Source: Clostridia bacterium | GTDB taxonomy: Bacteria; Bacillota; Clostridia; Oscillospirales; CAG-272 | DNA length: 64,000 nucleotides | NCBI GenBank assembly: GCA_017550315.1 | Contig: JAFZPN010000054.1 | Coordinates: 1,766-65,765, forward strand | Direction of reading: 5' to 3' | Part shown: piece after piece, positions 1-64,000 of the stretch | Layout of the letters: each line of letters opens with the position of its first letter | Numbering within the stretch: the first letter of the stretch is position 1 | Translations under genes and position numbers: made by a program | The notes under the pieces: generated by a model | The model's input: only the letters and a program-made list of their open reading frames with translations | Databases searched by the model: none | What the model was told of the DNA's origin: nothing

Positions 1-576
1 GAAGGGAAAATCGCGGCTGAACAGCGTGTCCATGTCCGCCCCGAGATCTTCGACAGTCCCGTCCGGGCGGATTCGTTTCAGTGTCAGGCGCATCTGTTTA
101 GAACTCTGGTCGGCCTCGACATAGCGAAGCCCATCCTTTTCAAACGTGCCGCACGCGACAAAACCGCTCCAATGAAGCGGTATGGGAACTTCTTCATAGG
201 TTCCGTCGGGATATAGTGTGACGACGGTAAAATGATCAACCGGGAATTCAAATTCATTTTCCCCATCGCTAACCATTTCATCTGTTCGGCTCGTAGCAAG
301 AATGCGCAGGATTTCGGTTTCCGGATCAAAATCTGGAAGGACTGCTGATGAAAGTTCCATGCTTTCAGGAAGGTGGATCAACTCGCTGGCGAAAATACCG
401 GTCAGCACACGGCGACCATCCTCAGTCACTGCTACACTGCCAATCCCGGAGACTTCATCTGATACGGATTCTTTTTTTGAGTTAGATTTGCTCTTACATC
501 CTGACGCTGCGAGTAACAGCATGATGAAAACCAAGATGATTAATAATTTTTTCGTCATTCTATGTTTTGTGTGCAT
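1..576 (-). CDS. N-terminal part of a large lipoprotein (runs off the window edge); resembles the lipoproteins at 45656-50602
   Basis: Not in the ORF track because it has no stop inside the window. Manual translation from ATG at 576: MHTKHRMTKKLLIILVFIMLLLAASGCKSKS..., lipobox ASGC, open to base 1. VLTGIF resembles TLTGIY in the 45656 protein. Confidence 0.8.
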   Translation of the reverse strand, partial: MHTKHRMTKKLLIILVFIMLLLAASGCKSKSNSKKESVSDEVSGIGSVAVTEDGRRVLTGIFASELIHLPESMELSSAVLPDFDPETEILRILATSRTDEMVSDGENEFEFPVDHFTVVTLYPDGTYEEVPIPLHWSGFVACGTFEKDGLRYVEADQSSKQMRLTLKRIRPDGTVEDLGADMDTLFSRDFPF

Positions 577-691
577 GTTGTTCTTCCTTATGCGAAAGCA
601 ATCCTTTTCCGGTTGTTCGGTGACCATGTTTACCGAGAAGCAGGACTTGTGGATGTTTCTTCATAAAGTCTCCCCTTCATCTTTTATTTTG

Positions 692-720
692 ATTATACCA
701 CCTACTTGCCCATATTTCAA
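692..720 (-). promoter_or_regulatory. sigma-A type promoter for the lipoprotein at 1-576
   Basis: Minus strand TTGAAA-17 nt-TATAAT. Confidence 0.6.
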
Positions 721-830
721 GAGTTTTCGCCAAATTCTTACAGCGCGAACCCATCCGTAATACTGACTAACCAGATATTGTCTCGTTCGTCGTGAGGTCC
801 GGCGATTCGCTTCATGTTTCAACACGCAAC

Positions 831-867
831 AAAAAACGCGGTTCTCGAACAAGAGCCGCGCTTTTTC
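831..867. terminator. Intrinsic terminator hairpin downstream of the 933-2390 gene
   Basis: aaaaaa-CGCGGTTCT...AGAGCCGCG-c-tttttt, an inverted repeat flanked by A and T runs. Confidence 0.7.
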
Positions 868-932
868 TGTAGTGTATTCCCTTCCGTCACATGCTGGAAT
901 CCCGCAGGATCGAGGCCGTCCCCGAACCTTGC

Positions 933-2390
933 TTATTCCCCCTTGATATCCCGGAATTCCTTGATCAGCCGCTCGAGGGTCTTTGTGGCGATCCGTGAAT
1001 TCTTCTGATAGTAAGATGCCACGCCTTCGGAACCGGTCCCCAGGTCGCCGAGGATATTGCGGAAGGCAAGATCATAGGCAAAGCTGAAGGAAGTCGTACG
1101 GGTATCCGCGATGATCTGAAGCATTTCCGCGTCATCCGGCGCGTCCGCGAGGCGGGATTTCATCGTGGACTCGAAATAGACGGGCAGGACCGTCTGATAG
1201 TTCCGGCAGGACAGGGCTTCGCAGACCGTGCCGATCAGATCAAGCTGTTCTTCACCGACGGTGATCGGGATCGCCCACGGACGGTCCGTACAGCAGTTGA
1301 TATAGCTCTTCTGTGTCTCGTCGAATTTGGGCGAGGGCAGGAATCCGTACGAGAAGTCCGCCTCCCGGTAGGAGGTGTAGGCATCGTGCAGCTGACCGTA
1401 ACACAACAGCGCTTTCCCCGGGCGGAACACGCTCACACCGAAGAAGTCGCCGGCGTCCCGGAAATCCTTGGAAGAGATCAGGTTCCGCATCTTCGTCACG
1501 TAGGTGTCGATCTGCTCCATGTCGAAGTCCAGATACGGCACATTGTCCGCATCTCTACGGTAAACGGGAATATCGACCGACTCCTGCAGGCAGTACCACG
1601 TCTGAGAACCGGTTACAAAGCCGACTTCGTCATCCGCGCCGATCTTACCGTCCCCGTTCAGATCGGTGGAAGCGCCCGTGCAGTATTCGATCATCGCGTC
1701 AAGCGTCCAGCCGCCTTCCCTGACCGTATCGTACGGCAAGGGGAGATTCAGCCGTTCGGCGAGATCCTTGTTGATGAACAGCGCGCGCGTCCAGGCAAGT
1801 CCCATGTAGGAAATGTAGTTGGAGGAACAGTACATGGATCCGCAGACCGAAAGGTTCTCGAGCATGATCTCGGGCCACCAGGGTTTTGAGAAATCAAACT
1901 GTTCCACCGTGTACATATCGACGAACAGGCCGTCCTTTGCCATCGGATAAGCGGCCCAGTCCGCGGCAAACTGAATATCAAACGCGTCGTCTCCGGCGAG
2001 AATGGAGGCGTTGTACGGCGTGCGGCTGTTTTCGTATAAGATCGGCGTGACATGGATATTAAAACGGTTTTCAAGGTACAGGGTGGAATCCCGGACCGCA
2101 TCGATCACGGGGGTGCCCGTATAGTCCTCCGCGACGCTGTAATTCACGTCGTCGCTTCCGTATGCGACCCGGAACTCGTAACCGTCAAAATCGGTATCGG
2201 GCAGGCCGTCGGTCAATTCGGTTTCCTCCGGCTCCTCTTCTTCCGTCCCGGGATCCGGCTGCAGCGCTGCCTCTCCCGCATCCGCGCCGGACGAAGGATC
2301 TTTGTTTTCTCCGCTCTCGCTGCAGGAAACGAATGCCGTCAGAAGGATCAGTGCGGCAAGGACGACGCAAAAGATCTTTCTTGTATTCAT
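933..2390 (-). CDS. Extracellular solute-binding lipoprotein (carbohydrate ABC SBP-like)
   Basis: Lipobox FVSC, acidic linker, DLNGDG motif, FSYGFLPSPKFDETQ motif typical of this clostridial SBP family. Confidence 0.85.
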   Translation of the reverse strand: MNTRKIFCVVLAALILLTAFVSCSESGENKDPSSGADAGEAALQPDPGTEEEEPEETELTDGLPDTDFDGYEFRVAYGSDDVNYSVAEDYTGTPVIDAVRDSTLYLENRFNIHVTPILYENSRTPYNASILAGDDAFDIQFAADWAAYPMAKDGLFVDMYTVEQFDFSKPWWPEIMLENLSVCGSMYCSSNYISYMGLAWTRALFINKDLAERLNLPLPYDTVREGGWTLDAMIEYCTGASTDLNGDGKIGADDEVGFVTGSQTWYCLQESVDIPVYRRDADNVPYLDFDMEQIDTYVTKMRNLISSKDFRDAGDFFGVSVFRPGKALLCYGQLHDAYTSYREADFSYGFLPSPKFDETQKSYINCCTDRPWAIPITVGEEQLDLIGTVCEALSCRNYQTVLPVYFESTMKSRLADAPDDAEMLQIIADTRTTSFSFAYDLAFRNILGDLGTGSEGVASYYQKNSRIATKTLERLIKEFRDIKGE

Positions 2391-2442
2391 ATGTAAGCTC
2401 TCCCTTTCAAGAACAACGAAGGATCGGACGTCGAGGTGTCCT

Positions 2443-3138
2443 TCACAGGAGCACTTCCCTGTTCGTGCCGTAGAAAATGTCCGCTTTTCCGGAAATCAGG
2501 CGGCAGAACTCCTCGAAGCGCTCCCAGTCTCCGTGGATGTCGAATTCGTAGGCGTGTCCCCAGATATAGAAGATCTGCGGCTTCTCCGGCGCAAGGGACA
2601 GGAACTGCTCCCCGAGCGAGAAGAGCGCGTCCCACTCCACGTGGTGGTACACGGTGGGGTTGAAGACGATCAGATCGTCCTGCAGATCGAAATTGTGGGT
2701 GGAAGTGGTGGTGCGCGCATACCGGATCCCTGTTTTCGTGCGGATCAGATCGGCGACGTGCGCGTTCATGCAGCCCGTCCCGCCGGGGTATGCCATGCCG
2801 ACGACCTCGTATCCCGCGATCTCCGACAGCACGAGGCGGTCTTCTTCGACCTCGCGGACGATCTCCTCGTCGGAAAGGTTCGAGAGCGCCGGATGCGTCA
2901 GCGTATGCCCCGCGATCTCGTGCCCCTCGTAGATGGCGCGGACTTCGCAGGCGCGCGGCTTCACATGGGCGACCGTCACGTCCTCCCGGATCAGGGAGCC
3001 CGGACGTCCGAGCAGCCCCGAATTGATGTTGAAGGTGCACTTCAGCCCGTATTTGTCGAAGAGGCGGATGAGCCGCTGATCCTGCGTCACCCCGTCGTCA
3101 TAGCTGAACGTCACCGCTTTCATTTTTCCCTGAAACAT
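2443..3138 (-). CDS. Polysaccharide deacetylase (CE4/NodB family)
   Basis: TFSYDDG, HTLTHP and AYPGG motifs. Confidence 0.85.
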   Translation of the reverse strand: MFQGKMKAVTFSYDDGVTQDQRLIRLFDKYGLKCTFNINSGLLGRPGSLIREDVTVAHVKPRACEVRAIYEGHEIAGHTLTHPALSNLSDEEIVREVEEDRLVLSEIAGYEVVGMAYPGGTGCMNAHVADLIRTKTGIRYARTTTSTHNFDLQDDLIVFNPTVYHHVEWDALFSLGEQFLSLAPEKPQIFYIWGHAYEFDIHGDWERFEEFCRLISGKADIFYGTNREVLL

Positions 3139-3186
3139 GTTCTCCTCCGTTTCGCCATCCCGGCACTGAAATCCTGATGGGCTTTC

Positions 3187-4185
3187 TTATTTCTTCATGA
3201 ACCGGAGCGCAAGAGTGCCGTTCACGGTCGTCGAGGTCTGGAGGGAGTTGAACCGTTCGCGGATCTCGCGGATCTCGAACACTCTCTGCTTTTTGAGCAG
3301 GTCCTCCACGGCGGCGGACAGTTCGTTCTGGTCCGGGAACTTGAGATAGACGGTATCCCTGCCGATCTGCGCGCGGATCATGTCCGCCGCTTTCTCGAAA
3401 TCGTACCGATCGAGGGCGACGCCCATTTTGATGAAGAAATTGCAGTCGCGCGCCGTGCACAGCGGAACATCGCATCCCTTGTCGATCCCGTGGGTGCGGA
3501 GGATCTCCTCCGTCGTGACGCAGAAGTAGTCGTAGGTGCGGAATCCCTGCACGCCCTTGGCGAAGACCGGATCGTCCCAGGTCACGTCGAGGTGGTAGGG
3601 CTGGCCGTCGACGTACACGTAGTTCCACTCGTGAGGGCCGCCGCCGTCCAGTTTGATGCCCTGCACGCGGCCCGCTTTGATCCCGAATTTCTCCGCGACG
3701 GTCTGAAACGCCTTCGCGTATCCGGAACAGACGGCATGTCCGTCCACCAGGCAGGCGTAGGCGCTCATCCCGCGTACGGCAGCCTCGTCGTTCCGGACTC
3801 CCGCGGAAAGGGCATTCGCGGAGCCGAAATTGTATTCCGTTCTGTCAATGATGGCCTCGTGGATTTTGAGCACGGTTTCAAACTCCGAATCCCCCTTGCA
3901 CGCGTTTACGAACGCCTTCACCGCCTGATCGAACCTCTGGCGTCTCCGTTTCAGTTCGTCGTCGTCGATCATGATCTCGGGGATGAGCGTCACCTTGACT
4001 TCGTTTCCGCGCACGCTCTTGGAATACTTGCAGGAGCCGGTGAGCCAGAAGAGCTCGGGATGTTCCGCCATGATCCTGCCGAATTCCTTCATGACGGTAT
4101 CGGAACAGTCATAATCGAAGACTACTTCCCTCGCGCCGAGGGAGAGCTGCTTCAAAAGCTCGGAATATGTCTTGTCGTTCTGCAT
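3187..4185 (-). CDS. Transglutaminase-like domain protein
   Basis: Cys-His-Asp triad motifs VCSGYAKAF, HEWN and DVTWDD; no signal peptide. Confidence 0.8.
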   Translation of the reverse strand: MQNDKTYSELLKQLSLGAREVVFDYDCSDTVMKEFGRIMAEHPELFWLTGSCKYSKSVRGNEVKVTLIPEIMIDDDELKRRRQRFDQAVKAFVNACKGDSEFETVLKIHEAIIDRTEYNFGSANALSAGVRNDEAAVRGMSAYACLVDGHAVCSGYAKAFQTVAEKFGIKAGRVQGIKLDGGGPHEWNYVYVDGQPYHLDVTWDDPVFAKGVQGFRTYDYFCVTTEEILRTHGIDKGCDVPLCTARDCNFFIKMGVALDRYDFEKAADMIRAQIGRDTVYLKFPDQNELSAAVEDLLKKQRVFEIREIRERFNSLQTSTTVNGTLALRFMKK

Positions 4186-4297
4186 GATGGACCTCCTGAA
4201 TTGGATATGGATTTGTTTTCATGTTTCATTATACAGGAAAACGGATGGGCTGTCAACAGATAGGGATCACGTTCTATAAAAGGGCCGGAGTCAGTTT

Positions 4298-5227
4298 TCA
4301 GGAGAACCACGCGGCGAGGAAGTCCTTCATCTTCCCTTCGTAGGACGCCTCCGCGAGGAATTCGGTGCCCTGCTGATTCCCCCAGCTGTAATACATGATC
4401 GTGCGGCCGTTGAACTCGCAGAGCTCGAGGTCGCTGTTGTTGATGTCGAGGGCGTCCCGGATCTGTTTCTGCTCCGCCTCGGTCAGGAAGGGATTCCCAA
4501 TCTGCTTGTCCTCTTCGTCGTCGTACATCAGGACGGGATTGAGGGGACTGTACTCCCACGCCTTCAGATCGCGGGAACGGGCGATGCAGTTCGTGTAGGT
4601 GGGGCCGGGTCCCGCTTCGAGATAGAGGACGTAATACCAGCCGTCATCGACCGTGTAGATTGCCGGCCCTCCGGCGTAGCGGTCCTTCTGGAACACGCAG
4701 TCCCGTGGGGTCAGGGTCCAGTTCACCATGTCGGGCGAGGTCGCGAAGCGGAAGGTGAAGGGATGCTCCCCGGCCTCCTCGACGGGCGCCGAGATCTCCA
4801 TGAGGAGGGTGTAGATCCCGTTCATCTTGCAGACGCCGGTGTTGAAGATCTTCCAGCCCGGCAGGGTGATTTCCGCGGCAAGCTCCCACGAGGTGAGATC
4901 CTCCGAGCGGAAGATGTGCAGTGTGGAGCCGCCCCAGGTCTTGTCGACGCCGACAGCATACATCACTTCGCCGTCTGCGTAGGCGCATCCGAGGTGATGA
5001 TCCCGCGCGAAGGACGGCAGTCTCCGGCCGGTTTTCAAATCGATGAAGTGAAAGCTGGACCACGGGTTCGGGTTGTCGGGATTGCGTGCGGCCAGGGCCT
5101 CGGATACGGCGGGACGGCAGTACTCAAAGCGGTAGAGATTGCCCCCGAACACGACGGGCGTCGATTCCACAGTGCCGAATTTGATGGTCCCGCGCTTTTT
5201 GATCGCGGGTCTTTTCTGTTCGCTCAT
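4298..5227 (-). CDS. Putative five-bladed beta-propeller glycoside hydrolase (GH43/GH130-like fold)
   Basis: Repeated SxDLxxW blade motifs (SEDLTSW, SPDMVNW, SRDLKAW) and NPVL; sits directly downstream of the GH78 gene. Confidence 0.6.
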   Translation of the reverse strand: MSEQKRPAIKKRGTIKFGTVESTPVVFGGNLYRFEYCRPAVSEALAARNPDNPNPWSSFHFIDLKTGRRLPSFARDHHLGCAYADGEVMYAVGVDKTWGGSTLHIFRSEDLTSWELAAEITLPGWKIFNTGVCKMNGIYTLLMEISAPVEEAGEHPFTFRFATSPDMVNWTLTPRDCVFQKDRYAGGPAIYTVDDGWYYVLYLEAGPGPTYTNCIARSRDLKAWEYSPLNPVLMYDDEEDKQIGNPFLTEAEQKQIRDALDINNSDLELCEFNGRTIMYYSWGNQQGTEFLAEASYEGKMKDFLAAWFS

Positions 5228-5260
5228 GATGCTTTGCCTCCGAAAAATCTATATGTGATC

Positions 5261-7426
5261 TTATACCGTGAAGTCATATTCTCCTTCGCCGTACTCGCTT
5301 CCGCGGAAGAGTGCGGTAATGCCGGCGGGGACGGTGAGGGACACATGAACGCCGTCCGGTTCCCGTCTCCATGCAACGGCGATTTTCCCTCCGGCGGGCG
5401 TGACGATGCTGCCCTGTGCCCAGTCGAGTTTCTCGAAGAAAACCGGACGGACGGCGGTTTTGGCGTATGCGGGCGTCAGGGCTTCGATCCCGATGATCGT
5501 CTTCATCATCCACGACATGAAGCTCGAATACATGTGGTGGTTATGCGATCCGCCGGAGCCCCACATCTCCCAGAGCGTCGTCGCGCCGCCGTCGAGCCAT
5601 TCGCGATAGGACGGGAAGCCCTCGGCCGTGAGGATCCGGTACGCGTACTCCTCGAGCCCGCAGCGGTTTAGGGCGGTGTAGAGACAGGGCAGCCCGACCA
5701 TGCCGCAGTCGTGGTGGAAATCATGCTCCTCCACCAGCCGGGCGAGCTGGGCTTTCAGGGGCTCGTGCATCCCATCTTCGTACAGATCGAGCGCGATCGT
5801 CATGGCGACGGCGGTCTGCTTGTCGATGCGGCAGATGCCGTCGGGATTCCGATACTTCCCTCTGTGCCGCGCGAGCTGCTCCGCGAGCCGGGTTTCCCAT
5901 TCCGCGGGATCCTCCCCCGCGAGCTCACAGGCGAGGACGGTGATCCGCAGGCATTTCACGATCAGCGCGCTGTTGACGAAGGCTGCGTCCACCCGCGGAG
6001 AGCCGTCCGGGGAGGCCCAGTCGTCAAGGCCATAAGCGATATCGCCGTCTGCGTTCCGCCGCGTTTCGTAGAAATCGAGGTTCCGCTTGAAATACGGCAA
6101 GGATTCGATCAGGTATTTCGGATCGCCGGTGTGGAAATACAGGCGGTAGGCCGTCTCGAAGAGCACGCCCTCGGAGACCGGGCCATTGCCCCAGGAATAG
6201 CCCCAGCCGCTCGAGGGGACGATGCCGGGGATCATGCCATTCGGAAGCATCGCATCGCGGATGTCCTGGAGCCACTTGGCGAAGAGCCGCTCGGAGGCAA
6301 AGTCCGTCAGAAACTGTTCCATCGAGGACTGCGCGTCGTTGCACCAGCCGAGCTTTTCCCGTGTGGGACAGTCGGTGGGCATGTAAAAGAGATTCGAGGG
6401 TGTCGCCCGCTGACCGATCCGAAAGAGATCGCAGAGGAAAGGATCGGAGCAGGAAAACGTGCTGCGGATCGGGACGGCCTGATGGACGAACACCGCTCTC
6501 ACGGATTCAGGGGAGGGATGTTTCAGTCCCGTGATCTGCACGTACTGGAAGCCGTGGTAGGTGAAGCGGGGCGACCACGTGAACGGACCGGACGGACAGA
6601 TCAGCCGGTCGGTCTGGCACTGTGATTCCGGATAGTGCTGCTTCATGTGGTCGAAGAGCCGCCCGTCCGGAGATTTCTGCTCGCGGTAGCGGAGAACGAT
6701 CTCGTCCCCCTCGTCCTGATCGACCTTCAGCCGGACGAAACCGGAGAGATTCGTGCCGAAATCAAAGATCACGCCGCCCTCTCCGTCCTCCGTCATCGAG
6801 ACCGGGGCGTATTCTTCAAACGCCCGGATCGGCTCGCAGGGACAGAGGCGAAACACGCCCGTCGGAGGTTTGGTGTCCGGGACGGCATGGCCCCACGCAT
6901 TGTCGTCAAAGTCCATGCTTTTCCACGAGGGATCGTACAGCCTGGCATCGAAGTGTTCCCCGCTTCGGAGCTGGTTGTAGACGACGAAGGATTCCGGCAG
7001 GCATTTCCAGCGCTCGTCGGAGCAGAGGACGGTCTTTCCGTCGACGACGAGCTCGAGGATGAATTTCGGATTGTCCCGCCACGGGGCGGTGTCGTAGTCC
7101 CACGAGGTCCTGAAATACTCGTTGTACCACCCGTTGCCGCAGATCACGGCGAAGACGTTCTCCCCCTCCCGCAGCCGGTCCGTCACGTCGTAGACATTGT
7201 ACCAGAGCGTTTTCCGGTAGTCGCTGACGGGTGCGGTGTAGAGGTCCTCCGAAAGCGGCTCGCCGTTGAGCCAGTAATACGCGTATCCCAATCCGCAGAC
7301 ACGCACCTCGGCGGATCCGACCGGCCCGTCGACCGTGAACCGGCGGCGGAACAGCGGGGCAGGGGCGTTTTCATGATGCCGGAACGGCGAGGGGGACTTG
7401 ATGAAACCGATGTTCTCAAATGCCAT
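5261..7426 (-). CDS. Alpha-L-rhamnosidase (GH78)
   Basis: PRFTYHGFQYV, PTDCPTREKLGW, GATTLWEMW and SHNHHM motifs; start placed at ATG 7426 after GGAG. Confidence 0.9.
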   Translation of the reverse strand: MAFENIGFIKSPSPFRHHENAPAPLFRRRFTVDGPVGSAEVRVCGLGYAYYWLNGEPLSEDLYTAPVSDYRKTLWYNVYDVTDRLREGENVFAVICGNGWYNEYFRTSWDYDTAPWRDNPKFILELVVDGKTVLCSDERWKCLPESFVVYNQLRSGEHFDARLYDPSWKSMDFDDNAWGHAVPDTKPPTGVFRLCPCEPIRAFEEYAPVSMTEDGEGGVIFDFGTNLSGFVRLKVDQDEGDEIVLRYREQKSPDGRLFDHMKQHYPESQCQTDRLICPSGPFTWSPRFTYHGFQYVQITGLKHPSPESVRAVFVHQAVPIRSTFSCSDPFLCDLFRIGQRATPSNLFYMPTDCPTREKLGWCNDAQSSMEQFLTDFASERLFAKWLQDIRDAMLPNGMIPGIVPSSGWGYSWGNGPVSEGVLFETAYRLYFHTGDPKYLIESLPYFKRNLDFYETRRNADGDIAYGLDDWASPDGSPRVDAAFVNSALIVKCLRITVLACELAGEDPAEWETRLAEQLARHRGKYRNPDGICRIDKQTAVAMTIALDLYEDGMHEPLKAQLARLVEEHDFHHDCGMVGLPCLYTALNRCGLEEYAYRILTAEGFPSYREWLDGGATTLWEMWGSGGSHNHHMYSSFMSWMMKTIIGIEALTPAYAKTAVRPVFFEKLDWAQGSIVTPAGGKIAVAWRREPDGVHVSLTVPAGITALFRGSEYGEGEYDFTV

Positions 7427-7654
7427 AAGAAACTCCATTTCTGTCTGATTCACACGGAACCGCGGAGCGCGGTTTTTCTTCTCGCTGTATTTTTATCCCA
7501 TTATAGCATATCCGTTCCGCAAGAGCAAGGGCATCGTCCAACTTTCGGCAAATCGATCCGGCTGCCTGCGGATTCCCGGTCCTTCGCTTCCGAGAAGCCG
7601 CGCTGTACCGGGAAGATTCCCGCGATATTTATGAACTCATTTTTCTAAATCCCC

Positions 7655-7684
7655 TTGACAAAGTCCCCTTCGATCATGTATAAT
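7655..7684 (+). promoter_or_regulatory. sigma-A promoter of the pxp operon
   Basis: Consensus TTGACA-18 nt-TATAAT. Confidence 0.75.
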
Positions 7685-7734
7685 TAGTCAATAGTTTTCA
7701 CAAAAACGGAATAATAAACACAAACACAAGGACG

Positions 7735-8478
7735 GTGTTGCATTTGACTGACTTCCGCATCCTCCCCGTGGGAGATTCCGCCGTTTCGGTGGAATTCGGA
7801 AACCGCATCGACCCCGGGATCAATGCCAAGGTTCATACGCTGTGCTCGCTCCTCTCCGAGAAAAAAATCCCGGGCATCGCGGATGTGATCCCCACCTTCT
7901 GCGCCCTGCTCATCTGCTACGATCCCTGCGTCATCCGCTTCGGCAAGCTGTGCGAGGAGATCGAACGGATCACCGCGGCCGGTCTCGAAGGCGTCTCCGC
8001 CCCGTCGAGGACCTTCCTCATCTCCGTCTGCTACGGCGGCGAATACGGGGAGGACCTTCCCTACGTCGCCGAACACGCGGGTCTTTCCGAGCGGGAGGTC
8101 ATCCTGCGGCACTGTGCGCCGGATTATCTCATCTACATGCTCGGCTTTCTTCCGGGTTTTTCCTATCTGGGCGGCATGGATCCGACGTTGGAAACGCCCC
8201 GTCTCTCCCAGCCGCGTCAGCGGATCCCCGCCGGTTCGGTGGGCATCGGCGGCAATCAGACCGGGCTCTATCCCATGGATTCTCCCGGCGGGTGGCGTCT
8301 GATCGGGCGCTCCCCGGTCCGGCCCTACGACCCGCGGCGGAAGGAACAGATCCTCTACCGCGCGGGAGACAAGATCCGCTTCGTGCCGATCGATGAAAAA
8401 CAGTATCTGGAAATCGAGGCTGCGGCGACCGCGGGCACGTATGAATGCCCGTATCTGGAAGGGGGGAGGACGCAGTGA
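7735..8478 (+). CDS. pxpB: 5-oxoprolinase subunit B (KipI-like)
   Basis: YMLGFLPGFSYLG, GSVGIGGNQTGLYPMDSPGGWRLIGR. Confidence 0.9.
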   Translation: MLHLTDFRILPVGDSAVSVEFGNRIDPGINAKVHTLCSLLSEKKIPGIADVIPTFCALLICYDPCVIRFGKLCEEIERITAAGLEGVSAPSRTFLISVCYGGEYGEDLPYVAEHAGLSEREVILRHCAPDYLIYMLGFLPGFSYLGGMDPTLETPRLSQPRQRIPAGSVGIGGNQTGLYPMDSPGGWRLIGRSPVRPYDPRRKEQILYRAGDKIRFVPIDEKQYLEIEAAATAGTYECPYLEGGRTQ

Positions 8479-9440
8479 GCATGGAAATCCTTCATCCCGG
8501 CCTGCTCTCCACCATTCAGGACCTCGGACGCTTCGGCTATCAGGCCAGCGGATTCGCCCCGACGGGAGCCAGCGATTTTCTCTCCATGAAACGGGCCAAT
8601 GCGCTCGTGGGCAACGATCCGGGTGAGGCGGTCCTCGAAATGATGCTCCTCGGCATCACCGCGAAATTCCACACCGCCTGCGTGATCGCCATCACGGGCG
8701 CGGACATGACGCCGAAGATCAACGGATTCGCCGTGGAGAACGGCGTCGCGATCCGGATCACACCGGGCGACGTCCTGGAATTCTCCGGCACCCGCGGCGG
8801 GACCTGCTGCTATCTGGCGGTCTCCGGCGGATTCGACATCCCCCTCGTCATGGGGAGCCGCTCGACCGGGCTGCGCTTTGCCGTCGGCGGTTTCAACGGA
8901 CGGAAGCTCAAGATGGGCGATCAGCTGAAACTCAGGGCTCCCGTGCCGGATCTGCCGAACTTCCAGTGCCGCCGTCTCACGTCCATGCCGGTGTTCAGCA
9001 AGCACGTGGTGCTGCGCGCCATCGCCGGTCCGCAGGACTTCATGTTTTCCGACACGGAGATCGCGGGATTCTTCTCCCGGCCCTATTCCGTCACCAACGC
9101 CACCGACCGCATGGGGATCCGGCTGGAAGGCGAACCGATCGTCCCGAAGGTGACCAGCGACATCATCTCCGACGGAACGGTGTTCGGCGCCATTCAGGTC
9201 CCCTCGGGCGGACAGCCCATCATTTTGATGGCAGACCGGCAGACCACCGGCGGATACGCGAAGATCGCCACGATCATCACCGCCGATCTCCCGCGCGCCG
9301 CGCAGATGACCCCCGGATGCACGGTGCGGTTCATGCGCGTGACCATCGATCAGGCGCAGGACATCCTTGCGCTCGAGAAAGCGTCTTTCGAGGAAGAATA
9401 CCGCCTCTTGAACGCGACATATCCGAAAAGCGACGCGTAA
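8475..9440 (+). CDS. pxpC: 5-oxoprolinase subunit C (KipA-like)
   Basis: IQDLGRFGYQ, DRMGIRLEG, MADRQTTGGYAKIA; GTG start overlaps the pxpB stop (alternative ATG at 8481). Confidence 0.9.
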   Translation: MSMEILHPGLLSTIQDLGRFGYQASGFAPTGASDFLSMKRANALVGNDPGEAVLEMMLLGITAKFHTACVIAITGADMTPKINGFAVENGVAIRITPGDVLEFSGTRGGTCCYLAVSGGFDIPLVMGSRSTGLRFAVGGFNGRKLKMGDQLKLRAPVPDLPNFQCRRLTSMPVFSKHVVLRAIAGPQDFMFSDTEIAGFFSRPYSVTNATDRMGIRLEGEPIVPKVTSDIISDGTVFGAIQVPSGGQPIILMADRQTTGGYAKIATIITADLPRAAQMTPGCTVRFMRVTIDQAQDILALEKASFEEEYRLLNATYPKSDA

Positions 9441-9477
9441 GCGTTTCCCGTTCAACTGCCAACGAAAGAGGAAAAAC

Positions 9478-10260
9478 GTGACAAATTATCAAAACATGTC
9501 CCCCGCTGAGGTGCGCGCCCTGATCCGAAAGGAAGTCATCACGACCAACACCTCCGGCATGTGCGCCGGTTATGCGCAGGCCAATCTCATCGTGCTTCCC
9601 CGCGATCTCGCGTTCGATTTCCTGCTCTTTGCCCAGAAGAACCCCTACGCCTGCCCCGTTCTCGAGGTCTGCGAAGGCCGTTATACCACCGAGATGGCGG
9701 ACGGCGCGGACATCGCCCGGGACAGTCCCCGCTACCGGGTTTACGAATACGGCGAGATGACGGGCGAATACCGGAACGTCGAACATCTCTGGCGCGACGA
9801 TCTCGTGAGTTTTCTCATCGGCTGCTCCTTCTCGTTCGAGGCGGAACTTCTCGAAGCCGGCATCCCCGTCCGGCAGATCGAGGAAGGCCGGAACGTCCCG
9901 ATGTACATCACCAATATTCCCTGCCGTCCGGCGGGTGTTTTCCACGGCAACACGGTCGTCAGCATGCGTCCGATGACGCCTGCGCAGGCCATCCTCGCCG
10001 TCTCGATCACGGCGGACATGCCCCGCGTCCACGGCAAGCCGATCCATTTCGGTGATCCGGCCGAGATCGGCATCGCGGACGTCATGAAGCCCGATTTCGG
10101 CGACGCGGTGACGATCCGCCCCGGCGAGATCCCGGTATTCTGGCCGTGCGGCGTGACGCCTCAGGCAGCGCTGATGGCCGCGAAGCCCCCGTTCGCCATC
10201 ACCCACGCGCCCGGACACATGTTCATCACGGACGTCAAGAATTCGGCTTTGAAGTATTGA
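9478..10260 (+). CDS. DUF1445 putative hydro-lyase / D-glutamate cyclase family (YcsI-like)
   Basis: GYAQANL, FLIGCSFSFE, FWPCGVTPQ, ITHAPGHMFITD. Confidence 0.85.
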   Translation: MTNYQNMSPAEVRALIRKEVITTNTSGMCAGYAQANLIVLPRDLAFDFLLFAQKNPYACPVLEVCEGRYTTEMADGADIARDSPRYRVYEYGEMTGEYRNVEHLWRDDLVSFLIGCSFSFEAELLEAGIPVRQIEEGRNVPMYITNIPCRPAGVFHGNTVVSMRPMTPAQAILAVSITADMPRVHGKPIHFGDPAEIGIADVMKPDFGDAVTIRPGEIPVFWPCGVTPQAALMAAKPPFAITHAPGHMFITDVKNSALKY

Positions 10261-10271
10261 GGAGGAGAACC

Positions 10272-11027
10272 ATGGCATACGTGGATTTGAACGCCGACCT
10301 CGGCGAGAGCTTCGGCGCATATAAGATCGGCGCGGATGAAGAAATCATCCCGCTCGTATCCTCGGTCAACATCGCGTGCGGATGGCATGCGGGCGATCCC
10401 CTCGTCATGGGCCGCTCGGTAAAGCTGGCCAAGGAATACGGCGTCTCCGTCGGCGCGCATCCCGGCTATCCCGACCTGATGGGCTTCGGAAGGCGGAATA
10501 TGAAGGTCTCCCCCGCGGAGGTAAAGGCGTACATCCAGTATCAGGTCGGCGCGCTCTCCGCGTTCTGCAAGGCCGCCGGCGTGAAGCTCCATCACGTGAA
10601 GCCGCACGGCGCGATGTACAACATGGCAGGCGCGGACTACAAACTGGCCCGTGCGGTCGCGGAAGCGGTTGCCGAGATCGACGATTCGCTCCCCCTGCTG
10701 GCCCTCTCGGGCAGTGAGATGGTCCGCGCGGCGAACGAGATCGGGCTGCCGTGCGCGAGCGAGGTCTTCGCGGACCGGAATTACGAAGAGGACGGCTCCC
10801 TCCGTGCCAGATCCTTCCCCGACTCCATGATCACGGATGAGGACGAGTGCATCCGCCGGATCCTGCGCATGGTGAACGAAGGCAAGATCACCGCCGTCAC
10901 CGGGAAGGACATCGACATCCGGGCGGATTCGATCTGCGTACACGGCGACAATCCCAAGGCTCTGGCATTCGTCAAGCGCATCCGCGACGCGCTCGGAAAC
11001 GACGGCATCGGCATCCGGCCGTTCTGA
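10272..11027 (+). CDS. pxpA: 5-oxoprolinase subunit A (LamB/YcsF family)
   Basis: DLNADLGESFG, NIACGWHAGDP, HVKPHGAMYN, SICVHGD; GGAGG RBS before ATG 10272. Confidence 0.92.
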   Translation: MAYVDLNADLGESFGAYKIGADEEIIPLVSSVNIACGWHAGDPLVMGRSVKLAKEYGVSVGAHPGYPDLMGFGRRNMKVSPAEVKAYIQYQVGALSAFCKAAGVKLHHVKPHGAMYNMAGADYKLARAVAEAVAEIDDSLPLLALSGSEMVRAANEIGLPCASEVFADRNYEEDGSLRARSFPDSMITDEDECIRRILRMVNEGKITAVTGKDIDIRADSICVHGDNPKALAFVKRIRDALGNDGIGIRPF

Positions 11028-11115
11028 TCGGTCCTCTCCGCCGTCAATCATAAAACGGTACCCGCATGGAATTCCTGTTTCAATAAACCATTTTATTCAA
11101 AAGGAGTATCAGCAC

Positions 11116-12396
11116 ATGGCAACGCAAGGCAAGAAAACTCTATCCGCCCGCCTGAGAGAGGTGGGCCCCGGCGCACTGGTCGCGGCCGCATTCATCGGTC
11201 CCGGCACGGTCACCTCCTGTTCCACCTCCGGCGCGAGCTTCGGCTATACGCTCCTGTGGGCGATGCTGTTCTCGGTCATCTCCGTCATCGTCATGCAGAC
11301 AATGGCGGCGAAACTCGGCATCGTCAAGCAGATGGGCCTCGGCGAGACCCTGCGCAAGACATTCCCGAACAAGGCCGCGCGCGTTCTTCTGGCGATCCTC
11401 GTCATCTCCGCGGTCTTCATCGGCAACGTCGCGTATGAGACCGGCAACGTCTCCGGCTCCATCCTCGGCATTCAGGCGATCTCCTCCGCGCTGGATACGC
11501 AGACCTGGAAGATCATCCTGGCCATCGTCATCGGTCTGGTCGCCATGATCCTGCTCGCCAGCGGCAGCTACAAGTATATCGAAAAGGTCCTGACAGGGCT
11601 CGTCGTGATCATGGGCGTGATCTTCCTTATCTGCGCCATCTGTGCGAAGCCGGAATGGGGCGAGGTTCTGAAGGGGATGTTCATCCCGAGCGTTCCCTCG
11701 GTAGACAAGGCATGGATGACCGTCGCGGCGCTGATGGGCACCACGGTCGTTCCCTACAACATCTACCTGCACGCATCCTCCGCGGCGAAGAAGTGGAAGG
11801 ATCCCGAGACGGATCTCAAGACTTCCCTGCTCGACTCCATCATCGCGATCGGCCTCGGCGGCATCATCTCCATGGCGATCATCGTCTGCGCGGCTGCCAC
11901 CATCAAGGTCAGCGGCGGGACCGTGAAGAGCGGCGCCGATATGGCGAAAGCGCTCACGCCCCTGCTCGGCAGCTGGGCAACCGTGATCTTCGGCATCGGC
12001 CTCTTCGCAGCCGGCTTTACCTCCGCGATCACCGCGCCGCTCTCCGCTGCGTTTGCGTCCAGCGGCATCCTCGGCTGGGGCGAAGACATGAAGAAGACGC
12101 GGTTCAAGGCGATCTGGGCGATCGTGCTGCTGTTCGGCGTGGTCGCGGTCTGCACCCTCGGCGCATCCCCGACGGAGATCATCCTCTTCGCACAGGCGGC
12201 CAACGCGTTCCTGCTTCCGATCACGGCGATCCTGCTCTTGATCGTCTGCAACAAGAAGAGCGTGATGGGCGAGTACAAGAACGGCGTCGTTCTGAACATT
12301 CTCGCCGTCATCGTCATCGGCGTGTTCCTCTTCATCGCCGCCCGCAACATGACGGCGTTCGCCACGAGCGTGAAAGCGCTCTTCAGCGCGGGCTGA
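11116..12396 (+). CDS. NRAMP-superfamily transporter (YcsG-like, probable 5-oxoproline uptake)
   Basis: GPGALVAAAFIGPGTVT and GTTVVPYNIYLH motifs, multiple TM helices, operon context. Confidence 0.85.
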   Translation: MATQGKKTLSARLREVGPGALVAAAFIGPGTVTSCSTSGASFGYTLLWAMLFSVISVIVMQTMAAKLGIVKQMGLGETLRKTFPNKAARVLLAILVISAVFIGNVAYETGNVSGSILGIQAISSALDTQTWKIILAIVIGLVAMILLASGSYKYIEKVLTGLVVIMGVIFLICAICAKPEWGEVLKGMFIPSVPSVDKAWMTVAALMGTTVVPYNIYLHASSAAKKWKDPETDLKTSLLDSIIAIGLGGIISMAIIVCAAATIKVSGGTVKSGADMAKALTPLLGSWATVIFGIGLFAAGFTSAITAPLSAAFASSGILGWGEDMKKTRFKAIWAIVLLFGVVAVCTLGASPTEIILFAQAANAFLLPITAILLLIVCNKKSVMGEYKNGVVLNILAVIVIGVFLFIAARNMTAFATSVKALFSAG

Positions 12397-12440
12397 TCCG
12401 GCCGTACGGTCTGATTCGAGCCATCCCGCAAAAGAAAACC

Positions 12441-12476
12441 GAAAACCCGCCGGGTCGCCCGATCCGACGGGTTTTG
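12441..12476 (+). terminator. Intrinsic terminator of the pxp operon
   Basis: aaaaCCCGCCGGGTCG...CGATCCGACGGGtttt hairpin. Confidence 0.6.
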
Positions 12477-12542
12477 TCGTGCGGCCGGCGGCGCAGGATC
12501 ATGCGCATATCCGTTTTCCTTCCGGCATCCGGATTCCCCCCC

Positions 12543-12571
12543 TTGCGCGCGGGCGGGATCTGTGCTATAAT
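12543..12571 (+). promoter_or_regulatory. sigma-A promoter
   Basis: TTGCGC-17 nt-TATAAT with extended -10 TG. Confidence 0.55.
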
Positions 12572-12641
12572 GGCAAAAAAGAGCCGTATCGCCCGGCAGT
12601 TCGCTGTGTGGGAGAATACCGTGAAAACAAGAGAGCGTACT

Positions 12642-13337
12642 ATGTAAATCCACAAGAGAAAGTCCCGCTGTTTTCTGCATAAAAATCCGTTTTCCGTTCT
12701 TGCCACCGCCCTGTGTGCATTCCTTCTTTTGGCTGCGGTCCCCTGTTCGGTTTCCGCCGTCGGATCGATGGTTCCCTTCCTTGTGCTGATCGCCCTCTCT
12801 GCGGCGGGGATCGTTCGGATCCTTGCCGTCTTCGAGCCGATGCAGACGGTCAGCTACCTCATCCTGCTGTTCTGGATCGTCCGCAATCTCTACTTCCTCA
12901 TGATGGCGCTGTTCCTGGCGGACGGACGGGATGACGACGGAGAGGCGGTCCGGGTCACGGATGCGGAGCCTGTCACGGTCCGGGCAGACGGGATTACATA
13001 CGTCGGCGTGACGACGCTTCTGACGGAGCACAATCTGACGGTATTCCTCGACGAAGGACAGTCGCTCGGGCTCGGAAAGGCGGTCGAGGTCACGGTTTGG
13101 CGGGGGGACGAAGAGGTCATGGTACGCGGCGTCGTGACCGGGATCCGGGAAGCGCGTACCAGTGAGGCGCGGACCCAGACCGTCGAGATCCTCGATTTCG
13201 GCGGTGCGCAGGAGGAATACTGGCAGCTCCTCTATGACCGGATCCCGACTCTGCCGCAATCCCTGCAGCGAGACTTCGGCGTCCTGTCGCACCTTTGGCA
13301 GAATATCGCGCACCGGGTCGCAAGGACGAGGAAATGA
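12642..13337 (+). pseudogene. Chimeric remnant: signal-peptide N-terminus (ATG-TAA at codons 1-2) fused to the C-terminal TM and PilZ-like end of a cellulose-synthase-like glycosyltransferase
   Basis: In frame with ORF 12729-13337: M*IHKRKSRCFLHKNPFSVLATALCAFLLLAAVPCSVSA, then FWIVRNLYFL...YWQLLYDRIPTLPQ, which resembles Bacillota BcsA C-termini; no GT2 catalytic domain. Confidence 0.6.
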
Positions 13338-13466
13338 CGGGCGCGCCGTACAAAACGGATTGGGAAGTTCATTCCGTCCGACGCCGGCCGTGCGGGACGG
13401 GAGACGAAGAAACCATCACGGAGATCCGAAAGGCGGAGGCCTGCTTCCGCGGGAAAGGAGAACAAC

Positions 13467-14288
13467 ATGTACAAACGGGTATTGCTGCTGTGCGATCTGG
13501 AAGGCGTGAATCACGTTGTCGGCGTCCCCTATCAGGGGCTTTCGCGCGATACGGAGCAGTGGGAGATCGCCAGACGTCAGGCCGCGCAGGAGCTCAATGC
13601 GGCAGCGGACGCGCTGTTCGAGGCGGGCGCGGCGTGCGTGGGGCTCTGGGACAATCACGGCGGCGGGGGAAATATCGACCGGGATGACCTCGATCCGCGC
13701 ATCGAATGGATCAAGCCGGAGGGACCCCGTCTCCGTTTTGCCGCGGGCAGATTCGACTGTCTCTGCTTCTTCGGGTATCACGCCATGGAAGGGACCCTCG
13801 GCGGCGTCCTGGCGCATACCATGAGCAGCGCGACGGTGCAGTTTTACAAGCTCAACGGACGGTATATCGGCGAGGTGGACATGGATGCCGCGATCGCCGC
13901 GTCCCACGGGATCCCGAGCTGCTTCTTTGCGGGCGGCAGCATCGCCTGTATGCAGGCCGAACGCGCCGTCCCCGGGATCGTGACCGTCGTGACCAAGACG
14001 GAGCTCTCGCGGAATCAGGCCGTCTTCCGGGACAACGAAGAACTGTTCCGGGACATCCGCGAGAAGATCGCGGAAGCGGTCCGGACCGAGCACACGCCTC
14101 GCCCGATCGCGTTTCCCTGCGTGATGGAGAAGTCTTTCAAGCGCGTGGAAGACGCCGCTCGGTATCTGGAACGCCTCCGTGGCCGCGGGATCGAGGCAGA
14201 GCATCCGGAAGACGACCTCCTTGGAAGGGATGCGCACACAGTCAGGGCGGTCGTACCGGATATCGATACCTTTATCGTCTGTATCTGA
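13467..14288 (+). CDS. M55 family D-aminopeptidase (DppA-like)
   Basis: CDLEGVN, DNHGGG, GYHAMEGT and LAHT metal-binding motifs. Confidence 0.85.
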   Translation: MYKRVLLLCDLEGVNHVVGVPYQGLSRDTEQWEIARRQAAQELNAAADALFEAGAACVGLWDNHGGGGNIDRDDLDPRIEWIKPEGPRLRFAAGRFDCLCFFGYHAMEGTLGGVLAHTMSSATVQFYKLNGRYIGEVDMDAAIAASHGIPSCFFAGGSIACMQAERAVPGIVTVVTKTELSRNQAVFRDNEELFRDIREKIAEAVRTEHTPRPIAFPCVMEKSFKRVEDAARYLERLRGRGIEAEHPEDDLLGRDAHTVRAVVPDIDTFIVCI

Positions 14289-14307
14289 GAACCGGAAGGA
14301 GACTATT

Positions 14308-16152
14308 ATGAAACTGTCATCGAAGGCGCGTCCGTGCCCGGCAGAGCTGGGGCAAGTGACCGTTACCGACGCATTTTTCGCGCCGTTTATCGAGAAGATC
14401 CGCACCGTCACCGTCCCCGACGTTCTGAAAAAGTTCCTCGCGGACGGCGCAGTCGAGAACTATCGCCGCGTCGCGCAGGGGGAGTCCGGCGGGCATGCGG
14501 GACCACCGTGGTATCACGGGCTGATCTGCGAGGTGATCCGCGGGATGTGCGATCTTGCCGCGTATTCCCATGATCCCACGATGCTCGACCCGCTTTCCGA
14601 CGTGATCGACGCGATCGCGCGGGCACAGCGGGAGGACGGCTGGCTGCACCCCTACGACACCCTCATGCGGCCGGATCAGGTCTGGGGGCTGTGCGGCGGA
14701 AATGCCCGCTGGCAGCACGAGACCTACGACTGCGGCTGTCTGATCGAAGCGGGCGTGCATCATTACCGGGCGACCGGGAAGACTTCCCTGCTTGCCTGCT
14801 CGGTCAAGTGCGCCAATTACCTGGCCGATCACATCGGTCCGCCGCCGAAGTGGAACATTTCGACCGAACACTCGATCGCGGAATCCGCGCTGCTGTCCCT
14901 CGACGCGCTGTTTGACGCGGAACCGGAACTCGCGGAAGCGCTCGGAGCGAAGCGGGGAGATTATCGCCGTCTCGCGCTCTTCTTCATCGACAGCAAGGGA
15001 AACAATACAAACCGGCATCAATTCCCGGCGTTTTTGCAGGAGTATGCGCAGGATCACCGTCCTGCCCGGGAACAGCGGGAAGCCGTCGGACATGCCGTGC
15101 GCGCGACGCTGTTTTATGCGGGCATGGCGGAAGCGGCGGCTGCGACTGATGACGCAGAGTTATCCGAAGCCGCCAGTGCGATCTGGCGGGATATTGCGGA
15201 AACGAAGCTCCACATCAACGGATCGGTCGGCGCGCACCGGGACGACGAGCGCTTCGGCCAGCAGTACGACCTCCCGAACGACGCGTACCTTGAGACCTGC
15301 GCGGGCGTGGGACTGATCTTCTTCGCGGACGCCATGTTCCGGCTGACGGGCGAGGCCTCGGTCTGGAACACGGCGGAGAGCACTATCGTCAATCTGCTCC
15401 CCGCAGCGGTCTCGGAGGACGGCGTGCATTATACCTACGAGAATCCGCTCGAGAGCCGCGGAGGTCAGGAACGCTGGTCCTGGCACGGATGTCCCTGCTG
15501 CCCGCCCATGCTGCTCAAGGCGGTCGGAGAGCTGCCGTCCTATCTCTTTTCGTCGGCCGGGAATCGCATCTGGATGAATCTCTATATCGACGCAGACGCA
15601 AACCTCGGAGACGCCTCCGTATCGCTCACATCCGCCGACGGCGGCAAGACGCTGACGGTACGGACGCCCTGCGAGACGACCGTTTTCATCCGGATCCCGG
15701 ATTGGGCACACGGTTTCACGCTCTCCCTGCCCTATGAAATCGAGAAGGGCTATGCCGCCGTCCGTATTCCCGCCGGGGAGACGGCGATCGGGATCCGTTA
15801 CACGGCGGAACCCGTGAAGATCACGGCGCATCCGTGGGTCGGCGCGGATCACGGGCGGATCGCGGTGAAGGCCGGTCCGGTGCTCTACTGCTGCGAGAAA
15901 GCCGTGGAAAAGTGGGAGGACCTCGATCCCGTGCTCACGGAGGATCCGCCGATCCGACAGTCCGACGGCACGCTCACCGTCCAAACCGTCGACGGCGGTG
16001 CGCTTCGCCTCATCGAATACCGCCGCTGGAACAACGCGGGCGCGCTCCCCATGCGGATCTGGTTCCGGCAGGGGGGCCTGCGCACCGATCCCCGCGACCT
16101 CACGGGCTGGGACGGCCGGCTGTACCGGGAATGGCTGGGGACGGAGGCATGA
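14308..16152 (+). CDS. Beta-L-arabinofuranosidase (GH127)
   Basis: HETYDCGCLIE, VGHAVRA, YLETCAG and CPCCPP motifs; AAGGAG RBS before ATG 14308. Confidence 0.88.
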   Translation: MKLSSKARPCPAELGQVTVTDAFFAPFIEKIRTVTVPDVLKKFLADGAVENYRRVAQGESGGHAGPPWYHGLICEVIRGMCDLAAYSHDPTMLDPLSDVIDAIARAQREDGWLHPYDTLMRPDQVWGLCGGNARWQHETYDCGCLIEAGVHHYRATGKTSLLACSVKCANYLADHIGPPPKWNISTEHSIAESALLSLDALFDAEPELAEALGAKRGDYRRLALFFIDSKGNNTNRHQFPAFLQEYAQDHRPAREQREAVGHAVRATLFYAGMAEAAAATDDAELSEAASAIWRDIAETKLHINGSVGAHRDDERFGQQYDLPNDAYLETCAGVGLIFFADAMFRLTGEASVWNTAESTIVNLLPAAVSEDGVHYTYENPLESRGGQERWSWHGCPCCPPMLLKAVGELPSYLFSSAGNRIWMNLYIDADANLGDASVSLTSADGGKTLTVRTPCETTVFIRIPDWAHGFTLSLPYEIEKGYAAVRIPAGETAIGIRYTAEPVKITAHPWVGADHGRIAVKAGPVLYCCEKAVEKWEDLDPVLTEDPPIRQSDGTLTVQTVDGGALRLIEYRRWNNAGALPMRIWFRQGGLRTDPRDLTGWDGRLYREWLGTEA

Positions 16153-16188
16153 CGAAATCAAACCACCCATAAAAACAAGGAGGACAGC

Positions 16189-17928
16189 ATGAAACCTGTA
16201 TCGATCGACATCACGCACATCCCGTTCAGCCGATACGGCGCGTATCTGGCCGTGACGCGGGACATGGACAAGGACGGTACCCATACCGCGAAGGCGCTCA
16301 CCATCCAGGCCGTACGCCGGAGATTTGAGGAGGGGCCGATGTTCTCCCTGTCCTTCGGTACGGAGGAAGCGGAGGACTTCACCTGCTCCGCCGCGCCGGA
16401 AGCCCTGACCGTGGAGAACGAACACGGAAGCGCCGTGATCTGGCTCCGGGACGACGACACGCTGGCCGTCGAGAGCCGGGGACTCGATCTGCGGCTGAAA
16501 ATGCTGCACTACGGCTACGGGACGGCGTGCGGCGAGAATACCTTCCACCTGATCTCCGCGACGCTCGGGCTGCATTCCCTGATCGCGGTCGAACAGGGCA
16601 TTCCGTCAACGGACGGGCCGATCCGCACCTATGAGGACAACAGCGTGCGGGATCACAAGACAAATCTCGTCGTGCGCTGCGAAGACGGAAAGGCGCTCTT
16701 CGCCCTCTCCGTCCACTCCCGCGAGCCGCGGCCCATTTCCCTGCCGATCCTCCGGGAAAAGGAAACCGACGCGATCCGCCGGGAATGGGAGGCCTTTCTC
16801 GCGCTCCTGCCCGACGGCGATACGGCGGGGGACTTTGAGCGCGTGACCTGGTTCAACCTCTGGTCCTGCTTTGTACGGGCGGAGGGGAATTATCCGAACG
16901 ACACCATGCTCATGTCGAAGAAGATGATGAGCTCGACGTGGAGCTGGGACCACTGTTTCAACGCGCTCGCCATGGCGCATCTGACGGACGGGGCGGCGGC
17001 AAAGCGCATTGCGATGGATCAGTTCTCCGCGCCCTTCTGGCAGCAGACACCGATGGGGGTATTGCCGGATATGTGGAACCCCGATCTCGAAACCCGCTGG
17101 GGCACGACGAAGCCGCCGATTCACGGCTGGTGCTTCGGACTGCTGATGGACAGATTCCGGTTTGACCGGGATGCGCTGACGGAGGCGTACTGCCGGCTGG
17201 AACGGTGGACGCGCTGGTGGACGGAGCACAGCGATTCCGACGGCGACGGCATCCCGGACTATCCGCAGGGCTGCGACAGCGGATGGGACAACTCCACCCT
17301 GTTCGATGGCGGCTACTTCATGGAGACGCCGGACCTGCCCGCGTTCCTCGTATTGCAGATGAAAACCCTCGCGCGGATCGCCGAAGAGCTGAAAGCCTGT
17401 CATCCCGATTTCGAGGGAAAGGCGGCGTACTGGAACGGCGAGGCGGAGGCAATGCTCGCGCGGCTGATCGCACACAGCTGGAACGGCGAGCGATTTGTGG
17501 CAAAGCGGAGCGGCTCTCATGAATACGAAGACCAGCCGACGAGCCTTTTGTCCCTGATGCCCCTCGTGCTCGGCGATCTGCTGCCGCAAGAGATCCGGGA
17601 CAAGCTCGCCGCGGTTCTCGAGCGGGACTTTCTCACGGAGAACGGGCTGGCCACCGAAATGCCGGATAGCCCGAAATACCGTCCCAACGGCTACTGGCGC
17701 GGTCCGATCTGGGCGCCGTCCACCTATCTGATCGTCGACGGGCTGCGCCGTGGCGGATACGGCAATCTGGCCCGGACCGTGGCGGAGCGGTACTGCGCGA
17801 TGTCGGCGGAGCGGGCGAAGGGCAATTACGAGAACTTCGACGCGCTGACAGGACGCGGACTCTGCGCGCCCGGATACACATGGTCCGCCAGTGTGTACAT
17901 GCTGCTGCACTGGGAATACGCGTGCTGA
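16189..17928 (+). CDS. (alpha/alpha)6-barrel glycoside hydrolase, GH63/MGH1-like
   Basis: WSWDHCF, KPPIHGW, DSGWDNS, YWRGPIW, YENFDALTG. Confidence 0.8.
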   Translation: MKPVSIDITHIPFSRYGAYLAVTRDMDKDGTHTAKALTIQAVRRRFEEGPMFSLSFGTEEAEDFTCSAAPEALTVENEHGSAVIWLRDDDTLAVESRGLDLRLKMLHYGYGTACGENTFHLISATLGLHSLIAVEQGIPSTDGPIRTYEDNSVRDHKTNLVVRCEDGKALFALSVHSREPRPISLPILREKETDAIRREWEAFLALLPDGDTAGDFERVTWFNLWSCFVRAEGNYPNDTMLMSKKMMSSTWSWDHCFNALAMAHLTDGAAAKRIAMDQFSAPFWQQTPMGVLPDMWNPDLETRWGTTKPPIHGWCFGLLMDRFRFDRDALTEAYCRLERWTRWWTEHSDSDGDGIPDYPQGCDSGWDNSTLFDGGYFMETPDLPAFLVLQMKTLARIAEELKACHPDFEGKAAYWNGEAEAMLARLIAHSWNGERFVAKRSGSHEYEDQPTSLLSLMPLVLGDLLPQEIRDKLAAVLERDFLTENGLATEMPDSPKYRPNGYWRGPIWAPSTYLIVDGLRRGGYGNLARTVAERYCAMSAERAKGNYENFDALTGRGLCAPGYTWSASVYMLLHWEYAC

Positions 17929-17944
17929 TTGGCGGCATAGAAAC

Positions 17945-17988
17945 GAAAATCCCCGGAAGCCTTGTCTCGGCTTGCGGGGATTCTTTTT
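17945..17988. terminator. Bidirectional terminator between convergent genes
   Basis: aaaatCCCCGGAAGCC...GGCTTGCGGGGattcttttt. Confidence 0.65.
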
Positions 17989-18007
17989 GTTGTAGAATCG
18001 GTCTCTC

Positions 18008-19447
18008 TCAGAACTGGAAATAGATGAACGGGTTATACGACCCCGCGGCGAGGGAGACGACGGAGAGGACAAAGACGACGAGGGAAAGCACGCACGCGGC
18101 ACATTCGGTGGCAGTCCTGCGCTTCGGCGGGAGGGCTTCGGCGCGCTTCGCGAGCTTCTTCCCGATGCCCGTCGAGAGGATGATCCCCGCGAGCATGGCG
18201 AGGATGAAGATGCCGTTGACGCTGCTGCGCTCGAGGATCATCGTCCATGTCACGGTGCCGGTCCCCATCCCGTAGCCGCCGAACATCGCCCGGAGCATCC
18301 CGAAGGCGTCCGTCAGCGTCTCCGCACGGAAGAGCACCCAGCCGATCACCACGAGGAGGAGCGTATACAGGCGGTTGAGCACCGGGATCCTTTCGAGCGG
18401 CTTGCCCCAGAGGAACTTTTCAAGGATCAGGAGGAGGCCGTAATAGACGCCCCACAGGACGAAGGTCCATGCCGCGCCGTGCCAGAGGCCCGTGAGCATC
18501 CAGACGACAGCGATGTTGAACACCCAGCGGGGCTTCGATACCCGGTTGCCGCCGAGCGGGATGTAGACATAGTCCCGGAAGAACGACGACATGGAGATGT
18601 GCCAGCGCCGCCAGAAATCCGTGACGGAGGTCGCCGTGTAGGGATCGTTGAAGTTTTCGAGATAGTGGAAGCCCATCATGCGGCCCATGCCGATCGCCAT
18701 GTCGGAATAGCCGGAGAAGTCGAAATAGATCTGGATCGTGTAGGCCAGCGCGCCGATCCAGGCCGCAGCCGCGCCGCAGGAGGATGGCTCGTAGCCGAAG
18801 ATGCCGTCCGCCGCAGCCGCCGCGACGTTGGCGATCAGGACCTTCTTGCCGAGGCCCGTGACAAAGCGCCGCAGTCCGGCGTACACGTCGTCGCGGGTGA
18901 CTTCGCGTCCGGTCAGCTCTTCCTCCACGGTCTTATAGCGTACGACCGGTCCGGCGATGAGCTGCGGGAACGCGCAGAGATATACCATCACCAGTCCCGG
19001 GTTCTTCTGCGCTTTCACATCCCCGCGGTACACGTCGACGACGTAGGAGAGGATCTGGAAGGTGTAAAAGCTGATGCCGATGGGGAGGACGATCTCGGGT
19101 ACGGGAAGTTCCAGACCCGCGATCGCGTTGAGGTTTTCGACGAAGAACCCCGCGTATTTGAACACGCCGAGGAGCCCGAGGAGCAATACAAGCGAGACGA
19201 TCAGAGACGCGCGCGCTGATCCGGGCTTTTTACGTTCACGGAACGCGCCGATCGCAACCCCGCCGCCCCAGCCGATAAGAGAGGCCGCGAGGATCAGCGG
19301 GAGATAGACGACCCTGCCCCACGCATAGAAGAACAGGGAGAAGACGAGCAGCAGCGCGTTGCGGAGGCTGCGCTTCGGCAGGAGATAATACAGCGCGAAG
19401 AACAGGGGGAAGAACGCGCAGACGAATATCAGCGATGAAAACAGCAT
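18008..19447 (-). CDS. MBOAT O-acyltransferase (AlgI/PatA/DltB-like)
   Basis: LPIGISFYTFQ, FPQLIAGP, FWRRWH, GLWHGA, C-terminal FIYFQF. Confidence 0.92.
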   Translation of the reverse strand: MLFSSLIFVCAFFPLFFALYYLLPKRSLRNALLLVFSLFFYAWGRVVYLPLILAASLIGWGGGVAIGAFRERKKPGSARASLIVSLVLLLGLLGVFKYAGFFVENLNAIAGLELPVPEIVLPIGISFYTFQILSYVVDVYRGDVKAQKNPGLVMVYLCAFPQLIAGPVVRYKTVEEELTGREVTRDDVYAGLRRFVTGLGKKVLIANVAAAAADGIFGYEPSSCGAAAAWIGALAYTIQIYFDFSGYSDMAIGMGRMMGFHYLENFNDPYTATSVTDFWRRWHISMSSFFRDYVYIPLGGNRVSKPRWVFNIAVVWMLTGLWHGAAWTFVLWGVYYGLLLILEKFLWGKPLERIPVLNRLYTLLLVVIGWVLFRAETLTDAFGMLRAMFGGYGMGTGTVTWTMILERSSVNGIFILAMLAGIILSTGIGKKLAKRAEALPPKRRTATECAACVLSLVVFVLSVVSLAAGSYNPFIYFQF

Positions 19448-19462
19448 GGCAACCTCCTCCGA

Positions 19463-20863
19463 TCAATCCAGGACAATGGCGGAGAGCTGGTCGTCCCCGT
19501 ACAGGTCGAACATAATCCGGTCCGAAAACTGCTGGAACAACACGTCGGTGATCCCGTATTCCTCGATCACGTCGTGATAGTTCATCCCCGCGTAATGGGT
19601 GTAATAGAAGGCGACCGTCGTGTCGAACGCGCTGCCGAGGAGCTCGACGAAGCCCTGCGTATAACTGTCGCCGATGACGAGCAGGTTCCGGCCCGTGTTG
19701 TTCTCCGGATAGTTCACGACATAGACCTCCGGGAAGAAGACCGCGTAGATGTTCACGTCCGGCGTCACGTATTTCGCCTTCGAGAGCTTCTTCACCTGCT
19801 GCTCGAACCGCCACACCGGCGAGCACGAATACTTGCCGAGATCGTAGTCATACACGACGAACGGATCCCAGAGGTCGAGTGTCATACAGGTTCTGGCGGC
19901 GCTGCCGTAGAAGCGGCTCTCCGGGAAATCGATCGCTTCCCCGAGGGCGACGGGCTCGTGATCCGGGCAGATCATTTTGCAGAGCTGGCAGAAGCCGAGC
20001 CAGCTGCCGTAGGTCGACCAGTGGTGGTCCGTCAGGTAGACCCGCTCGATCCGGTCGCGCACCGATCCGAGCTCCCATTTCTGCGCGGTGATGCGCTCGT
20101 CGAGGAGCGAGAGGAACTGATCGGCGTATTGGAGCGTCGACTCCTCGCCGACGATGATGTCCTCGTAATAATCCGTGTCCTGCATCCGCGTCAGGAGCAT
20201 GAAATAGAAGTTCACATCTTCGGGCGTCGCCTCGGCGATCTTGTTGAGCTTCTTCGCCTGCACCTTGACGCGGGCTTCCTTCGATTTGTCGGTCAGGTTG
20301 ACCGCCGTATCGAGGAAGGACGACTGGAATCCGTCCGCGAATTCAATCTCGATCCGGTAATACCGGTGCACCCCCGATCCGGAGAGCAGCGTGGAGGACA
20401 CGGATACGACCTCCTCGCGCGGATCGAGCGGGACCTCCGGTTCGGCGGGTTCTTCGGGAACCTCGGGCGTCGGGGCCGTCGGATCGCCGATGTCCGCGGT
20501 GAGCGTATCGGTCGCCGGCGCGGGTTCTTCGGCCGGTTTCTTTGCCACGTTCGCACGCGCGTCGGCATACAGGGAGGAGGTCGGCGCGTTCAGCGTGTCG
20601 CGCGCTTTGCCGTATGCGAAGACAGTTTCGTAATAGCCCGGCATGAAATCGGTGTAGAGATCGGTCAGGGATTTCTTGAAGCGGACGAGCGTATTGAGCG
20701 CGTCATCGATGGGCGTCCCCTCGTAGAACTGCGCCTCCTCGCCCCGGTTGCCGAGATCGCGGACCTCGAACAGCCCGGCGTCATATCCCGCTTTATAAAA
20801 CGGCGCGCCGAACAGGAGGACGATAAAGAAGAGGCCGAGGACGGCAAGATACCATTTTTTCAT
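19463..20863 (-). CDS. DHHW-family extracytoplasmic acyltransferase partner (AlgJ/PatB-like)
   Basis: TDHHWS and IGDSY motifs, N-terminal anchor, directly upstream of the MBOAT gene. Confidence 0.8.
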   Translation of the reverse strand: MKKWYLAVLGLFFIVLLFGAPFYKAGYDAGLFEVRDLGNRGEEAQFYEGTPIDDALNTLVRFKKSLTDLYTDFMPGYYETVFAYGKARDTLNAPTSSLYADARANVAKKPAEEPAPATDTLTADIGDPTAPTPEVPEEPAEPEVPLDPREEVVSVSSTLLSGSGVHRYYRIEIEFADGFQSSFLDTAVNLTDKSKEARVKVQAKKLNKIAEATPEDVNFYFMLLTRMQDTDYYEDIIVGEESTLQYADQFLSLLDERITAQKWELGSVRDRIERVYLTDHHWSTYGSWLGFCQLCKMICPDHEPVALGEAIDFPESRFYGSAARTCMTLDLWDPFVVYDYDLGKYSCSPVWRFEQQVKKLSKAKYVTPDVNIYAVFFPEVYVVNYPENNTGRNLLVIGDSYTQGFVELLGSAFDTTVAFYYTHYAGMNYHDVIEEYGITDVLFQQFSDRIMFDLYGDDQLSAIVLD

Positions 20864-21855
20864 GATTTACTCCTTCCAAACAGCGCGCGTGCGCCGGCGC
20901 AGATGAGGAACAGCGCGAGGACGGCGATCACGACCATCGCCGCGGCCGCACCGGGTTTCGGTTCACGGACGGCGCTCTCCTCCGCCGGATCCTCCTCCAG
21001 GTCGAAGGGATCGGTTTCGTCCTCTTCCCCGTCCGGTTCTGCGGGATTCTCTTCCGGTATGTCCGGCGTTTCCGTGATCTCCGCCTCGGGCTCGGCCGGT
21101 TCGGTCACTTCCGGAAGCGGGACGGTGTTGGTCTCATACAGCGTCCGGATATCCTCGTCCGTGAGGAGGCGTCCGAAGAACCAGGCGTCGTCGAGCACGT
21201 AATTCGGGGCGCTCTGCCAGCCCTTCTGCTCCGGCGCGTCGTTGCCGATCAGGGTCATGCCGAGCGGCTGGAGGCCGAACATCGCGTCGAAGAATTCGCC
21301 GTTGATATACACGGATGTGCACTCGACGTCGTCGTCATAGGCAAACGTGAGCATCGTCCAGGTGTCGAGCGGAATAGTATAAGGGACCGAATTGTCGACC
21401 ACGCCGTTGATGGTCGCGCCGACCCGTCCGTTGTCCTGGACCACGCGCAGGGATCCCGTCATGCTCGAACAGAGGAACACATGGTACGGAGCGTCGTACG
21501 CCTTCACCCAGAAGCTGGCGGTCCAGTTCCCCCAGATGTCGTCGATCTGCAGGGCGACGGCCTGATCTTCCGTCTCAAAATAGATCGCGCCGTCCGCCGT
21601 CCCGTCCCGTCCTTCGACAAAGCCGGGATTGCCGCGCAGCTTGCCCGAGATCGCGCCGGACGCCTCCTCCGCGTTCCCGTCAAAGGGGAACCAGAGTCCG
21701 CCGTCCGGGATGTCGATCGCCTCCGTCGGAAGGACGGCGGATGCGGGGATCGCGGCAAGGAAGATCGCCAGCGCAAAGAGGGAAATGAGGGCGGCTATAT
21801 ATCGGTATCGGCATGCCCTGCCCCGCCGGACATGCTGGTCGTTATACTCTTTCAA
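20860..21855 (-). CDS. Surface protein with LamG/concanavalin-like domain, acidic linker and C-terminal TM anchor
   Basis: Signal peptide (AIPASA), WFPFDG, WTASFWVK, VYING and LDDAWFFGRLLT motifs; TTG start after GGAGG; stop overlaps the next start. Confidence 0.75.
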   Translation of the reverse strand: MKEYNDQHVRRGRACRYRYIAALISLFALAIFLAAIPASAVLPTEAIDIPDGGLWFPFDGNAEEASGAISGKLRGNPGFVEGRDGTADGAIYFETEDQAVALQIDDIWGNWTASFWVKAYDAPYHVFLCSSMTGSLRVVQDNGRVGATINGVVDNSVPYTIPLDTWTMLTFAYDDDVECTSVYINGEFFDAMFGLQPLGMTLIGNDAPEQKGWQSAPNYVLDDAWFFGRLLTDEDIRTLYETNTVPLPEVTEPAEPEAEITETPDIPEENPAEPDGEEDETDPFDLEEDPAEESAVREPKPGAAAAMVVIAVLALFLICAGARALFGRSKS

Positions 21856-22000
21856 CGTCTTCGCCTCCGTTTGCAATTCTTGCGTCTGTTTTATTATACC
21901 ATTTTCAGCATGGGGTGTCAACGGGTCCGGCTGCGGATTTTGTCATGGCCGGACCGTTCGTCCCGATTTTCCGGATCCCGCTTAATATCCGCGAAAAGAG

Positions 22001-22038
22001 AAAACCCCGCGCCCGGCATGGGACGTTCGGGGATCTTT
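22001..22038 (-). terminator. Imperfect hairpin downstream of the MFS gene
   Basis: aaaaCCCCGCGCCC...GGGACGTTCGGGGatcttt. Confidence 0.45.
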
Positions 22039-22050
22039 GTATGGACCGCG

Positions 22051-23289
22051 TCACGGTGCGCCGGCGTTATCGATCTGCGCGCGGGCACCAGATCGGAACA
22101 CGAGGTGATAGGCGAGGCAGCAGAGGAAGACGGAGACGGTCCCGACGACTGCGAGCAGCGTGCCGCTCACCGAATCGGCGAGGACCCCGATGACGGCGGT
22201 CGCGCACACCGTTCCGAGCGTGGTCAGCGCCATCCGCCATGTGTGATAAGTGCTGATGACGTCCTCCTCCACCCGCTGATAGACCGCGTCCGGGATCGCG
22301 TAGCACACGGTGTTGTACCCGCAGTAGGAGAAGAACAGGACGATGAGAAAGACCGTCCGACCTCCGAGAAACGCGGCGGAGAGCGGCAGGAACAGGCACG
22401 CGCCCGCCACGCCGAGCTTCGTCGCCGGGATCCTGTGCTGACGCGCCAGGCCGTAGACGCCGCAGGAGAGGAAGGTCGCTGCGTTCATCACGCCGGAGAT
22501 CAGAGCGGACTGTTCTTCGGGCACACCGGCGTCGCGGATGGCAAGGAGCGGAAGGATGGCGATCACGCCCGCGCCGAATCCGCGGATGAAGTTCGGGAGA
22601 GCGAGGCGGTGAAAATCGGGTCTCAAGAGGACGGCGCGGACGGAGGAAAGACGTTCCTGCTTTCGTGTGTCCGCGGGGGGCTCCTCATCCCTGCCGGGCA
22701 GGACACGGAGACAACCGTTGATCACCCCCGCCGCGAGGCAGTAGAGTCCCGACGCGCCGAAGACCGCGAGCGTCACCGCGTTATAGGCAAAGCGCGCGTA
22801 AAAGAGCGGGAGCAGAAAACCCGGCAGGATCCCGACGATGCCGCAGACGATCCCGCTGACGGAGGAATAGACCGAGTAGCGCTCAACCGGGATGACCTCG
22901 CAGATCAGCTTGTAGTCGAATACGACGCGGACGGTATTGCTGACGTTGACGAGCGTGCCTACGGCGAATGCGGCGAAGCAGAACAGGGCGGACTTCTCGG
23001 GCATCAGGCAGAGCGTCATCTGAAAGAGGAGCGAGACGGCGTTTGCGAGGAACAGCAAGGTCGCCGTGCACTTGGTCTTTCGGCAGCGATCCGCCGCGCC
23101 GGCAAACAGGAGGGAGAAGACGAGGAACACCGCCTGCGTGAAGGAGGCGTAATAGCTCACGGTGCCGCTCCCCATGCCCATTTTCAGAAAGAACGCCTGC
23201 AGGACGGAAGCGGAGGACAGGGTCGTGGCAAAGCAGTAGAGGCCGTCCCGCAGCCAGAGAAGTACAAAATTGGACGGATGACGTTTCAC
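22051..23289 (-). CDS. MFS-type transporter
   Basis: About 12 hydrophobic segments, GAADRCRK motif-A-like loop; GTG start after GGAGG. Confidence 0.7.
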   Translation of the reverse strand: MKRHPSNFVLLWLRDGLYCFATTLSSASVLQAFFLKMGMGSGTVSYYASFTQAVFLVFSLLFAGAADRCRKTKCTATLLFLANAVSLLFQMTLCLMPEKSALFCFAAFAVGTLVNVSNTVRVVFDYKLICEVIPVERYSVYSSVSGIVCGIVGILPGFLLPLFYARFAYNAVTLAVFGASGLYCLAAGVINGCLRVLPGRDEEPPADTRKQERLSSVRAVLLRPDFHRLALPNFIRGFGAGVIAILPLLAIRDAGVPEEQSALISGVMNAATFLSCGVYGLARQHRIPATKLGVAGACLFLPLSAAFLGGRTVFLIVLFFSYCGYNTVCYAIPDAVYQRVEEDVISTYHTWRMALTTLGTVCATAVIGVLADSVSGTLLAVVGTVSVFLCCLAYHLVFRSGARAQIDNAGAP

Positions 23290-23379
23290 GGAAGCCTCCA
23301 GGGGTAGATAGGTGATTTCCTGCTCAGGACAGCGTTGGGTCAGAAAAAACAAGGACGGAAGATGGGCGGATCCCGCGGT

Positions 23380-25569
23380 TCATGCGCCTGCGTCGAGCCG
23401 CTGACGTTCCACCAGCTCGGCGAAGAAGCCTCCCTTCGCGATCAGCTCGTCGTAGGTTCCGTTCTCCACGATGCGTCCGCCGTCGAGGACGAGGATGCGG
23501 TCGCAGTGCTTGATGGTGGAAAGCCGGTGCGCGATCACGATGCGCGTGCAGCCCATTTTGTCGAGCGCCTCGGAGACCTGCCTCTGCGTCTTGTTGTCGA
23601 GGGCAGAGGTCGCCTCGTCGAAGATCAGGAGCTTCGGCTTCGGCGCGATGGCGCGGGCGATCATGATGCGCTGCCGCTGGCCGCCGGAGATACCGCCCTG
23701 CCCTTCGGCGATGACGGTGTTCATTCCCATCGGCATGGCGCGGATGTCGTCGGCGATCCCGGCGATCTCCGCGGCTTCCCAGGCGTCCTCCGGCGTGAGC
23801 TCGGGAGCGGTAATCACGATGTTCGAGAAAATGTCGCCCTGGAACAGCCCGGCATCCTGCATGACCGTACCGATCTTGCGGCGCAGCGAAGGCAGATCCA
23901 GGCTGTCGATATTCCTGCCGTCGAAGAAGACCGCGCCTTTCTCCGGTTTTTCAAATCCGAGCAGGAGCCGCACGAGCGTGGATTTCCCGCAGCCGGTCCT
24001 GCCGACGAGCGCGACGTATTCGCCGGGTGAGATCGAAAGCGACAGATCGTCAAGGAGATAGGGCAGGTTCTCGCCGTAGCGGAAGGACACATGACTGAAC
24101 TCGATGCCCCCGGAGATCCGGGTGACGATTTCCCGGCCGGATACCATCTCCGGCTCGGTTTTCAGAAAGGGCTCCGCCATCTCGAGGATCGGCTGAATCT
24201 CCGCAGCGGAGAGCGCGATGGACGACACGGACGTGAACGCGCCCATCAGCATGCCGTAAGCTGCCGTGAACGCGAAGTAGTCCGCCTGACCGATCCCGCT
24301 CCGCACGGCGAAATAGTAGAGGACGATGGTGGACAAGAGCCCGATGGCGGTGGAGATCACGGAATGGATCTTCAGAAACGTCGGCGGGTTGTAAACAAGC
24401 TCCGCGCCTTCGGCATAAAGATCCAGCCATTTTGCAAAGACCCGCTTTTCCGCGCCGGAGAGCTTGATCTTCTGCACGCCCGTGATGAGGGAGTAGCTCA
24501 TGCCGGATTCCTTCGCCGCGTGTTCCATGTGTCTGCGGTTGATCCGGACCTGGGCGAGCGTGGAAACGGCGGAAAAGCCGACGGTGATGAGCACGATGAC
24601 GAGGGACGGGATCACGAGGGCCGGGGCGAACGCAAAGATCTGTCCGATATAGAGGAGAGACGTCAGCGAGGTCAGGCCCGTATTCAGAACGATGCTCATC
24701 AGCATGGAGCAGAGGGTATTGACCGACATGGCGCGGCTTTTCAGCTCGCCGGGACTGTACCTGCGGAAAAACGACGTCGGAAGGGAGAGCAGGCGCATCA
24801 TCATGGATGCCTGCACGCCGAGCGAGGTCTTGGCATCCAGTCTGCTCTGCAGGAGGCGTTTCACGCTGCCGATGAGCTGATAGGACAGCGCAACACAGAC
24901 CATGCAGACGGCAATGCCGACGAGGGCGTCTGCCCGTCCGCTCGCCAGGACCGGCCCCGTCAGCGCGCGGGTGATGCGCGGCATGGCAAGTCCGATGAGC
25001 GTGAGAGCCAAGGTCGCCGCGACAATCATGACGACGTCGCTCATGGATATACAGCTTTTCATGTAGAGGAACAGATCGGGGATCCCGAGCTTCTTCTGCG
25101 GAAGCGGGCGGTAAAAGCAAACCGCTTCCGACAGAAACTGCGCGGCAGACCTCTTGTCGATCCGCTTCCGTTTCCCGGTTTCGAGGTCGAGATAGGTGTA
25201 GCCGTATACGGCGCCGGGGAGGAGGGCAACGGGAAGTTCCTCCTCTTTCGTGAAGGCTAAGATCGGTCCGAAGGCGTCCCGGTACCAGTCCTCGGTGAGC
25301 TCGACAGTGCGGTACATCAGGCCATGCGGGCGGAGGCAGTACGCGAGCTGGTCCTCGGTCGTTTCGATCGCCTCCGGGACCTCGACCGGCTTGCAGTGGT
25401 AATACTTGACGATTTCATCGATGGCGCTCTTCGAGACGATCCGCGCGTCGCCGATCTTTTCGGCCGTCCGCTTTCCGAGCACGACGCCCGCGACCTTGAC
25501 GAAGGAATCCTCGAGGAGCTGATCGTCGGCGTTCCGGCGTTCTTCGATTTGATTTTCAAACCATCCCAT
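23380..25569 (-). CDS. NHLM/NHLP bacteriocin-system ABC transporter, permease/ATPase subunit
   Basis: Degenerate C39-like N-terminus (FYRPLP), TM domain, Walker A GRTGCGKS, ISGGQRQR, FDEATSALD. Confidence 0.85.
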   Translation of the reverse strand: MGWFENQIEERRNADDQLLEDSFVKVAGVVLGKRTAEKIGDARIVSKSAIDEIVKYYHCKPVEVPEAIETTEDQLAYCLRPHGLMYRTVELTEDWYRDAFGPILAFTKEEELPVALLPGAVYGYTYLDLETGKRKRIDKRSAAQFLSEAVCFYRPLPQKKLGIPDLFLYMKSCISMSDVVMIVAATLALTLIGLAMPRITRALTGPVLASGRADALVGIAVCMVCVALSYQLIGSVKRLLQSRLDAKTSLGVQASMMMRLLSLPTSFFRRYSPGELKSRAMSVNTLCSMLMSIVLNTGLTSLTSLLYIGQIFAFAPALVIPSLVIVLITVGFSAVSTLAQVRINRRHMEHAAKESGMSYSLITGVQKIKLSGAEKRVFAKWLDLYAEGAELVYNPPTFLKIHSVISTAIGLLSTIVLYYFAVRSGIGQADYFAFTAAYGMLMGAFTSVSSIALSAAEIQPILEMAEPFLKTEPEMVSGREIVTRISGGIEFSHVSFRYGENLPYLLDDLSLSISPGEYVALVGRTGCGKSTLVRLLLGFEKPEKGAVFFDGRNIDSLDLPSLRRKIGTVMQDAGLFQGDIFSNIVITAPELTPEDAWEAAEIAGIADDIRAMPMGMNTVIAEGQGGISGGQRQRIMIARAIAPKPKLLIFDEATSALDNKTQRQVSEALDKMGCTRIVIAHRLSTIKHCDRILVLDGGRIVENGTYDELIAKGGFFAELVERQRLDAGA

Positions 25570-25581
25570 CCGATCCCCTCC

Positions 25582-27750
25582 TCACTCTTTCGCTACAAGG
25601 TCGGCATAAGCGCCGCCCAAGGCAATCAGTTCTTCGTGCGTCCCGCGCTCCGCCACTTTCCCGTGGTCGAGGACGAGGATCTCGTCGCAGTCGCGGATCG
25701 TAGAGAGGCGGTGCGCGATGACGATGCAGGTGATGCCGCGCTCGCGGATGGCGTTCACGACCTCCGATTCCGTCTTGGCGTCGAGCGCGGAGGTGGCTTC
25801 GTCGAGGATGATGATCGTCGGATCCTGCGCCAGCACGCGGGCGATCTCCATGCGCTGACGCTGACCGCCGGAGAGATTCTTCCCGCCGCTCGTCAGCCGG
25901 TACTGATATCCGCCGGGGAGGCGCATGATGTCGTCGTGAAGCTGCGCGTCGCGGGCCGCGAGGATCATCTCAAAGTCTTCGATCGAGTCGTCCCACATCT
26001 TGATGTTGTTCTCTGCGGTGTCCTCAAAGAGGATGATGTCCTGATCGACGACGGCGAGCGAGCCGACCATCACCTCGCGGGGATAGGCGCTCCGCGGTCT
26101 GCCGTCAAAGAGGATCTCGCCGCTCCACGGCTGACAGAGCCCGGAGATGAGTTTCGAGATCGTGGATTTGCCGCATCCGGATGCGCCGACGAGGGCGATC
26201 CGCTGCCCGGTTCTGACGGACAGGGAGAAATCCCGGATGAGCGGCTCTTCGAGGCGGGAGTAGCCGAAGGTTACGTCTTTCAGTTCCACATTGCCGCGGA
26301 GCTTGGAGAGTTCCGTGACCTCGGTCCCATGTTCGGCGACCGCCTCGTCCGTGGGATATTCCATCACGTCCTCGACGCGCTCCATCTGCGTGCGCATCTC
26401 CTGGATCGTCTGTCCTGCGCCGACGAGCGTCATGGCCGGTGACATGAACGCGCTGAGAAAGCCCTGGAACATCAGGACGGCGCCGAGGCTGAACTTTCCT
26501 TCCATCGTCATCCGGACGCCGATGATGAGCACCGCGTAGTTGGCGAGTGCGGATAAAAAGGCCGGGATCATGCCGAGGAACTGATTGGTCCTGACCGTTT
26601 TGACGTTCTGTCGGTTGACGGACGCCTGATATCCCGCCCATTTCCGGAAGAAGCCGTTCTCCGCGCCGCTCGCCTTGATGGTCTCGATCATTTCGATGCC
26701 CGTGACCGTGACGGCCTCGAGACGTCCGGCGTCGCGCATCTGGACGCGGGTGATGTTCATGCGCTTCTCCGCAATCACACGGGACATGACGGCGTTCAGC
26801 GTGAGCGTGACGATGCCGATGAGGGTGAGCATCGGGCTCTGACGGAGCATCAGGATGAGATAAAAGACCATCATCGCGCTGTTGAGCAGAAGCGGCGCAA
26901 AGGTATTGACCAGCGTCCCGGCGATCGACGCGTTCATCGCGGCGCGGGACTGGATATCGCCCGCCAGCCGCTGGGAGAAGAATTCCATCGGCAGCCGCAG
27001 GATCTTCCACATATAGGTCGTCGAGCCGATGACCGCCATCTTACCGTTGATGCGGAGGGAGTAGATCGTCTGCGCCCATGCCACGACAAGCTGGATCGCC
27101 GCGAGGATGAGCATCACGGACAGGAACGGATAGAGCCATTCCCGGTTGATCCCGGTGATCAGCCGGTCCATGAAGATGCGGGACGTGACGGAATTCGCGA
27201 TGCCGAACAGGTAGGAGATCGCCGTGGTCAGCATGACGAACGCCACCGCCGCCCTCGCACCGATCAGCCGCTTGCGGGCAAACGCGACCGTGCTCCTGCG
27301 CTCCCCGCCGGGTTCAAATCCCTCCCCCGGCACGGGAATGATCGCCACGCCGGTGAAAGACTTGTCGAACTCCTCCCAGCTGACCTTGATTTCGCCGCGC
27401 GCGGGGTCGTTCAGATAGGCATGCCGTCCCCGGAAGCCGCGGAGGACGACGAAGTGATTCATGTTCCAGTGGATGATGCACGGGAACTGGCCCTTCTCGC
27501 GGATGGATTCCGGATCCAGGCTGAAGGCCTTGACGGAGAAGCCGTAATGCTCCGCTGCGAGATAGATATTCTTTGCCTTCGAGCCGTCGCGGGAGACGCC
27601 GCAGTCGAGACGGACCTGCTCGAGCGGCACCCATTTTCCGTAATAGGCCATGACCATGCAGAGCGCCGCCGCGCCGCATTCGAGCGTCTCGAGCTGCATG
27701 ACCACGGGGACGCGGACAACGCCTTTCGTTCTCGCCGATTTGATCCCCAT
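25582..27750 (-). CDS. NHLM/NHLP bacteriocin-system ABC transporter, C39 peptidase/permease/ATPase subunit
   Basis: PVVMQLETLECGAA, CGVSRDGSKA, HWNMNHFVV, NDPARG, GASGCGKS, LSGGQRQR. Confidence 0.92.
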   Translation of the reverse strand: MGIKSARTKGVVRVPVVMQLETLECGAAALCMVMAYYGKWVPLEQVRLDCGVSRDGSKAKNIYLAAEHYGFSVKAFSLDPESIREKGQFPCIIHWNMNHFVVLRGFRGRHAYLNDPARGEIKVSWEEFDKSFTGVAIIPVPGEGFEPGGERRSTVAFARKRLIGARAAVAFVMLTTAISYLFGIANSVTSRIFMDRLITGINREWLYPFLSVMLILAAIQLVVAWAQTIYSLRINGKMAVIGSTTYMWKILRLPMEFFSQRLAGDIQSRAAMNASIAGTLVNTFAPLLLNSAMMVFYLILMLRQSPMLTLIGIVTLTLNAVMSRVIAEKRMNITRVQMRDAGRLEAVTVTGIEMIETIKASGAENGFFRKWAGYQASVNRQNVKTVRTNQFLGMIPAFLSALANYAVLIIGVRMTMEGKFSLGAVLMFQGFLSAFMSPAMTLVGAGQTIQEMRTQMERVEDVMEYPTDEAVAEHGTEVTELSKLRGNVELKDVTFGYSRLEEPLIRDFSLSVRTGQRIALVGASGCGKSTISKLISGLCQPWSGEILFDGRPRSAYPREVMVGSLAVVDQDIILFEDTAENNIKMWDDSIEDFEMILAARDAQLHDDIMRLPGGYQYRLTSGGKNLSGGQRQRMEIARVLAQDPTIIILDEATSALDAKTESEVVNAIRERGITCIVIAHRLSTIRDCDEILVLDHGKVAERGTHEELIALGGAYADLVAKE

Positions 27751-27753
27751 GAT

Positions 27754-28179
27754 TCACCTGCTTTCCGTCAGAAAGCGGATGGGATGCGTCTCGTCGACGA
27801 CGACCGTACCGTCGTAAGTTCCGTCCGGCAAGTCCGCCTGCGCCGTTCCGACCTGGCGTCCGTATTCGTCCGTGCGCACGAAAGCGATCAAGAATTCCTG
27901 CCCGGCGACGCGGAGCGGCATACCGTCCGCCAGGGTTTCCGAGCCGAGCGGAATGACCTCGGCGGTTTTATCCGCGACGACCACCTTGACCTCCGCCGTC
28001 GTTTCGAGCGTTCCCGTCATCGACCACGCGAAAAGACCCGCGAGCAGCAGGATCACGGCGGCGAGGACCACCCAGATCCCCGGATTCGTCACGCACAGAT
28101 AGTCCGTGAGCTGTTCCGGAGAGGAGATGCGGTCGAGGGTTTTCTTGCGGAATACGGACTGTTTGTTGTTCTCTGTCAT
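27754..28179 (-). CDS. Short NHLM-system secretion accessory protein (HlyD N-terminus-like)
   Basis: VFRKKTLDRISSPEQLTDYL followed by one TM helix; C-terminal PIRFL. Confidence 0.8.
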   Translation of the reverse strand: MTENNKQSVFRKKTLDRISSPEQLTDYLCVTNPGIWVVLAAVILLLAGLFAWSMTGTLETTAEVKVVVADKTAEVIPLGSETLADGMPLRVAGQEFLIAFVRTDEYGRQVGTAQADLPDGTYDGTVVVDETHPIRFLTESR

Positions 28180-28236
28180 ACCGATTGCTCTCTTTCCATG
28201 CTTCCTGCTTCGGGTCGGGGCGGCGCGGGATTTGTG

Positions 28237-29265
28237 TCAGGATTCCCGTGCGGCGCGCGCCATCGCCTGCAGGTTCTCGAGCGGGATGTTCGGCGCGAGG
28301 TCGCATCCGGGCGCGAGGATGAATCCGCCGTAGGGCTTCATCGATTCACAGAGCGACTTGCTGATCGCGTATACCTCCTCGGCGCTTTTCGCCGCGAGGA
28401 TGTGCGCGGGACTGAGGTTGCCGAACAGGGCGCAGCGTCCCGCGGAATCGAGCTGCGCGCGCACCATGTTGATGGAATCGACCGAGAAGACGCTCATCCC
28501 CGCCCCGGCGACCGTCGCGACGAGCTTGTCCGTTTTGCCGCAGATGTGGATGAGATAATTCCGGCACTTCGGGGCGAGCCGCTCCATGACCTTGACGTCG
28601 GCGGGCAGGACGAAGTTCTCGAAATCCGCGGGCCGGATCAGATCGCCCGAGGCAGCGGGTTCGGGAACGGTGATGAGGTCGAGCCCGTTGTCCGTCAGAT
28701 CTTCGAGGTAGGCGATCACGATCTCGGCCGCGAAGTCGATGACCTTTTTGACGTCTTCCATTTCCCCGGTCAAGAGCTCCACCATGAAGTCCTCGACGCC
28801 GAGCATCTGGGCTGCCATCGTGAACGGACCGAAGAAACCGCCGCCGATCATGCATTCGTCCCCGACGAGGCGGCGCATCTCCCGCATCTGCACGAGGGTC
28901 CTCTGATAAAAATGCTCCTGCCGCATGTCGGCGATGACTTTCCCAACGTCGAAATTGTCGATATCTTCGAGCGAGGTGAGCGGGCGGGACAGGATCTCCG
29001 CGGAGAGGACGTTCATCTCCACACGCCCGCCCATGACTTCCATCATCGGCCACGCGGCGGCGCATCCGGAGGTCATGATCTCCGTGCCGATCTCGCGGTA
29101 GTCGCCGACAAGAAGCTCCGCGCCGGCATCCGGGAGGTCGAGCAGGCTTGCCATGGTCAGGCCGTGCCGCGCGGCGATCCACATCTGACCGTTCAGGACG
29201 GCGAACGGCGCGCGGTCTGTTTTCTCAAAATGAAGGGTCTTCAACACTCGTTCCTTGCTTGTCAC
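28237..29265 (-). CDS. Uroporphyrinogen decarboxylase / MtaA-CmuA methyltransferase family protein
   Basis: GPFTMA, IHICG, LFGNLSP, FILAPGCDL. Confidence 0.8.
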   Translation of the reverse strand: MTSKERVLKTLHFEKTDRAPFAVLNGQMWIAARHGLTMASLLDLPDAGAELLVGDYREIGTEIMTSGCAAAWPMMEVMGGRVEMNVLSAEILSRPLTSLEDIDNFDVGKVIADMRQEHFYQRTLVQMREMRRLVGDECMIGGGFFGPFTMAAQMLGVEDFMVELLTGEMEDVKKVIDFAAEIVIAYLEDLTDNGLDLITVPEPAASGDLIRPADFENFVLPADVKVMERLAPKCRNYLIHICGKTDKLVATVAGAGMSVFSVDSINMVRAQLDSAGRCALFGNLSPAHILAAKSAEEVYAISKSLCESMKPYGGFILAPGCDLAPNIPLENLQAMARAARES

Positions 29266-29315
29266 GTCAGGTTCCTTTCTCCTTTTTCGCTCGGAATGTT
29301 TTCGTGGGTCGGCGG

Positions 29316-30428
29316 TTATGTCATCCCGAAGGTCTTCTCCTTCAGGTCGAGGTAGTAGAGATAATTCTCCGGCGTGACGTCCGGCGGGCAGCGGTGATCG
29401 CAGAACGGGATGTATCCGCCGCGGGCGACGAGGGGTTCGAGCGTCTTCATATACGCCTTGATCTCGTCCTTCCCGGCGATCATTTTCATCTTGTCAAAGC
29501 CGCCCATGATGCGCAGATCCCTGCCGTATTCGGCGAAGAGCTCGCCCGGATGCGCGCAGGAATTGACCTCGAACGGGAACAGGCAGTTGATCCCCGCCTC
29601 GAGAAAGTACGGGAGCAGCGGGCGGACGTCGCCGTCGCAGTCCGTGTACCAGATATCGACGCCGTATCGGTGAAGGCGGTCCCCGATGCGCTTGTAGCAC
29701 GGGAAGACGACGGACCTGAAGAAATCCATCGGGACGAGGGGGCCGTTCTTGCAGCAGATGTCCTCCCAGCCGGAGGCAAAGTCGAAGTGATAGCGCGGCA
29801 GGACGGCGTCGAGATAGTCCTCCACGAGCTCGCAGCGGGTCTCCACGATGTCCGCGACCATCTCCGGATAGTCCGCAATGGCATAGGCGAGGCCCTCGAC
29901 GGTCAACAGATCGCGGACCTTTCCGATCATGGAGCCGCAGCTGATCCCCACCGGATAGGTCCTGTCGTCCGCGCAGATCTTGTCAAGCCGCTCGAAATCC
30001 GGCTTGCGGACCGCTGCGGCACGGTCGAAGCTGCGTTCTTTGAGGGCTTTCCAGTCCTCGGGCGTCTCGACCGCGCTGCCGAGATAGCGGGGAATCGACG
30101 AATGGCCGTCCTTCGGTACTTCCACGACCAGCCCTTCCGAGGTGGTCTTCACGACGGAATGCGCTTTGACCTCGAGGACCTTTTCCTCAAATCCCGGGGT
30201 CATGTCGTAATGCCCGCCGACGCCCGCCGGAGGCTCGAAGGCAAAGAAGCGGTCGGCTTCCCATTCGTTGTGGATGTTGTTCTCGAGGAAAATGTCCCAG
30301 GTCTGATAATTCTCAGCCCAGTAACCAAACTCCATGTTGACCGTCCGGTCGAACGGCCGGTAGTGCATCTGCGCGTTGAAGCGGTCGCGCTGCGTCATCG
30401 TCCCTTTCCAGGGCTTTCTCGGTTCCAT
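29316..30428 (-). CDS. Uroporphyrinogen decarboxylase family protein
   Basis: WEDICCKNGPL, DCDGDV, GGFDK, GGYIPFCDHRCPP; ATG 30428 after GAGGAG. Confidence 0.78.
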   Translation of the reverse strand: MEPRKPWKGTMTQRDRFNAQMHYRPFDRTVNMEFGYWAENYQTWDIFLENNIHNEWEADRFFAFEPPAGVGGHYDMTPGFEEKVLEVKAHSVVKTTSEGLVVEVPKDGHSSIPRYLGSAVETPEDWKALKERSFDRAAAVRKPDFERLDKICADDRTYPVGISCGSMIGKVRDLLTVEGLAYAIADYPEMVADIVETRCELVEDYLDAVLPRYHFDFASGWEDICCKNGPLVPMDFFRSVVFPCYKRIGDRLHRYGVDIWYTDCDGDVRPLLPYFLEAGINCLFPFEVNSCAHPGELFAEYGRDLRIMGGFDKMKMIAGKDEIKAYMKTLEPLVARGGYIPFCDHRCPPDVTPENYLYYLDLKEKTFGMT

Positions 30429-30579
30429 TTTCTCCTCTCCTCCGCGTGCTCGTCGTTTCCGGATCGTCTTCCGGGAGGACGGCGCTGTGTTCCATGCAAG
30501 TATAGCATATTCTTCCGCCGTTTGCAATCCCCCGTCCATCAAAAATCACGGTACCGCAGCCGATACCGTGATGATTGTT

Positions 30580-31551
30580 TCAGTGCTTTTTCTTCATGAG
30601 CAGCGCGGAGCCGAGGATCGCGGCAAGGACGATATATGCGCCGCCGAGCATGGAGCCGCATCCGGATTTGGCCGCGGCGGGTTCCCCGGCGGTGTCGTTT
30701 GCGGGAGCTGCGGGCGTATCCTGCAGAGCAGCCTCGGGTTCCGCATCCGCTGCGGGTTCTGCGGCGGGTTCGGCAGCCGGTTCTTCCGCCGCCGGTTCGG
30801 GCTCTTGTGCCGGAGCGGGTTCCTCCGTCTTCGCGGGCTCTTCCGCCTTCTTCGATCCGGTGATCTTGAAGTCGATGGAGTCGATCACGTCGTAGCCGTC
30901 GTTTGCGAGGAGGAACATGGTGTATTCGCCCGCGGGGAGATCCGCCACATCCCCGCGCTCCGCGTTGTGCGTCTCGCCCTTGATGCTGACCGGCTCGAGG
31001 GGGGTGTGCCCTTCGGCGACATAGTACCAGTAAATCGACTGGACGCCGCCGGGGACCTCGCCCTTCTGATACAGGCCGACCCAGTCCTTCCCCGATCCGT
31101 TGGCGGTCACGAGGATGTCGTCGCCTTCCTGATAGGAATACTGGTCGAGTTCAAGCGTCGCGAGGACGGTAAAGTCCACGGAATCGAAGGGCTCGTAGCC
31201 GTCGTTGAGCAGGAGCCACATGGTGTATTCTCCTGGAGGGATCTCTTCGTATTCCGTCTGTCCGTTGGTACGGGTCTCGCGGATATCCACCGCCTCGCCG
31301 GGATCCGCGTCCTATTCGACGTAGTACCAGAAGATGCAGGCGGACTGACCGGGCGTCTCGCCGCGGAGGTAGAGGCCGACCCAGTCGGTGCCCTCTCCGA
31401 CCGCCGTGATGAGGATGTCCTCGTTCTGTGTGAATTCCGTCTTGTTCAGGGAAATCGATTTGTCGGCTGCCGACGCGGAGACGGCAAGGAAGAGCGCCGT
31501 CATGGCGGCGAGGAGCAGGACCGCATAACGGAGAAACCGAGCTTTTTTCAT
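30580..31551 (-). pseudogene. Surface protein with two Ig-like DWVGLY repeats, Ala/Glu/Pro linker and GCGS-TM-basic C-terminal anchor, interrupted by an in-frame TAG at 31312-31314 (nonsense mutation or readthrough)
   Basis: ORFs 31312-31551 and 30580-31290 share a frame and join as ...FWYYVE*DADPGEAVDIRE...; the stop splits repeat 1. Confidence 0.8.
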
Positions 31552-31744
31552 AGGTGAGCCTTTCTGTCATGATGACCGTTTTTCAATCCGGATCCGGCGG
31601 TTTTGTCCGGTCCGGGTGAGATCACGCGATTGCATGGACTCTCTTCGATGATTATACCACACTTCAATCCTTTTGGCAAGAGAAGAAGTGAAACACATGC
31701 CCTTTTTTCTGTCGGATTCAACGCGAAAAATTCATAAAAAGCGG

Positions 31745-31773
31745 TTGATAACCGGCTTTATCTTTGATATAAT
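31745..31773 (+). promoter_or_regulatory. sigma-A promoter of the MATE-NRPS operon
   Basis: TTGATA-17 nt-TATAAT with extended -10 TG. Confidence 0.65.
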
Positions 31774-31880
31774 GTTTTATATTGTGTATCCGTCCCGGAA
31801 ACGCCGCCATGAGGACGTCCGGGATCGGAGAAAGACAGCGGAAGACGCCCCGCGATCCGCTGACGAAAGGACGCTGAACC

Positions 31881-33212
31881 ATGGATTATCTGCATGACTC
31901 GCATCGCTCGATGTTCGCGAAGCTCCTGCCTTCCGCCATCGGCGCGATGCTCAGCGAGACGGTGGCCTCCCTGATCGACACGATCATCCTGAGCTACTAT
32001 CTCGGCCCGGATATGCTCTCGACCATCAGCATCTGCATGCCGATCTACATGTTCGTCAATACGCTCTCCATGCTGATCGTATCCGGCGGCGCGACCCTCT
32101 TCGCCCAATCCCTCGGACGGGAGGACAAAGAAGACGCGCAGCGGTATTATACCTGCAGCATCGTGCTGATGGTGCTGTGCGGCGCAATACTGACGGTCGG
32201 CGGCCTCGTCTTTACGAAGCAGATCATGTCCGCTCTCGGCGCGTCCGGCTCGGTTCTGGAACCGACTGTACAGTATGGCCGGGTGCTGTTTTCGTTCATG
32301 ATCCCGCTCTGCCTGTATCAGCAGCTCATGGTCTACGTCCGCTTTGACGGCGCGCCGATCCTCTCGCTGATCTCCACGGTCGTCTGCGCCGTGGTCAACC
32401 TGGTGCTCGACGTGCTCTTCGTCGGCGTATTCTTATGGGGTCCGGGCGGTGCGGCCCTTGCGACCTGTCTCGCCTACACCGTCGCGATGCTCATCAACGC
32501 CGCGCATCTTTTGCAGAAGAACAACGGCCTGATCTTCCGCCGGGGCAGCATGAGCGGAGCGCGCGTCGGACGGGTGCTCAAAACCGGGATCCCGCTCTCC
32601 GTCACGCAGCTCGGCATGGCGGTCGGCACGTCCCTCTTCAATATCCGCATCATGGATGTCGGCGGTCCGATGTACCTCGACGTATACGGCGTGATCACGC
32701 AGCTCTCCGTCGTCGCGATGGCGCTGTACGAGGGCATCGCGCAGGCCTGCCAGCCGATCCTCGCCGCCTGCTTCGGCGCGGGTGACCGGAAACGGACGGC
32801 ACAGACCATCCGCTACGGCTTCGTCATGGAAATCATCGCGATGACCTTCGCCACCGTGCTCTATATCTTCGGCGCGGGATTCGTGGCGAACCTCTTCTCG
32901 ATGCAGGAGGCCGAAATCCACGCAGCGGCGGTCGGCGCGATCCGGATCTACGCGCTGTCCCTGTTGTTCACCGGCTTCAATACCATCATCATCTATCACT
33001 TCCAGGTGAAGGAATACGAAATCCACGCGACCGGGATCTCGCTTCTTTCCGGCACGATCCTGCCCGTTGCGTTCCTGTATCTGCTGACGCTTCTGTTCAG
33101 CGTCCGAGGCATCTGGTGGTGCTATCTGATCGCGCAGGGACTCACCCTGATCCTGAGCGCGGTGCTCTATACCCGTGATAAACGCATGGATTCCCAAAGG
33201 AGGAGTATATGA
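31881..33212 (+). CDS. MATE family efflux transporter
   Basis: About 12 TM segments, VVNLVLDVLFV, GAALAT, QPILAACFGAG; stop overlaps the NRPS start (ATGA). Confidence 0.88.
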   Translation: MDYLHDSHRSMFAKLLPSAIGAMLSETVASLIDTIILSYYLGPDMLSTISICMPIYMFVNTLSMLIVSGGATLFAQSLGREDKEDAQRYYTCSIVLMVLCGAILTVGGLVFTKQIMSALGASGSVLEPTVQYGRVLFSFMIPLCLYQQLMVYVRFDGAPILSLISTVVCAVVNLVLDVLFVGVFLWGPGGAALATCLAYTVAMLINAAHLLQKNNGLIFRRGSMSGARVGRVLKTGIPLSVTQLGMAVGTSLFNIRIMDVGGPMYLDVYGVITQLSVVAMALYEGIAQACQPILAACFGAGDRKRTAQTIRYGFVMEIIAMTFATVLYIFGAGFVANLFSMQEAEIHAAAVGAIRIYALSLLFTGFNTIIIYHFQVKEYEIHATGISLLSGTILPVAFLYLLTLLFSVRGIWWCYLIAQGLTLILSAVLYTRDKRMDSQRRSI

Positions 33213-36200
33213 ACGAAGATCGAATCTTGACATGGTGGAAGGAGCGGCTCTCGGGGCTTGAGATCGATGTGTGCCCTGCCGTCGACTTCCCGGACAACGA
33301 GGAGGGCGGCGCTCTCACCTCTCTGACCGTCGCCGCGCCCGACACGGACCGCGACACCCTGACCGCGGCATTCGCCTATACGCTCGCGAAGTTCACCAGC
33401 CAGACCGAGAGTCTGTTCTGGATACGCGAAGGCGGGACGTGTCATCCGTTTTATGTTTCTTTCGATGAGACCGCGCCGGCGGGCGATTTCCGTGCTGCCG
33501 TGACCGCTCTGCGGGCGGATGCGTGTGAGCATCCGTATGCGGACGAAGCCGGGCTTGCCGAGGCCCTCGGGCTGAACCGGGAGCTTCTCCTGTCCTTCGA
33601 CGACGCAGCGCCCGATCCCGCGGGGGAATGGAAGCTCTGCCTCAGCCAGACGGACGGCGCGCTCACCCTTTTCTACCGGGAGGGCTGGTATCTCTTTGAG
33701 AATATGCGCCGCCTTGCCGAAACGGTCGTCACCGTCGCGAAGCAGCTCCCCGGAATCGGATGCCTGCGGGATCTGACGCTCATCGGCGAGGACGATCTTG
33801 CCCTGCTCGGGACCTTCCCGCACTGGGAGCTTCCGCCGTCCGCCGGATCGGTTCCGGAGATCCTGAAGCGCAGCTTTGAAAAATACCCGGACCGTCGGGC
33901 CGTCGTCTATGAGGGCGAGGCGCTGACCTACCGGGAGCTCGATAAAAAGACCGACGCGATCGCCGCGAAGCTCGCCGCGGAGGGGATCGGCAAGGGATCC
34001 GTGGTCTCCACGCTGCTGCCGCGCTGCAAATGGATGCCCGTGGTCGCCGTCGCGATCCTCAAAACCGGTGCGGCGTATCAGCCGCTCGATCCGTCCTATC
34101 CGCCGGAACGCTTAAACTTCATGGTGCAGGATTCGGGTGCGGAGCTGGTCATCGCGGATCGCGCGCTGCGGGACCTGATCGCGGAATACGACGGGCCGTT
34201 CCTCTATCTCGACGAGCTCGACGCGCTGCCGGACGCCGAACCGCTGAACCGGGAGATCTGCCCGGAGGATCCCTTCATTCTGCTGTACACCTCCGGCACG
34301 ACCGGCACCCCGAAGGGCGTCATCCTGCATCACGGGAACCTGGTCAACTTCATCGACTGGTACCTCCCGAAGTTCCGCCTGACGTCCGAGAGCCGGAGCG
34401 CGGCCTACGCCAGCTTCGGATTCGACGCGAACATGATGGACACCTATCCCACGCTCGCGGCGGGCGGTGAAATGCACATCCTGTCGGATGAGGTGCGCTT
34501 CGATCTGCGCGCCATCAACCGCTATTTCAACGAAAACGGCATCACCCACAGCTTCATGACCACGCAGGTGGGCCGCCAGTTCGCGCTCATGACCGACTGC
34601 AAGACCCTCCGGATCATGTCGATGGGCGGCGAAGCGCTCGTTCCCTTCGATCCGCCCGCCGGCATGGAGGTATATAACCTCTACGGTCCGACGGAGTGCA
34701 CGATCCTCTCCACGACATACCACATGACGAGCGATTCCAAGCGTCTGCCGATCGGGGTGCCGCTCAACAACACGCGGCTCTACGTGGCGGACAATTTCCA
34801 GCGTCTTCTCCCCGTCGGCGCGATGGGCGAGCTCCTCATCGCCGGGACGCAGGTCGGAACCGGGTATCTGAACCGGCCGGAGAAGACCGCCGAGGCGTTC
34901 ATCGCCAATCCCTTCACGGATGATCCCGCATACGCACGTCTATACCGGACCGGCGACATCGTCCGCTGGGGCAACGACGGCAACGTGGAATTCGTCGGCC
35001 GCCGCGACGGTCAGGTAAAAATCCGCGGCTTCCGGATCGAGATGACCGAGGTCGAACGCGTCCTGCGGGAATTCCCCGGCATCACCGACGCCACCGTGAT
35101 CGCACGGGACGCGCCTGCCGGCGGAAAGATGATCTGCGCTTACGTGGTGTCGCCCGAGACGGTGGACGTGAAGGCGCTCGAGCAGTTCATTCTCGAGCGC
35201 AAGCCGCCCTACATGGTGCCCGCGGTGACGATGCAGATCGAAAAGATCCCGCTCAACGTCAACAGCAAGGTGGACAAGCGCGCGCTGCCCGAACCCGTCT
35301 TTGCCGCGGACGAGACCAAAGAATCCGGTCCCCGCGCGAGAACAGCCCTCGAAGAAAAGCTCTACGGGATCCTTTCCTCCATTGTCGGATCGTCGGACTT
35401 CCCGGTGGAAAAGCCGCTCGAGGATCTCGGTCTGACGAGCATCTCCGCTCTGATGCTGGCGGTGGATATCGAAGAAGCGTTCGGGTACAGCCCCGACGTG
35501 GACGTGCTGGCCCGCGGTTCCCTCCTCTCGATCGAGAACGAGATCGTCGCGCACTTCATGGAGTCCCCCGCGGCGGAACAGAAGCCCGTCCGGGAATCGA
35601 ACGGACCGTGGCCGCTGACCCAGACCCAGCTCGGTATCTACTCCGCCTGCATGATGGACCCGGACAACGACGCGTATCAGCTTCCGTTCCTGTTCCGGGT
35701 GTCCGCGGATACCGACACCGACCGCCTGTGCCGCGCGCTCGAAGCCGCGATCGCCGCTCATCCCGCGCTCCGGTGCCGCATTATCCCCGACCGGGAGAGC
35801 ACCGCCGTCATGATCTCCACCGACGACGACTTCCGCGCCGAGACCGAAGAGATCACCGAAGAAGCGCTGGCAGCCCGCATGAAGGAGCACGTCCCGTTCG
35901 ATTTCGCGAACGATCCGCTCTACCGGGCGAAGGTCTACCGGACCGAAGAGGCGGTCTATCTCTACATCAACTTCCATCACATCATCTTTGACGGGACGTC
36001 CCTCGTGGTGTTCATGGAAGACCTCGAAAAGGCGTTCGAGGGCGAGGTCCCGGAGGGGGAGAAGTATTCCGCCTTCGATCTTGCGCTCGACGAACGCGAT
36101 GCCCGCGCCTCCCAGGCGTATGCCGATGCCAAGGCGACGTATGACGCCATTTTCAGCGGCGTGGACGTCAACAGCCTCCCCGATGCGGACTTCCCCGGCG

Positions 36201-39200
36201 GAGAACCGGAGGAGGAACACGCGCAGAAGCTGCTCCTCGGCGACGGGATGGCGGCGCGCGTGCAGAAGTGGTGCGCAGATTTAAAGGTGACGGAGAACGC
36301 GTTCTTCACTTTCGCGTTCGCCTGCACACTGGCCAAGACCACCGGACAGGACGAGGCCCTGTTCTGCAACATCTACAACGGCCGCCGCGATCCCCGCACC
36401 TTCCGTACCGTCGGGATGCTGGTCAAGACCTATCCCTTCCACATCCGCTTCACGGGTACCGAGACCCCGGCGGATATGGTCCGTGAGACGGCCAGACGGA
36501 TCCGTGACCTGACGGCGGGCGACCTGTATTCCTTTGCGGAGGTCAGCCGCGCCTACGATATCCGTCCGGACATCCTCTTCGCGTATCAGGGGAGCGCGTT
36601 CAACGAATTCACGGTTGCCGGTCAGACGAGCAAGAGCCTCGCGCAGGCCCTGAACAGCGTGCAGGCGCCGCTCTCCGTCGACGTGTTCCTCGAAGACGGG
36701 ACGTATTCCCTGAACGCGGAATACTATCCGGACCGCTACACCGGCGCGATGATCTCTTCCTTCCTCGAACTCTTCGCCCGGACCGCGCAGCAGCTCCTCG
36801 AAGTCCCGACGCTCGACGCCGTCGATCTCATGCACGAAAAAGGCCGGGCGCTTCTCGACAGCGCGAACAACACCGACTGGCCCGTGCCTTACCGTCCGGC
36901 GCACTGCCTGATGGAAGAGTCCGCCGCCGCCCATCCCGACCGGCTCGCGGTCATCACGCCGAGCGCGAAGCTGACCTACGCGGAGCTGAACGAGAACGCC
37001 AACCGCGTCGCGCACAGCCTCCTCGATCTCGGCGTGGGTCCGAACCGGATCGCCGCGCTGATGCTGCCCCGCTGTGCCGAGGTTTACATGGTGCGGCAGG
37101 GCATCCTGAAAGCGGGCGGCGCGTTCCTGTCCATCGATCCCGAATATCCCGACGACCGCGTCGAGGTCATGGCGGAGGATTCCGAATCCGTCGTGCTCAT
37201 CACGACCCGGGCGCTGATGGAAGAACGGCGTGCGTTCCTCTCGTCGCTGTCCTGCACAATCGCCGCCGTCGAGGATCTGCTTCTGAACGAGAATACCGCC
37301 AATCCGGACATCAACGTACCCGCGGACGCGCTGGCGTACTCCATCTTCACCTCCGGTTCCACCGGCAAGCCGAAGGGCGTGCTCCTGACACAGGGGAACC
37401 TCGTCAACTTCGTGAACGCCAATCCGAAGAACCCGGAGATCCTCGGCTACACGGAACGCGCGCATGTCTCGCTCGCCTTGGCCGCCATCACGTTCGACGT
37501 GTCGATCATGGAGGAATTCATCCCGCTCGCGAACGGCCTGACGATCTGCATGGCTACGGCCGAGGAGATCCACAATCCCGCCGCGCTCGCGAAGCTGATG
37601 ACGGAAAACCACGTGGATATGATGACCTGCACGCCGTCGTTTTTGACCAACTGCATCGGCCTCGCGGTGATGAAGCCGGCGCTTGAAAACGTGGTCTCCT
37701 ACGATTTCGGCGCAGAGGCATTCCCGGCGGCGCTGCTCCAGAAGATCCGCACCATCCGTCCGGACGCGTACATCATGAACGGCTACGGCCCGACCGAGGC
37801 GACCATCAGCTGCACCATGGACGTCGTCACGAACGCGAACGTTATCACCATCGGACGGCCCGCAAGCAACGTCAAGGCATACATCCTCGATCCGCAGGGC
37901 CACATCCTGCCGCCGCTCGTACCCGGGGAACTGGTGATCGCAGGCGCAGGCGTCGGACGCGGCTACGTGAAGCGCGACGATCTGACCGCCGAGAAATTCA
38001 TCACCGTGGAAGGCCTGCCCGCATACCGGACGGGCGACATCGCAGCATGGACGGCGGACGGAAAGATCCGCTTCAAGGGCCGCACGGACAACCAGGTCAA
38101 GCTGCGCGGTCTGCGCGTGGAACTCGGCGAGATCGAGAGCGCGATCAACGCGTGCGACGGCGTACTCACGAGCATCGTCATTATGACGGGCGAGGAGAAC
38201 AACCGCTTCCTCGCCGGATACTATACCGCCAGCCGCGAGATCAGCCCCGCGGAGCTCAAGGCGGAGATTGCAAAGACCCTGACCGCCTACATGGTGCCGG
38301 GGGTCCTCCTGCAGCTCGATCAGATGCCGCTGACCGCGAACGGCAAGATCGACAAGAAGAAGCTGCCGAAGGTGGAATACACGCCGGCTGCGGAGGAATA
38401 CGTCGCGCCCGCGAACGCCGTGGAAGAGGACTTCTGCGGATGGTTCGCGGAGGTGCTCAACATGGACCGCGTCAGTGCGGAGGGCAATTTCTTCGAGCTG
38501 GGCGGCACTTCCCTCTCCGCCGCCGTCATCGCGCTGAACGCCGCCGACCGCGGGTATCCGATCGTCTATGCCGACGTCTTCAAGGCGCAGACGCCGCGTG
38601 AGCTCGCCGCGCTTGCCGCCGGTACGGAACCGGCAAAGCAAACCGGGAGCGCGCAGGACGACCTGAAGGGCTTCGACGATGCGACGCTGGAGCTCTCCCA
38701 CAATACGGTCGACCATCTGCCCGGGCTGACGCGGACTTCCGTCGGGAATCTGCTGCTGACCGGCGCGACCGGCTTCCTCGGCATCCACCTCCTGCGCGAA
38801 TTCCTCGAGAACAGCACGAGCAACGTGATCTGTCTCCTGCGGGGAGATGCGCCGGAGAAGCACCTGAGGACGCTTTACTTCTACTACTTCGACCAGTCGC
38901 TCGATCCCTATTTCGAGAGCGGACGCGTCACCGTCGTGCCTGGCGACATCACCGACCGCGCATCCCTCGATGCGGTGAAGGCCATGCCGTTCGATACGCT
39001 CATCAACTGCGCCGCGCTCGTGAAGCACTTCGTCCACGACGACAGTCTCGAGAAGATCAACTACCGCGGTGTCGAAAACCTCATCGCGCTCTGCGAGGAA
39101 ACCGGCCGCCGCCTGATCCAGACCTCCACCGTCAGCGTGGCGGGCGAAGGACTCGACGGCGAACCTCCGCGCGACTGGGTGCTGACCGAGGACGCGCTCT

Positions 39201-39820
39201 ACAACGGCCAGCTCCTGGATAACGAATACGCCCTGACGAAATTCAAGGCGGAGCGGGCAGTGCTCGAAGCTGTCGGCCGCGGCGTGGACGCAAAGGTCAT
39301 GCGGCTCGGCAACCTGATGGGCCGCGCATCGGACGGCGAATTCCAGGCGAACTTCCGCAGCAACGCCTTCATCCGTTCGCTGGCCAGCTACAAGGCCATC
39401 GGCGCCGTTCCCTATTCCGTGATGAACATGGGGACCGACTTCTCCGAAATCGACATGACCGCCCGCGCGATCCTGCTTCTCGCCGGGACGGACCGTGAAT
39501 TCACCGTGTTCCATCCCATGAACAACCACACGGTCACCTATGCCGACATCGTGTACGCCATGCGGGAATACGGCTTCTCGGTCGAGACGCTGGAGGAAGA
39601 CGCGTTCGAGCGGCGCATGGCGGAAGCGGGCGACACATCCGGCGCGCTCATCGCGTATCAGAGCCGCGAAGGCAGCGCACGCCGCTACGAACTCGGCGCG
39701 GACTGCGCTTTCACCACGTCCGCCCTCTACCGGCTCGGCTTCAAATGGCCCGTATCCGGGGAAAAGTATATCGTACAAATGCTGAAAGCGCTGGATGAAC
39801 TCATCATGTTTGAAGAGTGA
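33209..39820 (+). CDS. Two-module nonribosomal peptide synthetase, (degenerate C)-A-T-C-A-T-R with terminal thioester reductase
   Basis: A1: YTSGTTGTPKG, YGPTE, YRTGD. T1: LGLTS. C: HHIIFDG. A2: FTSGSTGKPKG, YGPTE, YRTGD. T2: LGGTS. R: TGATGFLG and YALTK. Confidence 0.93.
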   Translation: MNEDRILTWWKERLSGLEIDVCPAVDFPDNEEGGALTSLTVAAPDTDRDTLTAAFAYTLAKFTSQTESLFWIREGGTCHPFYVSFDETAPAGDFRAAVTALRADACEHPYADEAGLAEALGLNRELLLSFDDAAPDPAGEWKLCLSQTDGALTLFYREGWYLFENMRRLAETVVTVAKQLPGIGCLRDLTLIGEDDLALLGTFPHWELPPSAGSVPEILKRSFEKYPDRRAVVYEGEALTYRELDKKTDAIAAKLAAEGIGKGSVVSTLLPRCKWMPVVAVAILKTGAAYQPLDPSYPPERLNFMVQDSGAELVIADRALRDLIAEYDGPFLYLDELDALPDAEPLNREICPEDPFILLYTSGTTGTPKGVILHHGNLVNFIDWYLPKFRLTSESRSAAYASFGFDANMMDTYPTLAAGGEMHILSDEVRFDLRAINRYFNENGITHSFMTTQVGRQFALMTDCKTLRIMSMGGEALVPFDPPAGMEVYNLYGPTECTILSTTYHMTSDSKRLPIGVPLNNTRLYVADNFQRLLPVGAMGELLIAGTQVGTGYLNRPEKTAEAFIANPFTDDPAYARLYRTGDIVRWGNDGNVEFVGRRDGQVKIRGFRIEMTEVERVLREFPGITDATVIARDAPAGGKMICAYVVSPETVDVKALEQFILERKPPYMVPAVTMQIEKIPLNVNSKVDKRALPEPVFAADETKESGPRARTALEEKLYGILSSIVGSSDFPVEKPLEDLGLTSISALMLAVDIEEAFGYSPDVDVLARGSLLSIENEIVAHFMESPAAEQKPVRESNGPWPLTQTQLGIYSACMMDPDNDAYQLPFLFRVSADTDTDRLCRALEAAIAAHPALRCRIIPDRESTAVMISTDDDFRAETEEITEEALAARMKEHVPFDFANDPLYRAKVYRTEEAVYLYINFHHIIFDGTSLVVFMEDLEKAFEGEVPEGEKYSAFDLALDERDARASQAYADAKATYDAIFSGVDVNSLPDADFPGGEPEEEHAQKLLLGDGMAARVQKWCADLKVTENAFFTFAFACTLAKTTGQDEALFCNIYNGRRDPRTFRTVGMLVKTYPFHIRFTGTETPADMVRETARRIRDLTAGDLYSFAEVSRAYDIRPDILFAYQGSAFNEFTVAGQTSKSLAQALNSVQAPLSVDVFLEDGTYSLNAEYYPDRYTGAMISSFLELFARTAQQLLEVPTLDAVDLMHEKGRALLDSANNTDWPVPYRPAHCLMEESAAAHPDRLAVITPSAKLTYAELNENANRVAHSLLDLGVGPNRIAALMLPRCAEVYMVRQGILKAGGAFLSIDPEYPDDRVEVMAEDSESVVLITTRALMEERRAFLSSLSCTIAAVEDLLLNENTANPDINVPADALAYSIFTSGSTGKPKGVLLTQGNLVNFVNANPKNPEILGYTERAHVSLALAAITFDVSIMEEFIPLANGLTICMATAEEIHNPAALAKLMTENHVDMMTCTPSFLTNCIGLAVMKPALENVVSYDFGAEAFPAALLQKIRTIRPDAYIMNGYGPTEATISCTMDVVTNANVITIGRPASNVKAYILDPQGHILPPLVPGELVIAGAGVGRGYVKRDDLTAEKFITVEGLPAYRTGDIAAWTADGKIRFKGRTDNQVKLRGLRVELGEIESAINACDGVLTSIVIMTGEENNRFLAGYYTASREISPAELKAEIAKTLTAYMVPGVLLQLDQMPLTANGKIDKKKLPKVEYTPAAEEYVAPANAVEEDFCGWFAEVLNMDRVSAEGNFFELGGTSLSAAVIALNAADRGYPIVYADVFKAQTPRELAALAAGTEPAKQTGSAQDDLKGFDDATLELSHNTVDHLPGLTRTSVGNLLLTGATGFLGIHLLREFLENSTSNVICLLRGDAPEKHLRTLYFYYFDQSLDPYFESGRVTVVPGDITDRASLDAVKAMPFDTLINCAALVKHFVHDDSLEKINYRGVENLIALCEETGRRLIQTSTVSVAGEGLDGEPPRDWVLTEDALYNGQLLDNEYALTKFKAERAVLEAVGRGVDAKVMRLGNLMGRASDGEFQANFRSNAFIRSLASYKAIGAVPYSVMNMGTDFSEIDMTARAILLLAGTDREFTVFHPMNNHTVTYADIVYAMREYGFSVETLEEDAFERRMAEAGDTSGALIAYQSREGSARRYELGADCAFTTSALYRLGFKWPVSGEKYIVQMLKALDELIMFEE

Positions 39821-39856
39821 ACCGGCCGACAGGAATCACCAACAGGAGGATTTGAC

Positions 39857-40147
39857 ATGACCATCGAAAAGAACGTATGCGAAAACGCCGCCGAGATAAA
39901 GCTCTCGGGATGGCTCGACACCCAGACCGCCCCGGAGCTCGACGCGGAGATCAGCGCGCTCGGGGAGGAGATCACCGCCCTGACGCTGGATTTTGAGAAG
40001 CTCGAATACATCTCTTCCGCCGGACTGCGCCTGATCGTCGCAGCATACAAGAAGATGAACGGCGCCCTGACGCTTCGGAATGTTTCCGACGAGATCATGA
40101 GCGTGATCAGGATGACTGGTTTAGACAAGCGGATCACCATCGCATGA
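39857..40147 (+). CDS. STAS-domain anti-sigma factor antagonist (RsbV/SpoIIAA-like)
   Basis: LSGWLDT, LDFEKLEYISSAGLR (phospho-acceptor Ser motif), MTGL. Confidence 0.9.
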   Translation: MTIEKNVCENAAEIKLSGWLDTQTAPELDAEISALGEEITALTLDFEKLEYISSAGLRLIVAAYKKMNGALTLRNVSDEIMSVIRMTGLDKRITIA

Positions 40148-42102
40148 ACAAACGATCGATCCGACGCTGGATCACGCTGTGCTTCACCGTGATCCTGATC
40201 CTCTCCCTCGCGGTGACGGCGGCGTGGAACTACTACCACACCTATTCGCACATCCTCGAGGAGAGCAGAGACGCCGCGGAAAGCTGCGCGAGCCTCGTCC
40301 GGTATTCCCTCGACTCGTGGGACATCGACGCCCTGATGCACGCGTCTGACGACGAACAGTACCGGCAGGAGCGGAGCACGCTGCGGGCGCTTTCTCGGAG
40401 CTTTGACTTTGAATATCTGTATATCTACACCGTTGACCCGGAGACAGAGGTCCGTCATTTCCTCTTCTGCGTCGCCAGCGACGACGACAAGGAAAACGTC
40501 GTGCTGCGCGAGCGGTATCTCGGCGCGGTGGCCGACGAACCGCTCGACAAGTGGGAAAAAGCGCTGCTCGCCGGGGAACGCGAGATGCAGATGGGCAAGG
40601 TTTCCACGCAGTACGGCGACGATATCACCTGGCTCGTGCCGTATACGGACGGCGACGGCCCCCTGCTTGCCGTGATCGGGATGGACCACAGCATTGCGGT
40701 GGAGAACGCGAAGATCCTGAAGGACTTCCTCTTCGCGCTCATCCCCGTCGTGCTGTCGCTGACGATGGGTCTGTTGGTCCTGCTGATCCTGCTGCGGCGG
40801 CGGATCCTGCGGCCGATCCACGCGCTGTCGGAGAGCATGAGCCGCTTTGCCCGGGACAGCAGCGTGAAGCCCGAACCGATCGGGATCTGCACGCAGGATG
40901 AGATCGGGGAGATCGCCGCTTCCTACGAGAAAATGACAAGCGACATCGTCGCGTATGTCAACAACATCGAAACCCTGACCAAGGAACGCGTCGAGACCAA
41001 CGTTCAGCTCGACGTTGCCCGCCGGATCCAGTACGGGCTGGTGCCGGAGAAGACCGCCCTCGACGGGGACGGCTTCACGCTCCGCGCCATGACCCAGCCA
41101 GCCAAGGCGGTCGGCGGGGATTTCTACGACTGCTTCCGGCGGGATGATAACAAGGTCTGCGCGGTGCTCGGCGATGTGTCGGGCAAGGGGATTTCCGCCG
41201 CGATCTTCATGGCGATGGCGAAAACCATGATCCACGAAAAGCTCATGGCCGGACTCAGCCCGTCGGAGACCCTGAATCAGGTCAACGACGCGCTCTGCGC
41301 CCAAAACCCCGAGGGACTGTTCGCCACGGCGTTCGCGGTCGTGCTGGATCCCGTGTCCGGCCGGATGTGCTATGCCAACGCCGGTCACACCCCGCCCGTT
41401 CTGATCGGCGAGGTAAGCCGTTTCCTGCATCCGGACAGCGGCATCGCGCTCGGGCTCTTTGAAGACGCGGGAATCGTCGACGGATCGCTCGATCTGTTGC
41501 CCGGCGAGGGGATCCTGCTCTACACGGACGGCGTGACGGAAGCGGTCAGTCCGGAGCGCATGCTGTTCGGCGAGGCCCGGCTGCTCAAAGAACTCGCACA
41601 CTTCCCCGCTTCCCCGGATGCGGCACAGGAATCGATCCGCACGGTCAAGGAGGCGGTCGAGCGCTTCACGGAAGGCGGCGAACCCTTTGACGACACGGCG
41701 ATCCTCGCCCTGTTCCGGACCGCCGGGGACGCCTGGAAACCGATCCCCGTGGCGCTCTCCTCCTTTAACGAGGTGAAGAAAGCGGTCTTTGCCGAGATCG
41801 GAGAGACGGCAGAGGCGCGGAAGATCCTCCTGGCCTGCGACGAGACGCTTACGAACATCGTCAGCTACTCCGGCGCATCCGAGCTGGCGTATTGCTGTAC
41901 AAAGGAGGGGGACACCCTCCGGATCGGATTCCGCGACAACGGCACGGCCTTTGATCCGACCGCGCCGCGGACTATGGAAACGGATTTTGATATGCTCGAC
42001 ATGGGCGGAATGGGGATCGGCATCGTCCGGGAGACCGCCTCCTCGATGGAATATGCGCGGAGGGACGACCGGAACGTGCTGTTCCTCTGCTTCCGTCTGT
42101 GA
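40144..42102 (+). CDS. Membrane sensor: TM, extracytoplasmic domain, TM, HAMP, SpoIIE/RsbU PP2C phosphatase and C-terminal RsbW-like HATPase domain
   Basis: QDEIGEIA (HAMP); VGGDFYD, GDVSGKG, NAGH, YTDGVTEA, DDTAIL (PP2C); DETLTNIVSY, DNGTAFDP, GGMGIGIV (GHKL boxes). Confidence 0.9.
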   Translation: MNKRSIRRWITLCFTVILILSLAVTAAWNYYHTYSHILEESRDAAESCASLVRYSLDSWDIDALMHASDDEQYRQERSTLRALSRSFDFEYLYIYTVDPETEVRHFLFCVASDDDKENVVLRERYLGAVADEPLDKWEKALLAGEREMQMGKVSTQYGDDITWLVPYTDGDGPLLAVIGMDHSIAVENAKILKDFLFALIPVVLSLTMGLLVLLILLRRRILRPIHALSESMSRFARDSSVKPEPIGICTQDEIGEIAASYEKMTSDIVAYVNNIETLTKERVETNVQLDVARRIQYGLVPEKTALDGDGFTLRAMTQPAKAVGGDFYDCFRRDDNKVCAVLGDVSGKGISAAIFMAMAKTMIHEKLMAGLSPSETLNQVNDALCAQNPEGLFATAFAVVLDPVSGRMCYANAGHTPPVLIGEVSRFLHPDSGIALGLFEDAGIVDGSLDLLPGEGILLYTDGVTEAVSPERMLFGEARLLKELAHFPASPDAAQESIRTVKEAVERFTEGGEPFDDTAILALFRTAGDAWKPIPVALSSFNEVKKAVFAEIGETAEARKILLACDETLTNIVSYSGASELAYCCTKEGDTLRIGFRDNGTAFDPTAPRTMETDFDMLDMGGMGIGIVRETASSMEYARRDDRNVLFLCFRL

Positions 42103-42119
42103 AAGGAAAGGAGATCCCC

Positions 42120-42626
42120 GTGCAGAAAACGCTCTTCAGGCTCTTTGCGTCCCTCGCTCTGCTCTCCCTGCTTCTCCCGGCGTGCGCGGGCGGGACAGAG
42201 AGCACCGCCGAATGGGAGGGGCGTACCCTCGTCGGCATTGAGTACGGCGAGATCAACGGGATGACGTGGGGCGACGATTTCGAGATCCGCCTGACGGAGG
42301 ACACGGTCATCTATGCGCGGCGGTTTTCCCGTCTGACACACCGGTATATCACATACGAAGGTCGGGCACTGTCCGCGAAGCGCTGGCAGGATATCGCCGG
42401 GGCCGTGATCGCGCTCATGCCCTCGCTGGAAGAAGTGCCTGTGGCTCCGGATGACATGCAGATCCCATTTGCGACGGATGGCGGAAGCGCTTCCGCGGTC
42501 GTCGGATCGGGCTTTTGGCTCATCTGGCGGGCATCGGACGGCACGACGGAGCGGATCCGGTATTATGTCCCGTCCGACGAGGGATTCGACGCGCTGCGGG
42601 CCCTGCTCGTGAAAACCGCGCGGTGA
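42120..42626 (+). CDS. Hypothetical lipoprotein, last gene of the NRPS operon
   Basis: AAGGAG RBS, GTG start, signal peptide ending LLPAC. Confidence 0.65.
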   Translation: MQKTLFRLFASLALLSLLLPACAGGTESTAEWEGRTLVGIEYGEINGMTWGDDFEIRLTEDTVIYARRFSRLTHRYITYEGRALSAKRWQDIAGAVIALMPSLEEVPVAPDDMQIPFATDGGSASAVVGSGFWLIWRASDGTTERIRYYVPSDEGFDALRALLVKTAR

Positions 42627-42650
42627 ACGGCAAAGAAGAAAAGACACGAC

Positions 42651-42691
42651 AAAGCACCCCGGAGTCAATGGCTCGCGGGGTGTTTGCTTTT
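42651..42691. terminator. Bidirectional terminator
   Basis: aaagCACCCCGGAGTCA...TGGCTCGCGGGGTGtttgctttt between convergent genes. Confidence 0.65.
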
Positions 42692-42705
42692 GTTCGGTTT
42701 CAGCC

Positions 42706-43962
42706 TTAATTCCCGTCCCGGAAGACGATCTCTCCCGAGCGCAGGTCGGTGACGGTGAGGATCCAGCCGCCCGCGGGGACCGGTTCCGGCGACTCGGATG
42801 CGGGATGCACGGTGAGCTGATCGTCGAGGCGGCGCAATAGATTCCCGAGCAGGGTGTCGGGATCATATTCGGCGGAGTAATACAGATCGCCGTGAAAGTC
42901 CGATCCGGCCAGGAGGGACAGGTTGTTGCAGATCTTGCCGGACTCGAAGCGGCTGATCTTGTAATCGACGTACTTTTCGTAATCGCGGTCCCAGGAGGCG
43001 TAGGCCGGGTCGTCCCGCCGCACGAGCTCCGGATAACTCTCGGCAATGAACTGCCCGAGGGTCTCTGTCACCGTGACTGCGCCGATGAAATTGATGTGCG
43101 AGGAGTCGTATGCGTCGGTCGAATAATCGACGATGCCGAGATTCATCATATTGTAAAGCGGAAGCCCGTACTTCTCCCCGAGCAGCTTCTCCATCGTCGC
43201 CGCGGCGTCGCGGTTCTCCTGCGTCGCGGTGAACGGGACGTAGGTGAACAAGAGATCGATTCCCCGCTCCCGGCACCAGCCGATCAGCTTGTCGAGATAC
43301 TCTACGTTGACTGTATGAAGCTCCCGCGCCGTGCCGTCCGCAGATTCGGTATATCCCTCCGCGTCATAGAAGCCGAGCACGAACGCCGCGCCCTTCTGCG
43401 GGATGTCGCGCGGGAGGAAATTGTCCTTTTTGATCTCCGACCAGCGGCTGTGATACATCGCGAACGGGAACAGGAAGTCATAGCGCTTCTCGTAGTCGTC
43501 GAAGATGTCCCGGACCGCTTCGATTTTCAGCCCGGACAGCGGGAAGACATCGAACTGGACCCGCTGCATGTCCCGGGAATCCGGGCGGTATTTGCCGTTC
43601 CCGACCTCGGAAAACTCGACGAAGCCGAAGAGATCGATCACGACCAGTTTCGGGTCGGTATAGCAGGACAAGAGCTGAAGAATGTAGTAATCCTCCGGCA
43701 GCGTGCAGTTGCCCTGTCCCCAGTTGTAGGAGGCGATCCCGCACGCGCGCCACATTTCCTGCGGGAGGATCGTGTTGTACGCATGGCTCGTGCCCATGAC
43801 GATGACGTCGAAATCGGTGTCGGAGGCAAAGAACTGCTTGTATTTTTCATCCACGTCGGTCTTGTCGAGAAATCGCGCCGCCGCGTGGATCGACAGTGCC
43901 AGCAGCACGGCGAACACGAGTACGCAGCCGCATCGCCATAGGGTTTTCTTTCGATCGGCCAC
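42706..43962 (-). CDS. SGNH-like extracytoplasmic acyltransferase partner (DltD/PatB-like)
   Basis: MGTSH nucleophile motif and DSSH (DxxH) motif, N-terminal TM; GTG start after GAGGTGAGG. Confidence 0.72.
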   Translation of the reverse strand: MADRKKTLWRCGCVLVFAVLLALSIHAAARFLDKTDVDEKYKQFFASDTDFDVIVMGTSHAYNTILPQEMWRACGIASYNWGQGNCTLPEDYYILQLLSCYTDPKLVVIDLFGFVEFSEVGNGKYRPDSRDMQRVQFDVFPLSGLKIEAVRDIFDDYEKRYDFLFPFAMYHSRWSEIKKDNFLPRDIPQKGAAFVLGFYDAEGYTESADGTARELHTVNVEYLDKLIGWCRERGIDLLFTYVPFTATQENRDAAATMEKLLGEKYGLPLYNMMNLGIVDYSTDAYDSSHINFIGAVTVTETLGQFIAESYPELVRRDDPAYASWDRDYEKYVDYKISRFESGKICNNLSLLAGSDFHGDLYYSAEYDPDTLLGNLLRRLDDQLTVHPASESPEPVPAGGWILTVTDLRSGEIVFRDGN

Positions 43963-43975
43963 ATCCTCACCTCCC

Positions 43976-45454
43976 TCAGAACTGGAAATAGATGAAATTC
44001 GTCGCGTTGTAATCCGAACCCCAGACGCCGAAGACGAGGATCGCAAGGATCGCGCCGATGTAGACGACCCAGCGGAAATACAGCGGCTGGCGCTCGATCT
44101 TCGCGCTGATCGTCGGTCTGCACCGCGTATAGACGCCGACGGCAAAGAGGATCAGAAGCCCGACGAGGAGCAGACGGAATTCCCGCTCCCCGAGGCCGCA
44201 GGTATAGAGGCTCCCGTCGAAAAGGATCCACGGGTTGAACGTCCCGGCGATGCTCCGGAGTAAGCTCACGGCGTGGCGGATCCCGTTCGCGCGGAAGAAG
44301 AGCCAGGTGAAATCGATGAGGAGGAAGGTCCCGACCGTCTTCACGCAGCGCGAGGCGAAGGTCGGCGGCCTCTTTTTGCGCTTTTCGGCGAGATGCGAGA
44401 AGCAGTCCTCAAGGATCTGGAACACGCCGTTGATCCCGCCCCAGAGGACGTAGGACCAGCGCGCGCCGTGCCAGAGACCGCTCAGAAGAAATACGATCAG
44501 GATATTGCGGTATTTGACGAGTCTTCCCTTCCGGCTGCCGCCGAGGGGGATATACACGTAATCGACGAACCAGGTGTTGAGCGTGACGTGCCACCGCTTC
44601 CAAAATTCGTGGATCGAGGTCGAGAGGTACGGCGTCTCGAAGTTGTTCACGAGCCGGATCCCGAGCATTTCCGCGGCGCCGAGCGCGATGGTGGAATACC
44701 CGGCAAAGTCGCAGTAGATCTGGAAGGCGAAGAGGAACGTCGCTATCACGATGAACATGCCGGGGTACTTTTCAGGGGAGCCGTAGACGGCGTTCACGAA
44801 GATCGCCGCGCGGTCCGCGATGACCATTTTCATGAAATATCCCCACAGCATCACGACAAAGCCGTGCCGCGCCGCTTCATAGGTGGGCCGGGGCAGTTCC
44901 CTGAGCTGGGACATAAGGTTCTCCGAGCGCTCGATCGGGCCGGCGACGAGCTGCGGGAAGAACGAGACGAAGAGGGCGTACTGCAGGAGGTTCTTCTCCG
45001 CGGGCACTGTCCGGCGGTACACGTCGATCATGTAGCCGATCGTCTGGAAGGTATAGAACGAAATGCCGACGGGCAGGATCGGATCCCAGGCGGGCGTCAG
45101 CGCCGTGATCCCGATACGGGAGAGAACGGCGGTGAGCGTGGAGCAGGCAAAGCCGAAGTACTTGAAGAGGAAGAGCACGGAGAGGTTCAAGACGATCCCC
45201 GTCACGAGGATCGCGCGCTCCCGCTTTCCCGGTGCGTCGGATCCCTCTTTCCGCGCCGCATCGATCAGGCGGGCGCAGCCGTAGGTGAGGAGCGTGGAGA
45301 AGAGGATCAGGACGATGTACCGGGGGTTCCAGGACATATAGAAAAAATAGCTGCACGCCAAAAGCCACGGGGCCTTGGCTTTCCGCGGCAGCACATGGAA
45401 ACATATCAGCGCGATGGGGAAAAACAGAACAAAGCGAAACGAATTGAAGAGCAT
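43976..45454 (-). CDS. MBOAT O-acyltransferase (second copy)
   Basis: LPVGISFYTFQ, FFPQLVAGP, FWKRWH, GLWHGA, C-terminal FIYFQF. Confidence 0.92.
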   Translation of the reverse strand: MLFNSFRFVLFFPIALICFHVLPRKAKAPWLLACSYFFYMSWNPRYIVLILFSTLLTYGCARLIDAARKEGSDAPGKRERAILVTGIVLNLSVLFLFKYFGFACSTLTAVLSRIGITALTPAWDPILPVGISFYTFQTIGYMIDVYRRTVPAEKNLLQYALFVSFFPQLVAGPIERSENLMSQLRELPRPTYEAARHGFVVMLWGYFMKMVIADRAAIFVNAVYGSPEKYPGMFIVIATFLFAFQIYCDFAGYSTIALGAAEMLGIRLVNNFETPYLSTSIHEFWKRWHVTLNTWFVDYVYIPLGGSRKGRLVKYRNILIVFLLSGLWHGARWSYVLWGGINGVFQILEDCFSHLAEKRKKRPPTFASRCVKTVGTFLLIDFTWLFFRANGIRHAVSLLRSIAGTFNPWILFDGSLYTCGLGEREFRLLLVGLLILFAVGVYTRCRPTISAKIERQPLYFRWVVYIGAILAILVFGVWGSDYNATNFIYFQF

Positions 45455-45562
45455 GGCATTCTCCGCCTGCGTGGACCGGCGCGCCGTTCTGCCGGATCGG
45501 GTATAGTCCGGTCGAATCCGCGCCGTTTTTGACGGTTTTGGGGGCAACGTGTCACCGCCCTG

Positions 45563-45700
45563 ATTATACCACAACCGCATCGGATATGCAAGAGCGATTT
45601 CCGCGGGCATAAAAAGCCCCGGAAGACTGGACGGAAAGCCTTCCGGGGATGGAGATTATTGATGTTCGGCCAGCCAGATTCCCACGCGGGACTGGATGTT
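45563..45700 (-). repeat. Copy 1 of a diverged direct repeat: lipoprotein 3' end, terminator hairpin and TTGCAT-17-TATAAT promoter
   Basis: attataccacaa...atatgcaagagc...tttccgcgggca.aaaaagccccggaagac...aagccttccgggg...acgcgggactggat, shared with 48171-48310. Confidence 0.85.
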
Positions 45701-48127
45701 GCGCACGCATTTGTCCGCGTCAGCGCCTCCGCCGAGGTAGGCCGAGACCTCCTCGAAGACGATCTCCTCGATCTCCGGCGGGGTGTAGTTCACGTACGGT
45801 GTGAGGGACGCGCCGTCGAGCAGGGAGCGGATGCCGTCGATGAGCGCCTCGCCAAAGACGATCACCCTTCCGTTTATCGGAGCGGTCTGGACATTGTTCT
45901 CCGCACGCTGTTTGATCTCGGTCCTGGAACCGGTTTCGACGATATAATACTGTCCAAAAACCTCCGCCTGACGGTCATACGCGGATTTCAGGGATGGAAA
46001 AACATCGGAAAACAGAACGGCCAGAAGGTTCCCGGAATTCCCGCCATATCCCTCCGGATCGAAAAAGAAGGTACGGATCAGTTCCCACGCGGCGTCGGGA
46101 TCGGAGCAATAGGATGTAATCATGCAGACGGTATTTGTGTGAAGATCGACCGTATCCTGCCCGTTTTCGCTCGGATAACCGACGGTTGAAAGCTCCGGAC
46201 CGTCTTCTTCTGTTGCGCCGAATCTTTCTTGTAGTTCATAGATCCCTCGAACACTCTGGTACCACGCGCTCTGCAGGGCGATCGTCCCGTCGCGGTACGG
46301 TGTGAAGTCGTTATATTGTTCATCGGCGCTCATGCCGGCCCAGAAGCTCGCACGGCGCATGAATTCGTCACTGTCCTTCGGAAGCGTTTTCAGATAGCGG
46401 AGCATTCGTCCGAAATCCGCGCGGTCGAAATGGCACGTGCCGGTGTTATAGTCGATCCAGCGGCCGCAGCCCGACGGTCCGAGCAGAAAGTCCGTCCAGT
46501 TCTCCTGCGTGAGGTCTTCGATGCCGACCGATCCGTTCGGACGCGATTCGAGGAAGTCGAGCGCCTCGTCGAGCGTCCAGCTTCCCTTCTGCGCGTATTT
46601 GCCGAGTGTGTCGCTCCGTCCCGTCAGCGCGCGGAGTGTGAAGGTCGGGCTGAGGCCCCACAGGCCGCCGTCCCGATCGGTAAAATACGAGCGGACCATG
46701 CCGAAAAGATCGTCGAGACGCACCTCTGCGTCGTTTTCAAGGTACGGCGTGAGGTCGCGGTACAGCTTCTTCTCAATCATCACGTCGACGATTTTCTTGC
46801 CGTTGTTTGCGAGAATGATGTCCGGTGTGTAGAAGCCGTTTACCACGTTGAAGCACAGACGGTCGAACCGTTCTTCGACGGCGATGCTGTCATCCAAAAC
46901 ATCCGTGAGCACGACGCGCATATCCGGATGCTCGCGGTTGAATTTCGTGATCTTTTCCTCAATATCGCGGTTTGTGCCGAACATGGCGTTCGCCACTTCG
47001 ATGACCTTGACCGAGGACAGATCGACGTCGTCCGCGCGGCGGTAAAGGGTGATGCCGTCTTCATTTTCCGCCGTACCCGCCGTATCGTAAAACATAAACA
47101 CATCGGGCGCGACGGCTCCGACGAGGTAGGCAGTCGCCGGGAGGTTCGAGTTCTGCCGGTTCAGAACAAGAACACGCTCTTTTCCTGTCACGGCATAAAT
47201 GCCGTCGCTGTCATACAGGTAATAGTCCGCGCCGGGACCGAAAATGACCTGGGCATGATCGTACCCGAGATCGGCGAAAAGCTCCGCCTGCGTACGATCC
47301 GCCCCGAGCTTCCAGATCTTCCTGCCGGGCGTCTGACCCGCCGTGAACAGGCAGGAGCCGTCCTCCCGCACGTCTGAAAGAAGAACGACCGCCTCCTCGG
47401 AGGAAACGGAATACCGACGGTTCAGTTCTGCATCGAGGATCGAGAGTTCGGTTCCCGTGACGGCAATCGTTGTTCCACCTGGGAAAAGCGCAGCTTTCAG
47501 GTTGAACATCCCGTTGTCATTCGTTGGATTCCCGAACAGATCCCGGACGGGAGCGGACCGGTGATCCGAACCGTCAAGGGCCATGCGGTGGAATGTGAAA
47601 TCCTTCGCTCCGTCCGACGCCGAGCGGTAAGTGAGATACCACACCCCGTTTTCCGTCACTCTGCCGTGATGGAACTCGTGTCCGTCCTGCATGGGCAGAG
47701 GGATGGAAGCGGTGCATTCCCCGTCGGGCAAAATCGTGCGCAGGGTGGTGACGGTGGACTCAAAAACAACAGGGTTTCCGCCGAAGTAAAGCTGATTTCC
47801 GTTCGCGTCGGTCATGGGAGTTTCCAACGTCTTCTTTGAAAACGCCGTTAGCTTACCACTCTCCGGTTCGTACAGGGGGACGGTCGCCGCGTTCAACTGT
47901 TCGCCCTCATACCGGTAAACCTCGGCGGCGCGGTAAATGCCGGTCAGCGTCGTCGCGTTCTCCATCGGTGCGGATTCTCCTATCACGGGATCGCGCATGG
48001 ACTGGGAGGGGGCATTTGTCTTTCCGCCGCCTTCCTTCTTCCCGCAGCCTGTCAGAAGAAGGAGAACGGCGGACAAAAGAGCAAGTCCCCTGTTGGCGCG
48101 TTTTTTGTTCTGTTTCGGTGTTTTCAT
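45656..48127 (-). CDS. Large lipoprotein: N-terminal beta-rich domain plus C-terminal solute-binding-protein domain
   Basis: Lipobox LTGC; KFNREHPD, DLTPYLE, WTLDE, DAAWELIR, IQSRVGIWLAE. Confidence 0.82.
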   Translation of the reverse strand: MKTPKQNKKRANRGLALLSAVLLLLTGCGKKEGGGKTNAPSQSMRDPVIGESAPMENATTLTGIYRAAEVYRYEGEQLNAATVPLYEPESGKLTAFSKKTLETPMTDANGNQLYFGGNPVVFESTVTTLRTILPDGECTASIPLPMQDGHEFHHGRVTENGVWYLTYRSASDGAKDFTFHRMALDGSDHRSAPVRDLFGNPTNDNGMFNLKAALFPGGTTIAVTGTELSILDAELNRRYSVSSEEAVVLLSDVREDGSCLFTAGQTPGRKIWKLGADRTQAELFADLGYDHAQVIFGPGADYYLYDSDGIYAVTGKERVLVLNRQNSNLPATAYLVGAVAPDVFMFYDTAGTAENEDGITLYRRADDVDLSSVKVIEVANAMFGTNRDIEEKITKFNREHPDMRVVLTDVLDDSIAVEERFDRLCFNVVNGFYTPDIILANNGKKIVDVMIEKKLYRDLTPYLENDAEVRLDDLFGMVRSYFTDRDGGLWGLSPTFTLRALTGRSDTLGKYAQKGSWTLDEALDFLESRPNGSVGIEDLTQENWTDFLLGPSGCGRWIDYNTGTCHFDRADFGRMLRYLKTLPKDSDEFMRRASFWAGMSADEQYNDFTPYRDGTIALQSAWYQSVRGIYELQERFGATEEDGPELSTVGYPSENGQDTVDLHTNTVCMITSYCSDPDAAWELIRTFFFDPEGYGGNSGNLLAVLFSDVFPSLKSAYDRQAEVFGQYYIVETGSRTEIKQRAENNVQTAPINGRVIVFGEALIDGIRSLLDGASLTPYVNYTPPEIEEIVFEEVSAYLGGGADADKCVRNIQSRVGIWLAEHQ

Positions 48128-48170
48128 CGGATACCCCACGCAAACCTGCCGTTTGTACAATCTTACAATC

Positions 48171-48310
48171 ATTATACCACAATCTACTCTAATATGCAAG
48201 AGCAATTTTCCGCGGGCAGAAAAAAGCCCCGGAAGACCTCAGGGGGAAGCCTTCCGGGGTGTTGATTATCTCTGTTCCGCGAGCCAAATCGACACGCGGG
48301 ACTGGATCTT
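48171..48310 (-). repeat. Copy 2 of the diverged direct repeat (gene end, terminator, promoter)
   Basis: Same blocks as 45563-45700; TTGCAT-17-TATAAT at 48199-48171. Confidence 0.85.
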
Positions 48311-50602
48311 TTCGGCGCAGTCTTCGGGGGTCCCGACGCCGCCCATCCAGGCCGAGATCTCCTCGCGGATCAGGTCGTTGACCTCCGGCGGGAGCAGATC
48401 GATGGCGCGGCCGCCCGCCGAATCGAGCCAGGTACGGATCCGCTGGATCTGTTCTTCGTCCGGGGGCTCGACCGTGTACGGCCTGCCGGGTTCCATCCGG
48501 TCAAAGAGCGCCTTGATGTTGTCCTCTTCCTTTTCGTAATCCTCAACCTTCACGTTCCATTGGACCCAGCCGCCGTCCGCAAAGTGCAGATGGACCCACT
48601 TCTTTCCTTCTTCCATCGCCTCGTCATATTCGGATTTATATACGGTGTACCCGATGGAGGAATCCCCGCGCGGGTCGAGGAAGAGGGCGCGGAGGAATTC
48701 CCACGCCTCGTCCGGATGCGGGGCGGTCTTCGGAATGACGTATCCGTTTCCGTAGATCTTCACGCGGCCTGCCGGATTGTCCGAGGGATAGCCGACGATC
48801 ACGAAGTCACGGGTTCCGAACAGATGCTCCACGCCCATGCCGGTGAGATCCCTGCAATCCGCGAGCGTGTAAAAGCCGAGGCGGGTCAGTTCGCTGTTTT
48901 CCCGGTACTCCGGTCGGTTGCTCTGGATCTGTTGCGCGGTGGGCAGGTTGTCGATATAGCGCAGATAGCGGACGAAGAGCGGCGAATCGAAGGAGCAGGT
49001 GCCGGTTTCGAGATCCACGAAGGACTCGTAAACGCCCGGGAGATACCGCGCCATCGTGCCGCGCATCCCGTACCACTGGGAGAGATAACGCCCTTCGGGG
49101 AGGGTCTCGGCGTAATCGAGGTATTCTTCGACGCCCCAGCCGTCGTCGCTGCCGTAGGGGCCGAGCAGTTCCCGCGTGGAGACCCAGGTCTCGGGCAGGA
49201 TGCCGTTCGTGAAGCCCCAAAGGCCGCCCTCGCCGTTGTCGAAAAAGCGCAGGGCGATGCCGAAGATGTTGTCGGGATTCAGCTTATCCTCTTCCCGCAG
49301 GTACGGCATCAGGTCGACGGTCCGCTTCTGGCGCGCGAGGGTCATCATTTCGAGGGAATCGAGGCTCCCGACGACGATGTCCGGGCGGATGATCCCCGTC
49401 GTCATGTCGAGCAGGAGTTTCTCGGCGCCTGCTTTGTAGGTGTCGCTGTATATACTGTAATCGAGCAGGTTGATCTGGATGTCCGGATGCTCAGCGTTGA
49501 ACTTAACAATGAACGATTTGTCGAGGATGTCCCGCTGGGCAAACGCGAGCTGCAGCGTGACGGTATCCCCGTCCGCCTCCTCCTCTGCCGGGACGAACCA
49601 CATCGGGGTACAGAGCAGACCTCTGGACGTGGGATCCACGTGCCGGAACAGGAGCCCGCCGTCGGACACGAGCATGAGCTCGACCCGCTCGCCGCCGACG
49701 TCGCCGCTGACGAGACTGCCGCCCTCGCCCCAGAGGACGCCCGAGGAGAGGAAGTTCATCACGGGATGCACGGTCATGGTCCCGCTCTCCTCCCTCCGGA
49801 GACAGCGGATGCCCTCGCGCGTGTCGTAGTACAGCGATCCGTCCGGACCGAAGGCGATACGGCGGTTGGAAGGATCGAGCCCGATCGCCTCGTCATACCC
49901 GCCGGTGGTTTTATTGAGTCGGTAGGCCCCGCGGTCGGAGGAGCCGTCGTAATCGGCAGACGCCCAGATCCGCCCGTCGGGATCGGCCGTGAGGCAGGAG
50001 AGGATCCCGCCCGGCTTCACTTCGGTGAGGAAGCGCAGATCGGACGTGTAGACGAGCGCGGTGTCGCCCGAGACGAGCCAGAGATCGCCGTCCCCATCCG
50101 CCGCCATCCGGTCGACGTAGAAGGACGGAGGCATCCCGGACAGATCCCGGAGCGCCGTGTCGACCGTCAGCGTGCCGTCCTTCCGGTTTGCACGGCGCAG
50201 GAGGGTGCCGTCCGCCGTTTCGAGCGCGTACCAGACGGAATCGCCGGAAAAGGCGGACGCAGAGAGATATTGCCCCTCTCCCGCCGGAAGATCCGTCTTC
50301 GCGAGCACCGCGCCGTCCGTCGAGAGGGCGAATACCACGCATCCCGCGCTCATATCGGAAGCTCTTGCCGCGACGAGGACCGCGCCGGATTCCGGATCGA
50401 GCATAGCGCCGCCGCCGGGCGTCATGGTCCAGCCGTCGGGGAGGGTCAGCGGTGCGGCGGTATAGCGTTCCCCGGCTGCGTCGACCAGCGTCGTGTCGAG
50501 CGCGCCGTGGACAGGCGTTTTGTCTTTTCCGCATCCGGCGATCCCCGCGAGGAGGAGAAAAGCCAGAACCAGAGCAAGCCAAAGTTTTCCCGTATGTTTC
50601 AT
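48266..50602 (-). CDS. Large lipoprotein: N-terminal beta-propeller-like domain plus solute-binding-protein domain
   Basis: Lipobox IAGC; DGDGDLW, DPDGRIW and GPDGSLY blades; KFNAEHPD, DEAWEFLR, IQSRVSIWLAE. Confidence 0.82.
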   Translation of the reverse strand: MKHTGKLWLALVLAFLLLAGIAGCGKDKTPVHGALDTTLVDAAGERYTAAPLTLPDGWTMTPGGGAMLDPESGAVLVAARASDMSAGCVVFALSTDGAVLAKTDLPAGEGQYLSASAFSGDSVWYALETADGTLLRRANRKDGTLTVDTALRDLSGMPPSFYVDRMAADGDGDLWLVSGDTALVYTSDLRFLTEVKPGGILSCLTADPDGRIWASADYDGSSDRGAYRLNKTTGGYDEAIGLDPSNRRIAFGPDGSLYYDTREGIRCLRREESGTMTVHPVMNFLSSGVLWGEGGSLVSGDVGGERVELMLVSDGGLLFRHVDPTSRGLLCTPMWFVPAEEEADGDTVTLQLAFAQRDILDKSFIVKFNAEHPDIQINLLDYSIYSDTYKAGAEKLLLDMTTGIIRPDIVVGSLDSLEMMTLARQKRTVDLMPYLREEDKLNPDNIFGIALRFFDNGEGGLWGFTNGILPETWVSTRELLGPYGSDDGWGVEEYLDYAETLPEGRYLSQWYGMRGTMARYLPGVYESFVDLETGTCSFDSPLFVRYLRYIDNLPTAQQIQSNRPEYRENSELTRLGFYTLADCRDLTGMGVEHLFGTRDFVIVGYPSDNPAGRVKIYGNGYVIPKTAPHPDEAWEFLRALFLDPRGDSSIGYTVYKSEYDEAMEEGKKWVHLHFADGGWVQWNVKVEDYEKEEDNIKALFDRMEPGRPYTVEPPDEEQIQRIRTWLDSAGGRAIDLLPPEVNDLIREEISAWMGGVGTPEDCAEKIQSRVSIWLAEQR

Positions 50603-50618
50603 CGAAAACTCCCCGGAT

Positions 50619-51323
50619 TCACGATCCGTGTTCCATGCTCTCCGCGATGCGGATCAGCATGTCCGCGTCGACGGCGTCGCTGTTCGTTTTGAGGGTGAAG
50701 ACGTACCCATCCGTCCACGTCAGGGCGAGATACCGGCCCGCGGAGGTAAAGAGCCTGGCCTCGGTCCGGCCGTTCAATAAGACGGATTCGATGACGAGGT
50801 CGCGGTTGTCGAACCAGTCCGTCTCCGCGTCGGGCTTGATAATGTGCTGATCGAGCATGATGCGGTCGCGGGCTGCGTCGAGGATCGTGTGGGTGACGAG
50901 ATAGTCCGTCGCGAAATTCGTCTCGAGCGTCCATCCGTCCGGCAGCCACGCGGGGAGCACGACCTCCTCGATGACCGACGGGACCGGCTCTTCCGCATCG
51001 TAGCGGACGCCGACGTGCGTGTCGTATGCGCGGATCGCATAGCGAAGGACGGCGGCGCGGACCGGCTGGATCGCCATGCCCAGCGCGAAGAGGGAGACGA
51101 TCGTGCTGATCAGGATCGCAGCCGCCTTGACCAGCCGCGGATGAGGTGTCCGCCCCGCGCCGTCCCGCAGAAGGGATTTCACCTCGCGCCGGTACCTGCG
51201 GTAGTCCCGGTCCTTCGGGATCGCGGGACCGGACGCCTGTGTCATCGCGTCCCAGTCCTCCCGGACGATCTCTCCGAGCGCGCGGCGCAGCGCTCCGCGG
51301 AAGATTTCCTCTGCCGTGTTCAT
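50619..51323 (-). CDS. Putative anti-sigma factor (DUF4367-like)
   Basis: Single TM followed by PVRAAV, LPAWLPDGW, LTWTDG and LIRIAES; directly downstream of an ECF sigma gene. Confidence 0.75.
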   Translation of the reverse strand: MNTAEEIFRGALRRALGEIVREDWDAMTQASGPAIPKDRDYRRYRREVKSLLRDGAGRTPHPRLVKAAAILISTIVSLFALGMAIQPVRAAVLRYAIRAYDTHVGVRYDAEEPVPSVIEEVVLPAWLPDGWTLETNFATDYLVTHTILDAARDRIMLDQHIIKPDAETDWFDNRDLVIESVLLNGRTEARLFTSAGRYLALTWTDGYVFTLKTNSDAVDADMLIRIAESMEHGS

Positions 51324-51324
51324 G

Positions 51325-51882
51325 TCAGTCCTCTCCCTTCTTCCACTCTTCGATGACGAGGCGTCTGGCCCGCATCAGGCGCGTCCGGACCGTTCCCCGC
51401 GGGATGCCGAGTTCCGCGGCGATCACGTCGTCCGGGAGCTCTTCGAGGATCTTCATTTCGAGCACCTCCCGGTACTTTGCGTCGAGCGAGCGGATGATCG
51501 CTTTCAGACGGCCGATGCACTCGTCCGAGAGAAGGAGATCCTCGGGCGCGGGGGCCGCTTCCGTGACGGATTCCTCCTCTTCCTCGTCGTATGCAGTGAA
51601 CGCGATCTTCTGACCGCGCCGGTATTCGTTGATCGACAGGTTTTCGCATGTGCGGAGAAGAATGGCTTTCATCTGTTCGTCCGTCCGCCCTTCGTAGCGT
51701 TCAAAGTGTTCGATGAGGCGGAGGAAAGCCTCGCCGACAATGTCCTCCGCGTCTTTATAGGTAGCCGCGCTGCCGAGATGACGGACGGTGCTCCGGATCA
51801 GCATGTCCCCGGATTCCTCCCAGAGACGCCGGATCCGGTCCCTACCCTCCTCGGGCAGCAGCATCAGCGTGAGCGTAAACAT
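51325..51882 (-). CDS. ECF RNA polymerase sigma factor
   Basis: DAEDIVGEAFLR (region 2) and IAAELGIPRGTVRTRLMRAR (region 4). Confidence 0.9.
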   Translation of the reverse strand: MFTLTLMLLPEEGRDRIRRLWEESGDMLIRSTVRHLGSAATYKDAEDIVGEAFLRLIEHFERYEGRTDEQMKAILLRTCENLSINEYRRGQKIAFTAYDEEEEESVTEAAPAPEDLLLSDECIGRLKAIIRSLDAKYREVLEMKILEELPDDVIAAELGIPRGTVRTRLMRARRLVIEEWKKGED

Positions 51883-52030
51883 CGGTGTACCTGCTTTTCG
51901 CGTTTTTCTCTATGCTCTCATTATATCAGATCGGATCCCGCCTGTCAAAGATTATCCCTTCATTGAGTATAGACAATCGGGAACGCGTTTTGTTTCAGAA
52001 ATCGGGAAAAAACTCCCCGAAAAATATAAA

Positions 52031-52054
52031 AACCCGCAGAAGGCTCTGCGGGCG
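52031..52054 (-). terminator. Terminator after the HPr-like gene
   Basis: CCCGCAGA-aggc-TCTGCGGG hairpin next to an A run (U tract on the minus strand). Confidence 0.65.
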
Positions 52055-52080
52055 GTATGTTTGGATTTGGTTGGGGCCGT

Positions 52081-52314
52081 TCAGCGGATGTATTTTTCGA
52101 ATTCAAAATAACAGTTGAAGTCGGCCTCGACAAAGATTTCGTCCCACGAGACGCGGGCCATGGCGACACCGAGGACGCTCTTCGCGTTCAGGCGCCGGTT
52201 TCCGTTCACCAGCGTGACGGGGTAGGAACACTTCGTCGCGATACGGACGAATTCCAGCACGTCGGCACTGGTCACGAGTTCGATTTTGTAGCGGTACTTG
52301 TTGTTGCAGATCAT
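52081..52314 (-). CDS. HPr-family protein lacking the catalytic His15
   Basis: FVRIATK...LNAKSVLGV (Ser46 motif); no histidine anywhere in the 77 aa. Confidence 0.72.
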   Translation of the reverse strand: MICNNKYRYKIELVTSADVLEFVRIATKCSYPVTLVNGNRRLNAKSVLGVAMARVSWDEIFVEADFNCYFEFEKYIR

Positions 52315-52541
52315 AGCGATACCCTCCTTAGGGAAAAATCGGCGGCACGGAACGGGGCTTCTCCCTGCCGTCCGCTCCTATTATAGTCCTTTTTTTCGCA
52401 TTGTCAAGAGGGGCGCGCCAAGTTCTCCGTTTTGACGGATTTGTCAACAGGTTCGGGCGCTCAATATGCTATTTTCACAACGAAAATGTGTGCGTTTTGT
52501 GCAATCAGCACATGTATGAAGGGCCTATCTTCGTCACACGG

Positions 52542-53528
52542 TCAGGTACTCTCGATATGTGCCGGGAAGACGATGCCGCTCTGACGGCGGATCTCGTCCA
52601 TGATCCGAAGGGTGAGGAGTGTGTTCTCCTGCCACCTTCCGGGCAGCACTTCGCCCCGCACGGCGCGCACGAAATCGTCGACCTCGAAGCGCATATTGCT
52701 GCCGGCGCGGTCACAGAGAAGGATCTCCTCCTCTTCCCTGCGGCGCTTCAGCGAGACGGACTCCATCGTCGAGAGCTTGCCGAGCAGGACCGCGCCGTCC
52801 TCGCCCGTGATGACCGAGGGATTCGCGGACTCCGTGATCTTGGAGTAGACGATCTCCGCCTGCATCTCCGGATAGGTGAGGAAGACCGTTCCCATGCCCT
52901 CCATGCCGTTTTCGAGGATCACCGAGCGGGCGTAGACGGATTCCGGCGCGCCGAAGAGCATCGCGCAGACATGGACCGCGTAGCACCCGATATCCATGAG
53001 CGCGGCGTTGCCGAGCGTCGGATTGAAGGCGTTGAGCACCTCGCCCTCGCGGAAGCGGTCATAGCGGGAGGAATACTGGCAGAAATCGAAGCACGCGCGG
53101 CGCACCGTCCCGATCCCCCCGATCGCCTCGCGCGCCGTCTCCACCGCCGGATCGTGGCCCGGGCGCATGGCTTCGAGCACGACGACCCCGTTCTGCGCCG
53201 CGGCGGAAGAAAGGATCTCCCACTGAGCCGCGTTGAGGCAGGCGGGCTTTTCGACGAGGACGTGCTTGTCGTGCCAGACCGCCATCATCGCCTGCGGATA
53301 GTGTAAAAAGTTCGGCGAGGCGATGTAGACGGCGTCGATGTCGGAGGAGAGGAAATCCTCCATGTCCGTGTAGACCGCGGGGATCCCGTGACGATGTGCA
53401 AATTCCGCGCCGCGCTCCTCCGTCCGGGAGTAGACCGCCGCGAGGGCGATGCCGTCCGCCTCCTTCACCGTGTCACAGAGCCAATCCGAGACGAAATTCG
53501 TGCCGATCACGCCGAGGGTGATGTCCAT
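52542..53528 (-). CDS. Gfo/Idh/MocA family oxidoreductase
   Basis: GVIGT, VYIASPNFLH, HVLVEKP, ALMDIGCY. Confidence 0.88.
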   Translation of the reverse strand: MDITLGVIGTNFVSDWLCDTVKEADGIALAAVYSRTEERGAEFAHRHGIPAVYTDMEDFLSSDIDAVYIASPNFLHYPQAMMAVWHDKHVLVEKPACLNAAQWEILSSAAAQNGVVVLEAMRPGHDPAVETAREAIGGIGTVRRACFDFCQYSSRYDRFREGEVLNAFNPTLGNAALMDIGCYAVHVCAMLFGAPESVYARSVILENGMEGMGTVFLTYPEMQAEIVYSKITESANPSVITGEDGAVLLGKLSTMESVSLKRRREEEEILLCDRAGSNMRFEVDDFVRAVRGEVLPGRWQENTLLTLRIMDEIRRQSGIVFPAHIEST

Positions 53529-53719
53529 ATCCCATCCTCCGTTTGAAAATTCATATTTTATCCGCAGTTCGTTCAGTTTGTCTTCTTGCACGGGACCGGG
53601 TTTTATGTTATCCTATGCATGAAAACCTCTGTCATCAGAATACAACAACCGCGCGGGCTTGTCAAGGGTTTTGCGGAAATTTCCGCTCCGTGCCCGCGCA
53701 GAACCGAAAGAGGCGCCGT

Positions 53720-55708
53720 ATGAACGAAGAACTGTACAGAATCATCACCTCCCACGAGCACCGCGCGCTCCGCGGACCTGCCTTGCCGGACCTTTCGGCA
53801 GAATATGCGGCCGAGGGTCTCTCTCCCCGCGCGCGGATGTCGGACCGCTTCGTCCGCCTGATGGACGCGGAGACGCCGCACATCCTCCCGGGGCAGAAGA
53901 TCGTCTTCCTCCGCACGGTTCCGAAGCCGTATGACTGCTTCACCGAGGCGGAGTGGGCCGAGATCCAATCGAAGCACTTCATCCATGAACTCGGATACAT
54001 CTCGAACATCTGCCCGGATCACGGCTTCCTCCTCAAAATCGGGCTGGAAGCTGCGAAGGATTTCGCGGATGAGTACGGGCGGGCGGACATCGACGCGCTC
54101 CTGCGTCTGGTGGAGAGGTACCGCGCGCTCGCCGTCAAAGAGGGCCGGGACGACGTCGCCGAAGTCCTCGCGAAGGTCCCCGCCAAACCTGCCGAGACCT
54201 TCCGGGAAGCCTTACAGTTCTTCCGCATCGTCCACTTCGCGCTCTGGGCCGAGGGGAATTATCACAACACCGTCGGGCGGTTCGACAAGTGGATGATGCC
54301 CTATCTGCGGCACGATCTCGACGCCGGGATCCTCGATGAGGACGAGGCATACGAGCTGCTGCTCGACTTCTTCCTCTCCTTCAACATCGACTCCGATCTC
54401 TACAACGGCATCCAGCAGGGCGACAACGGGCAGTCCATGATGCTCGGCGGCGACGACGGCGCGGGCGGACGGATCTGGAACGACCTCACCGAGCTGTGCC
54501 TCCGCGCTTCGGGAGAGCTCAAGCTGATCGACCCGAAGATCAATCTGCGCATATCAAAGAAGACGCCGCTCTCCATCTATGAAGAGGGGACGAAGCTCAC
54601 GAAGGTCGGGCTCGGCTTTCCGCAGTACTCGAACGACGACACCGTGATCCCCGCGCTCGTGAAGCTCGGATACGATCCGGCGGACGCGGCGGACTACACC
54701 GTGGCAGCGTGCTGGGAATTCATCATCCCGGGCAAGGGCATGGAGATCGCGAACATCGGCGCGATGAGTTATCCGCTTGCTGTCGACCGTGCGTTCCACA
54801 CTTCCCTGCTTTCTGCCGAAACCTTTGACGATTTCGCCGCCGCCGTGAAGCGCGAGATCCGCGCCCAGGCCGAGGAGATCATGGCGAAGGTGCACGACCT
54901 CTGGTTCGTCCCGTCCCCCTTCCTCGATCTGCTCTACGGCGGGCGGGATATTTCACAGGGAAACAAATACAACAATTTCGGCATCCACGGGACGGGCATC
55001 TCCTGTGCCGCCGATTCGCTCGCGGCGATCAAGAAATATGTCTATGACGAGAAGGCCGTCTCGAAGGAAGATTATCTCGCCGCCGTCGACGCGGACTTTG
55101 CCGGATACGACGAACTTCTCCACCGGCTGCGCTACGAGTCCCCGAAGGTCGGATGCGGAAACGAGGAGGCGGACCGCTTGCTCGTCTGGCTGACGGAGGC
55201 CTTCCACGACGCTCTCGACGGACGGCGGAACGAACGCGGCGGGATCTGGCGCGCGGGGACGGGATCGGCGATGTTCTATCTCTGGCACGCGGCCGAGATC
55301 GGGGCCTCCCCGGACGGACGGCGGAAGAACGAGCCCTTCGCGGCGAACTACTCGCCCTCCCTGTTCGCAAAGATCGACAATCCGCTGGGGATCGTAAAGA
55401 GCTTCACCGCGCCGGATCTGACGAAGGTCTGCAACGGCGGCCCGCTGACGCTCGAATTCGATTCCGGGATCTTCGCGGAGGAGGAAAACTGCTCGAAGGT
55501 CGCCGCGCTCGTGCGGTATTTCGTGCAGTCCGGCGGTCATCAATTGCAGCTCAACGCCGTCAGCCGTGAAGCCCTCCTCGACGCGCAGGCACATCCGGAG
55601 AAATACGGACGGCTCATCGTGCGGATCTGGGGATGGAGCGCGTATTTCGTGGAGCTGGATAAGGGTTTCCAGGATCACGTCATCCGGCGGCAGGAGTACC
55701 GCATGTGA
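53720..55708 (+). CDS. Glycyl radical enzyme (PFL-like superfamily), function unknown
   Basis: GRFDKW, Cys loop VAACWE, GASPDGR, HQLQLN, Gly loop IVRIWGWSAYFVEL. Confidence 0.85.
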   Translation: MNEELYRIITSHEHRALRGPALPDLSAEYAAEGLSPRARMSDRFVRLMDAETPHILPGQKIVFLRTVPKPYDCFTEAEWAEIQSKHFIHELGYISNICPDHGFLLKIGLEAAKDFADEYGRADIDALLRLVERYRALAVKEGRDDVAEVLAKVPAKPAETFREALQFFRIVHFALWAEGNYHNTVGRFDKWMMPYLRHDLDAGILDEDEAYELLLDFFLSFNIDSDLYNGIQQGDNGQSMMLGGDDGAGGRIWNDLTELCLRASGELKLIDPKINLRISKKTPLSIYEEGTKLTKVGLGFPQYSNDDTVIPALVKLGYDPADAADYTVAACWEFIIPGKGMEIANIGAMSYPLAVDRAFHTSLLSAETFDDFAAAVKREIRAQAEEIMAKVHDLWFVPSPFLDLLYGGRDISQGNKYNNFGIHGTGISCAADSLAAIKKYVYDEKAVSKEDYLAAVDADFAGYDELLHRLRYESPKVGCGNEEADRLLVWLTEAFHDALDGRRNERGGIWRAGTGSAMFYLWHAAEIGASPDGRRKNEPFAANYSPSLFAKIDNPLGIVKSFTAPDLTKVCNGGPLTLEFDSGIFAEEENCSKVAALVRYFVQSGGHQLQLNAVSREALLDAQAHPEKYGRLIVRIWGWSAYFVELDKGFQDHVIRRQEYRM

Positions 55709-55726
55709 CAACACAACCGAATACGC

Positions 55727-55757
55727 GAAAAGAGGCTGCCCGTCGACAGCCTCTTTG
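55727..55757. terminator. Bidirectional terminator
   Basis: aaaAGAGGCTG...CAGCCTCTtt. Confidence 0.7.
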
Positions 55758-55775
55758 CTAATTGCTTGGTAGGGA

Positions 55776-56444
55776 TCAATAATTCTCGGCGTTGACCTCG
55801 AAGTATGCCTGCGGATGCGCGCAGACGGGGCAGATCTCGGGAGCCGTCGTACCGACAACGATGTGGCCGCAGTTCCGGCATTCCCAGACCTTGACGGAGC
55901 TCTTCTTGAACACTTCCTGCGCTTCGACGTTCTTGAGCAGCGCGCGGTACCGCTCTTCGTGGTGCTTCTCGATCGCCGCGACGCCGCGGAATTTCGCCGC
56001 GAGTTCCGGGAATCCTTCGGCCTCCGCGGTCTTCGCGAAGCCTTCGTACATGTCGGTCCACTCGAAGTTCTCACCGTCCGCCGCTGCCGCGAGGTTCTCC
56101 GCGGTCGAGCCGATGCCGTTCAGTTCCTTGAACCAGAGCTTGGCGTGTTCCTTTTCGTTCTCCGCCGACTTGAGGACCAGCGCGGAGATTTGCTCAAAGC
56201 CTTCCTTCTTCGCCGCGGATGCGAAATAGGTGTACTTGTTGCGTGCCTGGGACTCACCGGCAAACGCCGCTTCGAGGTTCTTCTCCGTCTGGGTGCCTGC
56301 GTAGGGATTCTTCTTCGCGGCCGGGGCTTCTTCGACGATCTCCTCGAGCATGTCGCCGTCGACGCCGCACACGGGGCAGACCGCCGTCTCGATGCTCTCC
56401 GCTTCAAAGATCTCGCCGCAGACCGTGCATTTGAATTTCTTCAT
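55776..56444 (-). CDS. rbr: Rubrerythrin with an additional N-terminal rubredoxin-like domain
   Basis: [21 protein letters not shown]-terminal CRNC and CPVC, N-terminal CTVC and CPVC. Confidence 0.9.
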
Positions 56445-56733
56445 GGTTGTATTCTCCTTTGAGTGATTTGATTTCCGTTTGTTCCGGAGCATGCGCCCCG
56501 GCTCTGTTTTGATTATACCATAATTTCGCGGTCCATGCAAGAGCAATCGGACGGATTTCGTGAAGTTTTCAAAGAACTATGAAAAAATGTCGAGTCGGTT
56601 TTGATTCTGTGAGCTTGATGAGGAAAAAGTTCACCGACCGTTCACGAAAAACCGTCTTCCCTGCCATATCCAGGGACTATAATGAATTCGTTAGCAACGG
56701 AACATCCATCCAAACGACAGAAAGGACAGAATC

Positions 56734-58221
56734 ATGCTGAAAAAATGGCTTTGCCTGATGCTGGCCGCGCTGCTTCTCTTCGCCTCCTGCGCGAGCGGGG
56801 ACAAACCCGGCGACAGCGGTCAGACCACCGGCGGCACCGAACAGAACACCCCGGCGGACGGCGGTGAAGACGCGGTCCCCGAGACCGAAGCCCCGGAGAC
56901 CGAAGATCCCGCGACGATCTTTGACCTCGAGGTGAAGAACTTCGACGGCAAGACGGTCGGCATTCTCGGCACCAACTGGTACAACATCGCGTCCAACTGG
57001 ACCTCTCCCGAGCTCAAGGTCACCGAGCTCACCGGCGAGGCGATGAACGACGCGGTGTACACGCGCAACCTGAACATGGAATCGAAGTACAACATCTCCT
57101 TCAATGTGGTGGACGGCGGCGCGTACCTCGACGGAACGATCAAGAACGACTATCTCGCCGGGACCGCGACCTATGACATCGCCTTCCCGCGCATCTCCGA
57201 GATGAACAACGTGGCGCAGGACGGTCTGGTGTTCGACATGAACAAGATCGACAGCCTCGACCTCTCGAAGACCTGGTGGAGCCAGTTCGCGCGCGAGTCC
57301 CTGACGATCCACGACGCGATCTTCTTCATCTCCGGCGACATGAACTTCATGGACAAGTGGACCGCGGTCTGCATGTTCGTCAACAAGAACGTCGCGGCGG
57401 GCTACAATTTCACGGCGGATGAGCTCTACGACCTCGTCGACGCGGGCAAGTGGACCATCGACAAGTTCTCCGAATACACCAACGCCGTGACGAACGATTC
57501 GAGCGGCGACGGCAATCTCGACCAGAAGGACACCTGGGGCTGCACGGCGAACGCCTCCTATCTCGGCAACTTCCTGCACGCATGGGCCGATCCCTACACC
57601 AAGGTCGTCGACAAGGAGCTCGTCTTCAACCTCGACAACGAATTCACCTATGCCGCGATCGACCGGATCATCGACGTCATGAACAACAACGTCATCTTCG
57701 CGGGCAGCTGGGATGTGGCGGAACCCGTCTTCACCGCGGGCCGCGCGCTCTTCTTCATCGAAGTCACGCAGAAGCTGGCGAACTTCCGTACCCTCGAATA
57801 CGACTTCGGCGTCCTGCCGATGGTGAAGTACGACGAGGCGCAGGAGGATTACCGCACCACCTGCGCGACCCTCGCCCAGATGGTATGCATCCCGAAGACC
57901 ACGTCCGACAAGGAATTCGCGGGCTACATCCTGCAGGCCATGGGCTATGAATCCAGCCTGACCATCGCGCCGGCCTACATCGAAAACGCCCTCGAATCCA
58001 AGTTCGCCCGCGACGAGCGCACCGCCGACATGCTCGGCTACATCTTCCGCGGCATGGACTATGACATCGGCTATCAGAACGGTATGGGCGGCGTGAGCGG
58101 ACAGGTCGACAACATGATCTCCTCCCGCGAGAACACCGCGGCCTCCAAGTTCGCGGCTGTCGCCAAGGTCATGTCCAAATCCCTCGAAAAGGTCAACGCG
58201 GCCTACGCAAACGCGGAATAA
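56734..58221 (+). CDS. Extracellular solute-binding lipoprotein
   Basis: Lipobox FASC, DSSGDG motif, DFGVLPMVKYDEAQ. Confidence 0.85.
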   Translation: MLKKWLCLMLAALLLFASCASGDKPGDSGQTTGGTEQNTPADGGEDAVPETEAPETEDPATIFDLEVKNFDGKTVGILGTNWYNIASNWTSPELKVTELTGEAMNDAVYTRNLNMESKYNISFNVVDGGAYLDGTIKNDYLAGTATYDIAFPRISEMNNVAQDGLVFDMNKIDSLDLSKTWWSQFARESLTIHDAIFFISGDMNFMDKWTAVCMFVNKNVAAGYNFTADELYDLVDAGKWTIDKFSEYTNAVTNDSSGDGNLDQKDTWGCTANASYLGNFLHAWADPYTKVVDKELVFNLDNEFTYAAIDRIIDVMNNNVIFAGSWDVAEPVFTAGRALFFIEVTQKLANFRTLEYDFGVLPMVKYDEAQEDYRTTCATLAQMVCIPKTTSDKEFAGYILQAMGYESSLTIAPAYIENALESKFARDERTADMLGYIFRGMDYDIGYQNGMGGVSGQVDNMISSRENTAASKFAAVAKVMSKSLEKVNAAYANAE

Positions 58222-58242
58222 GATCCCGATTCTCTCCCATAA

Positions 58243-58274
58243 GGCTGCCGTATAAAACGCGGCAGTCTTTTTTT
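58243..58274 (+). terminator. Intrinsic terminator
   Basis: GGCTGCCG...CGGCAGTC followed by a T run. Confidence 0.75.
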
Positions 58275-58325
58275 GCGCTCCCTCTTGCTTTTTCAGCGGC
58301 GATGTGATAGAATAGTACCGGGAAA

Positions 58326-58341
58326 GTAAGCGTCCGCTAAC
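58326..58341 (+). promoter_or_regulatory. Putative DtxR/MntR-type metal-repressor operator upstream of the ZIP transporter
   Basis: Near-palindrome GTAAGC-gtcc-GCTAAC just downstream of a TTGCTT...TAGAAT promoter. Confidence 0.4.
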
Positions 58342-58525
58342 CGCAAACGGAGACGCGCACGCTTTCCCGTTTGACGCATACCATGAAAGATGAGCGGGAT
58401 ACGCTCGGCTCCGGCAGCAAGAGAGCGCCGGAGGATGTGCCGTGGCGGAGGGAGGACATGTAAATGAAGACAAGAATCACAACCCGGGCCCACGTGTCCG
58501 GAACGATACGGGAGGAGGGATCGGA

Positions 58526-59308
58526 ATGCTCGGTCAGGTGACGCTCGGCGTGCTGATTCCCTTCCTCGGCACCTCGCTCGGCGCGGCATGCGTGTTTTTC
58601 ATGGGAGGAAGAATGAAGGAACGTCTCAGCCGCGCGCTGACGGGATTTGCCGCCGGGATCATGGTTTCGGCGTCGTTTTTCAGCTTGATCGTGCCCGCGC
58701 TGGAGCTGACGGAATCGTCGGGGCGGCTCTTGTTTCTGCCGGCTGCCGTCGGATTTCTCATCGGGATGCTGTTCCTGCTGGTCCTCGACGCAGCGGTACC
58801 CCACATGCACATGGAGGGGACGGAGGAAGGCAAGGGCGGCAGCGGACTGAAGCGGACCACCAAACTCGTGCTCGCCGTGACCCTGCACAATCTGCCGGAG
58901 GGCATGGCGGTCGGCGTGGTATACGCGGGCTGGCTCTGGGGCAACGAGAAGATCACGGTCATGGGTGCCTTGGCGCTCTCGCTCGGGATCGCGCTGCAGA
59001 ACTTCCCGGAGGGGGCAATCGTGTCGATGCCGCTCTGCGCGGAGGGGATGCCGAAGGGGAAAACCTTCCTCATGGGCGTGCTCTCCGGCATCGTGGAGCC
59101 GATCGGCGCCTTTGTCACGATCCTCGCGGCGGGGGTCCTGCTCCCGGTCCTGCCGTATCTGTTGAGCTTTGCGGCGGGCGCGATGATCTACGTCGTGATC
59201 GAGGAACTGATCCCGGAGATGTCGGAGGGCGAGCACTCGAACATCGGAACGGTGTGCTTTGCCGTAGGCTTTGTGATGATGCTGGCGCTCGACGTCGCGC
59301 TCGGATGA
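58526..59308 (+). CDS. ZIP family (ZupT/GufA) metal transporter
   Basis: GFAAGIM, PHMH, LHNLPEG, QNFPEG, FAAGAMIYVVIEELIPE. Confidence 0.9.
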   Translation: MLGQVTLGVLIPFLGTSLGAACVFFMGGRMKERLSRALTGFAAGIMVSASFFSLIVPALELTESSGRLLFLPAAVGFLIGMLFLLVLDAAVPHMHMEGTEEGKGGSGLKRTTKLVLAVTLHNLPEGMAVGVVYAGWLWGNEKITVMGALALSLGIALQNFPEGAIVSMPLCAEGMPKGKTFLMGVLSGIVEPIGAFVTILAAGVLLPVLPYLLSFAAGAMIYVVIEELIPEMSEGEHSNIGTVCFAVGFVMMLALDVALG

Positions 59309-59391
59309 CGGGGAAATTCCGTGCGGAACAGAATAAAACGCCTCCGGCGCGCGCATACTAACACGGGAATGCACATGCCGGAGGTTTATTG

Positions 59392-59532
59392 ATGGAATGG
59401 ATCCTGTTTTTTGCCGGGATGCTCGTGGGCGGGGTGCTCGGCGTGTTTCTCATGTGTCTCTGCGTTCTTGCCGGGGAGGAAATGCGCCGGGAGGAACACC
59501 GGGACTTCTATGACGATCGGAAAGCGCGGTGA
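59392..59532 (+). CDS. 46-aa small membrane protein (DUF3789-like)
   Basis: Below the ORF-track cutoff. GGAGG RBS; MEWILFFAGMLVGGVLGVFLMCLCVLAGEEMRREEHRDFYDDRKAR*. Confidence 0.65.
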   Translation: MEWILFFAGMLVGGVLGVFLMCLCVLAGEEMRREEHRDFYDDRKAR

Positions 59533-59560
59533 CGATCCGCGCTTTTTTGGTTCCGGGCGA

Positions 59561-60955
59561 TCATTCGTCTTTATACAGTTCGAGCATGTTCAAGAGCTTC
59601 TTGTAGCAGTCGTCGAAGGGCTTGTTCCCCTTGATATACGGCTTCATCTCGTCCCAGACGGACTGGAGGAGCACGGGCGGACGGATGCAGACGCGGTCAA
59701 ATTTCGACATGATCTCCTGAAACACCGGGATATCGGGAGCGGCAAATCCGTCGTAGTAGTCGTAGTTCAGATAGAGCGGGACCGCGGAGAGACGCACGGG
59801 ATTCCTCCCGATGATCGCGTCCGCATTTCCCTGCACCTCGTCCGACAGGAGAATTTTCAGCATCCGCCATGCGTTCAGCTTGTTTGGGGAGTTTTTCAGG
59901 ATCGCGCCGAAGTCGCTGATCATCGTGGACTTTCCGCCTTCCGCCGAAGGAGGCGCCAGGAGCACCGTCGTTTCGCCGCCGTTTTTCAGACCGTATTGAA
60001 ACGAATCGAGCATCAACGAGGAGGAGACGAAGTTGGAGAAGATGGCTTCCCGTTTCAGAATCGCGCCGTAGGCAATATATGCGCCGTCCGCGTAGTCCAG
60101 CTTGCACGGATCGTTTCCGGCGTAGAGGCGGCACAGATCGATCATCTTCCGGAACGCCTGTTCGTCGACCGACACCGCGGCGTTCTCATAGTCGATCATG
60201 CGGAAGCCTGACGCCGTGTAGAGGGCGGAAAACGTCGACGTATCGTTGTCGTGCGGCCCCATGTCGGGGATGACGGTGCTCTCCGGGTAGAGGTCGTGGA
60301 ACTTCGTGCAGGCGTCGAGAAAGCCGTCAAACGTGTCGAGGTCCTCCGCCGTGACCCCGATTTCGGCAAGAAGCTCTTCACTTGTCGCCAGAATCATGGG
60401 ATGGTGGGTCACAGGGATAAAATACCGGCTCCCCCGGAACAGTCCGCCGTCGAAGATGCCGCGGATGAAGTCGTCCGGATCGATCTCCTCGTCGGCGTAA
60501 AGATAGGGGTTCAGGTCCTCGAACAGCCCGGTCGACACGGTTTTGTAGACGTCGGGAAGATCGGATATGCTCGTGAAGAGGAGGTCCGGTCCTTTTCCCG
60601 CCGGGATCTCCGCGCGGATCCGCGTTTCGTATTCCTCCGCACCGAGCTTCTGCCATTCGACGTGTACATCGGGATAAAGCTGCTCGAAGACGGCCACGGC
60701 ATACTGCATGGTGATGGTCAGCATATCCGCGGAATAGAGGACAAGCGTGTCGGTCTCCCCGGGCATTGCAAACCATGAGTAATCCGGTTCGGTTTCAGGG
60801 GCTTCTTCGCCATCTGCGTTCTGTACAGAACTCTGCGCCGGTTTTGCGGTATTTGTCCCGCTTCCGGCGGAGGAAGGCGTGTCCACGCTTTCACAGGCTG
60901 CGAAACACGGCAGGAACAGGGTCAGCGCGAGGAGGAGGAAAAGAATGCGTTTCAT
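59561..60955 (-). CDS. Extracellular solute-binding lipoprotein (family 1 type)
   Basis: Lipobox FAAC, GKGPDL, FEDLNPYL, AWRMLKILLS. Confidence 0.82.
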   Translation of the reverse strand: MKRILFLLLALTLFLPCFAACESVDTPSSAGSGTNTAKPAQSSVQNADGEEAPETEPDYSWFAMPGETDTLVLYSADMLTITMQYAVAVFEQLYPDVHVEWQKLGAEEYETRIRAEIPAGKGPDLLFTSISDLPDVYKTVSTGLFEDLNPYLYADEEIDPDDFIRGIFDGGLFRGSRYFIPVTHHPMILATSEELLAEIGVTAEDLDTFDGFLDACTKFHDLYPESTVIPDMGPHDNDTSTFSALYTASGFRMIDYENAAVSVDEQAFRKMIDLCRLYAGNDPCKLDYADGAYIAYGAILKREAIFSNFVSSSLMLDSFQYGLKNGGETTVLLAPPSAEGGKSTMISDFGAILKNSPNKLNAWRMLKILLSDEVQGNADAIIGRNPVRLSAVPLYLNYDYYDGFAAPDIPVFQEIMSKFDRVCIRPPVLLQSVWDEMKPYIKGNKPFDDCYKKLLNMLELYKDE

Positions 60956-61056
60956 AAGTTCCTCCCGAAAGGTTCGGTTTGTTCCATTATAGCACAGAAA
61001 AGATGTTCTGTAAATAGCGTGAGAAAAAAACGGATGAAAAACATTAAATTTCCGTC

Positions 61057-62151
61057 TTAGCGCCCCGCCATCGGCGTGAGATCGGCGGCCATGCTCTGCG
61101 CGCGGATCGAGAGCTCCGCCGCTTTGAAGGCGTGCTCCTGCGTCATCGCGCGCTCGGTGCGTTCGAAGCAGTCGAGGATGAGATCGCCGAAAAACGGGAA
61201 TCCCGTGACGCCCGCCGCGCGGATCTTCTGCTCGCCGTCGCCGTTTACGAGGAAGAGGTGATTCCCCTCCGCGCGGTCCGCCGCCACGTCGATGAATTTG
61301 CGCATTTCGATATACCCCTTCGTCCCGAGGATCAGCGTGCGGCCGTCTCCCCAGGTGCGCAGGCCGTCAGGCGTGAACCAGTCGACGCGGAAGTAGTTCG
61401 TCGTACCGTTTTTGCCGGTGAGCGCGCAGTCGCCGAAGTCGTCGAATTCCGGCGTGTCCGGATGGGCATAGTTCGCGATGCGGGCCAAGGCGATACCGGC
61501 ATCCTCCTCCCCGGCGTAGGACAGATACTGCTCGATCTGATGGCTCCCGATGTCGCAGAGGATCCCGCCCGACGGCTCGCGCCGCCAGAACCATGCGGGT
61601 CTTCCCTCCCGCCCTCCGATCCGGTGCGGTCCGAAGCCCGAGACAGAGAGCACCCGCCCGATGAGGCCGTCTTCGATCAGCATTCCCGCGAGGACCGCGC
61701 ACTCGACGTGGAGCCGCTCGGAATAGTAGACCATGTACTTTCGTCCCGTGCGGCGGACCGCTTCGCGTGCGGCATCGAGCTGGGAGAGCGTCGTCATCGG
61801 GGCTTTGTCGGTGAAATAGTCCTTCCCCGCGGCCATCACCCGCAGTCCGAGCGCGCACCGTTCGTTCGTCACCGCCGCACCCGCGACCAGCCGGACTTCC
61901 GGATCGTCGAGGATCTCTTCCTCACATCGGGCTTCGGCGGTGCCCGGGAACGCGCGGAGAAAGTCTGCCCGCCGCTTCGGGTCCGGATCCCAGACGGATT
62001 TGAGCGTCCCGCCCGCTTCGATCAGGGCGCGCGTCATGCCGTAGATATGGCCGTGGTCGAGGTGCGCGGCGGAAAAGACGAATTCTCCCGGGGAGATGAC
62101 CGGTCCCGCCCGCTTGCCGCGCAGGTATTCTTGTCCGTTTTTCTCAAGCAT
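61057..62151 (-). CDS. Gfo/Idh/MocA family oxidoreductase
   Basis: LDHGHIYGM, GKDYFTDKAP, GGILCDIGSH; ATG 62151 after GGAGG. Confidence 0.85.
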   Translation of the reverse strand: MLEKNGQEYLRGKRAGPVISPGEFVFSAAHLDHGHIYGMTRALIEAGGTLKSVWDPDPKRRADFLRAFPGTAEARCEEEILDDPEVRLVAGAAVTNERCALGLRVMAAGKDYFTDKAPMTTLSQLDAAREAVRRTGRKYMVYYSERLHVECAVLAGMLIEDGLIGRVLSVSGFGPHRIGGREGRPAWFWRREPSGGILCDIGSHQIEQYLSYAGEEDAGIALARIANYAHPDTPEFDDFGDCALTGKNGTTNYFRVDWFTPDGLRTWGDGRTLILGTKGYIEMRKFIDVAADRAEGNHLFLVNGDGEQKIRAAGVTGFPFFGDLILDCFERTERAMTQEHAFKAAELSIRAQSMAADLTPMAGR

Positions 62152-62258
62152 AGCGTCCTCCGAAGGTGTGTTTTCTGTATTGCAGTACATCGGGCTGCCG
62201 AAATCCAGACAAAACAGCCGCAGATCCCGGAGGACCGCGGCTGTCTCGGGTGGATCCG

Positions 62259-63749
62259 TCAGTCGTAATAAGCGGCGAGGAATTTCTCGAAGGATTTCTT
62301 ATAGACTTTTTCCTTCGATTTATAGAGCGACGCGATGTTGGTGTTCTGCTCGATGACGTCGCGGATGATGAAGCCGCAGCGCTCGGACTGCACGGCATAC
62401 TCCGCCGCGAAGTCGAGCACGAGGCCCGCGCGGATGATGTCGAGCATGGACGCGCTTTCCTCATCGCGGGCGGTCTTGCCCTTCAAAACCTTGTCATAGT
62501 AGACCGGGATGACGGTCCGGCTGCCTTCGATACACATGGCCTCGGTGATGAGTCCGCAGAAAGCGGCGTCCGGTACGTCGATCGGGATGGCGAACATAGA
62601 GCGGCCGTCGCGGGAAGTGGTATAATACGCTTCCTGTGACTCGGTCCACTTCGGATAAGGCAGGATGCCGAAATCCGCGTCCATGTCGCGCATGATGATC
62701 GCATCCTCGAGGACGCTCGCGAAGAAGAGGCCGCGGCTCTCGGAGAAGATCCTGCGCGCGGGTTCCCGGCTGTCCCCGACGCCCTGATTGGTGAACCAGA
62801 CGTCCGGATTCTCATAGGCGAGCGCGCTCGCCAGCTCGGAGATCGAGACGATCTGATCGTTGTACAGATCCAGCTCGACGCCGCCGTCCGCATCGCGTTT
62901 CGTGTAGCGCACACCGAACGCGTTGTGGAGGTTGTCGAAAGTGAGGGCGTCATAATACACCGCGCCGTAGCTGTCGTCGACGGTCATCTTGCCGTCGCCG
63001 TCGAGGTCCACGGAGTGCCCGGCGATCATCGAGAGGTACTTGTCGAAGGTCCATGAACCGTCGAGAACCGCATCGTAGGGCGAGCCGATGGCATAATCCT
63101 GTGCCAGCTTCTTATTGAAGAAGAGCACCTGCATCTGCTCCCACATGTTGACGGCGATGTCGCCGGTGATCGCAAAGAGGCGGCCGTTGACCGTCAGTTC
63201 GTCGCGCAGGAGGGCGGACCACCAGCTCTTTTCCAGCTGCAGATTCGGGACCTCGCGCAGATTCAGATAAAGCCCGGACGAGAACCCGTTGCCGATCGTC
63301 GCGGCGTACCCGTCGATGAGGTCGTACGCGCCGTCGTTTGCCTGGACGGACGCACGGACAGTCGCGAGAAACTGATCGCGATCGCCCCATTCGCCGGCAA
63401 TCGGGATGGGTTCGATCTTTACGTCGTACCGCGCTTCGACAAGGGAATTCCGGTCAAAGACCGCGTCGTTGAAGACGTCGCCCGTCATCTCCTCGGTCCA
63501 GAGTTCGTAGAGATAGGCTTCCCGCGCAAGAAGGTGGAAGGAACGTCCGCCGTATTGATCGGAGGGCAGTTCCGAGAAAGGATCGTATTCCTCCTCCACG
63601 GTCGGTTCGGTTTCCGCGGCATCGGGCGTGCTGGCCGGGGTCGATGCGTCCGGTCGGGCTTCCCCCGGCTTTTCCGAGCAGGACGCGAGCACGAGCATCA
63701 AAAGGGCAAGCAGCCCCGCCGCGATCCGCAAAAAGAATGTTTGTTTCAT
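62259..63749 (-). CDS. Extracellular solute-binding lipoprotein
   Basis: Lipobox LASC, DLDGDG motif, DFGILPYPKWTESQ. Confidence 0.85.
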   Translation of the reverse strand: MKQTFFLRIAAGLLALLMLVLASCSEKPGEARPDASTPASTPDAAETEPTVEEEYDPFSELPSDQYGGRSFHLLAREAYLYELWTEEMTGDVFNDAVFDRNSLVEARYDVKIEPIPIAGEWGDRDQFLATVRASVQANDGAYDLIDGYAATIGNGFSSGLYLNLREVPNLQLEKSWWSALLRDELTVNGRLFAITGDIAVNMWEQMQVLFFNKKLAQDYAIGSPYDAVLDGSWTFDKYLSMIAGHSVDLDGDGKMTVDDSYGAVYYDALTFDNLHNAFGVRYTKRDADGGVELDLYNDQIVSISELASALAYENPDVWFTNQGVGDSREPARRIFSESRGLFFASVLEDAIIMRDMDADFGILPYPKWTESQEAYYTTSRDGRSMFAIPIDVPDAAFCGLITEAMCIEGSRTVIPVYYDKVLKGKTARDEESASMLDIIRAGLVLDFAAEYAVQSERCGFIIRDVIEQNTNIASLYKSKEKVYKKSFEKFLAAYYD

Positions 63750-63823
63750 GTTCTGTCTCCTTTCATCCGTTTCCCTTCCGGGAAGGTTCATCACGATGCT
63801 TTAGTACCTGGTATTGACGGAGA

Positions 63824-64000
63824 TCATCGGATCTGGCCGTTTCCGCGGATGATATACTTGTAGGTCGTCAGCTCTTCGAGTCCCATCGGGCCGCGGGCAT
63901 GGAGCTTCTGGGTCGAGATGCCCATTTCGCAGCCGAGACCGAACTCTCCGCCGTCGGTGAAGCGGGTCGAGGCGTTGACATACACGGCGGCGGAGTCCAC
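63824..64000 (-). CDS. proA: Gamma-glutamyl phosphate reductase, C-terminal 58 aa (partial)
   Basis: Manual translation [58 protein letters not shown]. Confidence 0.95.

Follow-up and report, generated by a model that had tools for sequence, protein, structure and literature searches.

In Pseudomonas aeruginosa, the SiaABCD system relies on a membrane HAMP-PP2C phosphatase and a kinase that act on a small switch protein, SiaC. In its unphosphorylated form SiaC binds and activates an enzyme of its own operon, a diguanylate cyclase; to our knowledge, this switch protein does not belong to the Pfam STAS family. SypE of Vibrio fischeri is a cytoplasmic protein of the order kinase-REC-PP2C, in which the central receiver domain provides the input. 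In the published account of this system, as far as it concerns the SypE/SypA pair, the RsbW-type serine kinase and PP2C phosphatase combined in SypE set the phosphorylation of SypA at a conserved serine, the pair is encoded within a biosynthetic locus, and unphosphorylated SypA is the active form, acting on a target other than a sigma factor (PMC8256260).

Partner-switching genes have also been reported beside an NRPS. In the archaeon Methanobrevibacter ruminantium M1, the sections of Leahy et al. (2010, PLoS One, PMC2812497) on these genes describe a two-module NRPS with serine phosphatases, an anti-sigma factor antagonist and MatE on its flanks (mru0066-mru0071), as well as an accessory cluster of PPTase, phosphatase, antagonist and anti-sigma Ser/Thr kinase (mru0512-0516). 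The authors suggested that these genes serve in sensing of the environment, control of the NRPS and export, and that they came from bacteria by horizontal transfer; in those sections the account is one of annotation, without mechanism or test. Dipeptide-aldehyde NRPSs are known from gut Clostridia (Guo et al. 2017, as cited in PMC10794557).

Here we analyze an operon within a 64,000-nucleotide stretch of Clostridia DNA (the window) that joins a reductase-terminated NRPS and a MATE exporter to a STAS protein and a membrane sensor. We give an even chance to the reading that these genes include a dedicated partner-switching module that acts on the release domain of the NRPS and not on a sigma factor, a combination that may directly turn a peptide-making enzyme on or off.

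Organization of the operon

The host genome is a MAG of 62% G+C, and the operon is one of gut or rumen Clostridia. Its five ORFs, all on the + strand, encode a MATE transporter, an A-T-C-A-T-R NRPS, a STAS protein, a sensor-HAMP-PP2C-HATPase_c_2 protein and a lipoprotein-like product. ORF calls, Pfam matches, junctions and folding confirmed the original prediction of a co-oriented five-gene operon with one promoter and one terminator, and direct reading of the junctions bore out the ATGA overlaps that it placed at MATE/NRPS and STAS/sensor. The NRPS and STAS genes are separated by 36 nt that contain an AGGAGG-type ribosome-binding site.

Upstream of the operon, a sigma-70-type promoter (31745..31773, + strand) reads TTGATA-17 nt-TATAAT with a TG extension and matches 11/12 consensus positions, but by itself constitutes weak evidence, since the scan returned 5 promoter-like sites against 3.0 +/- 1.8 from shuffles. 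Sequence reading and folding revealed a terminator-like hairpin followed by a T-rich run (42651..42691, + strand), with a folding energy of -27.2 kcal/mol for 42640-42700. This hairpin is common to the operon and a convergent gene ending at 42706, and was missed by the pattern scan because its loop exceeds 8 nt. Contigs from RNA libraries cover the operon only in part and in small shares, which we count against our preferred reading.

The first gene (P0001, 31881..33212, + strand) encodes a MATE efflux transporter of 443 aa (Pfam MatE, E 3.6e-34) that matches NCBIfam MATE models, every score lying under the equivalog cut-off. The last (P0005, + strand) has its longest frame from 42099, and the GTG at 42120, preceded by an AAAGGAG ribosome-binding site, is the more likely start judging from the sequence, giving a lipoprotein-like ORF at 42120..42626 with the lipobox L-P-A-C. 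P0005 matched no Pfam or NCBIfam model, an Atlas search returned 'hypothetical protein' clusters only, and tblastn found it in 0/36 related loci scanned; the lipoprotein falls outside the conserved unit.

The NRPS and its terminal reductase

Pfam assigns two AMP-binding, two PP-binding, one Condensation and one NAD_binding_4 domain to the NRPS (P0002, 33209..39820, this and all its domains on the + strand). The predicted A-T-C-A-T-R order is thus present, but it left unmentioned an additional stretch of ~215 N-terminal residues (33209..33853) that has no Pfam match. By self-BLASTP this stretch aligns with the C-terminal half of the enzyme's own C domain (positions 184-301, E 4e-4), and relatives with full starter C domains align across it; because of its alignment with half of the C domain, it looks like a truncated condensation remnant.

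Adenylation domain 1 (~aa 216-700, 33854..35308) is covered by TIGR01733 (aa 240-630) and AMP-binding_C (aa 614-687) and finds the LgrA A domain as its best PDB match. Thiolation domain 1 (~aa 705-790, boundaries approximate, 35321..35578) carries a GLTS motif; Pfam PP-binding gives two stretches. In the condensation domain (aa 801-1202, 35609..36814, Pfam Condensation E 1.8e-49), the HHxxxDG motif reads HHIIFDG in translation. Adenylation domain 2 (aa 1236-1720, 36914..38368) matches AMP-binding at aa 1236-1586, with DltA-type models covering aa 1235-1721. Thiolation domain 2 (38444..38614) corresponds to the Pfam PP-binding match at aa 1746-1802, and the serine of its GG(T)S motif is invariant in 15/15 aligned T2-R sequences. 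In the terminal thioester reductase (R) domain (Pfam NAD_binding_4, aa 1847-2203, 38747..39817), GATGFLG and YxxxK are invariant. The closest solved structures to the R domain are the Mru_0351 PCP-R 6VTJ (E 4.9e-66) and the AusA R domain 4F6C (E 1.7e-37).

The STAS protein and the membrane sensor

The single-domain STAS protein (P0003, 96 aa, 39857..40147, + strand) scores above cut-offs for Pfam STAS and for TIGR00377, the anti-sigma factor antagonist superfamily. Alignment with SpoIIAA (1AUZ) places its predicted phospho-acceptor, Ser54 (40016-40018, + strand), at the first Ser of the DSSG motif, and both S53 and S54 are invariant in 26/26 sequences.

The sensor (P0004, 652 aa, 40144..42102, + strand) contains two transmembrane segments read by eye, TM1 (aa 9-31) and TM2 (aa 195-217), followed by Pfam matches to HAMP (aa 216-265), PP2C/SpoIIE (aa 334-523) and HATPase_c_2 (aa 553-648). 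The extracytoplasmic domain between the two segments (aa 32-194, 40237-40725) models as a Cache/PDC small-ligand fold: the model has a pLDDT of 86.2, and its Foldseek matches are the Cache/PDC domains of Tlp3, Htc10, a formate chemoreceptor, WalK and DctB, with TM scores up to 0.69 and E values from 4.7e-5. The PP2C aspartates D326, D344, D462, D516 and D517 are invariant in 12/12 sequences, and the GHKL N-box, G1 and G2 motifs are present in HATPase_c_2. This domain is divergent, its only single-sequence PDB match being BceS (E 0.018), which counts against our preferred reading.

A predicted STAS-reductase complex

Co-modeling of the STAS protein with the T2-R didomain gave ipSAE values of 0.85, 0.86 and 0.86 in three runs, versus 0.00 for the best of 3 controls. 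The ipSAE is the model's own confidence; in calibration the mark was reached by 58/80 solved complexes and 2/110 mismatched pairs, counts that hold only roughly because custom alignments were supplied. Contacts agreed between runs to at least 98%, and partner pLDDT was at least 91. The best-defined predicted STAS contacts are residues 51-55, which puts Ser54 at the interface, and the predicted docking site on the R domain comprises aa 1881-1897, 2044-2050 and 2194-2199. The predicted R-domain contacts 319-325 sit directly before the residues aligned with Mru_0351 T4032 and A4034, which are described as hydrogen-bonding the phosphopantetheine arm in the structural account of that protein (PMC8024701). 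Direct regulation of the NRPS by the STAS protein, a secondary alternative in the original prediction, thus gains support in silico.

Against our preferred reading, close NRPS relatives without partner-switching genes nearby conserve the interface residues of the R domain (Y/F-Y-F, E..N-F) to the same degree, so these give no signature that distinguishes linked from unlinked enzymes, and no covariation could be seen.

Conservation of the linkage

To relatives of the sensor with at least 37% identity, 29 in all, we fetched the neighborhoods from genomes and metagenomes. A reductase-terminated NRPS adjoins the sensor in 19 and is missing in one; nine could not be judged because the contig ends. 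Conservation of the linkage, on which the original prediction had staked itself, was therefore borne out, NRPS-R, STAS and PP2C(-HATPase) being neighbors in 19/20 judgeable loci. The STAS gene adjoins the sensor in 26/29. Clustering the 22 full-length or near-full-length sensors at 55% identity gave 10 groups, 8 of which show the linkage. Gene order varies (NRPS-STAS-sensor; PPTase-STAS-sensor-NRPS; STAS-sensor-MATE-NRPS; and a convergent form), 11/29 loci have a gene for an Sfp-type PPTase among or beside those for STAS and the sensor, flanking genes are unrelated, and the linked loci have no further gene family in common. The MAGs carrying the sensor unit are labeled Clostridia, Ruminococcus, Lachnospiraceae, Oscillospiraceae, Spirochaetales and Eggerthellaceae. 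The linked NRPSs have two or three modules and differ in the pocket residues of the second A domain, but the R domain is terminal in all, which fits a regulator that recognizes the constant release domain and not a particular product.

Variants of the module were also found. In three loci (L044, L080 and L082), the exporter of a homologous NRPS cluster is a fusion of MATE with an RsbW-type domain, and in another (G088) a split PP2C, HATPase_c_2 and STAS set is divergent from PPTase-MATE-NRPS. Other observations weigh against our preferred reading. Two sensors (L034, L039) are without the kinase domain, one (L037) is frameshifted, and one full-length orthologue (L097) has neither STAS nor NRPS beside it. 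In a class-wide sample, 5/9 closest NRPS relatives lack a STAS, PP2C or kinase gene across ~10 kb on the downstream side and as much as ~15 kb on the upstream side, and sensor paralogues in those five genomes are only 28-33% identical, so NRPSs of this family function in the absence of the module.

A model for control of aldehyde release and its alternatives

Building on these domains, motifs, fold and conserved neighborhood, we propose that the operon is a self-contained, horizontally mobile biosynthetic unit. The NRPS would produce a dipeptide aldehyde that cyclizes to a dihydropyrazinone or pyrazinone, the MATE pump would export the product, and the dedicated partner-switching pair would control the unit. 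The Cache/PDC-like domain of P0004 would sense an extracytoplasmic small molecule and signal through HAMP, shifting the balance between the PP2C phosphatase and the RsbW-type serine kinase, both acting on Ser54 of the STAS protein. Unphosphorylated STAS would dock through its Ser54-bearing face on the terminal reductase domain, which would fill the place of the sigma factor in classical systems, and phosphorylation of Ser54 should free it, whether docking activates or inhibits the enzyme. Release of the reactive aldehyde would thus depend on an outside signal.

That signal could be the NRPS product itself, exported by the MATE pump and bound by the Cache-like ectodomain, with feedback from the phosphorylation state of the STAS protein to the pathway or to other targets. 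This autoinducer loop is compatible with our model, from which it differs solely in the nature of the signal, and we regard it as rather unlikely. The parts to make, export and sense lie in a single operon, the modeled ectodomain fold is that of small-ligand receptors, and the ectodomain evolves faster than the remainder of the sensor, 18/21 others being 24-35% identical to the window's in this part, which could track differences in product. However, its few nearly invariant residues (Y73, R77, Y95, E138, G158) are kept although NRPS module number and second-residue pocket vary, a MATE match is absent from 8/10 linked loci with complete NRPSs (L036, L039, L043, L092, L094, L095, L100, L101), some on contigs cut short, and the Cache domains matched by Foldseek bind common gut metabolites: amino acids, formate, purines and carboxylates.

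We assign a similarly low probability to classical transcriptional switching, in which the P0004 HATPase_c_2 would retain at the membrane an alternative sigma factor encoded elsewhere until dephosphorylated STAS displaces it, permitting transcription of its targets, possibly including this operon. The kinase domain is of the RsbW/SpoIIAB family by Pfam, the STAS protein has the antagonist assignment given above, the genome holds additional split PP2C and RsbW-type sets (C99, C111), and the archaeal counterpart was read as 'regulating NRPS expression' in the pertinent text of Leahy et al. (2010, PMC2812497). Against it, none of the ten ORFs scanned around the operon belongs to a sigma-factor family, related loci share no extra family, the promoter is near-consensus sigma-70 type, and some relatives carry the kinase domain on the MATE pump instead. 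The spread of the unit from Clostridia to Spirochaetales and Eggerthellaceae would, moreover, demand an unlinked host sigma factor in each taxon.

It is improbable that STAS instead regulates export through the MATE pump, a role with an analogy in the cytoplasmic STAS domains that SLC26/SulP transporters carry. The MATE-HATPase_c_2 fusions beside homologous NRPSs would suit such a role, particularly as the STAS gene in L044 lies directly 3' of the fusion gene, but the other two fusion loci have no STAS match inside the 20-kb stretch fetched, the window's MATE has no additional domain by Pfam, and the linked loci without a MATE match argue likewise. Finally, chance or permissive adjacency of a common signaling pair and a common, functionally unlinked NRPS is already disfavored and highly improbable: these genomes carry multiple copies of STAS, PP2C and RsbW-type genes, and 0/29 class-wide R-terminated NRPS loci have one <1.5 kb from the R domain, but the linkage persists down to 37% sensor identity with shuffled order and unrelated flanks, a PPTase gene is interleaved, and independent fusion and split variants lie beside homologous NRPSs.

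Comparison with known systems

Overall, the interpretation offered by the original prediction is partly supported. Its statement that no system of this architecture has been characterized holds in that we found no characterizing report, but the architecture has been in print since 2010, in the M. ruminantium M1 sections cited above (PMC2812497). As described there, the archaeal parts are separate genes, whereas in the window a single protein carries PP2C and kinase C-terminal to its Cache-HAMP membrane sensor part. The structure nearest to the window's R domain, 6VTJ, comes from the other NRPS of M. ruminantium, Mru_0351.

The window NRPS shares its A-T-C-A-T-R order with AusA, the aureusimine/phevalin synthetase, and with the dipeptide-aldehyde NRPSs of gut Clostridia. 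The AusA model is its best NCBIfam match (1219 bits, far under the equivalog cut-off of 2500), the two R domains are homologous, and AusA-like chemistry, a dipeptide aldehyde formed by reductive release, is to be expected. In contrast with AusA, the window enzyme has the additional N-terminal C-domain remnant, and its A-domain pocket residues are unlike any assignable ones. We know of no partner-switching genes described for AusAB.

With RsbU/RsbV/RsbW and SpoIIE/SpoIIAA/SpoIIAB the module shares the STAS phosphoserine position, a SpoIIE-type PP2C and a HATPase_c_2 kinase. Unlike them, it has no co-encoded sigma factor, its kinase and phosphatase are fused on a single membrane protein, and its genes form part of an NRPS cluster. 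The likeness to SypE/SypA, as that pair is described, lies in a kinase and PP2C in one protein, a single-domain STAS partner and a location inside a biosynthetic locus; P0004 differs in that it is membrane-bound, takes its input through Cache-HAMP and has PP2C ahead of the kinase, and the pathway controlled by Syp makes a polysaccharide. P0004 scores 53 bits against the NCBIfam SiaA model, whose cut-off is 700, and is therefore not a SiaA equivalog, but the logic of SiaABCD is the one we propose for the STAS protein and the reductase domain.

A five-gene operon built around a reductase-terminated NRPS

Five open reading frames (ORFs), all in one direction, were called between positions 31881 and 42626 of the window. 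Pfam assigns the first (P0001, 443 aa) to the MatE family of exporters, the second (P0002, 2203 aa) to the NRPSs, with two AMP-binding, two PP-binding and one Condensation domain and a C-terminal NAD_binding_4 domain, the third (P0003, 96 aa) to STAS, and the fourth (P0004, 652 aa) to a sensor bearing HAMP, SpoIIE (PP2C) and HATPase_c_2 domains, while the last (P0005, 175 aa) is without a Pfam family. A sigma-70-like promoter, TTGATA-17-TATAAT with a TG extension, lies at 31745-31773, and a terminator hairpin with a fold of −27.2 kcal/mol, then a T-rich run, at 42640-42700. ATGA overlaps were read at two junctions, MATE/NRPS and STAS/sensor, and the NRPS and STAS genes are separated by 36 nt that include a ribosome-binding site. 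The co-oriented operon of the original prediction, with its promoter and terminator hairpin, is therefore real by ORF calls, Pfam and direct reading of the DNA. P0005, whose start is more likely the GTG at 42120, bears an L-P-A-C lipobox; it has no family in Pfam or NCBIfam, and its Atlas matches are hypothetical clusters only, plus one DUF6438 lead at rank 23. The source genome is an 85%-complete MAG with a G+C content of ~62%.

Three RNA-library runs contain only 5-6% of the sampled words. They give short contigs, for the most part 90-95% alike, that cover portions of the NRPS, STAS and sensor genes; one contig of 265 nt runs without a single difference from the end of the NRPS gene into the first part of STAS (39761-40023). 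These contigs are no proof of a single transcript, DNA is possibly present in the libraries and gaps in coverage carry no meaning; they are no evidence of co-transcription.

Several neighbouring genes of note lie on the minus strand. Two ABC exporter paralogues in tandem, 729 and 722 aa long, occupy 23380-27750, ~4 kb upstream of the operon; the one scanned has a C39 peptidase domain, which suggests a locus for the export of a bacteriocin or RiPP. Between it and the operon, at 28237-30542, are two adjacent ORFs of the URO-D family (uroporphyrinogen decarboxylase / methyltransferase-like), the second by a weak family match. An MBOAT-family acyltransferase gene (43976-45610) is convergent with the operon, and two large paralogues of 849 and 778 aa at 45656-50602 have weak solute-binding-protein and Reg_prop matches only.

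P0002 shows by Pfam the A-T-C-A-T-R domain order of AusA-type NRPSs. Its N-terminal 215 aa have no Pfam match and align to the condensation domain of the same protein, over the C-terminal half (E 4e-4); they are probably a C-domain remnant. The condensation domain itself has the motif HHIIFDG. The R domain carries the motifs expected of catalytic competence, an NAD(P)H-binding glycine motif (GATGFLG) and Tyr/Lys (Y-x-x-x-K), and all 15 aligned T2-R sequences keep both of these as well as the serine of the second thiolation domain (T2). The best NCBIfam match is the AusA model NF047350 at 1219.2 bits, far under the equivalog cut-off of 2500, by which P0002 would not be an AusA equivalog. The closest solved R domain belongs to the PCP-R didomain of Mru_0351 (6VTJ) from the rumen methanogen M. 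ruminantium (E 4.9e-66), followed by the AusA R domain 4F6C (E 1.7e-37). A dipeptide aldehyde, dihydropyrazinone or pyrazinone is the product class predicted from domain order only. The structure 1AMU was only 17th among the PDB matches; pocket positions were taken from a MAFFT alignment with GrsA numbering, and the resulting strings, DAMFMMLIL for A1 and DVMTYFGIS for A2, are provisional. We know of no nameable specificity code that matches either.

A STAS protein and a membrane sensor with the parts of a partner switch

P0003 matches Pfam STAS at 48 bits (cut-off 22.6) and TIGR00377 at 64.5 bits (cut-off 53.45). In alignment with SpoIIAA (1AUZ), Ser54 falls on the first serine of the DSSG motif, which we take to be the phospho-acceptor Ser58, and both Ser53 and Ser54 are invariant in all 26 STAS sequences aligned. 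P0003 is a single-domain STAS protein of the kind found in partner-switching systems, with a conserved and putatively phosphorylatable serine.

The sensor P0004 would supply both activities that act on such a serine. Its PP2C region scores 161.8 bits against Pfam SpoIIE, and D326, D344, D462, D516 and D517, presumably the PP2C metal ligands, are invariant in 12 of 12 sensor sequences, consistent with a SpoIIE-family phosphatase. The HATPase_c_2 domain (39.3 bits, cut-off 27.4) is divergent, its sole single-sequence PDB match being BceS (E 0.018); N571, D598-x-G600 and GGMGIG stand where BceS has its N, G1 and G2 boxes and are retained in orthologues, which points to an RsbW/SpoIIAB-type kinase domain with ATP-binding motifs. 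A Pfam scan of P0004 returned neither a Cache nor a Response_reg match. The segment of aa 32-194 between two hydrophobic segments was modelled with a pLDDT of 86.2 and a pTM of 0.85, and 38 PDB entries match the model at E ≤0.001 (highest TM score 0.69), foremost among them Cache/PDC ligand-binding domains from chemoreceptors and kinases (Tlp3, a formate chemoreceptor, WalK, Htc10, DctB and CitA). With a long N-terminal helix followed by a PAS-like sheet, the modelled ectodomain is probably of the Cache/PDC type, and the input would be TM-Cache-TM-HAMP.

This sensor family is large and unnamed: more than 120 sequence clusters of 45-56% identity and the same architecture are listed, under the names of SpoIIE-family or RsbU phosphatases only. 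Two orthologues (L034:5006-6601 and L039:7841-9430) stop after the PP2C domain, without a kinase domain, and no separate HATPase_c_2 gene was seen near either. A further orthologue, L037:10001-11892, lies in two reading frames with a break at ~10630, either a frameshift or a MAG assembly error.

Linkage of NRPS, STAS and sensor genes in other genomes

Sampling from the sensor yielded 36 loci, 15 from one genome per species and 21 from metagenomes. Within the genus, 2 of 36 species have a P0004 orthologue (84% identity in G021 and 70% in G020), both with NRPS-STAS-sensor in the order of the window. The conservation in other genomes on which the original prediction depended is robust: among the 29 loci with at least 37% identity to P0004, an R-terminated NRPS adjoins the sensor in 19 and is absent from the neighbourhood in 1, and 9 are not judgeable, the contig ending within or next to the module. 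The STAS gene adjoins the sensor in 26 of the 29. The unlinked locus, L097, holds at 2200-4254 a full-length sensor orthologue of 48% identity without STAS or NRPS, its neighbours being a pullulanase, a racemase and an HD-GGDEF protein. The other seven of the 36 loci, with identity below 37% or distant or partial matches, stand outside this count. L044 (35% identity) is linked, in a convergent gene arrangement; the six distant or partial matches, which include three Desulfosarcina-type loci with STAS only, have no NRPS cluster. The sole NRPS match of locus L104 is weak and A-domain-like (E 8e-5), ~8 kb from the sensor. The 22 sensors of full or nearly full length include no pair that reaches 90% identity, and at 55% identity they fall into 10 groups, of which 8 are linked, 1 is not judgeable and 1 is unlinked.

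Several gene orders were found: NRPS-STAS-sensor, NRPS-STAS-PPTase-sensor, PPTase-STAS-sensor-NRPS, STAS-sensor-MATE-NRPS and the convergent form. In 11 of the 29 loci (3 by Pfam, the others by tblastn) the STAS and sensor genes have an Sfp-type PPTase gene between them or next to them. Flanks beyond the unit are unrelated between loci (GH2, helicase, SLH protein, arylsulfotransferase, dicarboxylate symporter), and the lipoprotein-like P0005 has a counterpart in none of the 36. Linked NRPSs comprise two or three modules; by the GrsA position numbering, they appear to have the first-type pocket (DAMF...) in common and to vary in the other A domain. The sensor-bearing MAGs come mostly from ruminants and carry depositor labels, which can be wrong for bins, of Clostridia, Ruminococcus, Lachnospiraceae, Oscillospiraceae, Spirochaetales and Eggerthellaceae. 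Each of two Oscillospiraceae MAGs holds two paralogous STAS-sensor pairs, 75-84% identical; in one (L038 and L041) both copies follow an NRPS, and in the other (L040 and L042) the contigs begin at or just before the STAS gene.

Sampling from the NRPS drew evenly on the class, with 400 genomes scored. An R-domain match of E ≤1e-20 is present in 33 of these, the window's own among them, and none of the 29 loci returned for other genomes has STAS or sensor within 1.5 kb of the R domain. Over wider stretches, partner-switching parts were found near four of the nine closest NRPS relatives (L086, L080, L082 and G088): L086 reads STAS-MATE-NRPS up to the contig end, and in G088 a set of PP2C, HATPase_c_2 and STAS genes is divergent from PPTase-MATE-NRPS. 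The wider stretches around the other five hold no such parts, and elsewhere in those genomes the sensor is represented by 28-33% identical paralogues only. Since only some of the close NRPS relatives have partner-switching parts, the association is specific to part of the NRPS family, in which it recurs in fused, split and exporter-fused forms.

In the exporter-fused form, a MATE protein of 587-619 aa carries a C-terminal, RsbW-type HATPase_c_2 domain. The fusion genes, all on the minus strand (L044:12930-14789, L080:6925-8688 and L082:8220-9983), directly follow homologous R-terminated NRPS genes; in L044 a STAS gene comes directly after the fusion gene, convergent with a separate HATPase_c_2 gene and a PP2C gene. 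To our knowledge such exporter-kinase fusions have not been described. Control of the exporter, through which the module would act on the MATE pump, is a live rival to control of the NRPS.

At least two further PP2C genes, ~31% identical to P0004, are present in the window's own genome, at 36683-38621 of contig C99 and 6200-9212 of contig C111. A separate HATPase_c_2 gene is adjacent on C99 and ~1.3 kb off on C111, and these genes look like split partner-switching sets.

The reductase domain as predicted target of the STAS protein

No sigma-factor family was found in a scan of ten ORFs flanking the operon, nor any gene family common to the related loci beyond NRPS, STAS, sensor, PPTase and MATE. 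By these scans, neither a sigma factor nor another known switched partner is encoded with the module. Given this, the sigma-70-like promoter and the distantly related hosts, the target is expected inside the unit. Classical control through an unlinked sigma factor is a live rival to this expectation.

Direct action of STAS on the NRPS, the alternative in the original prediction, was addressed by complex prediction, in which P0003 and the T2-R didomain were each supplied as an orthologue alignment, in three runs and with three controls. The pair reached ipSAE values of 0.85, 0.86 and 0.86, against 0.00 for the best control, a score that expresses the model's confidence and is not a measurement. 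In calibration, 58 of 80 solved complexes and 2 of 110 mismatched pairs reach this mark, counts that hold only roughly because our own alignments were supplied. Contacts agreed by at least 98% between runs, with a partner pLDDT of at least 91.

STAS residues 51-55, among them Ser53 and Ser54, make the best-defined contacts, with construct residues 166-170 (NRPS aa 1891-1895), an invariant Y-Y-F, and Ser54 thus lies inside the modelled interface; further contacts are predicted at construct residues 319-325 and 469-474. Construct residues 326 and 328 align with T4032 and A4034 of Mru_0351, which the structural account of that protein describes as hydrogen-bonding the phosphopantetheine arm (PMC8024701). 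Because these residues neighbour it, the predicted STAS site would abut the cofactor entry; the carrier-docking helix-turn-helix and the gating loop of the R domain fall outside it. T2 had been placed in the construct because a STAS-ACP complex, that of YchM, has been solved (PMC3340395). No T2 residue is part of the predicted interface, and binding of STAS to the carrier protein is unsupported. We know of no solved STAS-reductase complex.

The STAS face used in the model is, we assume, also the docking face for SpoIIAB-type kinases. In that case kinase and reductase would exclude each other on STAS, and a phosphate on Ser54 should disrupt both interactions. This face is nearly invariant, and no covariation between R domain and STAS is visible. 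The predicted R-domain interface has no signature separating linked from unlinked NRPSs, its residues being equally conserved in relatives without the module. On the strength of the complex model, we predict that the reductase domain is the switched partner of the module.

Proposed mechanism and its meaning

In the reading we favour, the module is a partner-switching regulator dedicated to the R-terminated NRPS. The Cache-HAMP membrane sensor would set the balance of its own kinase and phosphatase activities on Ser54 of STAS; unphosphorylated STAS would bind the terminal reductase domain and alter, in either direction, the reductive release of the peptide aldehyde, and the MATE pump would export the product. 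The original prediction had seen in the operon the make, export and sense parts of an autoinducer-like circuit; that the sensor's signal is the operon's own product is possible but speculative. Within regulation of the NRPS, a fuller proposal is offered tentatively, at somewhat less than even odds: STAS may be a phospho-switchable, trans-acting subunit of the assembly line, docked on the R domain by the phosphopantetheine entry, so that release of the reactive aldehyde hinges on an extracellular cue detected by the Cache sensor, and the whole may be a portable cassette among gut and rumen anaerobes that apparently passed into a methanogen.

As far as we know, control of nonribosomal peptide synthesis is understood almost wholly at the level of transcription. 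We know of no signal-dependent protein switch on the release domain of any NRPS. If the prediction is true, such a domain replaces the sigma factor as switched partner, and partner-switching systems gain a new class of output. The module is common and is found in gut and rumen organisms, and a STAS switch could explain why such clusters stay silent or resist expression in foreign hosts. Peptide aldehydes of such organisms are presented as of interest as protease inhibitors (PMC10794557), and the archaeal counterpart is discussed in connection with controlling methanogens (PMC2812497, PMC8024701).

Relation to known systems

The gene neighbourhood has been in print since 2010, when Leahy et al. 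described the NRPS mru0068 of M. ruminantium M1 with two serine phosphatases, an anti-sigma factor antagonist and a MatE pump around it (PMC2812497). The same paper reports a separate cluster of PPTase, phosphatase, antagonist and anti-sigma-kinase genes, and proposes sensing, regulated NRPS expression, export and a bacterial origin (PMC2812497). Literature searches that combined NRPS with partner switching or STAS yielded this methanogen genome paper and an unrelated sigma-factor review only, and no later work on the neighbourhood was found. The structural paper on Mru_0351 has no mention of anti-sigma, STAS or phosphatase, and the main text of a rumen BGC survey (PMC8241843) none of STAS, anti-sigma, SpoIIE, pyrazinone, aldehyde or reductase. 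The original remark that no characterised system of this architecture is known stands insofar as no characterising report was found, but the arrangement itself had been noted in 2010. New here are how widely the association occurs, the fusion of Cache, HAMP, PP2C and kinase domains in one sensor, the exporter-kinase fusions and a predicted contact between STAS and the reductase that centres on the phosphoserine.

Two known systems come closest in logic. SypE/SypA pairs a bifunctional kinase/phosphatase with a STAS protein in a polysaccharide locus, its target being given as not known (PMC8256260). Like SypE, P0004 has by Pfam a kinase and a PP2C domain on one polypeptide, a STAS neighbour and a place in a biosynthetic locus; unlike SypE, it is without the central receiver (REC) input domain. 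In SiaABCD, the switch protein activates an enzyme of its own operon. Against the SiaA model NF038263, P0004 scores 53.4 bits, under the equivalog cut-off of 700. Because it has no receiver domain and fails the SiaA cut-off, P0004 lies outside both families; by analogy it would work like SypE/SypA and SiaABCD, as a functional analogue of the two and a member of neither.
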